A stretch of DNA of 35,722 nt from Thermoleophilia bacterium (GTDB lineage: Bacteria > Actinomycetota > Thermoleophilia > Gaiellales > SKUG01): NCBI GenBank assembly GCA_025964405.1, contig JAOPYW010000005.1, forward strand, positions 1 to 35,722, given 5' to 3'. The translations under genes were made by a program, and so were the position numbers. Below are positions 1 to 35,722 of this stretch, piece by piece. The stretch's first letter is position 1; each line of letters opens with the position of its first letter. The notes beneath the pieces were generated by a model. That model was given only the letters and a program-made list of their open reading frames with translations, made no database searches and was not told where the DNA came from.

Positions 1-71
1 GCCCCGGCGGGTGTTGCTGTCTTCGGGGGCGCGGGGCGTGAAGGCGCAACCGGGCGGGTAGCTCCCCGCCG

Positions 72-1838
72 ATGCCTGACGCACTGAACCTCCCGCCCGA
101 CGCACCGCGCACACGCCGCGCACATCCGGTCGACGGTGCCGGCCGACCCGCGCCCGCCGGGGGATGGCTGCTCTTCGTCGTGTTCGTGGCGGGCGCCGCG
201 CTCATGGCCTTCGAGATCGTGGGCAGCCGCCTGCTCGCACCCACGTTCGGCTCGTCGACCTACGTGTGGGGGTCGCTCATCTCGGTGTTCCTCGCCGCGC
301 TCGCGAGCGGCTACTCCCTGGGCGGACGCCTCGCCGACCGCCGCCCGAACGCCGCCACCCTCGCCACGTTGCTCACCTGCGCGGCGATCCTCGTCGCCGC
401 CACCGTGCTCCTGAGCGAGCCGCTCCAGGACTGGATCACCGACGTCAACCCGCGCGGCACCCGCAGCAACCCGCTCATCGCGAGCGTGCTCCTGTTCGGT
501 CCGGCGAGCGTGCTCATCGGCATGGTCTCCCCGTTCGCCGTGCGCCTGCGCGCCCTCGACGTCGCCACGCTCGGCCGCACCGCCGGCTCGCTCTACGGCC
601 TCTCCACCGCCGGCTCGATCGCCGGCACCATCGCGGCGTCGTTCTGGCTCGTGCAGCAGGCCGGCTCCGACGCCACCGTGTTGATCGTCGCGGGCGCGAT
701 CGCGGCCTGCGCCGTCATGGCCGCAGTGGGCGGACACGCACGCGCTCGCGCCGTCGGCTTCACCCTGTTCGGCGTGCTGGCCGTGCTCGTCGTGTGGGGC
801 CTGGGGGCCGGCGGTGCCGACATCGGATCCAAGTTCTCCGGCGCGAGCAGCGACTACTCCCCCGTGTTCCACGCCGGCGGCTACCGCCCCGAGTTCCAGC
901 CCGACCAGTCGGGCACCCTCCGCGCGCAGCAGGACAGCGGCTACCACCGCATCCGCGTCGTCGACTACGCCGCCGGCCAGTTCGGCGCGCGTCCCGTGCG
1001 CGTCATGCACTTCGACAACTCGTCGCAGGCGGCCGTGCCGCTCGTGAAGGGGAAGCCCGTCACCGCCGGCGTGCCCCGCTTCGGGTACCTGCGCGTCATC
1101 GACCTGCTGCCGGCGATCAGGCCTGAGGCACAGCGCGTGCTCCTGGTCGGGCTGGGGAGCGGTGCCGCGGCGATGCGCCTCGCCGAACTGCGACCCGACC
1201 TCGACATCGACGTCGTGGAGATCGACCCGGCCGTGGTGGCCGTCGCACGGAAGTGGTTCGGCTACCGCGACTCCTCCAACGGCAACCCGCGCATCACCAC
1301 CCACGTCGGCGACGGCCGCACCTGGCTCGCGGCGCAGCCCGACAGCGCCGAGTTCGACGCGGTCTACATCGACGCCTACTTCGCGGATTCGATCCCGTTC
1401 CACCTGACCACCCGCGAGTTCCTCGAGCTCGTCCGCTCCCACCTCGCGCCCGACGGCATCGCCTCGGCCAACCTGATCGGCGCGGTCGAGGGCTCGCGCA
1501 GCGAACTGTTCCGCTCGATGCATCGCACCTGGTCGAAGGTCTTCAGCGACGTCGCCACGTATCCGGTTCCTGCCGAGGGCGGATCGCTCGACCTGTCGAC
1601 CTTCACGAACATCGAGCTCATCGCGTCGGCCGATCGCGGGGTGCTGCCGCCCCGCGGCGGCGAGGCCTCGCTCGTGGAGGCGGCCGATCTCGACGTGCCC
1701 GCGTCGACGCTGCTCGACGCGAGCTTCACCCGCCTGATCGCCGCCCGCTACAGCCGCTCGATCAGCACATCGGGGGTGCCGGTGCTGACCGATGACCGCG
1801 CGCCGGTCGACTCGCTGCTGGCCGTCGACGGCATCTAG
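72..1838 (+). CDS. Fused polytopic membrane domain / spermidine-synthase-like (class I methyltransferase-fold) protein
   Basis: 588-aa ORF. The N-terminal ~230 aa form several hydrophobic helices (LLFVVFVAGAALMAFEIVG, VLLFGPASVLIGMVSPF, VLIVAGAIAACAVMAAVGG). The C-terminal half has spermidine-synthase-like motifs (VLLVGLGSGAAA, DVVEIDPAVV, DAVYIDAY). Family assignment from memory. Confidence 0.7.
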   Translation: MPDALNLPPDAPRTRRAHPVDGAGRPAPAGGWLLFVVFVAGAALMAFEIVGSRLLAPTFGSSTYVWGSLISVFLAALASGYSLGGRLADRRPNAATLATLLTCAAILVAATVLLSEPLQDWITDVNPRGTRSNPLIASVLLFGPASVLIGMVSPFAVRLRALDVATLGRTAGSLYGLSTAGSIAGTIAASFWLVQQAGSDATVLIVAGAIAACAVMAAVGGHARARAVGFTLFGVLAVLVVWGLGAGGADIGSKFSGASSDYSPVFHAGGYRPEFQPDQSGTLRAQQDSGYHRIRVVDYAAGQFGARPVRVMHFDNSSQAAVPLVKGKPVTAGVPRFGYLRVIDLLPAIRPEAQRVLLVGLGSGAAAMRLAELRPDLDIDVVEIDPAVVAVARKWFGYRDSSNGNPRITTHVGDGRTWLAAQPDSAEFDAVYIDAYFADSIPFHLTTREFLELVRSHLAPDGIASANLIGAVEGSRSELFRSMHRTWSKVFSDVATYPVPAEGGSLDLSTFTNIELIASADRGVLPPRGGEASLVEAADLDVPASTLLDASFTRLIAARYSRSISTSGVPVLTDDRAPVDSLLAVDGI

Positions 1839-1891
1839 CGACGCTCGGCCACGCGCCGCGCACCGCTCCCCCGCAGGGTGGAACACCTTTC

Positions 1892-1906
1892 GTAGCGATC
1901 TGCTAC
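1892..1906. promoter_or_regulatory. Inverted repeat GTAGC-N5-GCTAC upstream of the first S8 peptidase (candidate operator)
   Basis: gtagcgatctgctac read directly, with perfect 5-bp arms and a centre ~72 nt upstream of ATG 1971. The same arms and spacing recur upstream of the second S8 paralog at 5012-5026. Confidence 0.35.
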
Positions 1907-1970
1907 CGTCTCGCCCGTCATGCGCGGAGTCAGGGACGGCCTCGCGCAGCTACGGGAAGGGAATCCCTAC

Positions 1971-3362
1971 ATGTCATTCATCAACCTCGATGCCGGTGCG
2001 CGCACCTACATCGCTTCGCTGAAGGTCGATCCGAACTTCTCGGCGATCACCGAGGCGACCTCACGCGCCGACCGCAAGAGCCTCGCCTACGCGGCGATGA
2101 CCACTGCCGAGCAGGCCGTGCAGGAGACGCTCGTGCCGAAGCTCGAGTCGCTCAAGGCCGACGGCCTCGTGCAGAGCTGGGATTTCGCGACCGGCACCGG
2201 CGCGCTCATCCTCAACGTCGACGATTCGCGAGCGAAGGCCGCCTTCCAGGCGCTGCAGGGCGTGACCGAGCTCGGTCGCATCGTGCGCAACCAGGAGGTC
2301 GTGCTCGACGACGTCGTCGAGGGTGACGTCGCGGCTCCGAAGGCCGGCGACAAGACGGTGGAGTGGAACGTGGCGAAGGTCGGTGCGCAGGACGCATGGG
2401 CCGCCGGCGCCAACGGCACCGGCATCACGGTCGGCATCGTCGACACGGGCGCGAACGTGCAGCACGAGGCGCTCAAGTCGCACTTCCGCGGCACGCAGGC
2501 CGACGGCACCGTGACGAGCGACTACTCGTTCTTCGACGCGGTCAACGGCAAGAAGGACGCCTACGACGACCACAACCACGGCTCGCACGTGGCCGGCACC
2601 AGCGTCGGTGGCACCGAGGATCACCTGACCGGCGTCGCGCCCGGCGCGAAGTTCATCTCGGCCAAGGTCTTCACGGCCGGTGGTTCGGGTTCGACGGCGA
2701 CGATCCTCAAGGGTCTCAGCTGGATGCTCGCGCCGACCAAGGCCGACGGCACGGGTGCCGATCCGACGAAGGCCCCTGACATCGTCTCCAACTCGTGGGG
2801 CAACTCGAACGGTGCCGACCTCGGCTACCTCAACGCGTGGAAGGCCTTCGAGGCCGCCGGCATCATCCCGGTGGTCGCGGCCGGCAACGCCGGTTCGCGT
2901 CCCGACACGATCGGCGCACCCGGTTCGTACGGCGAGTCGATCACCGTCGGCGCGACCGACATCAACGACAAGGTCGCCTCGTTCTCGAGCCGTGGCCCGT
3001 CGAAGGTGAAGGACAAGGACGGCAACCTCATCCCGAAGCCCGACATCTCGGCTCCGGGCGTGGACGTCATCTCCGCCGGCAAGACCGCCAACTCGTACGT
3101 CAAGATGAGCGGCACGTCGATGGCCACCCCGGCCGTCGCGGGCCTCATCGCCGTCGTGCTGAGCAAGTACCCGAACCTGAGCGCCGAGCAGGTCCGCACG
3201 GTGCTGGCCCAGAGCGCGGTCGACGTGGATGCCCCCGGCTTCGACGTCAACACCGGCTGGGGCCGCGTGTCGGCACCGGCCGCGGTCGCGAAGGCTGACG
3301 AGCTCTTCGGCTCGAAGAAGCCCGCGCCCACGCCGCCCACGAAGGTGCTCGCGTTCGCCTGA
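1971..3362 (+). CDS. S8 family (subtilisin-like) serine peptidase, paralog 1, with I9-like N-terminal propeptide and no signal peptide
   Basis: Catalytic triad motifs VGIVDTG (Asp), HGSHVAGT (His) and SGTSMATPAVAG (Ser). I moved the start from the track's 1920 to ATG 1971 (MSFINLDAG...), which follows gggaaggga. The N-terminus has no hydrophobic h-region. Confidence 0.85.
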   Translation: MSFINLDAGARTYIASLKVDPNFSAITEATSRADRKSLAYAAMTTAEQAVQETLVPKLESLKADGLVQSWDFATGTGALILNVDDSRAKAAFQALQGVTELGRIVRNQEVVLDDVVEGDVAAPKAGDKTVEWNVAKVGAQDAWAAGANGTGITVGIVDTGANVQHEALKSHFRGTQADGTVTSDYSFFDAVNGKKDAYDDHNHGSHVAGTSVGGTEDHLTGVAPGAKFISAKVFTAGGSGSTATILKGLSWMLAPTKADGTGADPTKAPDIVSNSWGNSNGADLGYLNAWKAFEAAGIIPVVAAGNAGSRPDTIGAPGSYGESITVGATDINDKVASFSSRGPSKVKDKDGNLIPKPDISAPGVDVISAGKTANSYVKMSGTSMATPAVAGLIAVVLSKYPNLSAEQVRTVLAQSAVDVDAPGFDVNTGWGRVSAPAAVAKADELFGSKKPAPTPPTKVLAFA

Positions 3363-3396
3363 TCGGCGCACGACACACCACGTGCAGTTCCATGCG

Positions 3397-3422
3397 GGGC
3401 GCTTCCTTCGGGAGGCGCCCCG
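3397..3422 (+). terminator. GC-rich hairpin with UUCG loop downstream of S8 paralog 1
   Basis: ggggcgcttcc-ttcg-ggaggcgcccc forms an 11-bp stem (one G.U pair) with a UUCG tetraloop, 35 nt after the stop. There is no clear U-tract, so termination efficiency is uncertain. Confidence 0.5.
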
Positions 3423-3477
3423 TGTGCGTCGCGGCGAGGAATCGGTGACATGATCGGCCCAGCTCGCATGGAGGAGC

Positions 3478-4056
3478 GTGGAGCCTGATCCGACATCGAC
3501 CGACGCGCAGCTGCTGCGCACCGCCCGCCGCGACCCGCGGGCCTTCGATGCGATCTACGTCCGTCATGCTGGGGAGCTGCATTCCTGGTTGGTGCGTCAG
3601 GTCGGCGACGACGCTGTCGCGCTCGACCTCACCGCCGAGACGTTTGCCCAAGCGTGGCGACATCGCCGCCGGTTCCGGGCCCCCGCAGACGGCAGCGCCG
3701 GCGCATGGCTCCACGGCATCGCCCGCAACCTCTTCCGCACCTGGTCACACCACCAACGGGTCGAGTCGGGTGCGCGCCAGCGGCTCGGGATGCAGGTCGA
3801 GGGCGTGGGCGGCAGCGTCGACTCCGACGAGGCGCTCGACCAGCTCGACGCCGCGCGCGTCGGACCGATTGCGCTCGAGCGCCTGCGCGATCTGCCCGCC
3901 GACCAGCGCGCAGCCGTGACCCTGCGCGTGTTGGACGAGCTCTCCTACGACGAGATCGCCGCGCGCCTCGAGTGTTCGGCCGCCACCGCACGCATGCGCG
4001 TGCACCGCGGGCTGCGCTCGCTCAATGCCACGCTGGAGGGAATCGCACATGACTGA
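3478..4056 (+). CDS. ECF-type RNA polymerase sigma factor (sigma-70 family, regions 2 and 4)
   Basis: 192 aa. Region 2-like DLTAETFAQAW and WLHGIARNL. Region 4 HTH LPADQRAAVTLRVLDELSYDEIAARLECSAATARMRVHRGLRSL. GTG start is uncertain because GGAGGAG lies immediately adjacent to it. Confidence 0.8.
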   Translation: MEPDPTSTDAQLLRTARRDPRAFDAIYVRHAGELHSWLVRQVGDDAVALDLTAETFAQAWRHRRRFRAPADGSAGAWLHGIARNLFRTWSHHQRVESGARQRLGMQVEGVGGSVDSDEALDQLDAARVGPIALERLRDLPADQRAAVTLRVLDELSYDEIAARLECSAATARMRVHRGLRSLNATLEGIAHD

Positions 4057-4975
4057 CACCCTGCTCACACCCGAGCTGCTCGCGCTGCGCCGCGACCTGT
4101 TCGCCGCAACCACCCGCGACGTCGAGCAGCGGCGCCTGCGGCACCATCCCGTGCGAGCCATCGCACTGGCGCTCGTCGCGATCGTCGCCGTGAGCGGCGT
4201 GGCGATGGCGGCCAGCCCGCAGTTCACGCGCACGGTGACCGACGCTGGGGCGGCGCCGCTCCGATCGCTCGGCATCTTCGAGCGCGATGCCCGACCCGCA
4301 CGCGATGGAGACGCGCGCGAGCCCGAGCTGTCGCAGGAGGCGGCGCGGCGGTTCGCGGAGTTGCTGCCCGCGCGGGGTCGGGTGCCTGGCGCGCAGTACC
4401 CCGGCGCGTTCGTCACGGGCAAGGGGCGGCTCGCCGTGTCCCTGCGGGCCGAAGGGTACGAGGTCGAGCTGTACGTGACGCTCACCGACTTGGGTCAGGC
4501 TTGTACCACCGGGGTGCTCGTCGCAGGCGGAAACGGGGTCACTGGCACGGGCGGGTGCATCCAGGCGCTCGACCCGTCGTGGCCCGTCGCCACGCAGGGC
4601 CTCAATTCGGCGCAGCGACGCCAGGCGCTCGTCGGCGTCGTGTCGGACGACGTTCGTGCGGTGCGCTTCGAGACCACGCTCGGCATGGAGCAGGCGGTGA
4701 TGGGTGACAACGCGTTCGCCTACCTGGCGCCCGACGAGGAGCATCCACCGATCGCGCAGGAGGTGGAACTGCGAAACGGCACCGTCCTGCGGCGCACCAC
4801 GCCCGGCTTCGCGCAGGGCCGCGATCAGGCCCGCGCGTGGATGTCGTGTCGGGACGCGGCACCACACGACGCGAAGCGCAACGTGTCAGCGGCCGACACC
4901 ACGGCGTGCTTCGAACGGTCCGCGAACGCGTATCCGCCGCTGGAGCAGGGGCCCGTCACCGTCGTTGCCGGGTGA
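4049..4975 (+). CDS. Single-pass membrane protein co-transcribed with the ECF sigma (putative anti-sigma / sensor partner)
   Basis: ATG 4049 overlaps the sigma stop (4054-4056) by 8 nt and follows GGAGGGAA. A ~35-aa cytoplasmic head precedes one TM helix (AIALALVAIVAVSGVAMAA) and a ~240-aa extracytoplasmic domain. No HxxxCxxC zinc motif. The role is inferred from position only. Confidence 0.5.
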   Translation: MTDTLLTPELLALRRDLFAATTRDVEQRRLRHHPVRAIALALVAIVAVSGVAMAASPQFTRTVTDAGAAPLRSLGIFERDARPARDGDAREPELSQEAARRFAELLPARGRVPGAQYPGAFVTGKGRLAVSLRAEGYEVELYVTLTDLGQACTTGVLVAGGNGVTGTGGCIQALDPSWPVATQGLNSAQRRQALVGVVSDDVRAVRFETTLGMEQAVMGDNAFAYLAPDEEHPPIAQEVELRNGTVLRRTTPGFAQGRDQARAWMSCRDAAPHDAKRNVSAADTTACFERSANAYPPLEQGPVTVVAG

Positions 4976-5011
4976 CCCGTGGCCCGGGCACGGCCCGAAG
5001 GCGGCCAGTCG

Positions 5012-5026
5012 GTAGCTGAGTGCTAC
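5012..5026. promoter_or_regulatory. Inverted repeat GTAGC-N5-GCTAC upstream of the second S8 peptidase (candidate operator)
   Basis: gtagctgagtgctac read directly. It is embedded in a 13-nt direct repeat GGCCAGTCGGTAG found at 5003-5015 and 5036-5048 (33-nt period). The centre is ~103 nt upstream of ATG 5122. Confidence 0.35.
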
Positions 5027-5121
5027 CAACTCGACGGCCAGTCGGTAGGATTTGCAGACCGTCTGGAGGCGGTCCATTGCCATGGAGGGCGATGGTCACA
5101 CACCAAGGAGGGTGGGAAACC

Positions 5122-6531
5122 ATGCTTGATTCACTCGTCATCGGCGATTACGCCAGCAGCCACGCGGGCGTGCGCACGTACATCGCCCAGCTCGACAGCA
5201 CCGCGAAGCTCGACTCGCTCGTCGCGATGGACCGCGGGGGCGAGCGCAAGGTCGCGGTCGTCAACGAGCTCCTGCGCGCGAACACCGAGTCGATGACCGG
5301 CGTGGCGCCGGCCCTCGACGCACTCAAGGCCCAGGGCCTCATCGAGTCGTACGAGGTCAGCCCGCTCTCCAACAGCGTCATCTACGACGTGCCGGAAGCT
5401 CGCGCCGCCGAGGCCTGGAAGGCGATCAACCAGGTCGAGGGCATCGCCAACGTCATCCGCAACCGCGAGGTGCACCTCGACCCGATCGAGGACGCCAAGG
5501 TCGGCGCCGCGAGCGTGACCGAGTTCCCGACCGGCAACGAGTGGAACGTCGAGAAGGTCAAGGCTCCCGAGGTCTGGGCGCAGGGCTTCGACGGCACCGG
5601 CATCACGGTCGGCATCGTCGACACGGGCTCCGATGTCAGCCATCCGCTGCTCCACGACAAGTACCGCGGCACCAACGCCGACGGCACGCAGACCGACGAC
5701 TACAACTTCCACGACGAGGTCAACAAGAAGACCGCGCCGTACGACGACAACAAGCACGGCACGCACGTGACCGGCACGGTGCTCGGCTCGACCGCGACCT
5801 ACGACACCGGCATCGCGCCCGGCGCGAAGTTCATCACGTCGAAGATCCTCTCCGGGTCGGGCAGCGGCACCATGGCCGGCGTGCTCAAGGGCCTCGCGTG
5901 GATGCTCGCACCCACGAAGTCGGACGGCACCGCGCCTGACCCGACCAAGGCTCCCGACGTGATCTCCAACAGCTGGGGCTCCAACGACGGCAAGTCGACC
6001 GCGTTCTCGGCGCTGCTCAAGTCGTTCCTGGCCGCCGGCATCGAGCCGGTGTTCGCCGCCGGCAACGCCGGCCCGCGCGCCGGCAGCGTCGGCTCACCGG
6101 GCAGCGACCCGAGTGCGATCACGGTCGCGTCGACCGACAAGGACGACAAGGTCTCGTCGTTCTCGAGCCGCGGCCCGAGCCCGCTGCCCGCAGCGGACGG
6201 CTCCGACCACAAGCCCGACATCTCGGCACCGGGCCGCGACATCACGTCGTCGTTCCCGGGTGGCGGACTCGGTACCATCAGCGGCACCTCGATGGCCACC
6301 CCGGCCGTGTCGGGCGTGGTCACGCTGCTGCTGTCGAAGCACCGCGACCTCACGCACGAGGAGATCGTGAAGGCGATCACCTCCAGCGCGCGCGACATCG
6401 ACGCACCGGGTTGGGACTACAACTCGGGCGCCGGCCTGATCGACGCGGCAGCGGCGCTCACGGCCGCCGACGCACTCGTCGCGGCACGCACCCCGGTGCC
6501 GCCGACGCCGCCGGTTCCGGTCAGCGCCTGA
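5122..6531 (+). CDS. S8 family (subtilisin-like) serine peptidase, paralog 2, no signal peptide
   Basis: Motifs VGIVDTG, HGTHVTGT and SGTSMATPAVSG. ATG 5122 follows AAGGAGGG (5105-5112). Colinear with paralog 1 along its whole length, including the N-terminal G(A/V)RTYIA(S/Q)L motif and the Pro-rich C-terminus (TPVPPTPPVPVSA versus KKPAPTPPTKV). Confidence 0.85.
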   Translation: MLDSLVIGDYASSHAGVRTYIAQLDSTAKLDSLVAMDRGGERKVAVVNELLRANTESMTGVAPALDALKAQGLIESYEVSPLSNSVIYDVPEARAAEAWKAINQVEGIANVIRNREVHLDPIEDAKVGAASVTEFPTGNEWNVEKVKAPEVWAQGFDGTGITVGIVDTGSDVSHPLLHDKYRGTNADGTQTDDYNFHDEVNKKTAPYDDNKHGTHVTGTVLGSTATYDTGIAPGAKFITSKILSGSGSGTMAGVLKGLAWMLAPTKSDGTAPDPTKAPDVISNSWGSNDGKSTAFSALLKSFLAAGIEPVFAAGNAGPRAGSVGSPGSDPSAITVASTDKDDKVSSFSSRGPSPLPAADGSDHKPDISAPGRDITSSFPGGGLGTISGTSMATPAVSGVVTLLLSKHRDLTHEEIVKAITSSARDIDAPGWDYNSGAGLIDAAAALTAADALVAARTPVPPTPPVPVSA

Positions 6532-6573
6532 ACCGGCATCGCGGTGCGCTCGTCGCGCCGTCGTGGAGATACT

Positions 6574-6605
6574 GAAGGGCCCCGCCGGTGTCGGCGGGGC
6601 CCTTC
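6574..6605 (+). terminator. Hairpin terminator after S8 paralog 2
   Basis: gaagggccccgccg-gtgt-cggcggggcccttc forms a 14-bp perfect stem, 43 nt after the stop. The downstream tract is weakly T-containing (gtacgtt). Confidence 0.55.
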
Positions 6606-6842
6606 GTACGTTGGGACTGTCGGCGCGAAGGATGGAAGCGATCGCATACCGACCGACTGTCGCTGCCACTCGCTCGAGCTGGGGTGGGGTGGATTCGGGT
6701 GGGCTGCTCGGGCCAGTTGATCAGGAAGCGGGTGCCGTTGGGGTTGTCCTCAGGTGCAACTCACTTCGGCGGGGAAATCCCCGGAGCTTGAGCAGACTGG
6801 AGCGCCGTGCGCACATTGCAAAGCGCGATAGGATCGAGCGCG

Positions 6843-7877
6843 ATGGACATTCAGCGCGACTACCCCGAAATTGCCGACGTCACGATCATCGGCGGCGGAC
6901 CCTCCGGCCTGGCGGCGGCGTACTACGCCGGACACCGAGAGGCGACCGTGCGCATCATGGACACGCTGCCCGAGCTCGGTGGCCAGGTCATGGCGATGTA
7001 TCCCGAGAAGCACGTCTACGACGTCGCCGGCCATCCGAAGATCAAGGCGAGCGAACTGATCCGCCTCCAGTGCGAGCAGGCACTGCAGTTCGATCCGGAG
7101 ATCGTGCTCGAGGAGGATGCGACCGCGCTCGAGTACGTCGACGCCCCCGACGAGCCGAGCGGCCAGCTCATCCGCATCGTCGGCCTCGCGGGCCGCTCCT
7201 ACCTGACCCGCACGATCATCGTCACGGCCGGCCACGGCGCGTTCGAGCCGCGCAAGCTGCCGATCGAGGGCATCGACGGCTGGAACCACCGCGGCCTCTC
7301 CTACCTGGTCAAGCGCACCGCCGACTTCGCGAACAAGAAGGTCGTGCTCGTCGGCGGCGGCGACTCCGCCCTCGACTGGACGCTCGGCCTGCACGACATC
7401 GCGGCCGCACCGCTCACGCTCGTGCACCGCCGCGACCGGTTCCGCGCACTCGAGGGCTCGGTCACGCAGATGCGCAACCTCGCCGCGCACGGCAAGGTGA
7501 ACCTGATGGTGCCCTGCGAGGTCACGGCCATCCACGGCTCCGACCGCATCGAGGGCGTGACGATCACCAACGCCGACGACGGCGTCGAACACCACGAGGA
7601 GTGCGACGCACTCGTCACGCTGCTCGGCTTCAAGAGCGCGCTTGGGTCGATCGGTGACTGGCCGATCGAGTTCCACTCCAAGAAGCAGGTGCTCGTGAAC
7701 CCAGCCACGATGGAGACGAGCATGCCGCTCGTGTTCGCTGCTGGCGACGTGGCCGGGTACGAGAACAAGATCACGCTCATCACCATCGGCATGGGTGAGG
7801 CCGCGATCGCCGCCAACCGCGCGATCACGGTCTTCCGCCCCGAGGCGAAGGCCCAGCCGAAGTACTCATCGGAGTGA
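6843..7877 (+). CDS. Ferredoxin-NADP(+) reductase, thioredoxin-reductase-like type (YumC-like)
   Basis: FAD GxGxxG motif DVTIIGGGPSGLAAAYYAG. Also ELGGQ, a second nucleotide site VVLVGGGDSALDW and a C-terminal FAAGDVAGY. It lacks the CxxC of true TrxR. I moved the start to ATG 6843 (MDIQRDYPE...). Confidence 0.8.
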   Translation: MDIQRDYPEIADVTIIGGGPSGLAAAYYAGHREATVRIMDTLPELGGQVMAMYPEKHVYDVAGHPKIKASELIRLQCEQALQFDPEIVLEEDATALEYVDAPDEPSGQLIRIVGLAGRSYLTRTIIVTAGHGAFEPRKLPIEGIDGWNHRGLSYLVKRTADFANKKVVLVGGGDSALDWTLGLHDIAAAPLTLVHRRDRFRALEGSVTQMRNLAAHGKVNLMVPCEVTAIHGSDRIEGVTITNADDGVEHHEECDALVTLLGFKSALGSIGDWPIEFHSKKQVLVNPATMETSMPLVFAAGDVAGYENKITLITIGMGEAAIAANRAITVFRPEAKAQPKYSSE

Positions 7878-7881
7878 CACC

Positions 7882-8598
7882 ATGACCGCATTCACCGGCA
7901 CGCTGACCTGGGTCAGCCACGGCACCTTCCTCGTCGAGACGGGGAGCGGCATGCGCATCCTGGTCGACGGGTTCGTGGAGAACTCGCCCACCACCCCCGA
8001 CTCGCTCAAGGGCGCGGGCCTCGGCGACCTCGACCACATCTTCGTGACCCACGGGCACGTCGACCACGTCGCCGACGTCGCCGCGCACCAGCAGCGCACC
8101 GGCGCGACCGTCTACGCGATCGTCGAGCTCGCGGGCTGGTTCGGCAACAACGGCATCGCCAGCGAGAAGCTCGTGGGCTTCAACAAGGGCGGCAGCATCG
8201 ACCTCGGCGACGTGTGCGTGACGATGGTCGATGCCAAGCACAGCTCCTCGACCCCCGACGGCGCGTATGCAGGCGACCCCGCTGGCTTCGTCTTCGAGTT
8301 TGCCGACGGATACACGATCTACTTCTCGGGTGACACGACCGTGTTCAGCGACATGGCGATCATCGGTGAGCTCTACGAGCCCGACCTGGCCGTGCTCTCG
8401 ATCGGCGACTTCTACACGATGGGTCCGCGCGAGGCCGCGAAGGCCGTCGAGCTGGTCGGCGCGCGTCACGTCATCGGCGGGCACTGGGGCACCTTCCCCG
8501 GCCTGACCGGCACGCCGACGAAGCTCGCCGAGCTGTTGGGCTCCACCGCGAAGGTGCACGAGCTGGCGCCGGGCGAGAGCTACCCGCCACGCCCCTAG
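7882..8598 (+). CDS. Metallo-beta-lactamase-fold metal-dependent hydrolase (UPF0173-like)
   Basis: ATG 7882 lies 5 nt after the upstream stop. HxHxDH motif THGHVDHVAD. Overall pattern LTWVSHGTFLVETG...ILVDGF typical of the UPF0173 family. Confidence 0.75.
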   Translation: MTAFTGTLTWVSHGTFLVETGSGMRILVDGFVENSPTTPDSLKGAGLGDLDHIFVTHGHVDHVADVAAHQQRTGATVYAIVELAGWFGNNGIASEKLVGFNKGGSIDLGDVCVTMVDAKHSSSTPDGAYAGDPAGFVFEFADGYTIYFSGDTTVFSDMAIIGELYEPDLAVLSIGDFYTMGPREAAKAVELVGARHVIGGHWGTFPGLTGTPTKLAELLGSTAKVHELAPGESYPPRP

Positions 8599-8668
8599 GG
8601 CGTGACCCTCGCCGCACCGGGTAGGAGCGGGGGAGCGCTGCCATTTCGGCGTCACTCCGGCGACGAGG

Positions 8669-9469
8669 ATGGTCATGAGCGAACACCAGAAGCAGATCGG
8701 GCGCAACGAGCACGACGCCCGGGCCAGCAACGAACTCGTGAGCGTCCAGGGCGAGCGCGCGGCCCTGTCGGGCGATTCGGAGCTTGCGGTGCTGTGCGAG
8801 TGTGGTGACGCCTCATGCCACAAGCCGCTGGTGATGACGGTCGACCAGTACGAGGAGATCCGCGCCGAGCCCGCGCAGTTCGCAGTGCTCGTCGGCCATG
8901 AGATGCCCACGGCCGAGGACGTCGTAGCGACGCGTGACGGGTACCTGATCGTCAGGAAGCATGGCGACGCGGGTGTCATCGCGAACGCCGGCGACCCGCG
9001 CAACCACCTCAAGACCTGCCGCGTCGTGCTGGTCGACGACATCCCGGAGATCAGGTTCCTGCTCAAGATGCTCCTGGCCGCCGAGCCGAGCTGCGAGGTC
9101 GTCGGTGAGGCGAGCAACGGCGCGGAAGCGATCGAGGTCGTCGACCGCACCCGCCCGGAGCTGGTCGTGCTCGACCTGGAGATGCCGGTCATGGACGGGT
9201 GGCACGCCCTCCCGCACCTGCGTCGAGTCGCTCCGACGTCCCACATCGTGGTCTTCTCCAGCGCGGCGATCGACGGGCGCCTCGAGAAGCGCCTGACGAA
9301 CCTCGGCGCCTCACGGTTCGTGCGCAAGGGCGGCGACCCCGCCATCGTGATCCAGGCGATCCGCGAGGTCGCCCAGGCGGGCCGCGACCGAACCTTCGCC
9401 ACGGCCGGCGAAGGTGGGCGCACCGCGGGCACCGGTGCCGACGTGGGCCGCCGCGAGGGCGACGACTGA
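8669..9469 (+). CDS. Orphan response-regulator receiver protein with Cys-rich N-terminal domain and no recognisable output domain
   Basis: REC domain VVLVDDIPEIRFLLKMLL...ELVVLDLEMPVMDGWHALPHLR...IVVFSS...KG. The N-terminal ~110 aa contain CECGDASCHKP. The start may be the second ATG at 8675, which has better spacing to GACGAGGA. Confidence 0.7.
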   Translation: MVMSEHQKQIGRNEHDARASNELVSVQGERAALSGDSELAVLCECGDASCHKPLVMTVDQYEEIRAEPAQFAVLVGHEMPTAEDVVATRDGYLIVRKHGDAGVIANAGDPRNHLKTCRVVLVDDIPEIRFLLKMLLAAEPSCEVVGEASNGAEAIEVVDRTRPELVVLDLEMPVMDGWHALPHLRRVAPTSHIVVFSSAAIDGRLEKRLTNLGASRFVRKGGDPAIVIQAIREVAQAGRDRTFATAGEGGRTAGTGADVGRREGDD

Positions 9470-9563
9470 ACGGACGATCCCGTGCGGCCACGACTCGTGC
9501 GGCGAGGGCCACCTGCCGTCGGGGGAGCTGTCGCGCGACCCACGCCTGCGCGATGCTCGACCG

Positions 9564-10709
9564 ATGCAGGTCGCAGCCCCCACCGTGCGCGCGAGCACCG
9601 GCCCCGTCGCGGGTCCGATCGCCGACGTCGTGCAGCAGGTCGTTGACCGTTGGCGCGTGGCGCACCACGTTCCGGCGGTCTACGCGTCGGTGCGACGAGC
9701 AGGCGCGGCCGTGGCTGACGTGGCCAGCGGCGTGAGCAACCTCGGCACCGGGCGCAGCGCGCGCCCCACCGACCGCCTGTGGGCTGCGAGCGTCACGAAG
9801 ATGATGACCGCGGCGATGACGCTCCGGCTCGCCGAGCGTGGGGAGCTGTCGCTCGCCGATCGCGTCTCGACGTGGCTGCCCGAACTTCCGGAGGCCGGCC
9901 GCATCACGGTGCGCCAGCTCCTCAACCAGACGGCGGGCATCCCCGAGCTCTGGGAGATCCCCGGCCTCGAGGCCGACATCCGCTCCCCCGACGCCGCCCA
10001 GTGGTCGGAGCGCCAGCTGCTCGACGGCATCGCGGGCCTGCCGCGCACGCACGCGCCCGGCAGCCGCTTCGCGTATTCGAACTCGAACTACACCGTGGCG
10101 GGTGCCATCATCGAACGCGTCACCGGCAAGCCGCTCGGCCAGGTCTTCGAGGAGGAGCTCGCGACGACGCTCAACCTCGACGCACCCGAGGCGCGCCTCG
10201 ACGACGCACACGGCGCCAAACCGTCGAACGTGCACAGCTACGTGCGCACGCCCGGCGCGCCGATGGACGGCACACCCTACTTCGGCACCGACTCGGTCTT
10301 CCGCAGCGTGCTGGCCGGGGCCGGCAACCTCGTCTCGACCGCGCCCGCACTGGCGCAGCTCGGCGAATCGATCCTCGCCCAGGACGGCGGGGCGCTCACC
10401 CCGAAGTCGCGCGCCGACATGCAGCGGCTCCGGCGAGACGGGCACTACGGGCTCGGCGTATACGGCGGGCCGATCGGCACCAACGGCGGCTTCCGGGGAA
10501 CCTTCGTCGGCCACAACGGCGCGTTCGACGTCGGCGCGGGCGCGTACCTCGTGCACGTGCCCGAGCGCAACGAGACGATCGCCGTCATGGCCAACACGCA
10601 GGTCGACGAGGCGGAGTGGGGCGAGCTGCTCGGCGCGATCGTCGACGCGACTGGCCCGGTGCGCCCGCCCGGCGCCGCCCCGAAGGCCATGTCGGCCACC
10701 GGAGCCTGA
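9564..10709 (+). CDS. Serine hydrolase, beta-lactamase/transpeptidase-like (class C-type fold)
   Basis: SxxK motif ASVTKMMTA and YxN motif YSNSNY. The track ORF starts at 9414 but that overlaps the upstream gene. ATG 9564 is my preferred start and remains uncertain. Confidence 0.75.
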   Translation: MQVAAPTVRASTGPVAGPIADVVQQVVDRWRVAHHVPAVYASVRRAGAAVADVASGVSNLGTGRSARPTDRLWAASVTKMMTAAMTLRLAERGELSLADRVSTWLPELPEAGRITVRQLLNQTAGIPELWEIPGLEADIRSPDAAQWSERQLLDGIAGLPRTHAPGSRFAYSNSNYTVAGAIIERVTGKPLGQVFEEELATTLNLDAPEARLDDAHGAKPSNVHSYVRTPGAPMDGTPYFGTDSVFRSVLAGAGNLVSTAPALAQLGESILAQDGGALTPKSRADMQRLRRDGHYGLGVYGGPIGTNGGFRGTFVGHNGAFDVGAGAYLVHVPERNETIAVMANTQVDEAEWGELLGAIVDATGPVRPPGAAPKAMSATGA

Positions 10710-10772
10710 CGCTACCGGGCTGCACGTCGAGGAAGGGGCACGCTTCCAGTTCCCCCAGCCCTGGAGTTCCAC

Positions 10773-11159
10773 ATGCTCGTCTCGCAGACCGCCTCGCCGC
10801 TCGCCGGCCTCCGACAGATGATTGCGCCCCAGCCGCACGCCGAGCCCGAAGCCGCCCCGGCTCCGGCTCGGACCGAGGTACCCGCTGCGGCGCCCGCGGC
10901 GCCCGCCGCGCCCGCCGCGCAGAGCTCCGCGTGGACGCGCGGCGCCGTGCACCCGATGTGGATGGCGCCCCCGGCGCTCGGCATCAATGCCTCGTTGAGC
11001 GGCATGATCGACACGGTCAAGAACACGTTCCTGAAGCTCCGCATGAAGCCCGACGACCTCGCGGCCGCGCAGGTGAAGGCGGCCGTCGAGATGATGCAGG
11101 CCGACCAGGCGGCGCAGGGTCAGGGCGCCGTCGACGGCGCCGCAGCTGTCACCGGCTGA
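10773..11159 (+). CDS. Hypothetical protein with Ala/Pro repeat
   Basis: 128-aa ORF in a gap between confident genes. Coding-like third-position GC. No recognisable domain. Confidence 0.35.
   Translation: MLVSQTASPLAGLRQMIAPQPHAEPEAAPAPARTEVPAAAPAAPAAPAAQSSAWTRGAVHPMWMAPPALGINASLSGMIDTVKNTFLKLRMKPDDLAAAQVKAAVEMMQADQAAQGQGAVDGAAAVTG
10887..10919 (+). repeat. 9-bp tandem repeat (GCGGCGCCC/GCCGCGCCC, about 3.5 copies) encoding (AAP)n
   Basis: Read directly: gcggcgccc gcggcgccc gccgcgccc gccgcgc, lying within the hypothetical ORF 10773-11159. Confidence 0.6.
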
Positions 11160-11188
11160 ACCGCGGCGGCGCGGCCGACTGACATCGG

Positions 11189-12013
11189 TTAGCGGCGGGC
11201 GCGCACGCGACGTCGTACGGCATTGACCGCGAGCCCCGCGACGAGCGCGAGCACACCTGCCCGCGCGGCGGTGCTGCGGTGGAGCGGTGCGCGCACGCGG
11301 GTCGTGAAGCGCAGGATGCCCCAGCCCTCCGCCTCGGCCAGCGCACGCAGCTGCTTGTCGGGGTTCACGGCGTAGGCGCGCCCCGTGGCCTGCAGGAATT
11401 CCGCGTCGGTGATCGAGTCCGAATAGGCGACGCTCGCCGCGAGGTCGATCCCCTCCGCTGCCGCGAACGCCCGGAGGCGCGCCGCCTTGTCGGGCCCGTG
11501 ACACGGCGCCGACACCCGCCCCGTGAAGAGTCCGTCGACGACCTCGAGCTGCGTCGCGATGGCGCCGTCGAGCCCGAGCATGGCCGCGAGCGGTGCGATC
11601 ACCTCTTCCATCGTCGCGCTCACGGCGTAGACCGGCATGCCCTGCTGGTGGTGCTGCGCGATGCGCTCGATCGCCTCGTCGAACACCATCGGCCTGATCC
11701 GTCGCTCCAGCTCGGTCTCGACGACGTGCAGGAACGTGTCGCGCTTCCAGCCCGCCATCACGGCTGACACCACGTCGTTGGCCCGGTCGATCTGCGCGTG
11801 GTTCTGGCCCCGGGCCGCGAACACCGCCTGCCCGAGCATCGTGCGCACCACCTGACGCGCGGTCAGCAGCCCGTGCTGGCGCAGGGGCCGGGCCAGGTAG
11901 AGGCCACTCGCACCCGCGAGCAGCGTGCGGTCGACGTCGAAGAACGCGGCGCCGCGTGACGACGGGGTGACCGGTGGGCGCTGCTCGAGCAGCGTGGAAC
12001 TCGATTCGCTCAT
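11189..12013 (-). CDS. HAD-IB family hydrolase (SerB-like phosphatase fold)
   Basis: Motif I AAFFDVDRTLL. Motif-IV-like YSDSITDAEFL. C-terminal hydrophobic tail AGVLALVAGLAVNAV. Confidence 0.75.
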   Translation of the reverse strand: MSESSSTLLEQRPPVTPSSRGAAFFDVDRTLLAGASGLYLARPLRQHGLLTARQVVRTMLGQAVFAARGQNHAQIDRANDVVSAVMAGWKRDTFLHVVETELERRIRPMVFDEAIERIAQHHQQGMPVYAVSATMEEVIAPLAAMLGLDGAIATQLEVVDGLFTGRVSAPCHGPDKAARLRAFAAAEGIDLAASVAYSDSITDAEFLQATGRAYAVNPDKQLRALAEAEGWGILRFTTRVRAPLHRSTAARAGVLALVAGLAVNAVRRRVRARR

Positions 12014-12081
12014 GGCTCCACAGTACCCACTGCCCGGCGCGCGGGCGGGGCAGGTCTGCGCGTAGCTGCGCGGGCTGCGAC

Positions 12082-13212
12082 TTACAGCAGCGAGAGCGGC
12101 TTCTTGATGCGATCCATCGGGGCCGGCGGCTTGGGCTCCACCTTCGGGCGCCGCGCCTCGACGGCCTCGGCCAGCAGCTCGAACTGCACGGCGGCGTAGG
12201 GCGCCGGATCCTCGAACCGGCGCGCGACGATCGGCTCGCCTAGGTCGCCGCCCTCGCGCACGGCCTGCTCGAGCGGCACCGTCGCCAGCAGCGGCACCTG
12301 CAGCTCGTCGGCGAGCAGCTGCCCGCCGCCACGGCCGAACACCTGCGGTCCACCCTCGGGGTCTGACATCGTCTCGACGACGCCGAGCACGATCTGGTCG
12401 AGCTGCATCGCGCTGAGCGCCGAGCGCTTGGCAACCTTCTGCGCGGCCGACTGCGGGGTGGTTACGACGAGTGCTTCGGCGCGCGGCAGGAGCTGCCCGA
12501 GCGAGATGGCGACGTCTCCGGTGCCCGGCGGCATGTCGATCACGAGGTAGTCGAGGTCGCCCCAGTGCACGTCGCCGAGGAACTGCTCGAGCGCGCGGTG
12601 CAGCATCGGGCCGCGCCAGATGACGGCGGCGTCGGCATCGAGGAAGAAGCCGATCGACATCACGCGCACGTCGTGCGCGACGGGCGGCACGATCATCGAG
12701 TCGACGGTCACCGGCTTCTGGTGGATGCCGAGCATGGTCGGGATCGAGTAGCCGTAGACGTCGGCATCGAGCACGCCGACCTCATGGCCGCGGGCCTGCA
12801 GCGCGAGCGCGAGGTTCGCGGTGACCGTCGACTTGCCGACGCCGCCCTTGCCGCTGGTGACGGCGATCACGCGGCAGGAGTCGGGAATCGAGACGCCGGG
12901 GGAGCGGTGCTGGCGATCACCGTCGAGCTGGCCGCGGAGCGCGGTGCGCTGCTCCTGGCTCATGACGCCGAACTCGATGCGCGTCGAGGTGACGCCTTCG
13001 AGCCGGCCGACCGTGTCGTTGACCTGGTCCTTGAACGATTGCTTGAGCGGGCACCCGGGCGTGGTCAGCAGCAGGTGAACGAGCACTTGGCCGTGGTCGT
13101 CGATCGACACGTTCTCGATCATGCCGAGCGTCACGACGTCCTGTCGGAGCTCGGGATCCTGCACGAAGCGGAGTTCGGCGAGGAGCTGGTCGTGCGTGGG
13201 GCGCGAAGTCAT
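12082..13212 (-). CDS. mrp: Mrp/ApbC/NBP35-family Fe-S cluster carrier ATPase with N-terminal DUF59-like domain
   Basis: Deviant Walker A VIAVTSGKGGVGKSTVTANLA. N-terminal DPELRQDVVTLGMI...TTPGCPL (MIP18/DUF59). I moved the start to ATG 13212 (MTSRPTHDQ...). Confidence 0.9.
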   Translation of the reverse strand: MTSRPTHDQLLAELRFVQDPELRQDVVTLGMIENVSIDDHGQVLVHLLLTTPGCPLKQSFKDQVNDTVGRLEGVTSTRIEFGVMSQEQRTALRGQLDGDRQHRSPGVSIPDSCRVIAVTSGKGGVGKSTVTANLALALQARGHEVGVLDADVYGYSIPTMLGIHQKPVTVDSMIVPPVAHDVRVMSIGFFLDADAAVIWRGPMLHRALEQFLGDVHWGDLDYLVIDMPPGTGDVAISLGQLLPRAEALVVTTPQSAAQKVAKRSALSAMQLDQIVLGVVETMSDPEGGPQVFGRGGGQLLADELQVPLLATVPLEQAVREGGDLGEPIVARRFEDPAPYAAVQFELLAEAVEARRPKVEPKPPAPMDRIKKPLSLL

Positions 13213-13685
13213 TGGGGCATCGTATCGCGCATACGCGCACGTAGCGGCAGCGCACGGCTGCGGTGACGCCACTGCAACGTTGCCGTCACACCTGTTGCGG
13301 CGCGGTTCGCGTAGCTCCAGGATGATCCGCGGTCGGCGGTTCGAGCGGCGACGTCATACGTGCGCGACGGATCGCGCTACGATGGGACTGCTTATCAGGC
13401 AGTGGGCGGGTAGCACCCGCCAACACCACAGCTCGGCCCGCGCAAGCGGGTCGTTCTGCATGGTGAGGTCAGATCCCGAGCGGCGTCTTGCTGAACGATG
13501 CCATCGCTACCTCGGAGGTGATGAACCGAGAACCGCGGCAGGATGGGCCGCGAACGCCGGCAGCTCCGAGGCTGGAACGCCATGCGCGCCGCCGATCCCA
13601 TGGAGTGCATGCGATCGTTCGCCTCGCTCGTGCAATCGGGTCCACGGGAGAGCGACGAGCACACGCCCGCTACGGTCGAGCACGA

Positions 13686-14102
13686 TCAAGTGCTGACGTG
13701 GCCGTCTCGCAGCGCCGAAGGGCGCACTTGCCACCGCGAATGCGCCGTCTCCTCAGCCGCGATTCGGAACGTGTCCGGACCGCGCCCTATGCGGAGGTCG
13801 AACTTCGTGGCCTCGGTGAAATCCCGCCAGAAATAGGCGCCGACGATTCCCCCGCTCGCGCAGGCGGGAACAAGCGCCAGAAGCAGTTGAAACGCGTTCC
13901 ATTCGACCGGCACCACGATCACGTCGTTCCCATGACCCGGCCGGAGGTGGAACAGGAGCGTGAACAAGAACCACGCGACAACGGCAGCCCCGATCGATGG
14001 CCCGAGCACCGCGCTGCGGCCACGCTCGCAACGGTACGACGCGGTCGGTGACGGACGGGTCTGACCGACAAGCGCTGCGACCTGCTCCGTGAGATCGCTC
14101 AC
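13686..14102 (-). CDS. Hypothetical two-TM membrane protein, translationally coupled to DUF1015
   Basis: The GTG start at 14102 overlaps the upstream TGA (GTGA overlap). Two hydrophobic helices (AVLGPSIGAAVVAWFLFTLLFHL, AFQLLLALVPACASGGIVGAYFW). The region looks less GC-rich by eye than its neighbours. No homolog recognised. Confidence 0.4.
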   Translation of the reverse strand: MSDLTEQVAALVGQTRPSPTASYRCERGRSAVLGPSIGAAVVAWFLFTLLFHLRPGHGNDVIVVPVEWNAFQLLLALVPACASGGIVGAYFWRDFTEATKFDLRIGRGPDTFRIAAEETAHSRWQVRPSALRDGHVST

Positions 14103-15415
14103 AGCCCGATCAAGGAGGGATCCACCGCACGGTAGGCCACGCCGGTCGGAACCTTCGGGTAGTAGTAGGTCGACTTCTGGGGCAGCAGTTCGCCCGCCTC
14201 GGCCACCGCGTGGATGAGCATCGGGTCGATCTCGCGCATCACGAAGACGAGCGTGTCGGGGCCAGCGGCAGCCACTGCCTCATCGAGCACGCGCGTGTAG
14301 GAGACGCCGCCGCCCGCGGCGAGGTGGTCGGTCAGCACGGCGCCGCCGTCGAGCAGCAGTGCGTGCAGCGCGAGCACGTCGAGCTGGCGGGCGGCGTCGG
14401 CGCTGTCGGGAGCGGCGAGCTGCATGTCGAGCTCGTCGGGCACGGAGAGCAGGCGGATCGGTCGACCGCCGCCGAGCACCACGAAACCGGGCGCGTCGAG
14501 CAGCGCGAGCGCTGCGGTCGCCTCCTCGACCGTCGCGAACTCCTGGTCGGCGAAGGCGCCGGCCTCCACGATGAACCGGTCGAGCCGCGCCGGGTCGACG
14601 CCGCGCACGATGCGGTGGGTCGGGAAGACCACGATGCCGGGGTCGGCGCTGTTGACGACCATGGCCAGCACGCCGTTCTCCCACGAGCTCGACGTGTGGG
14701 GCGGTCCGACGTAGTCGGTGCCGCCGGCCTCGACGAGGTGCGGACGTCGCGCGTTCGCCTCCTGCTGGTACTCGAGCGCCGCGGTGTAGCGGTGATGCCC
14801 GTCGGCGATGAGCAGCGCGTGCGGTTCGACCGCGGCGGTGAACGCATCGGTCAATGCGATGTCGGTGACGAACCAGACCGCGCTCTGGGTGCCGTCGGCG
14901 TCGGTGCCGGTGAAGTCGGGCTCCTCGTCGGTCACCGAGGCGAACAGGTCGACGAGCGAGCGCTCGGGATCGTGATAGGCCAGGAAGACCGGACTGACGT
15001 TGGCGCCCGTGCCCCGCATGAGCTCGGTGCGCGCCTTGCGCGGGCCGTCGAACGTGCGCTCGTGCGGCAGCACGACACCCGAGCCGAACGGTGCCAGTCC
15101 GACTTCGCAGCAGACCGCGGTGCGCTCCCGACGTACCCCATCAGGGCCCACGAAGCGCTGGCGAACGACCGCGACACCGACCTCGCCCGCCGCGAGCGCG
15201 CCGCTCTCCAGCCAGTCGCGCAGCAGGCGGCCTGAGGTCGAGCTGAATCCGTCGGCCGGCACTTCGACGTTCATCGCCTGGTGGACGCTGCCGAGCGCGA
15301 TCGCATCGCGCTGCTCCGTCGTCACCACGTCGTAGGGCGGCGCGAGGAGTCGCCCCGGGTCACCGACCACGTCGGCGTCGTACCTGATGATGGGAAATGC
15401 GCGAGCTTCGGCCAT
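14099..15415 (-). CDS. DUF1015 domain-containing protein
   Basis: Only the 3' 438 codons of the 1002-aa track ORF are credible. Start ATG 15415 (MAEARAFPIIRYD...). The LLAPPYDVV motif and a ~440-aa length are typical of DUF1015. Confidence 0.75.
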   Translation of the reverse strand: MAEARAFPIIRYDADVVGDPGRLLAPPYDVVTTEQRDAIALGSVHQAMNVEVPADGFSSTSGRLLRDWLESGALAAGEVGVAVVRQRFVGPDGVRRERTAVCCEVGLAPFGSGVVLPHERTFDGPRKARTELMRGTGANVSPVFLAYHDPERSLVDLFASVTDEEPDFTGTDADGTQSAVWFVTDIALTDAFTAAVEPHALLIADGHHRYTAALEYQQEANARRPHLVEAGGTDYVGPPHTSSSWENGVLAMVVNSADPGIVVFPTHRIVRGVDPARLDRFIVEAGAFADQEFATVEEATAALALLDAPGFVVLGGGRPIRLLSVPDELDMQLAAPDSADAARQLDVLALHALLLDGGAVLTDHLAAGGGVSYTRVLDEAVAAAGPDTLVFVMREIDPMLIHAVAEAGELLPQKSTYYYPKVPTGVAYRAVDPSLIGL

Positions 15416-15505
15416 GTCCGCAAGCCTATCGCGTGGCCGGACCCGGGCGGGCGCGACTGCCGACCTGCCGCCCCTGCCCCGCCTGCACCGATACAGTGCA
15501 GCCTG

Positions 15506-16369
15506 ATGAGCGGTGACACACGCATAGCTGACGTCGCGCCCGGCCAGACGGTCGAGGGTGTCTACGCGGTCGTGCGCAAGCAGCGCCGCCTCGACAAGAA
15601 CGGCGACGCCTACCTCGTCGTCGAGCTGAGCGACCCGACCGGGCGCATCGAGGGCCGCATCTGGAAGAACGCCGACTGGTTCGACCGCAACATCCGCGAG
15701 GGCGATCGCGTTCGGGCCGTGGGGCGGGGCTCGAAGTTCCGCGACCAGGTGCAGCTCGAGATCCGCCGCCTCGACAAGCTCGAGCTCGACGGCAGTGATG
15801 CACCGACGGAGGCGTTCATCCCGGCCACGTCGCGTGACGCCGACGACCTCGCGGGGGAGCTCGACTTCCTCATCAGCGAGATCACGCACCCGGAGCAGCG
15901 CGCGCTGTGCGAGGCCGTGTGGCAGGGGCCGCTGCGCGACGACCTGCTCCACTCGCCGGCGACGGCGCTCGACCACCACGCCCATCTCGGCGGCCTCGTC
16001 GAGCACACGATCGCGGTGACCACGATCTGTCAGGCGGCGGCCGACCGGCATCCCAGCCTCGACCGTGACCTGCTGACCACGGCGGCGCTGCTGCACGACA
16101 TCGGTCGCGCGAAGGAGCTGCGCGCCGAGCTCGTGATCGAGGTCGACCGGGCGGGCGGGCTCGTCGGACACGTGCTGCTCACGCACGAGCTGCTGCTCGG
16201 CGCCGCGCTCGACGCGCGCCTCGACGTCAACGCCACGCCGTGGTGGCCCCAGTTCGTGCATGCCGTCAGCTCCCACCACGGACCCACCGAGCGCTGCCGC
16301 ACCCGCGAGGCCGTGGTGCTGGTCTCGGCGAACGCGCTCGACGCGCGCCTCGCCCAACGCGACCGCTGA
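15506..16369 (+). CDS. OB-fold + HD-domain nuclease (YhaM-like 3'-5' exoribonuclease family)
   Basis: Start ATG 15506 (MSGDTRIADV...). OB-fold region VEGVYAVVRKQRRLDKNGDAYLVVELSDPTGRIEGRIW. HD motifs HHAHLGGLVEHT and LLHDIGR. Confidence 0.65.
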   Translation: MSGDTRIADVAPGQTVEGVYAVVRKQRRLDKNGDAYLVVELSDPTGRIEGRIWKNADWFDRNIREGDRVRAVGRGSKFRDQVQLEIRRLDKLELDGSDAPTEAFIPATSRDADDLAGELDFLISEITHPEQRALCEAVWQGPLRDDLLHSPATALDHHAHLGGLVEHTIAVTTICQAAADRHPSLDRDLLTTAALLHDIGRAKELRAELVIEVDRAGGLVGHVLLTHELLLGAALDARLDVNATPWWPQFVHAVSSHHGPTERCRTREAVVLVSANALDARLAQRDR

Positions 16370-16447
16370 GGGCCGCGCGGCGGCCACCAAGGCCACCTGT
16401 TCGCCGCGGCGATTGCCGCCCCCTCGTTCGAGCGTGAGACTTGCGGC

Positions 16448-17095
16448 ATGATGATCCGCCGACTCCTCCCACAGCGTCACCGCATCCTCTTCGTGGTCGC
16501 GTTCGTACTGCTTCGCCTGGCGATCTACTCGATCTTCCTGTTCAAGTTCTTCGTGCTCATGACGCTGCCCCAGTCGATCCTGGCCTACGTCGCGAGCCTC
16601 GCGATCATCGCGGGCATCTGGAAGCTGGCCGGCTGGTACGTGCCCAAGCACGCCGGCGGCTCCCAGCAGGCCGGACCGATCGTGCATCCCCTCGTCGGCG
16701 CACCCGGCCAACTCGCCGGTGGAGCCGTGGCGACCGCACCGGTTGCCGCAGCCGCAACCGCCCCCGCAGCAGCCCCCGCAGCCGCCCCGCCACTGACGCC
16801 GGCATCGACCGCACCGAGCGCAGCGCCGGTCGCGCCCACCGCGCCCGTTCCCGCCGCAGCTGACGTCGCGGTGAACATCTTCGCGGTGCCCGCGATGCGC
16901 GTGACGGCCCCCGTGCTCGCCGCCGAGCCCACGGTCGTCGCGCCGATCGCGCCGGCCGCTCCCCATGACTCGGCCGCAGCCCTCGTCGCCGCGATGGGCT
17001 CGACCTGGCCGACCACCGCCGGCCCGAGCTTCGAGCGCCCCCTTCCGGCGTGGACGCCGCCGGCCGCGCCGCAGTTCACCGGCGCCCGCGCCTAG
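16448..17095 (+). CDS. Hypothetical membrane protein with Ala/Pro-rich low-complexity C-terminal half
   Basis: The N-terminus has three hydrophobic helices (ILFVVAFVLLRLAIYSIFLFKFFVL, ILAYVASLAIIAGIWKLAGW). The opposite-strand ORFs lack any such structure, so I prefer the plus strand. Confidence 0.45.
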   Translation: MMIRRLLPQRHRILFVVAFVLLRLAIYSIFLFKFFVLMTLPQSILAYVASLAIIAGIWKLAGWYVPKHAGGSQQAGPIVHPLVGAPGQLAGGAVATAPVAAAATAPAAAPAAAPPLTPASTAPSAAPVAPTAPVPAAADVAVNIFAVPAMRVTAPVLAAEPTVVAPIAPAAPHDSAAALVAAMGSTWPTTAGPSFERPLPAWTPPAAPQFTGARA

Positions 17096-17154
17096 CGCGC
17101 ACACCAAGGGCCCGCATCAGCGAGCCCTCGGCCGGTCTTCATCTATGGCGGTCG

Positions 17155-17439
17155 CTACACGAACAACGGGTTCTTCGGATTCGCCGCTGCGTGCGCATGA
17201 CCGAACAGGTTCATGCCGCCTGCTACACCAGCACCGATGCTGTGCAGCGCCAGGATCACGCCGCCGGCCCCGGCGCGCGTAGCGGCGATGCTGCTGAGGC
17301 CGCCGACCATGTTGAGCACGTCCATGGTGCCCTCGCCGATACGGGTGCCCTTGTCGGTCGCCTTCGTGTCGTTACCCCAGATGGGCTGCAGCACGAAGTT
17401 GCGCGTCCACTGATGACCTACACCGGTGATGAATGACAT
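17155..17439 (-). CDS. Small hypothetical protein (94 aa) with Gly/Ala-rich hydrophobic C-terminal half
   Basis: ATG 17439 follows GAGGAG with 5-nt spacing. Sequence MSFITGVGHQWTRNFVLQPIWGNDTK...GGLSSIAATRAGAGGVILALHSIGAGVAGGMNLFGHAH. No family recognised. Confidence 0.45.
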   Translation of the reverse strand: MSFITGVGHQWTRNFVLQPIWGNDTKATDKGTRIGEGTMDVLNMVGGLSSIAATRAGAGGVILALHSIGAGVAGGMNLFGHAHAAANPKNPLFV

Positions 17440-17551
17440 GTCGTCTCCTCTGGTGCGCGCTGGAGCGCGCTCGTCCTTGGGACCCATCCCCGAGTCCTCA
17501 CCTCAGGTCATCGATACGGGCATCGAAGATGTTGCAGGGTCGGGAGTCCCG

Positions 17552-18217
17552 TCAGCCGACGGCGTGCACGAGGGGCGCCGCGACGAGCAGGCCCAGCGCG
17601 AGGCCGAGGGCCGCACCGGCCACGACGTCGCCGAGGAAGTGCATGCCGAGCATGACGCGGCTCCACCCCAGGCCGGCGGCAACCAGCCACCAGACGATGG
17701 GCACGCCGACCAGCTCGCTCATCGTGGCAGCTCCCACCATCGCCATCGACGTGTGTGCGCTCGGGAAGGAGTAGCTGCCGGGCGCGTGCTCGATCGCGCG
17801 CTGCAGGGGGCGCGGTCGCTTGAAGCGGCCCTTGATGAGCGTGTTGAGCAGCAGCATCGCGATCACGCAGGCGGCCGCCACCGCGCCCTGCAGGAGGCCC
17901 GCGCCGAAGATGCCGACGATCGCGAAGAGCACGACCCAGCCGACGCCGTAGCTGCCTGCCTCCGAGAAGCGACGCAGGTACACCACCCACGGCTTGGGCG
18001 TGCCGTCGAGGCGCGCCTTGACCAGGATACGGTCGGTCAGCTGGTGGTCGACGTGACCGAGCGCGGCGAGTAGGCCCGTGCGCGGACGCGCGGGCGGTTC
18101 GGCGATCGGCCCGTCGCCGACGGACTGCATGCCCTCGGGAACATCGGAACCTTCGCCGGGGAGCTGCACCGAGGTGACGCGGGCATCGCGCTCCCCAGCG
18201 GCATCCTCACGAGTCAC
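17552..18217 (-). CDS. PAP2-family (type 2 phosphatidic acid phosphatase-like) membrane phosphatase
   Basis: PAP2 motifs KGRFKRPRP, SFPSAHT and GMHFLGDVVAG. The GTG start overlaps the DUF3107 stop (GTGA). Confidence 0.75.
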   Translation of the reverse strand: MTREDAAGERDARVTSVQLPGEGSDVPEGMQSVGDGPIAEPPARPRTGLLAALGHVDHQLTDRILVKARLDGTPKPWVVYLRRFSEAGSYGVGWVVLFAIVGIFGAGLLQGAVAAACVIAMLLLNTLIKGRFKRPRPLQRAIEHAPGSYSFPSAHTSMAMVGAATMSELVGVPIVWWLVAAGLGWSRVMLGMHFLGDVVAGAALGLALGLLVAAPLVHAVG

Positions 18218-18432
18218 GCAGAGAAGCCGATGCCGCGCGACTGGGCGGCGACGCGCACGAAGACCACCTTCGAGGCGTCGACCGAGAACTCGGCGCCGTC
18301 GGTGTTGGTGACGGTCGTCCAGCCATCACCGCGGAGTGCCTCGCGGAAGCTCGTGAGCTGGTCCTCGGGAACGCTCACCGCGGTGCTGGCACCACCCTCG
18401 AGTCCGAGCTCGACTGAAATGTCCTTGGCCAT
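18214..18432 (-). CDS. DUF3107 domain-containing protein
   Basis: 72 aa starting at ATG 18432 (MAKDISVELGLEGGAST...VVFVRVAAQSRGIGFSA). Size and pattern match my memory of the actinobacterial DUF3107 family. Confidence 0.6.
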   Translation of the reverse strand: MAKDISVELGLEGGASTAVSVPEDQLTSFREALRGDGWTTVTNTDGAEFSVDASKVVFVRVAAQSRGIGFSA

Positions 18433-18533
18433 GCGAAATCCTTCGTCGTGTCTGTCTGGGAGAAGATGCCACGCCGGGGCGCAGACTGCAGCACTACCCA
18501 CGCGCGAGGCGCGTGGAACCGAGCAGCGCCCGA

Positions 18534-20099
18534 TCAGGCCTCGGGTTCCGGCACAACGTTGAACGCGGCGACCTCACCCTTGGGCGGGTCGCTCGTGAGC
18601 GGCGTCGGCGACAGGCGCGTGAGCCCGAGGATCTCCTCGACCTCGGTCTGGTCGAGCGTCTCCTTCTCGAGCAGTACGAGCGCGAGCTTCTCGAGCAGGT
18701 CCTCGCGCTCGGCGAGCATCGAACGCGCGCGGTCGTAGGCGTGGTCGGCGAGCTCGCGCTGCTCCATGTCGCGGAGCTCCTTGGTGCGCTCCGACAGCGA
18801 GTAGTTGTCGGCCTTGAGCGCGAGCGAGTTGACGGTCTTGCCCATGCCCCAGTCGAACACCATGGCGCGGCTGATCGCGCTGACCTTCTCGAGGTCGCTC
18901 GACGCGCCGTTCCAGATGCGACCGAACTTGAGCTCCTCGGCGGCCCGGCCACCGAGCGCGACGATCATCTGGTTGATGAGTTCCTCGCGCGATTCGGTGT
19001 ACTTGTCCTCCTCGGGCACGTGCAGCACGTAGCCGAGCGCCTGGCCCGTGGGCACGATCGTGATGCGGTGCACGGGGCGTCGCGGCTCGACGAACGACGA
19101 CAGGATGGCGTGTCCGGCCTCGTGGTAGGCGACCGTGGTGCGCTCCTCGACCGTCATCACCTTGGCCTGGGCGATACCCGTGACGACGCGCTCGAAGGCG
19201 GCCTCGAAGTCCTTCTGGATGATCTCGGTGCGCCCGGCGCGGCCGGCGTAGATCGCGGCCTCGTTGCAGATGTTCGCGAGGTCGGCGCCGGTGGCCCCCG
19301 GCGTGCGTCGCGCCACCATGGCGAGGTCGAGGTCGTCGGCGAGGGGCTTGCCCTTCGTGTGCACCAGGAGGATCTCGTGCCGGCCCTTCACGTCCGGCGG
19401 TCCGACGTAGATCGAGCGGTCGAAGCGGCCGGCGCGCAGGAGCGCGGGGTCGAGCGTCTCGAGCCGGTTCGTGGCGCCGATGATGACGACCTGGTCCTCG
19501 CCGCCGAAGCCGTCGAGTTCGACGAGCAGCTGGTTGAGTGTCTGGTCCTTCTCGCGGGAGCCACCGTCGCCACCACCCGTGCGCGCACCGCCGATGGCGT
19601 CCATCTCGTCGATGAAGATGATCGCGGGGGAGTTCTTGCGCGCCTCCGCGAAGAGCCTGCGGATGCGGGCCGCACCGAGGCCGGCGAACATCTCGACGAA
19701 GCCGGATGCGCTCTGCGCGTAGAACATGGCGCCCGACTCGCCGGCGACCGCCTTCGCGAGGAGGGTCTTGCCGGTGCCGGGCGGCCCGTACAGCATCACG
19801 CCCTTGGGCACCTTCGCGCCGAGCGCGCGGAAGCGCGCCGGGTCACGGATGAACTCGACGACCTCCTCGAGCTCCTTGCGGAACTCGTCGACGCCGGCGA
19901 CGTCCTTCCAGCCGACGGCACTGGCCGATTCCGGGCTCTGCACCTGGGTCTGCGTCTTGGGCATCATCTTGAACATGATCCAGACGATGGCGCCGAACAG
20001 CACGAGCACCAGCACGGGCGAATAGGCGACGAGGAAACCGGGGATGCCGCGCAGGAACTCAGCGAGTGACTGCACGAAGGTGGCGAGGATGTCGTTCAT
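18534..20099 (-). CDS. FtsH-like AAA+ ATPase / M41 zinc metalloprotease paralog with one TM helix and no periplasmic domain
   Basis: Walker A GPPGTGKT, Walker B IIFIDEMD, SRH ATNRLETLDPALLRAGRFD and zinc motif HEAGHA. One N-terminal helix (VLVLVLFGAIVWIMF) is followed directly by the AAA module. I moved the start to ATG 20099 (MNDILATF...). Confidence 0.85.
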   Translation of the reverse strand: MNDILATFVQSLAEFLRGIPGFLVAYSPVLVLVLFGAIVWIMFKMMPKTQTQVQSPESASAVGWKDVAGVDEFRKELEEVVEFIRDPARFRALGAKVPKGVMLYGPPGTGKTLLAKAVAGESGAMFYAQSASGFVEMFAGLGAARIRRLFAEARKNSPAIIFIDEMDAIGGARTGGGDGGSREKDQTLNQLLVELDGFGGEDQVVIIGATNRLETLDPALLRAGRFDRSIYVGPPDVKGRHEILLVHTKGKPLADDLDLAMVARRTPGATGADLANICNEAAIYAGRAGRTEIIQKDFEAAFERVVTGIAQAKVMTVEERTTVAYHEAGHAILSSFVEPRRPVHRITIVPTGQALGYVLHVPEEDKYTESREELINQMIVALGGRAAEELKFGRIWNGASSDLEKVSAISRAMVFDWGMGKTVNSLALKADNYSLSERTKELRDMEQRELADHAYDRARSMLAEREDLLEKLALVLLEKETLDQTEVEEILGLTRLSPTPLTSDPPKGEVAAFNVVPEPEA

Positions 20100-20367
20100 A
20101 CCCGCGGGCATCGGCAGGCGCCCACCCCCGCTTGAGCATGCTCCCGAGACCGGATGGTTCCTCCGCTCACCGGGGGCGGAGCACCGACGGAGCTGGAGCA
20201 CTGCACGGAAGGAGGCTGGTCGTTTTCACAGCAGTTTGTTGCCCTTTACCCCTCAAGCTCCTGAGGTTTCGAGCCGAAAGGGTGGGGGCAGGATGACAAC
20301 GAATCCGGCGCTGTGCTGCACGTAAGTCGTGCGCCACCGTGTCCGGCAGTTCGAGGGGAGCACCACC

Positions 20368-20802
20368 ATGAGCCAGACCGGAGAAGAGCGCCTGCGCGCA
20401 CTCGAGCAGCTGCGAGCTGAGCTGCTGAGCGGCGGGCGCAGCGCGGAACTGGAAGCACTCGACCAGGTGCTCGCCGCAACGCGAGCCACGCTGCCCTCGA
20501 CGTCGGTTGCCGCCGACACGAGCAGCGCGACGGGCAACGCCCGCCAGGTCGCTGATGCCACGCCCGGCACGGCCGGCAAGGCCCAGCCCAAGACGTTCCT
20601 CAAGCTCAAGAAGAAGTACTACACGCCCGCCGAGGTCGCACGCCGTGTCGGCGTGTCGCGCCAGACGATCGTGAAGTGGATCGAGCGCGGCGAACTGGAG
20701 GCCGAGCTCACGCCCGGTGGCCATCACCGCATCCCCGCCAGCGTCTTCCATCGCGAGGGCCGCGGCGAAGCCGTGCAGCTCATCCCGGTCGAGGAAGAGT
20801 AA
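20368..20802 (+). CDS. Excisionase/MerR-superfamily helix-turn-helix DNA-binding protein
   Basis: ATG 20368 follows GAGGGGAG. HTH_17-like YYTPAEVARRVGVSRQTIVKWIERGELEAELTPGGHHRI. The N-terminal half looks coiled-coil-like. Confidence 0.65.
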   Translation: MSQTGEERLRALEQLRAELLSGGRSAELEALDQVLAATRATLPSTSVAADTSSATGNARQVADATPGTAGKAQPKTFLKLKKKYYTPAEVARRVGVSRQTIVKWIERGELEAELTPGGHHRIPASVFHREGRGEAVQLIPVEEE

Positions 20803-20889
20803 CCAAGGACTGCGCCCCGGCCCGCGCCCACCGCGGGGTACCAGCGTGACAGGGAGGGGAGCCCTGCTGCTGGAACGCGCAATTGACGA

Positions 20890-20924
20890 GGGAGACCCGG
20901 CTTCGGCCCGGTCTCCCTTGTTGT
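20890..20924 (+). terminator. Intrinsic terminator with UUCG tetraloop in a convergent intergenic region
   Basis: gggagacc(c)ggc-ttcg-gcc-ggtctccc is followed by ttgttgt. It lies between the convergent HTH gene and the SSI-like gene. Confidence 0.6.
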
Positions 20925-20963
20925 AATTCCCGGCCCCGTCGTCGATCGATCGGGGGAGCTGGG

Positions 20964-21479
20964 TCAGCCGGCGTACCCGGCGGCCGTGAAGAGTGCGGCG
21001 GCCGCATCCCAGTGCGCGACGGCGCATGCGTCGGTTCGTGCGTAGCTCGTCTTCACGGCGCGCCCCTCGTAGGTGCCGGTGATCGTGGCGCGCTGCGGGC
21101 CGGCGCCGGTGTCGGCGCACACCCCGGCCGCCGGGTCGACCTCGTAGGCGTCGAGCACCTCGGGCGACGCCGCCACCAGGTTGCACGCGTTGCGCACCGC
21201 GTTGTTGGCGAAGTGGTCGGGCGGGCACGTGATCGTCGCGCCGGCTCCCGCCGCCCCCGACCCCGTCGCCTGCACCTCGACGGTGAGCTCCGCCGCGATG
21301 TCGGCTCCCGTCTTCGTGGCGGCCGGTGCCGTCGTGGTCGTCGTGGCGGTCGTCGTCGAGCTGGTGGTCGCGCTCGCCCCCGGCCGCTTGGTGTCACCGT
21401 CGCCGCCACCACACCCACTCGCCAGCACGGCTGCCGTCGTCACGAACAGGAGGGGCAGGGCTCGGCGCATGGCGGGCAT
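20964..21479 (-). CDS. Lipoprotein with subtilisin-inhibitor (SSI)-like domain
   Basis: Signal peptide plus lipobox LLFVTTAAVLASGC and a Thr-rich linker. The domain has four Cys spaced 15/22/31, against 15/21/30 for Cys35-50-71-101 of Streptomyces SSI as I recall it. SSI-like strands ELTVEV, ATITC and ITGTYEGRAV (compare VDGVWQGKRV). Confidence 0.6.
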   Translation of the reverse strand: MPAMRRALPLLFVTTAAVLASGCGGGDGDTKRPGASATTSSTTTATTTTTAPAATKTGADIAAELTVEVQATGSGAAGAGATITCPPDHFANNAVRNACNLVAASPEVLDAYEVDPAAGVCADTGAGPQRATITGTYEGRAVKTSYARTDACAVAHWDAAAALFTAAGYAG

Positions 21480-21565
21480 GGTGGTTCCTCGATCGGTGCG
21501 GGCGGCTTCGTGGGAGTGGTTGGTCGCTGGCGTCGGCGCGGTTCAGCGACGCAGCGACGCAACGT

Positions 21566-22387
21566 TCACGCGTGGGTGCGACGCTCGACGGCGAGCACGC
21601 GCTCGAGTGCTGCTTCCGCCACCTCGAGCTGGGCGTCGGTCGGTTCCTGCGTCGTGGCGTGGGTCTGCAGGGTGATGCCGAGGCGCTGCGAGGCGCGCGC
21701 GATCGCACCGCCCCTGCCGCGGTGGGCGGCCCGGAAGAGCTCGGTCGCCGCCGCCACGCCGAGCAGCTGACCGAGCAGTGGGGCGCTGCGACGCGTGTGG
21801 CGCGGGAGCACCGCGAAGAGCGTGTGCGTGGCGATCGCGCTGAACACGACCATCGGGATCGCCAGCTGCGTGCCGCACCGCGGGTGCTCACGCGTCGCCT
21901 CGCGCGCGGCGATGCCCTGCTCGTAGCCGCCGATCGCCTTGTGTTCGGCGCCGTGGTACTGCGCGATGTCGCCGATGCGCATCGTCGCGAAGGTCGATGC
22001 GAGCGACCCGAGGGTCGCGACCGCTTCACTCGCCGCGCCCGGCCCGAACCCCATGCGCGCCGTGCGCACGAGCACCGCCCCCGCCGCCGTCACGCCCAGC
22101 ACGTCGGGTGATTCGAGGCTCAGTCGCGAATCCGGGAGCGCCCGACGCAGGCGCGGCAGCACCAGCAGCATGTTGAGCAGTCGCACCGGCCCGCGCAGCA
22201 GCGGCACCTTCGCCGAGAGCGTCTCGCCGACCGTCGGCCGGCGCCCGGCTGCCGTCTCGAGGCCACCCCCGCGCGTGCGGATCGTCGCGGCCCACGACGT
22301 GGGGCCGAGCATGAGCACGCCGTTGCGCAGGGCCATGCCGGCGAGGTGCAGGTGCGGTTCGTGGTCGTGCGCAGCAGGTTCGGCCAT
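21566..22387 (-). CDS. DUF1385 domain-containing membrane protein
   Basis: YHGAEHK motif, plus GMALRNGVLMLGP near the N-terminus and hydrophobic C-terminal helices. Start is ATG 22387 or 22405. The 5' part of the 415-aa track ORF is an artefact. Confidence 0.65.
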   Translation of the reverse strand: MAEPAAHDHEPHLHLAGMALRNGVLMLGPTSWAATIRTRGGGLETAAGRRPTVGETLSAKVPLLRGPVRLLNMLLVLPRLRRALPDSRLSLESPDVLGVTAAGAVLVRTARMGFGPGAASEAVATLGSLASTFATMRIGDIAQYHGAEHKAIGGYEQGIAAREATREHPRCGTQLAIPMVVFSAIATHTLFAVLPRHTRRSAPLLGQLLGVAAATELFRAAHRGRGGAIARASQRLGITLQTHATTQEPTDAQLEVAEAALERVLAVERRTHA

Positions 22388-22453
22388 GTACACAGCATGC
22401 CCCATGGCGGCCGCGCCACCCCCCTTCGCCCGCGAACTGCGAGAATCAGCGGT

Positions 22454-23632
22454 GTGAACGACCTCTTCCACGCAGCGGCCGACGAGCACCGCGCGCGCAT
22501 CGCGCCACTGGCCGACCGCATGCGCCCGCGATCCTTCAGCGAGATCGTCGGGCAGCAGCGGCTCGTCGGCGACGACGGTCGCCTCGCGAAGCAGCTCGCC
22601 GGCGGCCACGTGCCGAACATGGTCATCGTGGGCCCGCCCGGCACCGGCAAGACCACGCTCGCCCGCCTGGTCGCCGAAGCGGCAGGCATGGCGCTCGAGG
22701 AGCTGTCGGCGGTCGCGGCCGGCCTCGCCGACGTGCGGCGCGTGGTCGAGGAGGCGCGCACGCGCCTCGGATCCACCGGGCGCCAGACGGTGCTCTTCCT
22801 CGACGAGATCCACCGCTTCAACCGGTCGCAGCAGGATGCGCTCCTGCCGACCGTCGAAGCCGGCGTGATCCGGCTCGTCGGCGCCACGACCGAGAACCCC
22901 TACGTCTCGATCAACAAGGCGCTGCTCTCACGCCTCGTCACGTACGAGCTGGAGCCGCTCAAGCGTGACGCCATCACGGCCCTGCTGCAGCGCGCAGCCG
23001 ACGACACCGAACGGGGGCTCGCCAGCGGCGGCGCCGTGACGCTCGAGCAGTCGGCGATCGACGCCATCCTCGAGCGTGCGGGCGGCGACGCCCGTGGCGC
23101 GCTCACCCTCCTCGAGGCCGCCAGCCTGCTCGCCACCGACCGCGTGATCGACGCGGCCGCGGTCGAGGCGGCCAGCGACCGTCGACGCATCGACTACGAC
23201 CGCGCCGGCGACCAGCACTACGACCACGCCTCCGCCTACATCAAGTCGATGCGCGCCTCCGACCCCGAGACCGCGCTGCACATGCTGGCGCAGATGCTCG
23301 TGAGCGGCGAGGATCCGATGTTCATCGCGCGCCGCCTGTTCATCTTCGCGGCCGAGGACGTCGGTGCCGCCAAGCCCAACGCGCTCCTGCTCGCCGGCGC
23401 CGCGCTCGAGAGCGTGCGCTCGCTCGGCATGCCGGAGTGCAAGTTCGCCCTCGCGCAGGTCACGCGCTACTGCGCCGAGGCGCCCAAGTCGCGCCAGGCC
23501 GTCGACGACATCTCCCGGCACATGGACGCCGTCACGTCGGGCGGCACTGCTGACATCCCGCTCGCGCTCACCAACCGCCCCGGCGCCCAGCAGGCTCGCC
23601 GCGACGCCGCGCGACTGGACCGGCACTCGTGA
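22454..23632 (+). CDS. rarA: Replication-associated recombination protein A (RarA/MgsA AAA+ ATPase)
   Basis: LADRMRPRSFSEIVGQQ, Walker A GPPGTGKTTLA, Walker B VLFLDEIHRFN and the C-terminal MgsA motif HYDHASAYIKSMRASDPETALHMLAQML. The start (GTG 22454) is uncertain. Confidence 0.9.
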   Translation: MNDLFHAAADEHRARIAPLADRMRPRSFSEIVGQQRLVGDDGRLAKQLAGGHVPNMVIVGPPGTGKTTLARLVAEAAGMALEELSAVAAGLADVRRVVEEARTRLGSTGRQTVLFLDEIHRFNRSQQDALLPTVEAGVIRLVGATTENPYVSINKALLSRLVTYELEPLKRDAITALLQRAADDTERGLASGGAVTLEQSAIDAILERAGGDARGALTLLEAASLLATDRVIDAAAVEAASDRRRIDYDRAGDQHYDHASAYIKSMRASDPETALHMLAQMLVSGEDPMFIARRLFIFAAEDVGAAKPNALLLAGAALESVRSLGMPECKFALAQVTRYCAEAPKSRQAVDDISRHMDAVTSGGTADIPLALTNRPGAQQARRDAARLDRHS

Positions 23633-24147
23633 CCCGCGCCCGTCGCCTGCTCCGGTTCGGCGTCCTCGCCGTGCTCGTCGTCACGCTCGGCGTGTTCGCG
23701 GGCGGCTGCCGCAAGGTCATCTCCGACGTGCTGCTCGAGAGCCTCGTCTCCGACTACTACTACGACATCTCGACGGTGCGCGTCGACGTGCGCTGCCCGG
23801 AGGGCAAGACGCTGCGCACCGACAACGACTTCTTCTGCCACATCTACCGTGACGGAAAGCGTACCGGCCAGGTGCTCGTGCTCCCCCAGGACGACTACGG
23901 CCGCATGATCGTCAGCATCGAGACCCCGCTCGACATGGAGATCGTGCTTCCCTTCCTCAAGGACTGGCTCCGCCGCGACCAGCCCCAGCTCGTGGGCAAG
24001 CGCATCACGTGTCCCGAGGACATCATCCGCGAACCCGACCGCAACTTCGCCTGCCGAGTCGGCTCCCGCCGCGTCGAGGTGCGGCAGGTCGACGGCGTGT
24101 CGACGTTCGTCTTCAACCTGCTCGCGAAGGGCCAGAAGGTCCAATGA
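23629..24147 (+). CDS. Hypothetical lipoprotein (two Cys-pair repeats, DUF4333-like)
   Basis: The ATG overlaps the rarA stop. Signal peptide plus lipobox VVTLGVFAGGC. Two repeated C...C modules (VRCPEG...FFCHI and ITCPED...FACRV). Confidence 0.5.
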   Translation: MTRARRLLRFGVLAVLVVTLGVFAGGCRKVISDVLLESLVSDYYYDISTVRVDVRCPEGKTLRTDNDFFCHIYRDGKRTGQVLVLPQDDYGRMIVSIETPLDMEIVLPFLKDWLRRDQPQLVGKRITCPEDIIREPDRNFACRVGSRRVEVRQVDGVSTFVFNLLAKGQKVQ

Positions 24148-24947
24148 CCGATGCCGCCATCACCACCGTCGGCCTCACGCGCAGCTACGGCGCGACGAAG
24201 GCCGTCGACTCGCTCGACCTGCAGGTCGGTCCGGGGGAGCTGTTCGCGCTGCTCGGACCCAACGGTGCAGGCAAGAGCACGACGATCTCGATGCTCACCA
24301 CGCTCCTGCGCCCCGACGCCGGCTCGGCGACCGTCGCCGGCTTCGACGTGGTGCGCGAGCGCCGCGACGTGCGCCGCTCGATCGGCATCGTGTTCCAGGA
24401 TCCGACGCTCGACCTGTACCTCACCGTGACGGAGAACCTGCGCTTCCACGCGACCCTCTACGACATGGGGCGCGCCGACAGCACTGCGCGCATCCGGGAG
24501 CTGCTCGAACTGGTGGAGCTCGGCGAACGCCGCGACGACCTCGTGCGCACGCTGTCGGGCGGCCTGCGACGACGCCTCGAGCTGGCGCGCGCGCTCATGC
24601 ACCGTCCGAAGGTGCTCTTCCTCGACGAGCCGACGCTGGGGCTCGATCCACGCGCGCGTGCCTCGGTCGCCGAGCAGATCGACGGGCTGCGCGCCTCGCA
24701 GGGCACGACCGTCGTGCTCACGACGCACTACCTCGCCGAGGCCGAGCGGTGCGACCGCGTGGCGATCATCGACCGCGGCGTCATCGTCGCGCACGACACG
24801 CCCGACGCGCTCCGTGCGCAGGTGAGCCCCACGGCGACGCTCGACGACGTCTTCCTCCACGTCACGGGTCGGCCGATCGCCGACGAGGAACCATCGCTCG
24901 CCGACATGGGCCGAGACACCGACCGCCAGCGATCGGGCCGTGGATGA
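24144..24947 (+). CDS. ABC transporter ATP-binding protein (ABC-2/DrrA-like exporter type)
   Basis: ATGA overlap with the upstream gene. Walker A GPNGAGKST, signature LSGGLRRRLELA, Walker B VLFLDEPT. Confidence 0.9.
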   Translation: MTDAAITTVGLTRSYGATKAVDSLDLQVGPGELFALLGPNGAGKSTTISMLTTLLRPDAGSATVAGFDVVRERRDVRRSIGIVFQDPTLDLYLTVTENLRFHATLYDMGRADSTARIRELLELVELGERRDDLVRTLSGGLRRRLELARALMHRPKVLFLDEPTLGLDPRARASVAEQIDGLRASQGTTVVLTTHYLAEAERCDRVAIIDRGVIVAHDTPDALRAQVSPTATLDDVFLHVTGRPIADEEPSLADMGRDTDRQRSGRG

Positions 24948-25768
24948 GGGCCGAGCTCCGCACCATCGCCATGGTCGCGCGCCGCGAGCTGCTGACGTTC
25001 CGGCGCAACCCGGCGCGCATGCTCGTCACGCTCGTGCAGCCCGTGGCCTTCCTGCTCATCCTCGGCGCAGGGCTCGACGCTGCCGCGCAGGCCGTCGGCG
25101 GGCTCGACTACCGTTCCTACATCTTCCCCGGCGTGGTCGGCATGGCGGTCATCATGCCGGCGTTCTTCGCGGCGGGCAGCGTGGTCTACGACCGCGAGTT
25201 CGGGTTCCTGCGGGAGATGCTCGCCGCGCCCGTGAGTCGCTGGTCGATCGTGCTCGGCAAGTGCGTGGGCGGAGCGACGATCGCGGCGCTCCACGGCGCC
25301 GTCGTCGTGGCGTGCGCGGGGCTCGTCGAAGTGCCCTACACCGTCGGCATGGTGCTCGGCCTGCTCGGCCTCGCCTGGCTCCTCGGCTTCATGCTCGTGG
25401 CCTTCGGGCTCGTCATCGCCGCCCGTGCGCGGCAGTTCCAGAACTACATGTCGACGGTGAACCTCATCGCGATGCCGATGCTGCTCGCATCGGGCGCGCT
25501 GTTCCCCCTCAGCGGCCTCCCTGACTGGCTCGGTGTGGTCACGCGACACGATCCGCTCGCCTACGTGGTCGATCCGATGCGGCGCATCGTCTTCCCGCTC
25601 CTCGACTTCAGCCAGCCAATCGCCCAGCAGATCTACCTGGTGCCCTCCGAAGCCCGCGTGACATGGGGCGACACCGTCGTTTCCGTGTGGCTGGAATTGG
25701 GACTGTTGGTGGGCATTACGGTGGTCTCACTGATTACCGCGGTGCGGCGGTTGGACCGTGACGACTAG
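24944..25768 (+). CDS. ABC-2 type transporter permease
   Basis: ATGA overlap with the ATPase gene. Six hydrophobic helices. N-terminal RRELLTFRRNPARML is typical of ABC-2 permeases. Confidence 0.8.
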   Translation: MRAELRTIAMVARRELLTFRRNPARMLVTLVQPVAFLLILGAGLDAAAQAVGGLDYRSYIFPGVVGMAVIMPAFFAAGSVVYDREFGFLREMLAAPVSRWSIVLGKCVGGATIAALHGAVVVACAGLVEVPYTVGMVLGLLGLAWLLGFMLVAFGLVIAARARQFQNYMSTVNLIAMPMLLASGALFPLSGLPDWLGVVTRHDPLAYVVDPMRRIVFPLLDFSQPIAQQIYLVPSEARVTWGDTVVSVWLELGLLVGITVVSLITAVRRLDRDD

Positions 25769-25844
25769 GGGCAGTATGCTCAGTAACGAATGCCCCTCCT
25801 TGCTACGATACGCAGGGAGAAGCCACCTGCTCAAGGAGAACGTC

Positions 25845-25919
25845 ATGACCTGGACCAAGCCGTCATTCACCAAGCTCGAGCTCGCGTGTGAGGTCACCCT
25901 CTACCGCCACGCTCGCTGA
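25845..25919 (+). CDS. pqqA: PqqA, precursor peptide of pyrroloquinoline quinone (24 aa; absent from the ORF track)
   Basis: ATG 25845 to TGA 25917-25919, with AAGGAGA at 25833-25839. Translation MTWTKPSFTKLELACEVTLYRHAR contains the invariant PqqA E-x-x-x-Y core (E16 VTL Y20) and the W-x-x-P N-terminal pattern. It sits directly upstream of pqqBCDE. Confidence 0.8.
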   Translation: MTWTKPSFTKLELACEVTLYRHAR

Positions 25920-25943
25920 GACCACGTCTCACCTGAGTTTCAG

Positions 25944-25975
25944 GGGCCGCTCCGATACCGGAGCGGCCCTTTTTT
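25944..25975 (+). terminator. Intrinsic terminator/attenuator between pqqA and pqqB
   Basis: gggccgctccg-atac-cggagcggccc forms an 11-bp perfect GC-rich stem followed by TTTTTT (25970-25975). It starts 25 nt after the pqqA stop and ends just before pqqB. Confidence 0.7.
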
Positions 25976-25981
25976 CATGCC

Positions 25982-26911
25982 GTGTGCGAGATACTTCCGG
26001 TCGTGAGCTCGCTTCAGGTACGCATCCTTGGTTCGGCCGCTGGCGGTGGGTCGCCCCAGTGGAACTGCAACTGCACCGTCTGCACGGCCGTGCGGCGCGG
26101 CGACGCGGGCACCCGGCCGCGCATGCAGTCGTCGCTCGCGATCCGATCCGGCGACGGGCCATGGCTGCTGGTGAACGCCTCCCCCGACGTGCACCGCCAG
26201 GTCGAACTCATGCCTGCGGAGCACCGCGAGGCCGGCGGCCGCTCGACGCCGTTCGCCGGCGTGCTGCTCACCGACGCGGAGATCGACCACGCATCGGGCC
26301 TGTTGCTGCTCCGGGAATCCACCGAACCGCTCCAGCTGTTCGCGACCGCGCAGGCGCACGGCGCGCTCACCGACGAGTGGCCACTCGTGACGATGCTCTC
26401 CGACTGGTGCGGGGTCGACTGGCGCGAACTGCGAGCCGGGTCGTCGACGCGCCTCGACGGCTTCGGCCTCACCGCCGACTGCTTCACCACGGGGGAGGAC
26501 GCGCCGCGCTACCAGCGCTCGCCCGGCGGGCCCGGCACGTCGATCGGCATCACCTTCCGCAGCGCCGGTGGGCAGACCCTCACCTACTGCCCGACGATCG
26601 AGGCCTGGAGCGACGAGCTCCGCACGCGGCTCGCGGCGAGTGACCTCGTGCTCGTCGACGGCACCTTCTGGGGCGCCACCGAACTGGCCGACGAAGGGCT
26701 CGGCACCCGCTCGGCGCGCGACATGGGACACGTACCGCTCGGCGGCGACGACGGCACGGCTGCCGAACTCGCCCGCCTCGACACCCGCGCGGTGGTCGTG
26801 CACGTCAACAACACCAACCGCATCCTGCTCGAGGGGTCGGCCGAGCGCGCCGCACTCGAGGCGCTCGACATCACCGTCGCCCACGACGGCCTGCTGCTGG
26901 AGATCACATGA
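25982..26911 (+). CDS. pqqB: PqqB, PQQ biosynthesis protein B (metallo-beta-lactamase fold)
   Basis: [30 protein letters not shown] and [13 protein letters not shown] match PqqB hallmark motifs. The start is uncertain (GTG 25982 or GTG 26003, neither with a strong RBS). Confidence 0.9.
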
Positions 26912-27657
26912 CGGTGCAGACCACCGCTCCCCTGACCTACTTCGACCTCGCCGGCGTCGATCCGTGGTCGCGCGAGGAGTTCACCGCGCAGCTGCGCGCC
27001 AACGGCCGGTCGTACCACGATCGCCACCCGTTCCACGTGCGGATGAACGCCGGGGAGCTGACGCGCGAGGAGCTCGCGCGGTGGGTCGCCAACCGCTTCG
27101 CGTACCAGCAGGTGATTCCGCGCAAGGACGCCGCGATCCTCGCGAACTGCGACGAACGACAGGTGCGGCGCGACTGGATCAGTCGCATCCTCGACCACGA
27201 CGGCGACGCCGAACGCGAGGGGGGCATGCGCTCCTGGGTGCAGCTCGGCGAGGCGATCGGGGTGACGGGCGATGAGCTGTGGAGCGGCGTGCACGTGCTG
27301 CCGGCCGTGCAGTTCGCATGCGACGCCTACCTCAATTTCTGCAGGACGCAGCCGTGGATCATCGGGGTCGCGTCGTCGCTCACCGAGCTCTTCGGACCGG
27401 ACGCCATCCGGGTGCGCATCGCCGCGATGGAAGCCAGCTACCCGTGGATCGACCCCGCCGGGTTCGACTACTTCCGCGAGCGACTGACGCTCGCGCCGCG
27501 CGACGCCGACTACGCCCTCGAGCTCGTGCTCGAGCGCTGCACGACGCGCGCGCTGCAACAGGCGGCCGTCGATGCGCTCGCGTTCAAGATCGACATGTTG
27601 TGGGCCCAGCTCGACGCGATCGCCCTGGGTGACACCCGACCGAAGGAAGCACGATGA
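26908..27657 (+). CDS. pqqC: PqqC, pyrroloquinoline-quinone synthase
   Basis: ATGA overlap with pqq[48 protein letters not shown] is typical of PqqC. 249 aa. Confidence 0.9.
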
Positions 27658-27926
27658 GTGACGTCCACGTTCCCCGACTGGCCTCCGGCGTGCGGCTGCA
27701 CCGCGACGAGGTGCGGGCCCGCGACGTGCTGCTGTTCCCCGAGGGGGCGCTCGTGCTCAACGATACGGCGACCCAGGTGCTCGCGTTCTGCGACGGTGTG
27801 CGAACCTTTGACGAGGTGGTCGCGGCGGTGTCGGAGCTCTACGGCGGAGCCGACGTGCGCGACGACGTGGCGGAGCTCCTCGCCGGTATTCGCGACCAGG
27901 GATTGATGGACCGAGATGACGAGTAA
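27654..27926 (+). CDS. pqqD: PqqD, peptide chaperone (RRE domain)
   Basis: ATGA overlap with pqqC. 90 aa. Pattern [41 protein letters not shown]. Confidence 0.85.
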
Positions 27927-29064
27927 TGCACCGCAGGTCGCAGGCCAGGGGGTCGGTATCCCGTACCCCCTCCTGCTGGTCGCCGAGCTCTCCTACGTGT
28001 GCCCGCTCCACTGCCCGTACTGCTCCAACCCGACGGGCATCCTCGGCACGAAGCGCTCCACCGAACTCAAGACCGACGACTGGACCCGCGTGTTCGGCGA
28101 GGCGGGCAAGCTCGGCGTGCTGCAGCTCGCGCTGACCGGCGGCGAACCGCTCCTGCGCAAGGACCTCGAGGAGCTCTGCACCGCCGGGCGCGACGCGGGC
28201 ATGTACTCCACACTCGTGACGAGCGCGCTGCCGAACCTCACCGAGCGCCTTCCCGGGCTGCAGGCGGCGGGCCTCGACCACGTGCAGATCTCGATCCAGC
28301 ACTCCAACCGTGAGGAGTCGGACCGCATCGGAGGCGCCGTCTCCTACGACAAGAAGCTGGAAGCGGCGCGACGGGTCGTCGAACTCGGCATGCCGCTGAC
28401 GATCAACGTCGTGCTGCACCGCGACAACCTCGACGACGTCGGTGAGCTGATCGACCTAGCGGCCAGTCTCGGCGCGCGCCGCCTGGAGCTCGCGAACACG
28501 CAGTACCACGGCTGGGCGACGGTCAACCGCGCAGCGCTCCTGCCCACGCTCGAGCAGGTCACGCGGGGCGAGCAGGTCGTCAACGAGAAGCGCGCCCAGT
28601 ATGGCTCGAGCCTGGACATCCTCTGGGTGCTGCCCGACATCTTCGAGGACCTGCCCAAGCCCTGCATGGGTGGCTGGGCGAGTGACGCGATCATCCTCGA
28701 TCCGACCGGCCGCGCGCTCCCGTGTCAGTCGGCGGCGACGATTCCGGACCTCGAGCACCTCTCGGTGACCGAACACTCGCTGTTCGACATCTGGTTCGAC
28801 TCGGAGACGTTCAACCGGTTCCGCGGCACCGACTGGATGCAGGACCCCTGCCAGACGTGTCCGCTCCAGCGCCAGCACATCGACTTCGGTGGTTGTCGGT
28901 GTCAGGCCCTGGCACTCACGGGTGACATCACGGCCACCGATCCGGTGTGTCACCTCTCGCCCCATCACGGCGCGCTCGTCGCGAAGCGTGAGGAGCTGCT
29001 CGCCGTGCGCGACGAGGACCGCCCGGCCTACGTCTACCGCACCACGAGCCCCGCGCGCGGCTAG
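27916..29064 (+). CDS. pqqE: PqqE, radical SAM/SPASM enzyme forming the Glu-Tyr crosslink in PqqA
   Basis: 11-nt overlap with pqqD. LLLVAELSYVCPLHCPYCSNP (CxxxCxxC). C-terminal SPASM cysteines (PCMGGW, LPCQSA, CQTCP, GGCRCQA). Confidence 0.9.
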   Translation: MTSNAPQVAGQGVGIPYPLLLVAELSYVCPLHCPYCSNPTGILGTKRSTELKTDDWTRVFGEAGKLGVLQLALTGGEPLLRKDLEELCTAGRDAGMYSTLVTSALPNLTERLPGLQAAGLDHVQISIQHSNREESDRIGGAVSYDKKLEAARRVVELGMPLTINVVLHRDNLDDVGELIDLAASLGARRLELANTQYHGWATVNRAALLPTLEQVTRGEQVVNEKRAQYGSSLDILWVLPDIFEDLPKPCMGGWASDAIILDPTGRALPCQSAATIPDLEHLSVTEHSLFDIWFDSETFNRFRGTDWMQDPCQTCPLQRQHIDFGGCRCQALALTGDITATDPVCHLSPHHGALVAKREELLAVRDEDRPAYVYRTTSPARG

Positions 29065-29092
29065 CGACCGCTGAGCGGCGCCTGCGGCTGGT

Positions 29093-29587
29093 TCAACTAG
29101 CGTGCTCGGCGATGAGGTCCGTGATGCGCTCGTCGGCGTCCAGCACTTCGCGCTCGATGGTCCGCCGCGCCTTCTCGTCGCCCTGGGCGGCGCTCGTCGG
29201 GGTGATGCTGTGCGCTACCGTCGCGGCACGCCTGAGGCTCGCCTTGAGCTGCGCGTGGTCGCCGGCGACGTCCGCGGGTGGCGTGATGGCTCCCACCTGC
29301 GCGATGGCGACATCGAGCTGCCGGGCAGCGGCGGCCGACGCCGCCGGGGTAGTGGCGGCCGCGAGGGCGGCCGCGGCACCGTCGAGCGCTGAGTCGGCGT
29401 CCGTGAGCGCCGTCGCGTAAGCCCGCTCCTCCTTGCTCGGGGCACCCGCGGCCGGGTTCGACGTGGAGGTCGCTATGGCCCCTGCGGACTTCTCGCGTTC
29501 GGCCTCCCCACAGCCGCCCATGGCCAGTGCAGCCACGGCGAGCAGGCTGGGGAGGGCGAGGTGTCGAAGACGCACGGTGAGAGACAT
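29093..29587 (-). CDS. Hypothetical Ala-rich lipoprotein, last gene of the cytochrome c / PQQ-dehydrogenase transcription unit
   Basis: Signal peptide plus lipobox LLAVAALAMGGC. 164 aa, predicted helical, no family recognised. Same strand as the dehydrogenase and 135 nt downstream of it. Confidence 0.5.
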   Translation of the reverse strand: MSLTVRLRHLALPSLLAVAALAMGGCGEAEREKSAGAIATSTSNPAAGAPSKEERAYATALTDADSALDGAAAALAAATTPAASAAAARQLDVAIAQVGAITPPADVAGDHAQLKASLRRAATVAHSITPTSAAQGDEKARRTIEREVLDADERITDLIAEHAS

Positions 29588-29721
29588 GTCCCGATCATAC
29601 GCCCGCTACCGACCACAGCGTCAGGCGGCCCAGAGACCCGCTCCCCCACGCAGAACGGGGCCCGGCTGCTGCCGGACCCCGTCCCGTACTCCGTCCCGTG
29701 CGTCGTCTCCGACGCAGGGGA

Positions 29722-31761
29722 TCAACCCTGGTTGGCGTCACTGTTCGCCGCATCGCCCGTCTCGGAGGAGGTGGCAGCGTCGTCCTGCCCTTCCTTGCCG
29801 GTCTGGTCAGCGTTGGCGTCAGCGGTCACTTCACCGGCGTGTGCGCCAGCTTCGTCGGTACCGTCGGTACCGGAGAGCTGGTCGAGCTTACCGTCGAGCG
29901 AGAGCACCCACAGGTTGTCGCCGTGCGGCGACGCTGCGAGTGAGTTACCACCGGCCACGATGGCGAGCTTCTGCTTGCCAGCGTCCTCGAACACCGTGAC
30001 GGTGCTGTTGGCACCGGCGCCGAGCTGGAAGCTCCAGAGCTTCTTGCCGGCGTCGGCGGAGTAGGCCTCGAGGTGACCGTCGCTGTTACCGACGAACACC
30101 AGGTTGCCTGCAGTGGTGACCGAACCCGAGTAGCAGCTCGTCGGGAAGTCGACGGCCCACTCGATCTCACCCGTGTCAGCGTTGATGGCCGTGAGGCTAC
30201 CCGGTGAGCTGAACGGCAGTGCGGCGAGGATGGAGCCGATGCGAACATCGCCCTCGACGCGCTCGGCGACACCTGACGGGTACACGCCCTCGACGCCATC
30301 GGTCGAGCAGACGTAGATCAGGTGCGTCTTGTGGTTGTACGACGACGGCTGCCAGTTCGTACCACCCGTTGCGCCGTTGGCGATGACCGCCACGGTGCCC
30401 GGGCCGGACGGCTGCCAGACGGAGTTCGCGTCACCGGTGCCACGGACAGCCTTGAGGTTCTTGCCCTCAGGCGTGCCCTGCACGAGCTTCACGACCGAGT
30501 TGAACTCGGCGTCGCTGATGTCGTGGTCCGAGAACGGCGCGTACTGCGGTACGGGCTGCGTCGGCGACGTCTTCTGCTGTGCGTTCTGTGCGACCGGCGT
30601 CTCCTCAATGGGCCACACGGGCTCACCGGTTCGACGATCGAGTGCGTAGAGCCAACCGGTCTTCGCGGCCTCGGCTACGACCGGAACGGTCTTACCGTCG
30701 ATCTTCGCGTCGTACAGGAAGGTCGGGCTCGGCTGGTCGTAGTCCCAGATGTCGTGGTGCGTCGTCTGGTAGTGCCACTTGTACTCACCGGTCTTGGCGT
30801 CGAGTGCCACGAACGAGGCGGCGAACAGGTTGTCGCCCTCGCGAGCGGAACCGTCGACGTCGGGGTTCGCGTTACCCGTGGTGAAGTACAGCATGCCCAG
30901 CTTCGGATCAACCGACGGGGTCTGCCAGATCGGAGCGCCACCCGTGAGGGCACTGTCGCCCGCCCAGGTCTTGGCGAACTCGGGATCACCCTCGGGACCG
31001 GCGGTCGTGAAGAACTTCCAGTCCTCCTTGCCCGTCTTCGCGTCGAGTGCGACCAGCTTGCCACGCACGCCGTACTCGCCACCGGTGATGCCGGTGTAGA
31101 TGCGGCCGTCGTAGTAGAGGGGAGCTGCGGTGATGCCGCCGTTCTCCTTCTTCCAGTTCACCACTTCGGTGTCCCAGACCTGCTTGCCGGTGTCCTGGTC
31201 GAGCGCGACCATGTGACCGTCGAGCTTGCCGATGTAGACGTTGCCATCACCGATGGCGACGCCACGGCTCAGCCAACCGCAGCAGACGGTGGAGATGTTC
31301 TCGTCGAGGTTGCCCTCGTACTTCCACTTCTGCTTGCCGGTCTTCACGTCGAAGGCGAAGACGTCGTCCTCACCCGTCGGTACGTAGAGCACGCCGTTGT
31401 AGACGAGCGGCTGCTCCTCGTGCGAGTACTTGGCCTCGGTGCCCGACTGGAGGTCGGCCATCCAGTCGCCCTTGACGTCGGCGACGTTGGTGTCGTTGAT
31501 CTGGGTCAGCGGGGAGTAGCGATCATTCCTGAGCGTACCGCCGTTGGTGATCCAATTTTCCTTGGGCAGCGTGTTGAGCTGCTTGGAGGTGAAGGCCGGG
31601 AAGGTCGCCGGCGTACCGCCGTCGCTACCCGAGTTGTCGCTGCTGTCGCTACCGCACGCGGCCACGCCGAGTGCGCTCACGACGACGAGCGCAACCGCGG
31701 TGGCGCCACGCCACCAGCGGGTCCGCGGACTGGCCGCGGCGTTTCGCTTGAAGATCTGCAT
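29722..31761 (-). CDS. Type I PQQ-dependent alcohol/methanol-family dehydrogenase (quinoprotein, 8-bladed propeller), lipobox-anchored, with Ln-type D-Y-D motif
   Basis: Vicinal CC (TVCCGW, 31279-31284). GGEYGVRG. Repeated xALDAKTGKxxW blade motifs. TTGNANPD. THHDIWDYDQ with D343/D345 (30736-30744). Lipobox ALGVAACGS. Preferred start is ATG 31761; the track uses GTG 31770. Confidence 0.9.
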   Translation of the reverse strand: MQIFKRNAAASPRTRWWRGATAVALVVVSALGVAACGSDSSDNSGSDGGTPATFPAFTSKQLNTLPKENWITNGGTLRNDRYSPLTQINDTNVADVKGDWMADLQSGTEAKYSHEEQPLVYNGVLYVPTGEDDVFAFDVKTGKQKWKYEGNLDENISTVCCGWLSRGVAIGDGNVYIGKLDGHMVALDQDTGKQVWDTEVVNWKKENGGITAAPLYYDGRIYTGITGGEYGVRGKLVALDAKTGKEDWKFFTTAGPEGDPEFAKTWAGDSALTGGAPIWQTPSVDPKLGMLYFTTGNANPDVDGSAREGDNLFAASFVALDAKTGEYKWHYQTTHHDIWDYDQPSPTFLYDAKIDGKTVPVVAEAAKTGWLYALDRRTGEPVWPIEETPVAQNAQQKTSPTQPVPQYAPFSDHDISDAEFNSVVKLVQGTPEGKNLKAVRGTGDANSVWQPSGPGTVAVIANGATGGTNWQPSSYNHKTHLIYVCSTDGVEGVYPSGVAERVEGDVRIGSILAALPFSSPGSLTAINADTGEIEWAVDFPTSCYSGSVTTAGNLVFVGNSDGHLEAYSADAGKKLWSFQLGAGANSTVTVFEDAGKQKLAIVAGGNSLAASPHGDNLWVLSLDGKLDQLSGTDGTDEAGAHAGEVTADANADQTGKEGQDDAATSSETGDAANSDANQG

Positions 31762-31912
31762 TTTAAGCACTGCCCCTTGTTGACATGCCAGTCGCAGACG
31801 CGACCAGCCCCATAGACGCCGGCGAGACTACCATCCCGCCGCCTTGTATCCACCCTGCGGATTTCGGACGCTCGACGGTCGAACCGTCGCGCCTCCGCCG
31901 ACCACGCGGTTC

Positions 31913-32317
31913 CTAGCTCTTCAGGCCGCCGGCGACGAAGTCGGCGACCGCCTTGATCTCCTCATCGCTCAGCTGGCCCTTGAATGCCGGCATGCCGCCG
32001 CCACCGTTGGACACCTGCTCGATGTTGTGTGCCGCATCGCTCTGCGACGAGATGTCGGGACCGCCGTTGCCGCCGGTGCCCTTCTGGCCGTGACAGATGG
32101 TGCAGTTGTTGAGGAAGACCGACTTGCCGCTCACGGCTTCGGTGTTCGTCGCGGCCGTCTCCGTGTTCGTGGAGGTGCTGGCCGTCGGCGCCGTGCCGGT
32201 CTTGCCCGAATCGCCATCCTTGCTGTCGCCGCCACAGGCGGAGACGAGGAGTGCGACGGCCAGGACGAGCAGGAGCGCTGCTCCGCGGCGGTAGCGATCT
32301 GTCGTGCGTGCGTACAT
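31913..32317 (-). CDS. Class I c-type cytochrome, lipobox-anchored (candidate electron acceptor of the PQQ dehydrogenase)
   Basis: Single CxxCH (NNCTICHG) with distal Met in GGGGMPAF. Signal peptide plus lipobox LLVSACGG and a Thr/Ser-rich linker. It lies 142 nt upstream of the dehydrogenase on the same strand. Confidence 0.8.
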   Translation of the reverse strand: MYARTTDRYRRGAALLLVLAVALLVSACGGDSKDGDSGKTGTAPTASTSTNTETAATNTEAVSGKSVFLNNCTICHGQKGTGGNGGPDISSQSDAAHNIEQVSNGGGGMPAFKGQLSDEEIKAVADFVAGGLKS

Positions 32318-32658
32318 CTGTCATGCCCCTTGTGGAAGACGCCTCGCGGGCAACCAGTCCGCGACGCGCTGATCGACGCGCGCCGAGGCTCGAGCCGATC
32401 CGATCGTTGGATAACCGGGTTCACTCTACCTGCAATTCAGGACTGCAAACCACGGTGACCCAAATAAGGCATCGGCGAAGCGGCGGCTGGTGTTCCACTT
32501 CCTACAGCCGTTTCCGAAAGGTGTGAAACGCGTAGGTCGCGCAGGTAACCTGCGGATCCGCCCTGTGCAGGGAATTCGGGTCTGGGACGCGCGTGTTGCA
32601 GCGCTGTGCGGCCGACATCTGGCCGGTCGACGACGAGCTCCGCGCCCGCCCCACGGTG

Positions 32659-33282
32659 CTACATGCCGAACGCCTGGTCGAGCGGCACGTACGGATTCAC
32701 GTGGGTCATGAAAGGCTTGCCGACGTCGTGCGCGTGCCAGATGCCGCCCCACGCGGGCGGCGTGCCCGAACCGGCGCCACGCTCGGTGATCTGCGCGGCC
32801 TTCACGTTGCCGGCGTTGTCGATCACCAGCCACTCGAACTTGGAACCGGAGTCCTGCAGGCTCTTCACGAACGCGGCCTCGCTCGCCGGAAGCGCGATGT
32901 GGTCCCCGCCCTTGGGGTCGGCCTTGACGTCGGCCCCGGCTGCGCGCAGCGCCGCCGCGTTGGGGTACTTCGCGACGATCGCGCGCACCTTCTCGTAGAC
33001 GTCGCTCGACTTGGCGCGATCGGCCACCTGGCCGTTCACGCTGCGATCGACCATCTGCTTGTCGTGGCCCGTGGCCATGTCGTGCGAGTGGGTCACGGTC
33101 GTGCCGAGGGCGCCTGCGCCTGCCACGGCCTGGGCAGCGCTCGTCGTCTGCGCCTGCTGCCGCGCCGCAGCTGCGCTGGCCACGGCCGCCGCGTCATCGC
33201 TGCCGCCGACCGCGCCTGCGGTGGATGCCACGTAATTCCTGATCGGAAGGGCGCTCGAAGCGCCGCCACATGCCGTACACAT
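32659..33282 (-). CDS. Hypothetical protein with His-rich motifs, upstream of the cytochrome c gene
   Basis: Coding-like GC3. Preferred start is ATG 33282 (MCTACGG...). Motifs THSHDMATGHDK and WHAHDVGKPFMTH. No family and no clear signal peptide recognised. Confidence 0.5.
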   Translation of the reverse strand: MCTACGGASSALPIRNYVASTAGAVGGSDDAAAVASAAAARQQAQTTSAAQAVAGAGALGTTVTHSHDMATGHDKQMVDRSVNGQVADRAKSSDVYEKVRAIVAKYPNAAALRAAGADVKADPKGGDHIALPASEAAFVKSLQDSGSKFEWLVIDNAGNVKAAQITERGAGSGTPPAWGGIWHAHDVGKPFMTHVNPYVPLDQAFGM

Positions 33283-33408
33283 GATGCGTCCCTGCAGTTT
33301 CGTCCGAGGTGCCCGTCGTCCTGACGCGCACCAGCCCCTCCAGTGGACCACCACATCACTCGTTTGGCAACCGGCCTAGTTCGCGGGGCACCCGGGCATC
33401 GACCGACC

Positions 33409-34017
33409 ATGTCGCACGCGAACGATGCCTTCCAGCACCCGCCCACGCTCACGGGCGCGCGGGTGCTACTCGAGCCCCTCACCGCAGCGCACCTGCCGGC
33501 CCTGGCCGAGGCCATCAGGTCGGGGGAGCTGTGGATGCATCCGCTCACGCCGGTCCCGCACCCGGACGAGCTCGCCGCGTGGTGTGACGACCTCCTCGCC
33601 GAACGCGCCGCCGAGCGAGCGCTGCCGTTCGTCGTCGTCGACACGACATCGGGGCGCGTCGCCGGCGCCACCAGCTACCTCGCGATGGCACTCGAACACG
33701 GCCGCGTCGAGATCGGCGGAACCTTCCTGGCGCCGGAGTTCCAGCGCACGCACGTGAACTCCGAGGCGAAGCTGCTCCTGCTCGACCACGCCTTCGACGT
33801 GCTCGGCTGCAACCGCGTCGAGTTCAAGACCGACGCACGCAACGCGGCGTCGCGGGCGGCGATCGCCCGCCTCGGGGCGCAGGAGGAGGGAACGCTCCGC
33901 GCGCACATGGTCATGCGTGACGGGCGACTGCGCGACAGCGTCTACTCCAGCATCCTCGCGACCGAGTGGCCTCGACTGCGCATGGAGCTTCGCGCACGCA
34001 TCGCCGCACACGACTGA
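33409..34017 (+). CDS. GNAT-family N-acetyltransferase (RimJ/RimL-like)
   Basis: LTGARVLLEPLTAAHLPAL N-terminal pattern. Acetyl-CoA site-like NRVEFKTDARNAASRAAIARLGAQEEG. I moved the start to ATG 33409. Confidence 0.75.
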   Translation: MSHANDAFQHPPTLTGARVLLEPLTAAHLPALAEAIRSGELWMHPLTPVPHPDELAAWCDDLLAERAAERALPFVVVDTTSGRVAGATSYLAMALEHGRVEIGGTFLAPEFQRTHVNSEAKLLLLDHAFDVLGCNRVEFKTDARNAASRAAIARLGAQEEGTLRAHMVMRDGRLRDSVYSSILATEWPRLRMELRARIAAHD

Positions 34018-34050
34018 CGCCGCCCCGTCACCTTCGTTACGATTACGTGC

Positions 34051-34551
34051 ATGTCACAGGAAACCGGCAAGCAGCGGGTCGACCGCGAACTGATGGAGCT
34101 GCTCAACGAGATCCGTGTGGCGCTGCCCGGCGTGCAGCTGCTCTTCGGGTTCCTGCTCGCGGTGCCCTTCCAGCAGCGGTTCGGGCGCGTCGACGGGTTC
34201 CAGCGCGACGTGTACTTCACGGGGCTGTGCCTCACGCTGGTGGCGACCATGCTGCTCATCGCACCGTCGGCCTACCACCGCCTCAACTTCCGCGCCCGGC
34301 CGAAGCACCGGCTCGTGCAGCGCTCCAACGCACTCGTGGTGGCGGGCCTCGTCGTGCTCGCCGCTGCGATGACGAGCGTCATGCTCCTCGTCGCCGACGT
34401 GCTCTTCGCACGCGGCATCGCGGTCGGCGTGGCCTGCGCCACGGGCGCGGCGTTCGGGGCGCTGTGGATCGTCGGCCCCCTCATCGAGCGTGCCCACATG
34501 CGCGGCACGCACGCGGCGGGCGACGACCCGGAATCCGACGAGGCGCGCTAG
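34051..34551 (+). CDS. DUF6328-like membrane protein
   Basis: RELMELLNEIRVALPGVQLLFGFLLAVPFQQRF followed by three more TM helices. The pattern matches my memory of DUF6328. Confidence 0.6.
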   Translation: MSQETGKQRVDRELMELLNEIRVALPGVQLLFGFLLAVPFQQRFGRVDGFQRDVYFTGLCLTLVATMLLIAPSAYHRLNFRARPKHRLVQRSNALVVAGLVVLAAAMTSVMLLVADVLFARGIAVGVACATGAAFGALWIVGPLIERAHMRGTHAAGDDPESDEAR

Positions 34552-34943
34552 CCCAGCAGCTGGAGCGTGGTCTCCAGGCGCGCACGCGCGGAGGAGATGA
34601 CGTCGGTGGTCGACGTGCCGAGCGTCGTGTACTCGCCGTCGAGGCCGGAGGCGAATGCCCACTTGCCCGACTCGAAGCTGTCCTTGCGACTGACCTCGAG
34701 CAGGTCGGGGAGCAGTGCGCGCACGCCCTCCGCGGATTCCGATCGGCTCGCCGCCAGGGTCAACACACCCTCGTTGACCTCCTGGGCCGACGCCTTGAAG
34801 GCCGAGGCGAGCGCGTGCGCGTCATCGGTGCCGATGCGTGACTGGCCCGCGATGATCTCGGTCGCCTCGTCGAGGTGACCGAGCCCGCGCTGGAATGCCT
34901 GCCGAGCGACCTGCACGCCGCTGTCGATTGTCGCGAATGACAT
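34548..34943 (-). CDS. Hypothetical helical protein (131 aa)
   Basis: ORF with coding-like composition, immediately downstream of the partial kinase-fold gene on the same strand. No motif recognised. Confidence 0.45.
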   Translation of the reverse strand: MSFATIDSGVQVARQAFQRGLGHLDEATEIIAGQSRIGTDDAHALASAFKASAQEVNEGVLTLAASRSESAEGVRALLPDLLEVSRKDSFESGKWAFASGLDGEYTTLGTSTTDVISSARARLETTLQLLG

Positions 34944-35032
34944 CTCGTCCCCGTTCCCGATTCGATCCCGTGCCCCGTCTGTCGAGGGCCGGCGCAGGCT
35001 CGTTGCACGGCGAACGGGCCGACGAGCGGCCG

Positions 35033-35722
35033 TCAGCGAACGGCCAGCTCGAGGATGCGCGGCTCGGGCGGCGCCACGTGATGGGCGGAGACCCAGTCGA
35101 ACCCACCGGTGCGCTGCACGTGGTCGAGGCGCTGGAGCACGCGATCCGCGAAGGCCGATGACGCCACGCCGTCGAGGAGGGGGTTGTGCAGGTTCGGCAT
35201 GCCCGCCGCGTCACGCAGCGCGCGCAGCTCCCCCGCCACCCCAGCGGGATCGAGGGCGCGAACGGCCGCGAGGGCGTCGGCGCCCAACTGCACGTGCCCG
35301 CCGACCGTCGTCGCATCCGCCACGAACCACGGCGCGAGGCGGGGCACGAGCGCGTCGGGCATCTCGCCGTTGCCGATGGAGCCCTGGTCGATCGCACCGA
35401 CCGCGCGGTGGCCGAGCATCAGGTTGGCGGGGTGGCGATCGTCGTTGGAGAGCAGGTGGTCGAAGGTGCTGAGCAGCTCACGATCGCGCTGCGCCGCGCG
35501 CTGGGCCTGCGCTGGGCCTGCGCCGGCCTGCACCCACCGCCCCGCGAGTGCCGTGTCGAGCGCGGCGCTGCTGCGAACGCCGAGCGAACCCGCCGGCGCG
35601 CCGTCGATGAGCTGCAGGAGGGCCGTGTCGTCGCGGAGCACCGCCACCGGGAGCAGGTGGTCGATGCCGAGCCGTGCACCGATGCGCGCGGCCACGACCT
35701 CCTGCACCGCGCCCGCCGCCGC
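35033..35722 (-). CDS. Partial (5'-truncated by window edge) HipA-like / PI3-4-kinase-like fold protein
   Basis: The frame is open to the window end. Catalytic-loop-like LLSNDDRHPANLML and a downstream AIDQGS (DFG-like) resemble HipA-type kinases. Assignment is tentative. Confidence 0.4.
   Translation of the reverse strand, partial: AAAGAVQEVVAARIGARLGIDHLLPVAVLRDDTALLQLIDGAPAGSLGVRSSAALDTALAGRWVQAGAGPAQAQRAAQRDRELLSTFDHLLSNDDRHPANLMLGHRAVGAIDQGSIGNGEMPDALVPRLAPWFVADATTVGGHVQLGADALAAVRALDPAGVAGELRALRDAAGMPNLHNPLLDGVASSAFADRVLQRLDHVQRTGGFDWVSAHHVAPPEPRILELAVR
35498..35529. repeat. Short tandem repeat, 11-mer GCGCTGGGCCT x2 plus a degenerate third copy
   Basis: Read directly: gcgctgggcct gcgctgggcct gcgccggcct. 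It lies inside the partial CDS and encodes an Ala/Gln-rich stretch. Confidence 0.6.

Follow-up and report, generated by a model that had tools for sequence, protein, structure and literature searches.

PQQ biosynthesis is estimated to be present in about 10% of genomes, and the mean length of its peptide precursor PqqA is 23 amino acids (PMC3023750). The locus described here belongs to a Thermoleophilia bacterium and lies in a stretch of 35,722 nucleotides, the whole of which was analysed and is referred to below as the window. It raises the question of whether a 24-codon pqqA gene together with the genes that follow it forms a complete pqqABCDE operon, and whether the hairpin with a T-tract located between pqqA and pqqB may set the expression ratio of the precursor and the enzymes that process it. 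The answer preferred here, with a probability of roughly 0.85, is that the PQQ operon is complete and that the hairpin together with the U6 tract gives an excess of pqqA, the pqqB-E genes being expressed by read-through.

The Precursor Gene and Its Start Codon

The pqqA open reading frame is located on the forward strand and runs from ATG at 25845–25847 to TGA at 25917–25919, so its translation comprises 24 codons (MTWTKPSFTKLELACEVTLYRHAR) with Glu16 and Tyr20 in the E16-V-T-L-Y20 motif. The upstream sequence reads AAGGAGAACGTC and is followed by ATG 25845, the spacing between GGAG of the AAGGAGA Shine-Dalgarno sequence and this ATG being 6 nt. The product scores above the cutoffs of both PqqA family models: TIGR02107 gives it 24.2 bits (cutoff 20) and PF08042 gives it 25.5 bits (cutoff 21.1). 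In addition, a profile built from the PqqA peptides of the relatives only detected the window pqqA with E = 2e-12, the runner-up ORF having E = 6.8, and no second pqqA was found with this profile in the window when both strands and all six frames were searched. According to these data the original prediction was accurate with regard to the 24-codon ORF, all its coordinates and the AAGGAGA in front of it, as well as to the proposed E-x-x-x-Y pair (E16/Y20), and the comparison with PqqA models, which it had named as a check, gave a positive result. The 251 bases around pqqA are the same in two other independent metagenome assemblies (L081 and L082), and the locus is therefore not an assembly artefact.

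The gene caller applied to the identical Logan contig reported a 47-aa ORF starting at ATG 25776 in the pqqA frame, and in a collection of 15 billion proteins this over-extended call is present, while the 24-aa PqqA is absent. These automatic calls are the evidence for the reading in which the true gene is a longer in-frame ORF (47 aa from ATG 25776 or 53 aa from GTG 25758) or in which the 24-codon ORF arose by chance, and this reading is hardly credible. In each of 14 close relatives the peptide begins at the equivalent Met, and in 14 of 14 a GGAGG-type Shine-Dalgarno sequence is placed 6–8 nt upstream of the short start; among the same relatives no conservation of translation was found 5' of this Met, and in-frame stops occur 1–2 codons upstream of it in L003, L005, and L011. 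The upstream stops and the lack of upstream conservation fix the short 24-aa start, and the alignments of TIGR02107 and PF08042 also correspond to the short form, beginning at its residue 2-3.

The pqqBCDE Genes and the Missing Protease

The products of the four genes that follow pqqA pass the cutoffs of their NCBIfam equivalog models: PqqB scores 324.3 bits against TIGR02108 (cutoff 245), PqqC 294.9 bits against TIGR02111 (cutoff 240), PqqD 66.7 bits against TIGR03859 (cutoff 46), and PqqE 455.7 bits against TIGR02109 (cutoff 381), the last of them also possessing the CPLHCPYC radical-SAM motif and C-terminal SPASM cysteines. The genes are tightly packed, with an ATGA overlap of pqqB and pqqC at 26908–26911, an ATGA overlap of pqqC and pqqD at 27654–27657, and an 11-nt overlap of pqqD and pqqE at 27916–27926. 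The start of pqqB lies 84 nt from the pqqA stop and has no visible Shine-Dalgarno sequence. It is most likely GTG 26003, which gives a protein of 302 aa, rather than the alternative GTG 25982, because residue 12 is the first residue of the long form that the PqqB model covers and because an independent gene call on the identical contig L081 uses GTG 26003. Since all five products pass curated family cutoffs, the complete pqqABCDE operon that had been proposed, including the identity of PqqB, PqqC, PqqD, and PqqE and the two ATGA and one 11-nt overlaps, is confirmed (Table 1).

The earlier claim that the cluster contains no pqqF or pqqG was also correct: no Peptidase_M16 gene of the PqqF/PqqG type was found among approximately 37 codon-biased ORFs in the window, and every codon-biased ORF longer than 400 aa belongs to another family. 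The gene pqqF is missing from the cluster in many PQQ producers. The PQQ parts list of the window is complete except for the protease, which is probably encoded elsewhere.

Table 1: Coordinates of the features of the pqq locus in the window.
Feature	Position	Strand	Evidence and remarks
ABC-2 exporter pair (ATPase 24144–24947, permease 24944–25768)	24144–25768	+	Pfam ABC_tran, ABC2_membrane
Shine-Dalgarno sequence AAGGAGA of pqqA	25833–25839	+	Read from the sequence; same spacing in 14 relatives
pqqA, 24-aa PQQ precursor, cross-link residues E16/Y20	25845–25919	+	TIGR02107, PF08042, profile of the relatives
Intrinsic-terminator-like element between pqqA and pqqB	25942–25975	+	13-pair stem, ATAC loop, T6; equivalents in relatives
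pqqB, metallo-beta-lactamase fold	26003–26911	+	TIGR02108; GTG 25982 is an alternative start
pqqC, PQQ synthase	26908–27657	+	TIGR02111
pqqD, stand-alone peptide chaperone	27654–27926	+	TIGR03859
pqqE, radical SAM/SPASM enzyme	27916–29064	+	TIGR02109 and Cys motifs
PQQ-dependent alcohol-type dehydrogenase, 682 aa, likely client	29722–31770	−	PF01011, 331.8 bits; lipoprotein signal
Small c-type cytochrome, likely electron acceptor of the dehydrogenase	31913–32317	−	PF13442 and PF00034; CxxCH, lipobox

The Hairpin and the T-Tract

The perfect 11-bp stem (25944–25954 paired with 25959–25969, loop ATAC) and the T6 tract straight behind it (25970–25975) are present exactly as had been described. 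Through A-U and G-U pairs the stem grows to 13 pairs over 25942–25971, 10 of the 13 being G-C, and the element as a whole has the form of an intrinsic terminator, with a GC-rich stem, a 4-nt loop, and a U-tract directly behind it on the sense strand. The local minimum free energy (MFE) of this element, −35.3 kcal/mol, corresponds to z = −4.9 and was reached by none of the 200 dinucleotide shuffles. Only three perfect hairpins of at least 9 bp occur in the whole window and the pqqA one alone has a T-run behind it; no combination of such a stem with 5 or more T in the next 8 nt arose in 30 dinucleotide-shuffled windows. Apart from the T6 at 25970, neither T6 nor A6 occurs anywhere in the 35,722 bases. 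In a simple terminator scan loose matches numbered on average 1.4 in the shuffled sequences versus 1 in the real 6 kb.

When the 70 nt after the pqqA stop were folded, the MFE of the window was in the 12th percentile of its locus background, which is unimpressive because coding sequence of 70% GC folds strongly. Consequently, what speaks for this hairpin is the length of its stem, the T6, and the pattern across related loci. A dispersed repeat as the nature of the hairpin was ruled out, as it is not repeated. The search of the whole window against Rfam at the gathering threshold gave 0 matches, and no tRNA genes were found in the window.

Comparison with Related Loci

A scan with PqqC, in which each species was represented by one genome, resulted in 228 confirmed relatives, and the best 80 of the 228 were compared. 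The best PqqC match in this set is a Thermoleophilia metagenome-assembled genome (MAG) with 74% identity, followed by Solirubrobacterales, Conexibacter, and Gaiellaceae MAGs (63–69%) and by many Streptomyces, Amycolatopsis, Pseudonocardia, Saccharopolyspora, Kineosporia, and Actinomycetospora genomes (53–61%); the same six genera and Thermoleophilia make up most of the best 80 of 228 relatives. By this similarity and by synteny, the host is most likely an actinobacterium of the class Thermoleophilia. Dozens of actinobacterial genera have pqq operons. An earlier study reported a pqq cassette with one linked dehydrogenase in Mycobacterium smegmatis (PMC3023750), and together with the 228 relatives this makes the statement of the original prediction that PQQ biosynthesis is uncommon in Gram-positive lineages overstated. 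The window and M. smegmatis share an actinobacterial PQQ cassette that includes the gene of one PQQ-dependent dehydrogenase but differ in the host class, which is Thermoleophilia-type for the window. A literature search on PQQ in Thermoleophilia found nothing relevant.

A pqqA-like ORF precedes pqqB in 72 of these best 80 (of 228) related loci. For the hairpin, the 70 nt after the stop of 83 pqqA copies were folded and compared with all 70-nt windows of the respective locus. The MFE of this segment belonged to the lowest 5% for 67% of the 83 copies and to the lowest 1% for 43%, with a median z of −2.2. The stems of the relatives commonly have 10–20 pairs and start 5–25 nt past the pqqA stop, and their sequences are unrelated between clades. 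For the nine Solirubrobacterales loci that could be aligned, the consensus has 24 pairs, 6 of which show compensatory double changes. Enriched folding, clade-distinct stems, and compensatory changes together indicate that selection across Actinomycetota maintains a stable structure directly behind pqqA, in an operon that is otherwise densely packed. The U-tract follows another pattern, being clear in the window (U6), L001, and L012, partial in the upstream pqqA copies of Actinomycetospora, and absent in most other related loci, where 0–2 T occur in the 8 nt past the stem.

Among the relatives the Solirubrobacterales/Thermoleophilia MAG loci (L001–L010, L012, L013, and L018) are the closest. 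They possess a near-identical PqqA of 23-24 aa (MKWTKPAFKTLELASEVTAYRYTR; MWVKPTFTKLELASEVTLYRHAR in L001), one of these peptides being already named PqqA in IMG, and they share with the window both the hairpin after pqqA and the linked ABC-2 pair. L001 is fully syntenic, with the permease, pqqA-E, and convergent cytochrome c and dehydrogenase genes. From most of these MAGs the window differs by the presence of the U-tract and by the position of the ABC-2 pair before pqqA, and since its PqqC is only 63–74% identical to theirs, it represents a distinct species or genus. The PqqA of the window is of the short, proteobacterial-like 24-aa "...YRHAR" type, as in Solirubrobacterales, whereas most Actinomycetes of the compared set, the Streptomyces, Amycolatopsis, and Pseudonocardia loci among them, have a longer, acidic-tailed "WETPEF...EVTMYVAQLDD" type instead. 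As a separate observation, the Solirubrobacterales relatives share a GCAGTAC motif at a distance of about 20 nt from the ATG on its upstream side, and GCAGTAT at 25771–25777 in the window is a possible counterpart, to be regarded as a candidate promoter element only.

The gene order A-B-C-D-E also occurs in the pqqABCDE(F) operons of Klebsiella pneumoniae, Pseudomonas spp., Gluconobacter oxydans, and Methylobacterium extorquens. These proteobacterial operons and the window have in common the precursor of about 23-24 aa with W-x-x-P ... E-V-T-x-Y, the radical SAM/SPASM enzyme PqqE, and the stand-alone PqqD; the PqqA of Klebsiella also carries EVTLY. A stem-loop after pqqA was reportedly described by Ramamoorthi and Lidstrom in 1995 in M. 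extorquens and K. pneumoniae. Unlike the proteobacterial operons, the window has no pqqF/pqqG (M16) nearby, its host is a monoderm with high GC, the dehydrogenase and the cytochrome are lipoprotein-anchored and not periplasmic, and an ABC-2 exporter pair is attached.

The Linked Dehydrogenase, Cytochrome, and ABC-2 Exporter Pair

The dehydrogenase gene is convergent with pqqE and is syntenic in L001 at 68% identity, and the cytochrome c gene is syntenic in L001 as well. Against TIGR03075 the dehydrogenase scores 412 bits, which is under the cutoff of 480, and its closest solved structures are quinoprotein alcohol dehydrogenases. A PQQ dehydrogenase adjoins pqq here and in most relatives. The convergent downstream set also includes a 164-aa lipoprotein and a 231-aa ORF, neither of a known family. 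Lipoboxes in the dehydrogenase, the cytochrome, and the 164-aa protein suggest an arrangement that fits a membrane-tethered extracytoplasmic quinoprotein system in a monoderm cell.

Two further features of the dehydrogenase were observed. It has a vicinal Cys-Cys, and the alignment places its WDYDQ segment, which shows a D-x-D pattern, opposite WDFDG in 6zcv and opposite WDFTA in the Ca-type 1kv9. The D-x-D signature, with an extra Asp two residues past the catalytic Asp, marks lanthanide-dependent enzymes of the XoxF/PedH type.

The ABC-2 pair is located directly 5' of pqqA on the same strand and may be co-transcribed with it. Its best NCBIfam match is DrrA/DrrB, and it is also similar to PedA/PedC, the ABC families of the "PQQ-dependent alcohol dehydrogenase system," all these matches being below cutoff. 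In 13 of 14 Thermoleophilia-type loci the pair is linked with the pqq genes, and two arrangements occur: it precedes pqqA here and in L001 and directly follows pqqE in most other Thermoleophilia-type relatives. Within 6 kb it is absent in the other 66 of the best 80 loci. The pair is orthologous, with ATPase identities of 48–61% across 12 related loci, and the permease is 65% identical in L001, the contig of which ends inside the permease gene. We know of no PQQ exporter that has been identified in any organism. Because the ABC-2 pair stays beside pqq despite the rearrangement, it may be proposed as a candidate PQQ exporter that would deliver cytoplasmic PQQ to the outside, to the lipoprotein-anchored and possibly lanthanide-dependent dehydrogenase; this proposal is tentative and rather unlikely to hold. 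For M. extorquens, an ABC exporter of PQQ that is unrelated to this pair has been put forward as a hypothesis only (PMC7391723). If true, the ABC-2 pair would answer how PQQ leaves the cytoplasm, and it is the sole lead of the locus with some novelty.

How the Hairpin May Set the Expression Ratio

In the proposed mechanism the PqqA peptide would serve as the substrate of PqqE, which would cross-link E16 and Y20 with the assistance of PqqD, after which PqqB and PqqC would complete the cofactor; the last proteolytic trimming would be performed by a protease encoded elsewhere, and the finished PQQ would go to the lipoprotein-anchored dehydrogenase and the cytochrome c encoded convergently downstream. 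One PqqA would be spent per PQQ, while PqqB-E would be catalytic, and because of this 1:1 consumption far more pqqA product would be needed, with a strong pqqA ribosome-binding site as a consequence. The hairpin and the U6 would halt most transcripts after pqqA, and the hairpin would also shield the short pqqA RNA against degradation by 3' exonucleases. A minor share of the polymerases would continue into pqqB, which has no Shine-Dalgarno sequence, and the translation of pqqC, pqqD, and pqqE would be coupled through overlapping stop and start codons.

The distance from the T-tract to the pqqB start at GTG 26003 is 27 nt only, too little for a conventional promoter, and the scan for consensus sigma-70 promoters over 24500–30500 found nothing, the pqqA promoter included. 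This short gap and the lack of a detected promoter-like site make read-through the economical reading for pqqB-E. The excess of pqqA RNA has its precedent in P. brassicacearum, where RNA-seq gave a log2 TPM of 12.77 for pqqA versus 5.96–6.86 for pqqB-E (PMC6722718), and in G. oxydans the operon is transcribed from a single promoter, the one in front of pqqA (PMC8102297). The stoichiometric interpretation, i.e., abundant pqqA RNA and limited read-through to pqqB-E, had already been proposed for this locus, and as a prediction it is well supported by comparison, since a strong hairpin is found directly after most of the 83 pqqA copies and its stems are unrelated.

By E. coli rules the terminator would be strong, which would count against sufficient read-through into pqqB-E, and the function of the conserved hairpin may be RNA stabilisation and not termination. 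As an RNA-stability element, the stem would block 3'-to-5' exonucleases and pqqA would outlive pqqB-E with negligible termination, the 3' end of the RNA originating from endonucleolytic cleavage or from termination elsewhere; the outcome would be the same, and this explanation, which is possible with the odds leaning against it, is compatible with the preferred one. Stabilisation comes into consideration because most relatives are U-less, their long GC stems being mostly followed by 0–2 T, and because the mycobacterial RNA polymerase is reported to need a U-tract at intrinsic terminators (PMC3993855). The U-less hairpins of the relatives, and likewise this reported requirement, would speak for stabilisation as the original role of the element. 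The stem of the window, however, has a canonical U6 directly behind it, the sole such run in 35.7 kb, and therefore termination is mechanistically available here; the tails of L001 and L012 are U-rich too. The strong-looking terminator would also suit an arrangement in which it acts fully and ends an ABC-transporter-pqqA or pqqA-only transcript, pqqBCDE being transcribed from their own promoter, possibly leaderless at GTG 26003. The lack of a Shine-Dalgarno sequence before pqqB, as in leaderless genes, and the −10-like GATACT at 25990–25995, which lies at a suitable distance, 7 nt, before GTG 26003 and has the A2 and T6 present, are consistent with such a promoter, but it has no −35 at usable spacing, only 27 nt are available after the T-tract, the consensus promoter scan was empty, the TAnnnT-like motif before pqqB is unconserved in the relatives, and the putative pqqBCDE promoter is inactive in G. 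oxydans (PMC8102297). According to these facts a low probability is given to a separate pqqBCDE promoter.

Classical regulated attenuation, in which pqqA translation or a ligand would switch between antiterminator and terminator, is suggested by the short translated ORF before the terminator, a similarity to leader-peptide attenuators that is superficial. When the full pqqA transcript was folded, the MFE and the centroid structures alike retained the terminator stem, no competing antiterminator helix was found, and no Rfam family matches, which makes this explanation very improbable. Ribosome-coupled attenuation in particular is unlikely because the pqqA stop is 23 nt before the stem, outside the footprint of a terminating ribosome. 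In contrast to a riboswitch or a leader-peptide attenuator, the window hairpin has no alternative fold, and it resembles the internal partial terminators or stabilising hairpins with a stable stem between a much-needed first gene and the rest of the operon. Hence the term "attenuator hairpin," used in the original prediction, is acceptable if it means no more than a partial terminator and does not hold in the sense of a regulated attenuator.

Conclusions

In summary, the locus is a real and complete but ordinary example of the well-known pqqABCDE operon in a soil actinobacterium, and it adds nothing new on how PQQ is made. The practical gain is the corrected annotation of a missing or mis-started pqqA: as the 24-aa PqqA is missing from the protein collection, automatic annotation would score the PQQ pathway as incomplete, whereas with pqqA restored the organism would be predicted to supply the neighbouring dehydrogenase with PQQ of its own synthesis. 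The comparison also extends the design with a hairpin after pqqA to Thermoleophilia and many other Actinomycetota. In the boldest reading, to which a low probability is given, a hairpin after pqqA that is conserved in structure only and often works without a U-tract would be a near-universal device for setting the expression ratio in Actinomycetota.

Genes Adjoining the pqq Operon

An ABC-2 exporter pair, consisting of an ATPase and a permease, adjoins the pqq genes in 13 of the 14 Thermoleophilia-type loci, being located upstream of pqqA in the window and in related locus L001 and immediately 3′ of pqqE in the remaining linked loci, while no such pair was found within 6 kb of pqq in the other 66 loci. 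To our knowledge no PQQ exporter has been described; the pair is a candidate for such a role.

The PQQ dehydrogenase of the window scored 412 against the curated family model TIGR03075, under the cutoff of 480. Its WDYDQ segment aligns with WDFDG of the solved structure 6zcv and with WDFTA of the Ca-type enzyme 1kv9, and in this alignment it displays the D-x-D pattern, which is linked with lanthanide-dependent enzymes. Because the cytochrome c and 164-aa protein genes flank the dehydrogenase gene, one on each side, and both products carry lipoboxes, the sequence suggests an extracytoplasmic electron-transfer module tethered to the membrane.

Features of the window and of related pqq loci
Feature	Location	Strand	Details
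ABC-2 pair, window	24144-25768	+	
ABC-2 pair, relatives	L002-L010, L012, L013, L018: ~8040-10000; L001: 88-1000		
164-aa Ala-rich protein	29093-29587	-	lipobox; no known family
PQQ dehydrogenase	29722-31770	-	lipoprotein signal (..GVAAC); vicinal Cys-Cys (STVCCGW)
Small cytochrome c	31913-32317	-	lipobox
pqqA copies, Actinomycetospora (L045, L054, L055, L060, L066, L069, L073, L077)	~3600-3740 and ~4820-5000		
Second pqqA-like ORF, L074	~7420-7490		..WRTPDFEELVCSSEVTMYMMRMQD
S8 subtilase genes (two, paralogous)	1920-3362, 5020-6531	+	
ECF-type sigma factor	3478-4056	+	between the S8 genes
Longest perfect hairpin in window	6574-6605		14 bp; GAAGGGCCCCGCCG-GTGT-CGGCGGGGCCCTTC
1002-aa ORF	14099-17107	-	DUF1015 at residues 570-891
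Over-extended pqqA ORF	window 25776-25919; L081 1869-2012	+ (window)	47 aa; automatic gene calling

pqq Operons in Related Loci

The eight Actinomycetospora loci contain two pqqA copies spaced by ~1.25 kb. A separate hairpin of 15-20 bp follows each copy, with a short T-rich tail frequent at the upstream one. In Saccharopolyspora rosea (L074) a second pqqA-like ORF separates pqqC from a displaced pqqD, an unusual placement within the operon.

A Thermoleophilia-like operon with 65% identical PqqC, having no ABC pair, was found in a metagenome-assembled genome labelled Longimicrobiales, Gemmatimonadota (L011), and Zoogloea (Betaproteobacteria) loci (within L052-L080; PqqC 52-53%) ranked amid actinobacterial matches. 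These occurrences hint at possible horizontal transfer or mis-binning.

Other Regions and pqqA Annotation

The S8 subtilase/ECF sigma region, which also includes a 316-aa ORF of no family between the subtilase genes, is probably an unrelated module. The longest hairpin, shortly 3′ of the second subtilase gene and devoid of a T-run, probably acts as a terminator or stabiliser that lacks a U-tract. In the 1002-aa ORF DUF1015 is the only domain recognised, the N-terminal 570 residues carrying no assignment.

On L081, a metagenome contig identical to the window around pqqA, automatic gene calling gave the over-extended ORF, and the true 24-aa PqqA peptide was not found in a collection of 15 billion protein sequences; together they exemplify how pqqA becomes lost or mis-started in annotation.

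Follow-up and report, generated by a model that had tools for sequence, protein, structure and literature searches.

A predicted lipid-anchored, lanthanide-type PQQ dehydrogenase with a separate cytochrome c in Thermoleophilia

Introduction

Whether an actinobacterium might run a lanthanide-dependent dehydrogenase on its cell surface is the question raised by a PQQ dehydrogenase gene in a 35,722-nucleotide stretch of DNA from a Thermoleophilia bacterium (contig JAOPYW010000005.1; hereafter the window). To our knowledge, diderm bacteria are the source of every lanthanide enzyme confirmed by biochemistry. The models now used for lanthanide acquisition, with a TonB receptor, periplasmic carriers and the Lut/Ped ABC system, presuppose a periplasm. 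One 2024 metagenomic study took it as expected that Gram-positive genomes lack XoxF (PMC10875860). Our full-text literature search brought up neither a characterised Gram-positive lanthanide enzyme nor any lanthanide-type PQQ enzyme reported from Thermoleophilia, in agreement with an earlier interpretation of this DNA made from the letters alone (the sequence-only reading), which had placed the characterised lanthanide enzymes in Gram-negative bacteria only.

Results and Discussion

Identity and fold of the dehydrogenase

The open reading frame at 29722..31770 (minus strand) encoded an intact 8-bladed PQQ dehydrogenase of 682 aa from a GTG start, or of 679 aa from an alternative ATG at 31761 (Table 1). 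The PF01011 profile matched residues 73-600 over profile positions 1-593 of 595 (E=1.2e-98, 331.8 bits, cut-off 26.7), and a phmmer search of the PDB gave E=1e-77 to PQQ alcohol dehydrogenases. With the AlphaFold2 (AF2) model (pLDDT 82.5, pTM 0.84), the top 30 Foldseek matches were all PQQ alcohol and methanol dehydrogenases, with E=1e-46 to 1e-48 for 1KV9, 1YIQ, 1KB0 and 6ZCV. Because profile, PDB, model and Foldseek matches agree, the identity of the protein is not a matter of chance. In both PDB and Foldseek comparisons the best matches were type II quinohemoprotein alcohol dehydrogenases (ADHs) and PedH. Every motif listed in the sequence-only reading lay where it had been placed, including ALGVAAC ending at Cys39, and we found further blade motifs (ALDQDTG, ALDRRTG, AFDVKTG, AINADTG, AYSADAG). 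The window dehydrogenase contained no CxxCH motif and ended in a disordered acidic tail (pLDDT < 50 for residues 643-682), which corresponds to the linker that fused relatives have ahead of their cytochrome c domain.

Table 1. Features of the dehydrogenase locus in the window
Feature	Position	Strand	Basis
DUF4333-like protein	23629-24147	+	Pfam, NCBIfam
ABC ATPase	24144 (probable start)-24947	+	Pfam, NCBIfam
ABC-2 permease	24944 (probable start)-25768	+	Pfam, NCBIfam
pqqA precursor peptide MTWTKPSFTKLELACEVTLYRHAR	25845..25919	+	small ORF, E-x-x-x-Y motif (EVTLY), AAGGAG ribosome-binding site upstream
pqqB	25982-26911	+	NCBIfam equivalog PqqB 324 > 245
pqqC	26908-27657	+	NCBIfam equivalog PqqC 295 > 240
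pqqD	27633-27926	+	NCBIfam equivalog PqqD 66 > 46
pqqE	27916-29064	+	NCBIfam equivalog PqqE 456 > 381
Ala-rich putative lipoprotein, 164 aa, downstream of ADH	29093..29587	-	no Pfam or NCBIfam match
PQQ-dependent dehydrogenase subunit	29722..31770	-	ORF; PF01011; PDB and Foldseek matches; AF2 model
Disordered acidic C-terminal tail (aa 630-682)	29725..29883	-	AF2 pLDDT; comparison with fused homologues
Active-site segment THHDIWDYDQPS	aa 337-348; D343-Y-D345 at nt 30736-30744	-	sequence
D343-Y344-D345, catalytic Asp and lanthanide-type Asp	30736..30744	-	alignment with reference enzymes
ALDAKTG blade motif, twice	aa 241 and 322	-	sequence
TTGNANPD	aa 297-304	-	sequence
Asn300, predicted metal ligand	30871..30873	-	aligns with XoxF N256, PedH N281, MxaF N261
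GGEYGVRG	aa 230-237	-	sequence
Glu232, predicted metal ligand	31075..31077	-	aligns with XoxF E172, PedH E199, MxaF E177
TVCCGW	aa 161-166	-	Cys pair at nt 31279-31284
Vicinal Cys163-Cys164, disulphide ring over PQQ	31279..31284	-	aligns with SolV XoxF C104-C105, MxaF C103-C104
Signal peptide with lipobox (aa 1-39, V-A-A-C39), then S/D/G-rich linker	31654..31770	-	sequence; AF2
Mono-haem cytochrome c lipoprotein, 134 aa	31913..32317	-	PF13442 E=8e-15

Metal site

Ligand columns were taken from a MAFFT alignment with PDB sequences. D343 aligned with D299 of SolV XoxF and D323 of PedH, and D345 with SolV XoxF D301, PedH D325 and XoxF1 D320; the assignment of D345 to the lanthanide-ligand column was thus borne out against characterised MxaF, XoxF, ExaA and PedH. 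Calcium enzymes carried Ala (MxaF A305), Ser (ExaA) or Thr (ADH IIB/IIG) in this column, and the motifs stated earlier for two of them proved correct (W-D-F-A in MxaF 1g72, with W-D-Y-A in 4tqo; W-D-F-S in ExaA 1flg). Among the four ligands and the Cys-Cys ring, the D345 column was the only one at which the aligned calcium enzymes deviated. Local differences near the site were a GNANPDVDG insertion after Asn300 and Ser168, Thr371 and Lys370 at positions where the references have Asn, Asn and Arg (Arg in most, not in ADH IIB/IIG).

In published structural and mutagenesis work, as summarised in PMC11996626 and bioRxiv 10.64898/2026.07.10.737718, the second Asp is tied to coordination of the lanthanide, and lanthanide dependence has been experimentally confirmed only for the XoxF and type 2b clades (bioRxiv 10.64898/2026.07.10.737718). 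The D-x-D motif is not an absolute predictor of lanthanide use, since the membrane glucose dehydrogenase (mGDH) of E. coli carries it and is active with divalent metals such as Ca and Mg (PMC11996626). It was also the majority state in the branch of the window enzyme (122 of 150 representatives), as in published surveys (PMC11996626), and W-D-[YF]-D was present in all 120 nearest homologues; the rarity implied by the sequence-only reading was therefore overstated. These observations give some weight to the alternative that the same tethered dehydrogenase is calcium-dependent or metal-promiscuous, its second Asp being ancestral or neutral in the branch: a default state might reflect ancestry rather than selection for lanthanides, mGDH provides a precedent, experimental confirmation is limited to two clades, and calcium is far more available than lanthanides at the cell surface. 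However, in every aligned enzyme whose metal has been solved or assayed, Asp is paired with a lanthanide, and calcium with Ala, Ser or Thr. Furthermore, C163-C164, E232, N300, D343 and D345 were invariant among 53 aligned relatives and D345 was kept down to 52% identity, an invariance that indicates purifying selection. We therefore regard calcium dependence or promiscuity as unlikely, if well short of negligible, and lanthanide rather than calcium dependence would be a reasonable extrapolation for the window enzyme.

Relationship to known PQQ dehydrogenases

With 412.4 bits the window enzyme did not reach the cut-off of TIGR03075 (methanol/ethanol family, 480.05), and in a rough neighbour-joining tree of 335 columns, built without bootstrap and without the full Keltjens reference set, its clade stood apart from XoxF/MxaF, PedH and the type II ADHs. 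Membership of the methanol/ethanol family, as suggested previously, was hence not upheld; the relatives are quinohemoproteins, 116 of the 120 nearest homologues having a fused C-terminal cytochrome c. Identity to characterised enzymes was 32-42%, and in PDB bit scores type II ADHs and PedH were nearly level, with XoxF below them.

PedH (264.6 bits, target-normalised TM 0.83) was the joint best match in sequence and fold. PedH/ExaF enzymes (type 2b; Pseudomonas putida, Methylorubrum extorquens; 6ZCV/6ZCW) share the 8-bladed propeller, the Cys-Cys ring and all four metal ligands including the second Asp, in W-D-F-D in PedH versus W-D-Y-D here, and use a separate c-type cytochrome as electron acceptor, as we propose for the window system. 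Unlike the window enzyme, a predicted lipoprotein of an actinobacterium, PedH (about 39% identical) belongs to a different clade, occurs as a soluble protein in the periplasm of a diderm and has Arg next to the RNG motif where the window enzyme has Lys370; moreover, the window cytochrome is itself a lipoprotein, homologous to the fused quinohemoprotein domain. The type II ADHs (ADH IIB 1KV9, ADH IIG 1YIQ, qhEDH 1KB0), top matches in sequence and Foldseek searches, are built like the relatives of the window protein, with a PQQ domain followed by a linker and a cytochrome c domain at the C-terminus, and share with the window enzyme a Lys, not Arg, at the equivalent of MxaF Arg331. In contrast, solved type II ADHs are calcium enzymes with Thr in the D345 column, and they are soluble and periplasmic, whereas the haem domain in the window is a separate, upstream-encoded, predicted lipid-anchored protein; the combination of PQQ and cytochrome c in one polypeptide that defines type II quinohemoproteins is absent from the window protein. 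XoxF (4MAE, 6DAM, 6OC5) has E172/N256/D299/D301 where the window enzyme has E232/N300/D343/D345, and PQQ and a partner cytochrome c are common to both, but identity is only 32-37%, XoxF forms a separate clade, the window holds no xoxJ/xoxG-type neighbours and no methylotrophy genes, and the window enzyme lies below the TIGR03075 cut-off. Judged by its sequence, the window enzyme is thus a member of a large uncharacterised Thermoleophilia family and neither XoxF nor ExaF/PedH.

The exact protein had no counterpart on record. A protein 90% identical to the window dehydrogenase was encoded on a collinear contig of a Thermoleophilia MAG, and in a scan of GTDB species no relative exceeded 68% identity. 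The same metal site recurs in thousands of publicly available, unstudied relatives. JGI labels relatives as quinohemoprotein ethanol dehydrogenase by automatic annotation.

A lanthanide-type enzyme of this family might also serve something other than alcohol catabolism and supply the respiratory chain by oxidising sugars, polyols, aldehydes or polymers (PVA/PEG-type). Promiscuity is common to PQQ dehydrogenases, diverse alcohols and polyols are among the substrates of the nearest relatives with solved structures, the score lies below the methanol/ethanol model, and we found no methylotrophy or aldehyde-handling genes in the window. We nevertheless consider this improbable: the top sequence and fold matches were all alcohol dehydrogenases, an aldehyde dehydrogenase lies about 9 kb away at the homologous locus of Miltoncostaea marina (complete genome CP064655.1), and the JGI label, automatic only, points the same way.

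Predicted lipid anchor and host envelope

Relatives and synteny placed the host in the class Thermoleophilia, which confirms the actinobacterial character assigned to it earlier. Apart from the mycolata, Actinobacteria are regarded as monoderm, and they have no flagellar L/P-ring genes, Thermoleophilia included (PMC10746217); judging by its taxonomy, the source organism would be monoderm as well. The predicted lipobox held up on inspection: the N-terminus of the dehydrogenase has a K/R-rich n-region, a hydrophobic stretch at 22-36 and then V-A-A-C39, matching the pattern [LVI][ASTVI][GAS]C of a predicted lipoprotein, and AF2 gave a helix at 18-38 followed by disorder at 39-50. Tat export was rejected, as the n-region (R-T-R-W-W-R) lacks a twin arginine. 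Among the 120 nearest relatives 20 had a lipobox, all of them within the 24 closest, and a strongly hydrophobic N-terminal segment was present in 95 others; tethering by lipobox or hydrophobic helix plus linker was predicted for 115 of 118 relatives. Some Thermoleophilia stain Gram-negative, and the window carried no envelope markers. A second membrane, or release of the protein, which would make this an ordinary periplasmic or soluble lanthanide enzyme, is nevertheless highly improbable. The L/P-ring genes are missing (PMC10746217), and nearly all members of the family are predicted to be tethered by a lipid or a helix and a long linker, a monoderm solution absent from the aligned periplasmic homologues.

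Partner cytochrome c

Directly upstream of the ADH gene, as also in contigs L011 and L012, we found a gene for a small cytochrome c with lipobox V-S-A-C28 and haem motif C-T-I-C-H (nt 32090-32104). Its best NCBIfam match was cytochrome c551 (score 52.6 versus a cut-off of 118), and over 74 aa it was 65% identical to the C-terminal haem domain of the fused relative P0011. The window enzyme is thus predicted to be a split form, consisting of a lipoprotein PQQ subunit and a separate, upstream-encoded lipoprotein cytochrome c, and we propose the latter as electron acceptor of the dehydrogenase. Simple gene fission does not fit as the origin of the split form, because the fused domain is C-terminal but the separate cytochrome c gene precedes that of the ADH. 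Like the c551 lipoprotein CccB of Bacillus, the window cytochrome has one CxxCH haem domain behind a lipobox and linker, and lipobox-anchored small cytochromes of this type are a monoderm way to hold a 'periplasmic' cytochrome at the membrane; unlike CccB, the window cytochrome has its closest relatives in fused domains of Thermoleophilia quinohemoproteins.

PQQ biosynthesis and transport genes

The sequence-only reading passed over the adjacent cytochrome c, the pqqABCDE operon and an ABC-2 transporter. The gene order cytochrome c - ADH - pqqEDCBA - ABC-2 was kept in three other Thermoleophilia/Gaiellales contigs, and synteny of the ABC-2 unit with pqq and ADH genes in L011 and L003. This unit, a DUF4333-like gene followed by ATPase and permease genes (23629..25768, plus strand), lies directly upstream of pqqA in the same orientation, and its ATGA overlaps suggest translational coupling.

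The PedA1A2BC/Lut ABC system is required for growth at low lanthanide concentrations (PMC6839425). The window resembles it in having an ABC ATPase and an ABC-2 permease beside PQQ-ADH and pqq genes. On a Phyllobacterium plasmid pqqE likewise stands next to an ABC-2 permease and ATPase, beside xoxF5, and this PedB/PedC-like pair was 37% and 30% identical to that of the window. Both window proteins stayed below the corresponding models (ATPase, TIGR03864, 248.8 versus 302.25; permease, TIGR03861, 95.4 versus 241.35) and matched the generic DrrA/DrrB models with higher scores. The substrate-binding protein (PedA1) and the YVTN propeller (PedA2), both present in the proteobacterial comparator, were missing from the window, where a DUF4333-like gene is found instead. 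Candidate roles for the transporter are PQQ export or transport for the lanthanide/alcohol system. The earlier claim that no known lanthanide-handling genes lie nearby stood as far as lanmodulin, EF-hand and PepSY-type proteins are concerned, none of which, nor any other recognisable lanthanide-binding protein or sensor, was found in the window; it was too strong otherwise, given the sub-threshold resemblance of the ABC pair to PedB/PedC. The Ala-rich lipoprotein downstream of the ADH was rejected as part of the system, and so as a lanthanide chaperone, having no family match and being absent at this position from the closest syntenic contigs, L011 and L012; tblastn also gave no match in ten loci (L001-L010).

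Proposed function and implications

From the observed fold, ligand alignment, anchors, partner genes and conserved synteny we propose, with a probability of roughly 60%, a split quinohemoprotein system of alcohol-oxidising, lanthanide type on the outer face of the Thermoleophilia cytoplasmic membrane. The dehydrogenase would be exported by Sec, lipid-anchored at Cys39 and loaded outside the cell with PQQ made by the adjacent pqqABCDE operon. A trivalent lanthanide would be bound via Glu232, Asn300, Asp343 and the extra Asp345; with no outer membrane in the way, the metal site could be loaded straight from the cell-wall zone, and no TonB receptor would be needed. The enzyme would then oxidise an alcohol, most likely ethanol, another short primary alcohol or methanol, and electrons would pass to the lipid-anchored mono-haem cytochrome c and on to a terminal oxidase. 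Lanthanide rather than calcium dependence, the substrate, the electron path beyond the cytochrome and the transporter role are what we infer in this scheme. We counted against the proposal that the enzyme lies outside the confirmed lanthanide clades, the local differences near the site, the mGDH precedent and the lack of a lanthanide-binding protein or sensor in the window.

More tentatively, and at somewhat short of even odds, Thermoleophilia as a group (Gaiellales, Solirubrobacterales, Miltoncostaeales; abundant monoderms) may run lanthanide-dependent, membrane-tethered surface quinohemoproteins that are metallated from the environment without TonB receptor, lanmodulin or other known parts of the lanthanome, the ABC-2 transporter acting as PQQ exporter or lanthanide handler. 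If true, Gram-positive bacteria would gain their first lanthanoenzymes, and the quinohemoproteins their first members of lanthanide type. Lanthanide dependence of the family would extend rare-earth biochemistry to Actinomycetota common in public metagenome collections and would mean that a lanthanide site can be loaded at an exposed cell surface; the lipid-anchored enzyme/cytochrome pair and its fused versions might then be attractive for bio-electrochemical and rare-earth-sensing uses. The cultured and genome-sequenced Miltoncostaea marina carries a homologue that is 54% identical and has D-Y-D, so the lanthanide question is directly testable.

A lanthanide-type site in the PQQ dehydrogenase

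The PQQ dehydrogenase gene (ADH; residues numbered from the GTG start) was found to be an unbroken open reading frame encoding 682 aa, or 679 aa from an ATG at 31761, and all motifs listed for it by the sequence-only reading were recovered in place when the sequence was re-read. Pfam domain PF01011 covered the protein end to end (E=1.2e-98). We built an AlphaFold2 model on 53 relatives; it was confident over the propeller (mean pLDDT 82.5, pTM 0.84), with disorder limited to the N-terminal signal and linker, the final 40 residues and a short loop (aa 507-509). The top 30 Foldseek matches of this model were exclusively PQQ alcohol, methanol and sorbose dehydrogenases, the best being type II quinohemoprotein ADHs (1KV9, 1YIQ, 1KB0) and PedH (6ZCV/6ZCW).

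We aligned the N-terminal 340-370 residues of reference sequences, reconstructed from the HMMER alignments shown for PDB chains, with ADH, three relatives, a plasmid-borne XoxF5 and a Nonomuraea homologue. XoxF1 of AM1 (6OC5) carried D318 and D320 at the columns of D343 and D345, and the Ca enzymes had Ala (MxaF 4TQO, 1G72), Thr (ADH IIB, IIG) or Ser (ExaA 1FLG, W-D-F-S) at the D345 column. D345 thus lies in the lanthanide-ligand column, as had been proposed, and the reference motifs given for MxaF (Ala) and ExaA (Ser) were correct in the PDB sequences. The XoxF, PedH and MxaF numbers obtained are presumably those of the original structure papers, which provides an internal check on the alignment.

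Equivalent residues in the aligned dehydrogenases
Window ADH	SolV XoxF (4MAE)	PedH (6ZCV)	MxaF (4TQO)
C163-C164	C104-C105	C131-C132	C103-C104
E232	E172	E199	E177
N300	N256	N281	N261
D343	D299	D323	D303
D345	D301	D325	A305

A lanthanide would be the physiological metal with a probability of about 0.65. The main alternative is that ADH uses Ca, or metals promiscuously, despite its second Asp; it has a precedent in E. coli mGDH, where D-x-D (the catalytic Asp and a second Asp two residues on) is present, yet divalent metals support activity (PMC11996626), and the Ala, Thr or Ser of the aligned Ca enzymes points away from it.

Family placement and prevalence of D-x-D

The label of alcohol/methanol family given earlier was not supported by NCBIfam TIGR03075 (methanol/ethanol family), on which the score was 412 bits, below the cut-off of 480. 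Type II quinohemoproteins and PedH had nearly equal PDB bit scores (262-265), those of XoxF and MxaF were lower (164-228), and in a rough NJ tree the window clade stood apart from every characterised clade, at 32-42% identity. On these grounds the enzyme is neither XoxF nor ExaF/PedH.

The 120 nearest homologues in the database search (52-90% identity) were named, where a name was given, as Thermoleophilia, Gaiellales, Gaiellaceae, Conexibacter or Miltoncostaea, with one MAG-derived match labelled Pseudomonadota. W-D-[YF]-D occurred in all 120, the Cys pair in 119 and a C-terminal CxxCH cytochrome c domain in 116. When 1.84 billion cluster representatives were searched exhaustively, 2167 matched at E<1e-30, and Asp stood at both D-x-D columns in 122 of the best 150 of these. 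D-x-D is thus the usual state in this branch, the rule and no exception, in a family with thousands of public members. Survey data agree with this: the motif occurs in 61% of ocean PQQ dehydrogenases and in 14/17 families (PMC11996626). A 2026 preprint predicts 11 lanthanide ADH families, confirmed only for type 2b (bioRxiv 10.64898/2026.07.10.737718).

In the filamentous actinomycete Nonomuraea gerenzanensis (NZ_LT559118.1), a PQQ-propeller homologue of 713 aa (38% identity, W-D-L-D) has a twin-arginine signal (RRNFLLGAA) but no Cys-Cys ring, and Thr/Gly replace its Glu/Asn ligands. From its sequence, the C-terminal region looks like a cupredoxin-type domain. The protein is a separate actinobacterial PQQ enzyme type.

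Host and envelope

The window has a G+C content of ~70% and shares gene order with Thermoleophilia MAG contigs well past ADH (RarA, 76% identical; also DUF1385). Thermoleophilia is a class within Actinomycetota, and this synteny bore out the actinobacterial character ascribed to the host. A phylum-wide flagellar study found L/P-ring genes absent in every actinobacterium, Thermoleophilia included, and treats all actinobacteria but mycolata as monoderm (PMC10746217). Among 118 relatives with complete N-termini, a lipobox was present in 20 and a 19-residue stretch of strong hydrophobicity in 95; after either comes a low-complexity linker, ~44 residues long and enriched in A, T, P, E, D, S and G. 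A lipid or helix tether with a linker is a monoderm means of keeping 'periplasmic' enzymes, so these N-termini independently support a monoderm envelope, and we infer that the source organism is monoderm. This envelope context falls outside present lanthanide-acquisition models. In close relatives (among P0002-P0018 of the homologues) acidic runs such as ACGGGDDDDDDSK or ACGDDGDGDGDGGG come straight after the lipobox Cys in the N-terminal linkers.

A split enzyme and its cytochrome c

The haem domain is absent from ADH and from the four relatives nearest to it (P0001, P0004-P0006); the C-terminus of all five is an acidic disordered tail, equivalent to the linker between the two domains in fused enzymes. 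The free cytochrome c carries a lipobox of its own (V-S-A-C28) and a linker rich in T, S and A. Compared with the fused haem domains (C-termini of P0002, P0003, P0007-P0120), its haem domain was 65% identical to that of P0011. The order cytochrome c to ADH recurs in the closest syntenic Thermoleophilia contigs, L011 (66% identity) and L012 (90%). Simple fission by a stop codon in the linker was rejected as the source of the split form, because the free gene precedes the PQQ gene, whereas fused enzymes have the domain at their C-terminus. A 'HAGE' motif is conserved in the linker, with an invariant His (His644).

ADH is very probably an active, surface-tethered PQQ dehydrogenase with the neighbouring cytochrome c as its partner. 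The enzyme would be exported by Sec, receive a lipid at Cys39, be loaded outside the cytoplasm with PQQ and Ln3+ (ligands E232, N300, D343, D345) and oxidise alcohol, and electrons would pass to the adjoining lipoprotein cytochrome c and onward to a terminal oxidase.

The pqq operon and the adjoining ABC genes

A complete pqqABCDE operon is convergent with ADH, and PqqB, PqqC, PqqD and PqqE all exceeded curated cut-offs. Upstream of it, ATGA overlaps at 24144 and 24944 suggest translational coupling of the DUF4333-like, ATPase and permease genes. The arrangement ADH/pqqEDCB/ABC-2/ATPase was kept in L011 and in L003, a Gaiellales MAG with a fused enzyme; only the pqq part is visible in the shorter contigs L001 and L012.

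The ATPase scored 249 bits against TIGR03864 ('PQQ-dependent alcohol dehydrogenase system' ATPase, PedB-type) and the permease 95 bits against TIGR03861 (PedC); both lie below cut-off, so that the pair was not assigned to the PedA1A2BC system, and generic DrrA/DrrB models outscored the PedB/PedC-type ones. Our proteobacterial comparator, plasmid pT1293c of Phyllobacterium sp. T1293 (L013), carries a complete xoxF5-xoxG-xoxJ-like cluster beside pqqABCDE, a PedA1A2BC/Lut-like ABC system and RuBisCO/CBB genes. Its PedB/PedC-like pair, adjoining pqqE, was 37% and 30% identical to the window ATPase and permease, but its cluster includes substrate-binding and YVTN genes, both lacking in the window. 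PedA1A2BC is required for growth of P. putida at nanomolar La (PMC6839425). The claim that no known lanthanide-handling gene lies nearby was therefore too strong, although membership in that system did not emerge. The ABC unit may export PQQ or serve in lanthanide-related transport. PQQ export is necessary wherever PQQ is made in the cytoplasm but used outside, and this role for the pair is an equally open possibility.

The Ala-rich 164-aa ORF between ADH and pqqE has a high GC3, and M-G-G-C forms a weak lipobox in it. It matched no family, and neither the 90%- nor the 66%-identity syntenic contig contains it.

Relation to known lanthanide enzymes

In the literature covered we found neither a characterised Gram-positive lanthanide enzyme, in line with the earlier statement that those characterised are Gram-negative only, nor a discussion of this Thermoleophilia family. 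One paper calls the lack of XoxF in Gram-positive MAGs 'not surprising', given the periplasmic location of the enzyme (PMC10875860), and neither a 2024 review of REE nor a 2026 review of methylotrophy mentions Gram-positives or Actinobacteria. The preprint cited for the 11 families lists 'Actinomycetes' among the phyla with the most abundant PQQ dehydrogenases, so that survey work has in part foreshadowed the idea. New here is the predicted combination: a quinohemoprotein-family enzyme with a lanthanide-type site, a monoderm lipid tether and a split lipoprotein cytochrome partner. The cultured Miltoncostaea marina (CP064655.1) has the same motif at 54% identity, which makes the question testable.

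Other genes of the window

The 316-aa ORF, which has no family assignment, could be the anti-sigma factor of the ECF-type sigma factor. The 1002-aa ORF was dismissed as largely an artefact of high G+C; only its C-terminal DUF1015 part looks real.

Coordinates of features in the window and comparison contigs
Feature	Position	Strand	Remark
Subtilase (S8) genes, two	1920-3362, 5020-6531	+
ECF-type sigma factor	3478-4056	+	between the two subtilase genes
316-aa ORF	4025-4975	+	between the two subtilase genes
1002-aa ORF	14099-17107	-
DUF1015 part	about 14434-15400	-
OB-fold/HD-domain gene	15281-16369	+	opposite strand to 1002-aa ORF
DUF4333-like gene, ABC ATPase, ABC-2 permease	23629-25768	+	directly upstream of pqqA, same strand
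Counterparts of this unit	L011 10310-12455; L003 15578-17196		adjoin pqq and ADH
pqqA	25845-25919	+	small ORF
Ala-rich ORF	29093-29587	-
ADH	29722-31770	-
ADH acidic low-complexity tail	29725-29883	-	D/E/T/G/A-rich
THHDIW-D343-Y-D345-QPS	D-Y-D, 30736-30744	-	sequence
TTGNANPD	aa 297-304	-	sequence
GGEYGVRG	aa 230-237	-	sequence
C163-C164 Cys pair	31279-31284	-	sequence
A-x-D-x-x-T/A-G blade motifs, n=7	ADH	-	sequence
Lipobox ALGVAAC	ADH, last residue Cys39	-	sequence
Cytochrome c, 134 aa	31913-32317	-	directly upstream of ADH, 142-bp gap
Nonomuraea homologue	L010 5845-7986	+
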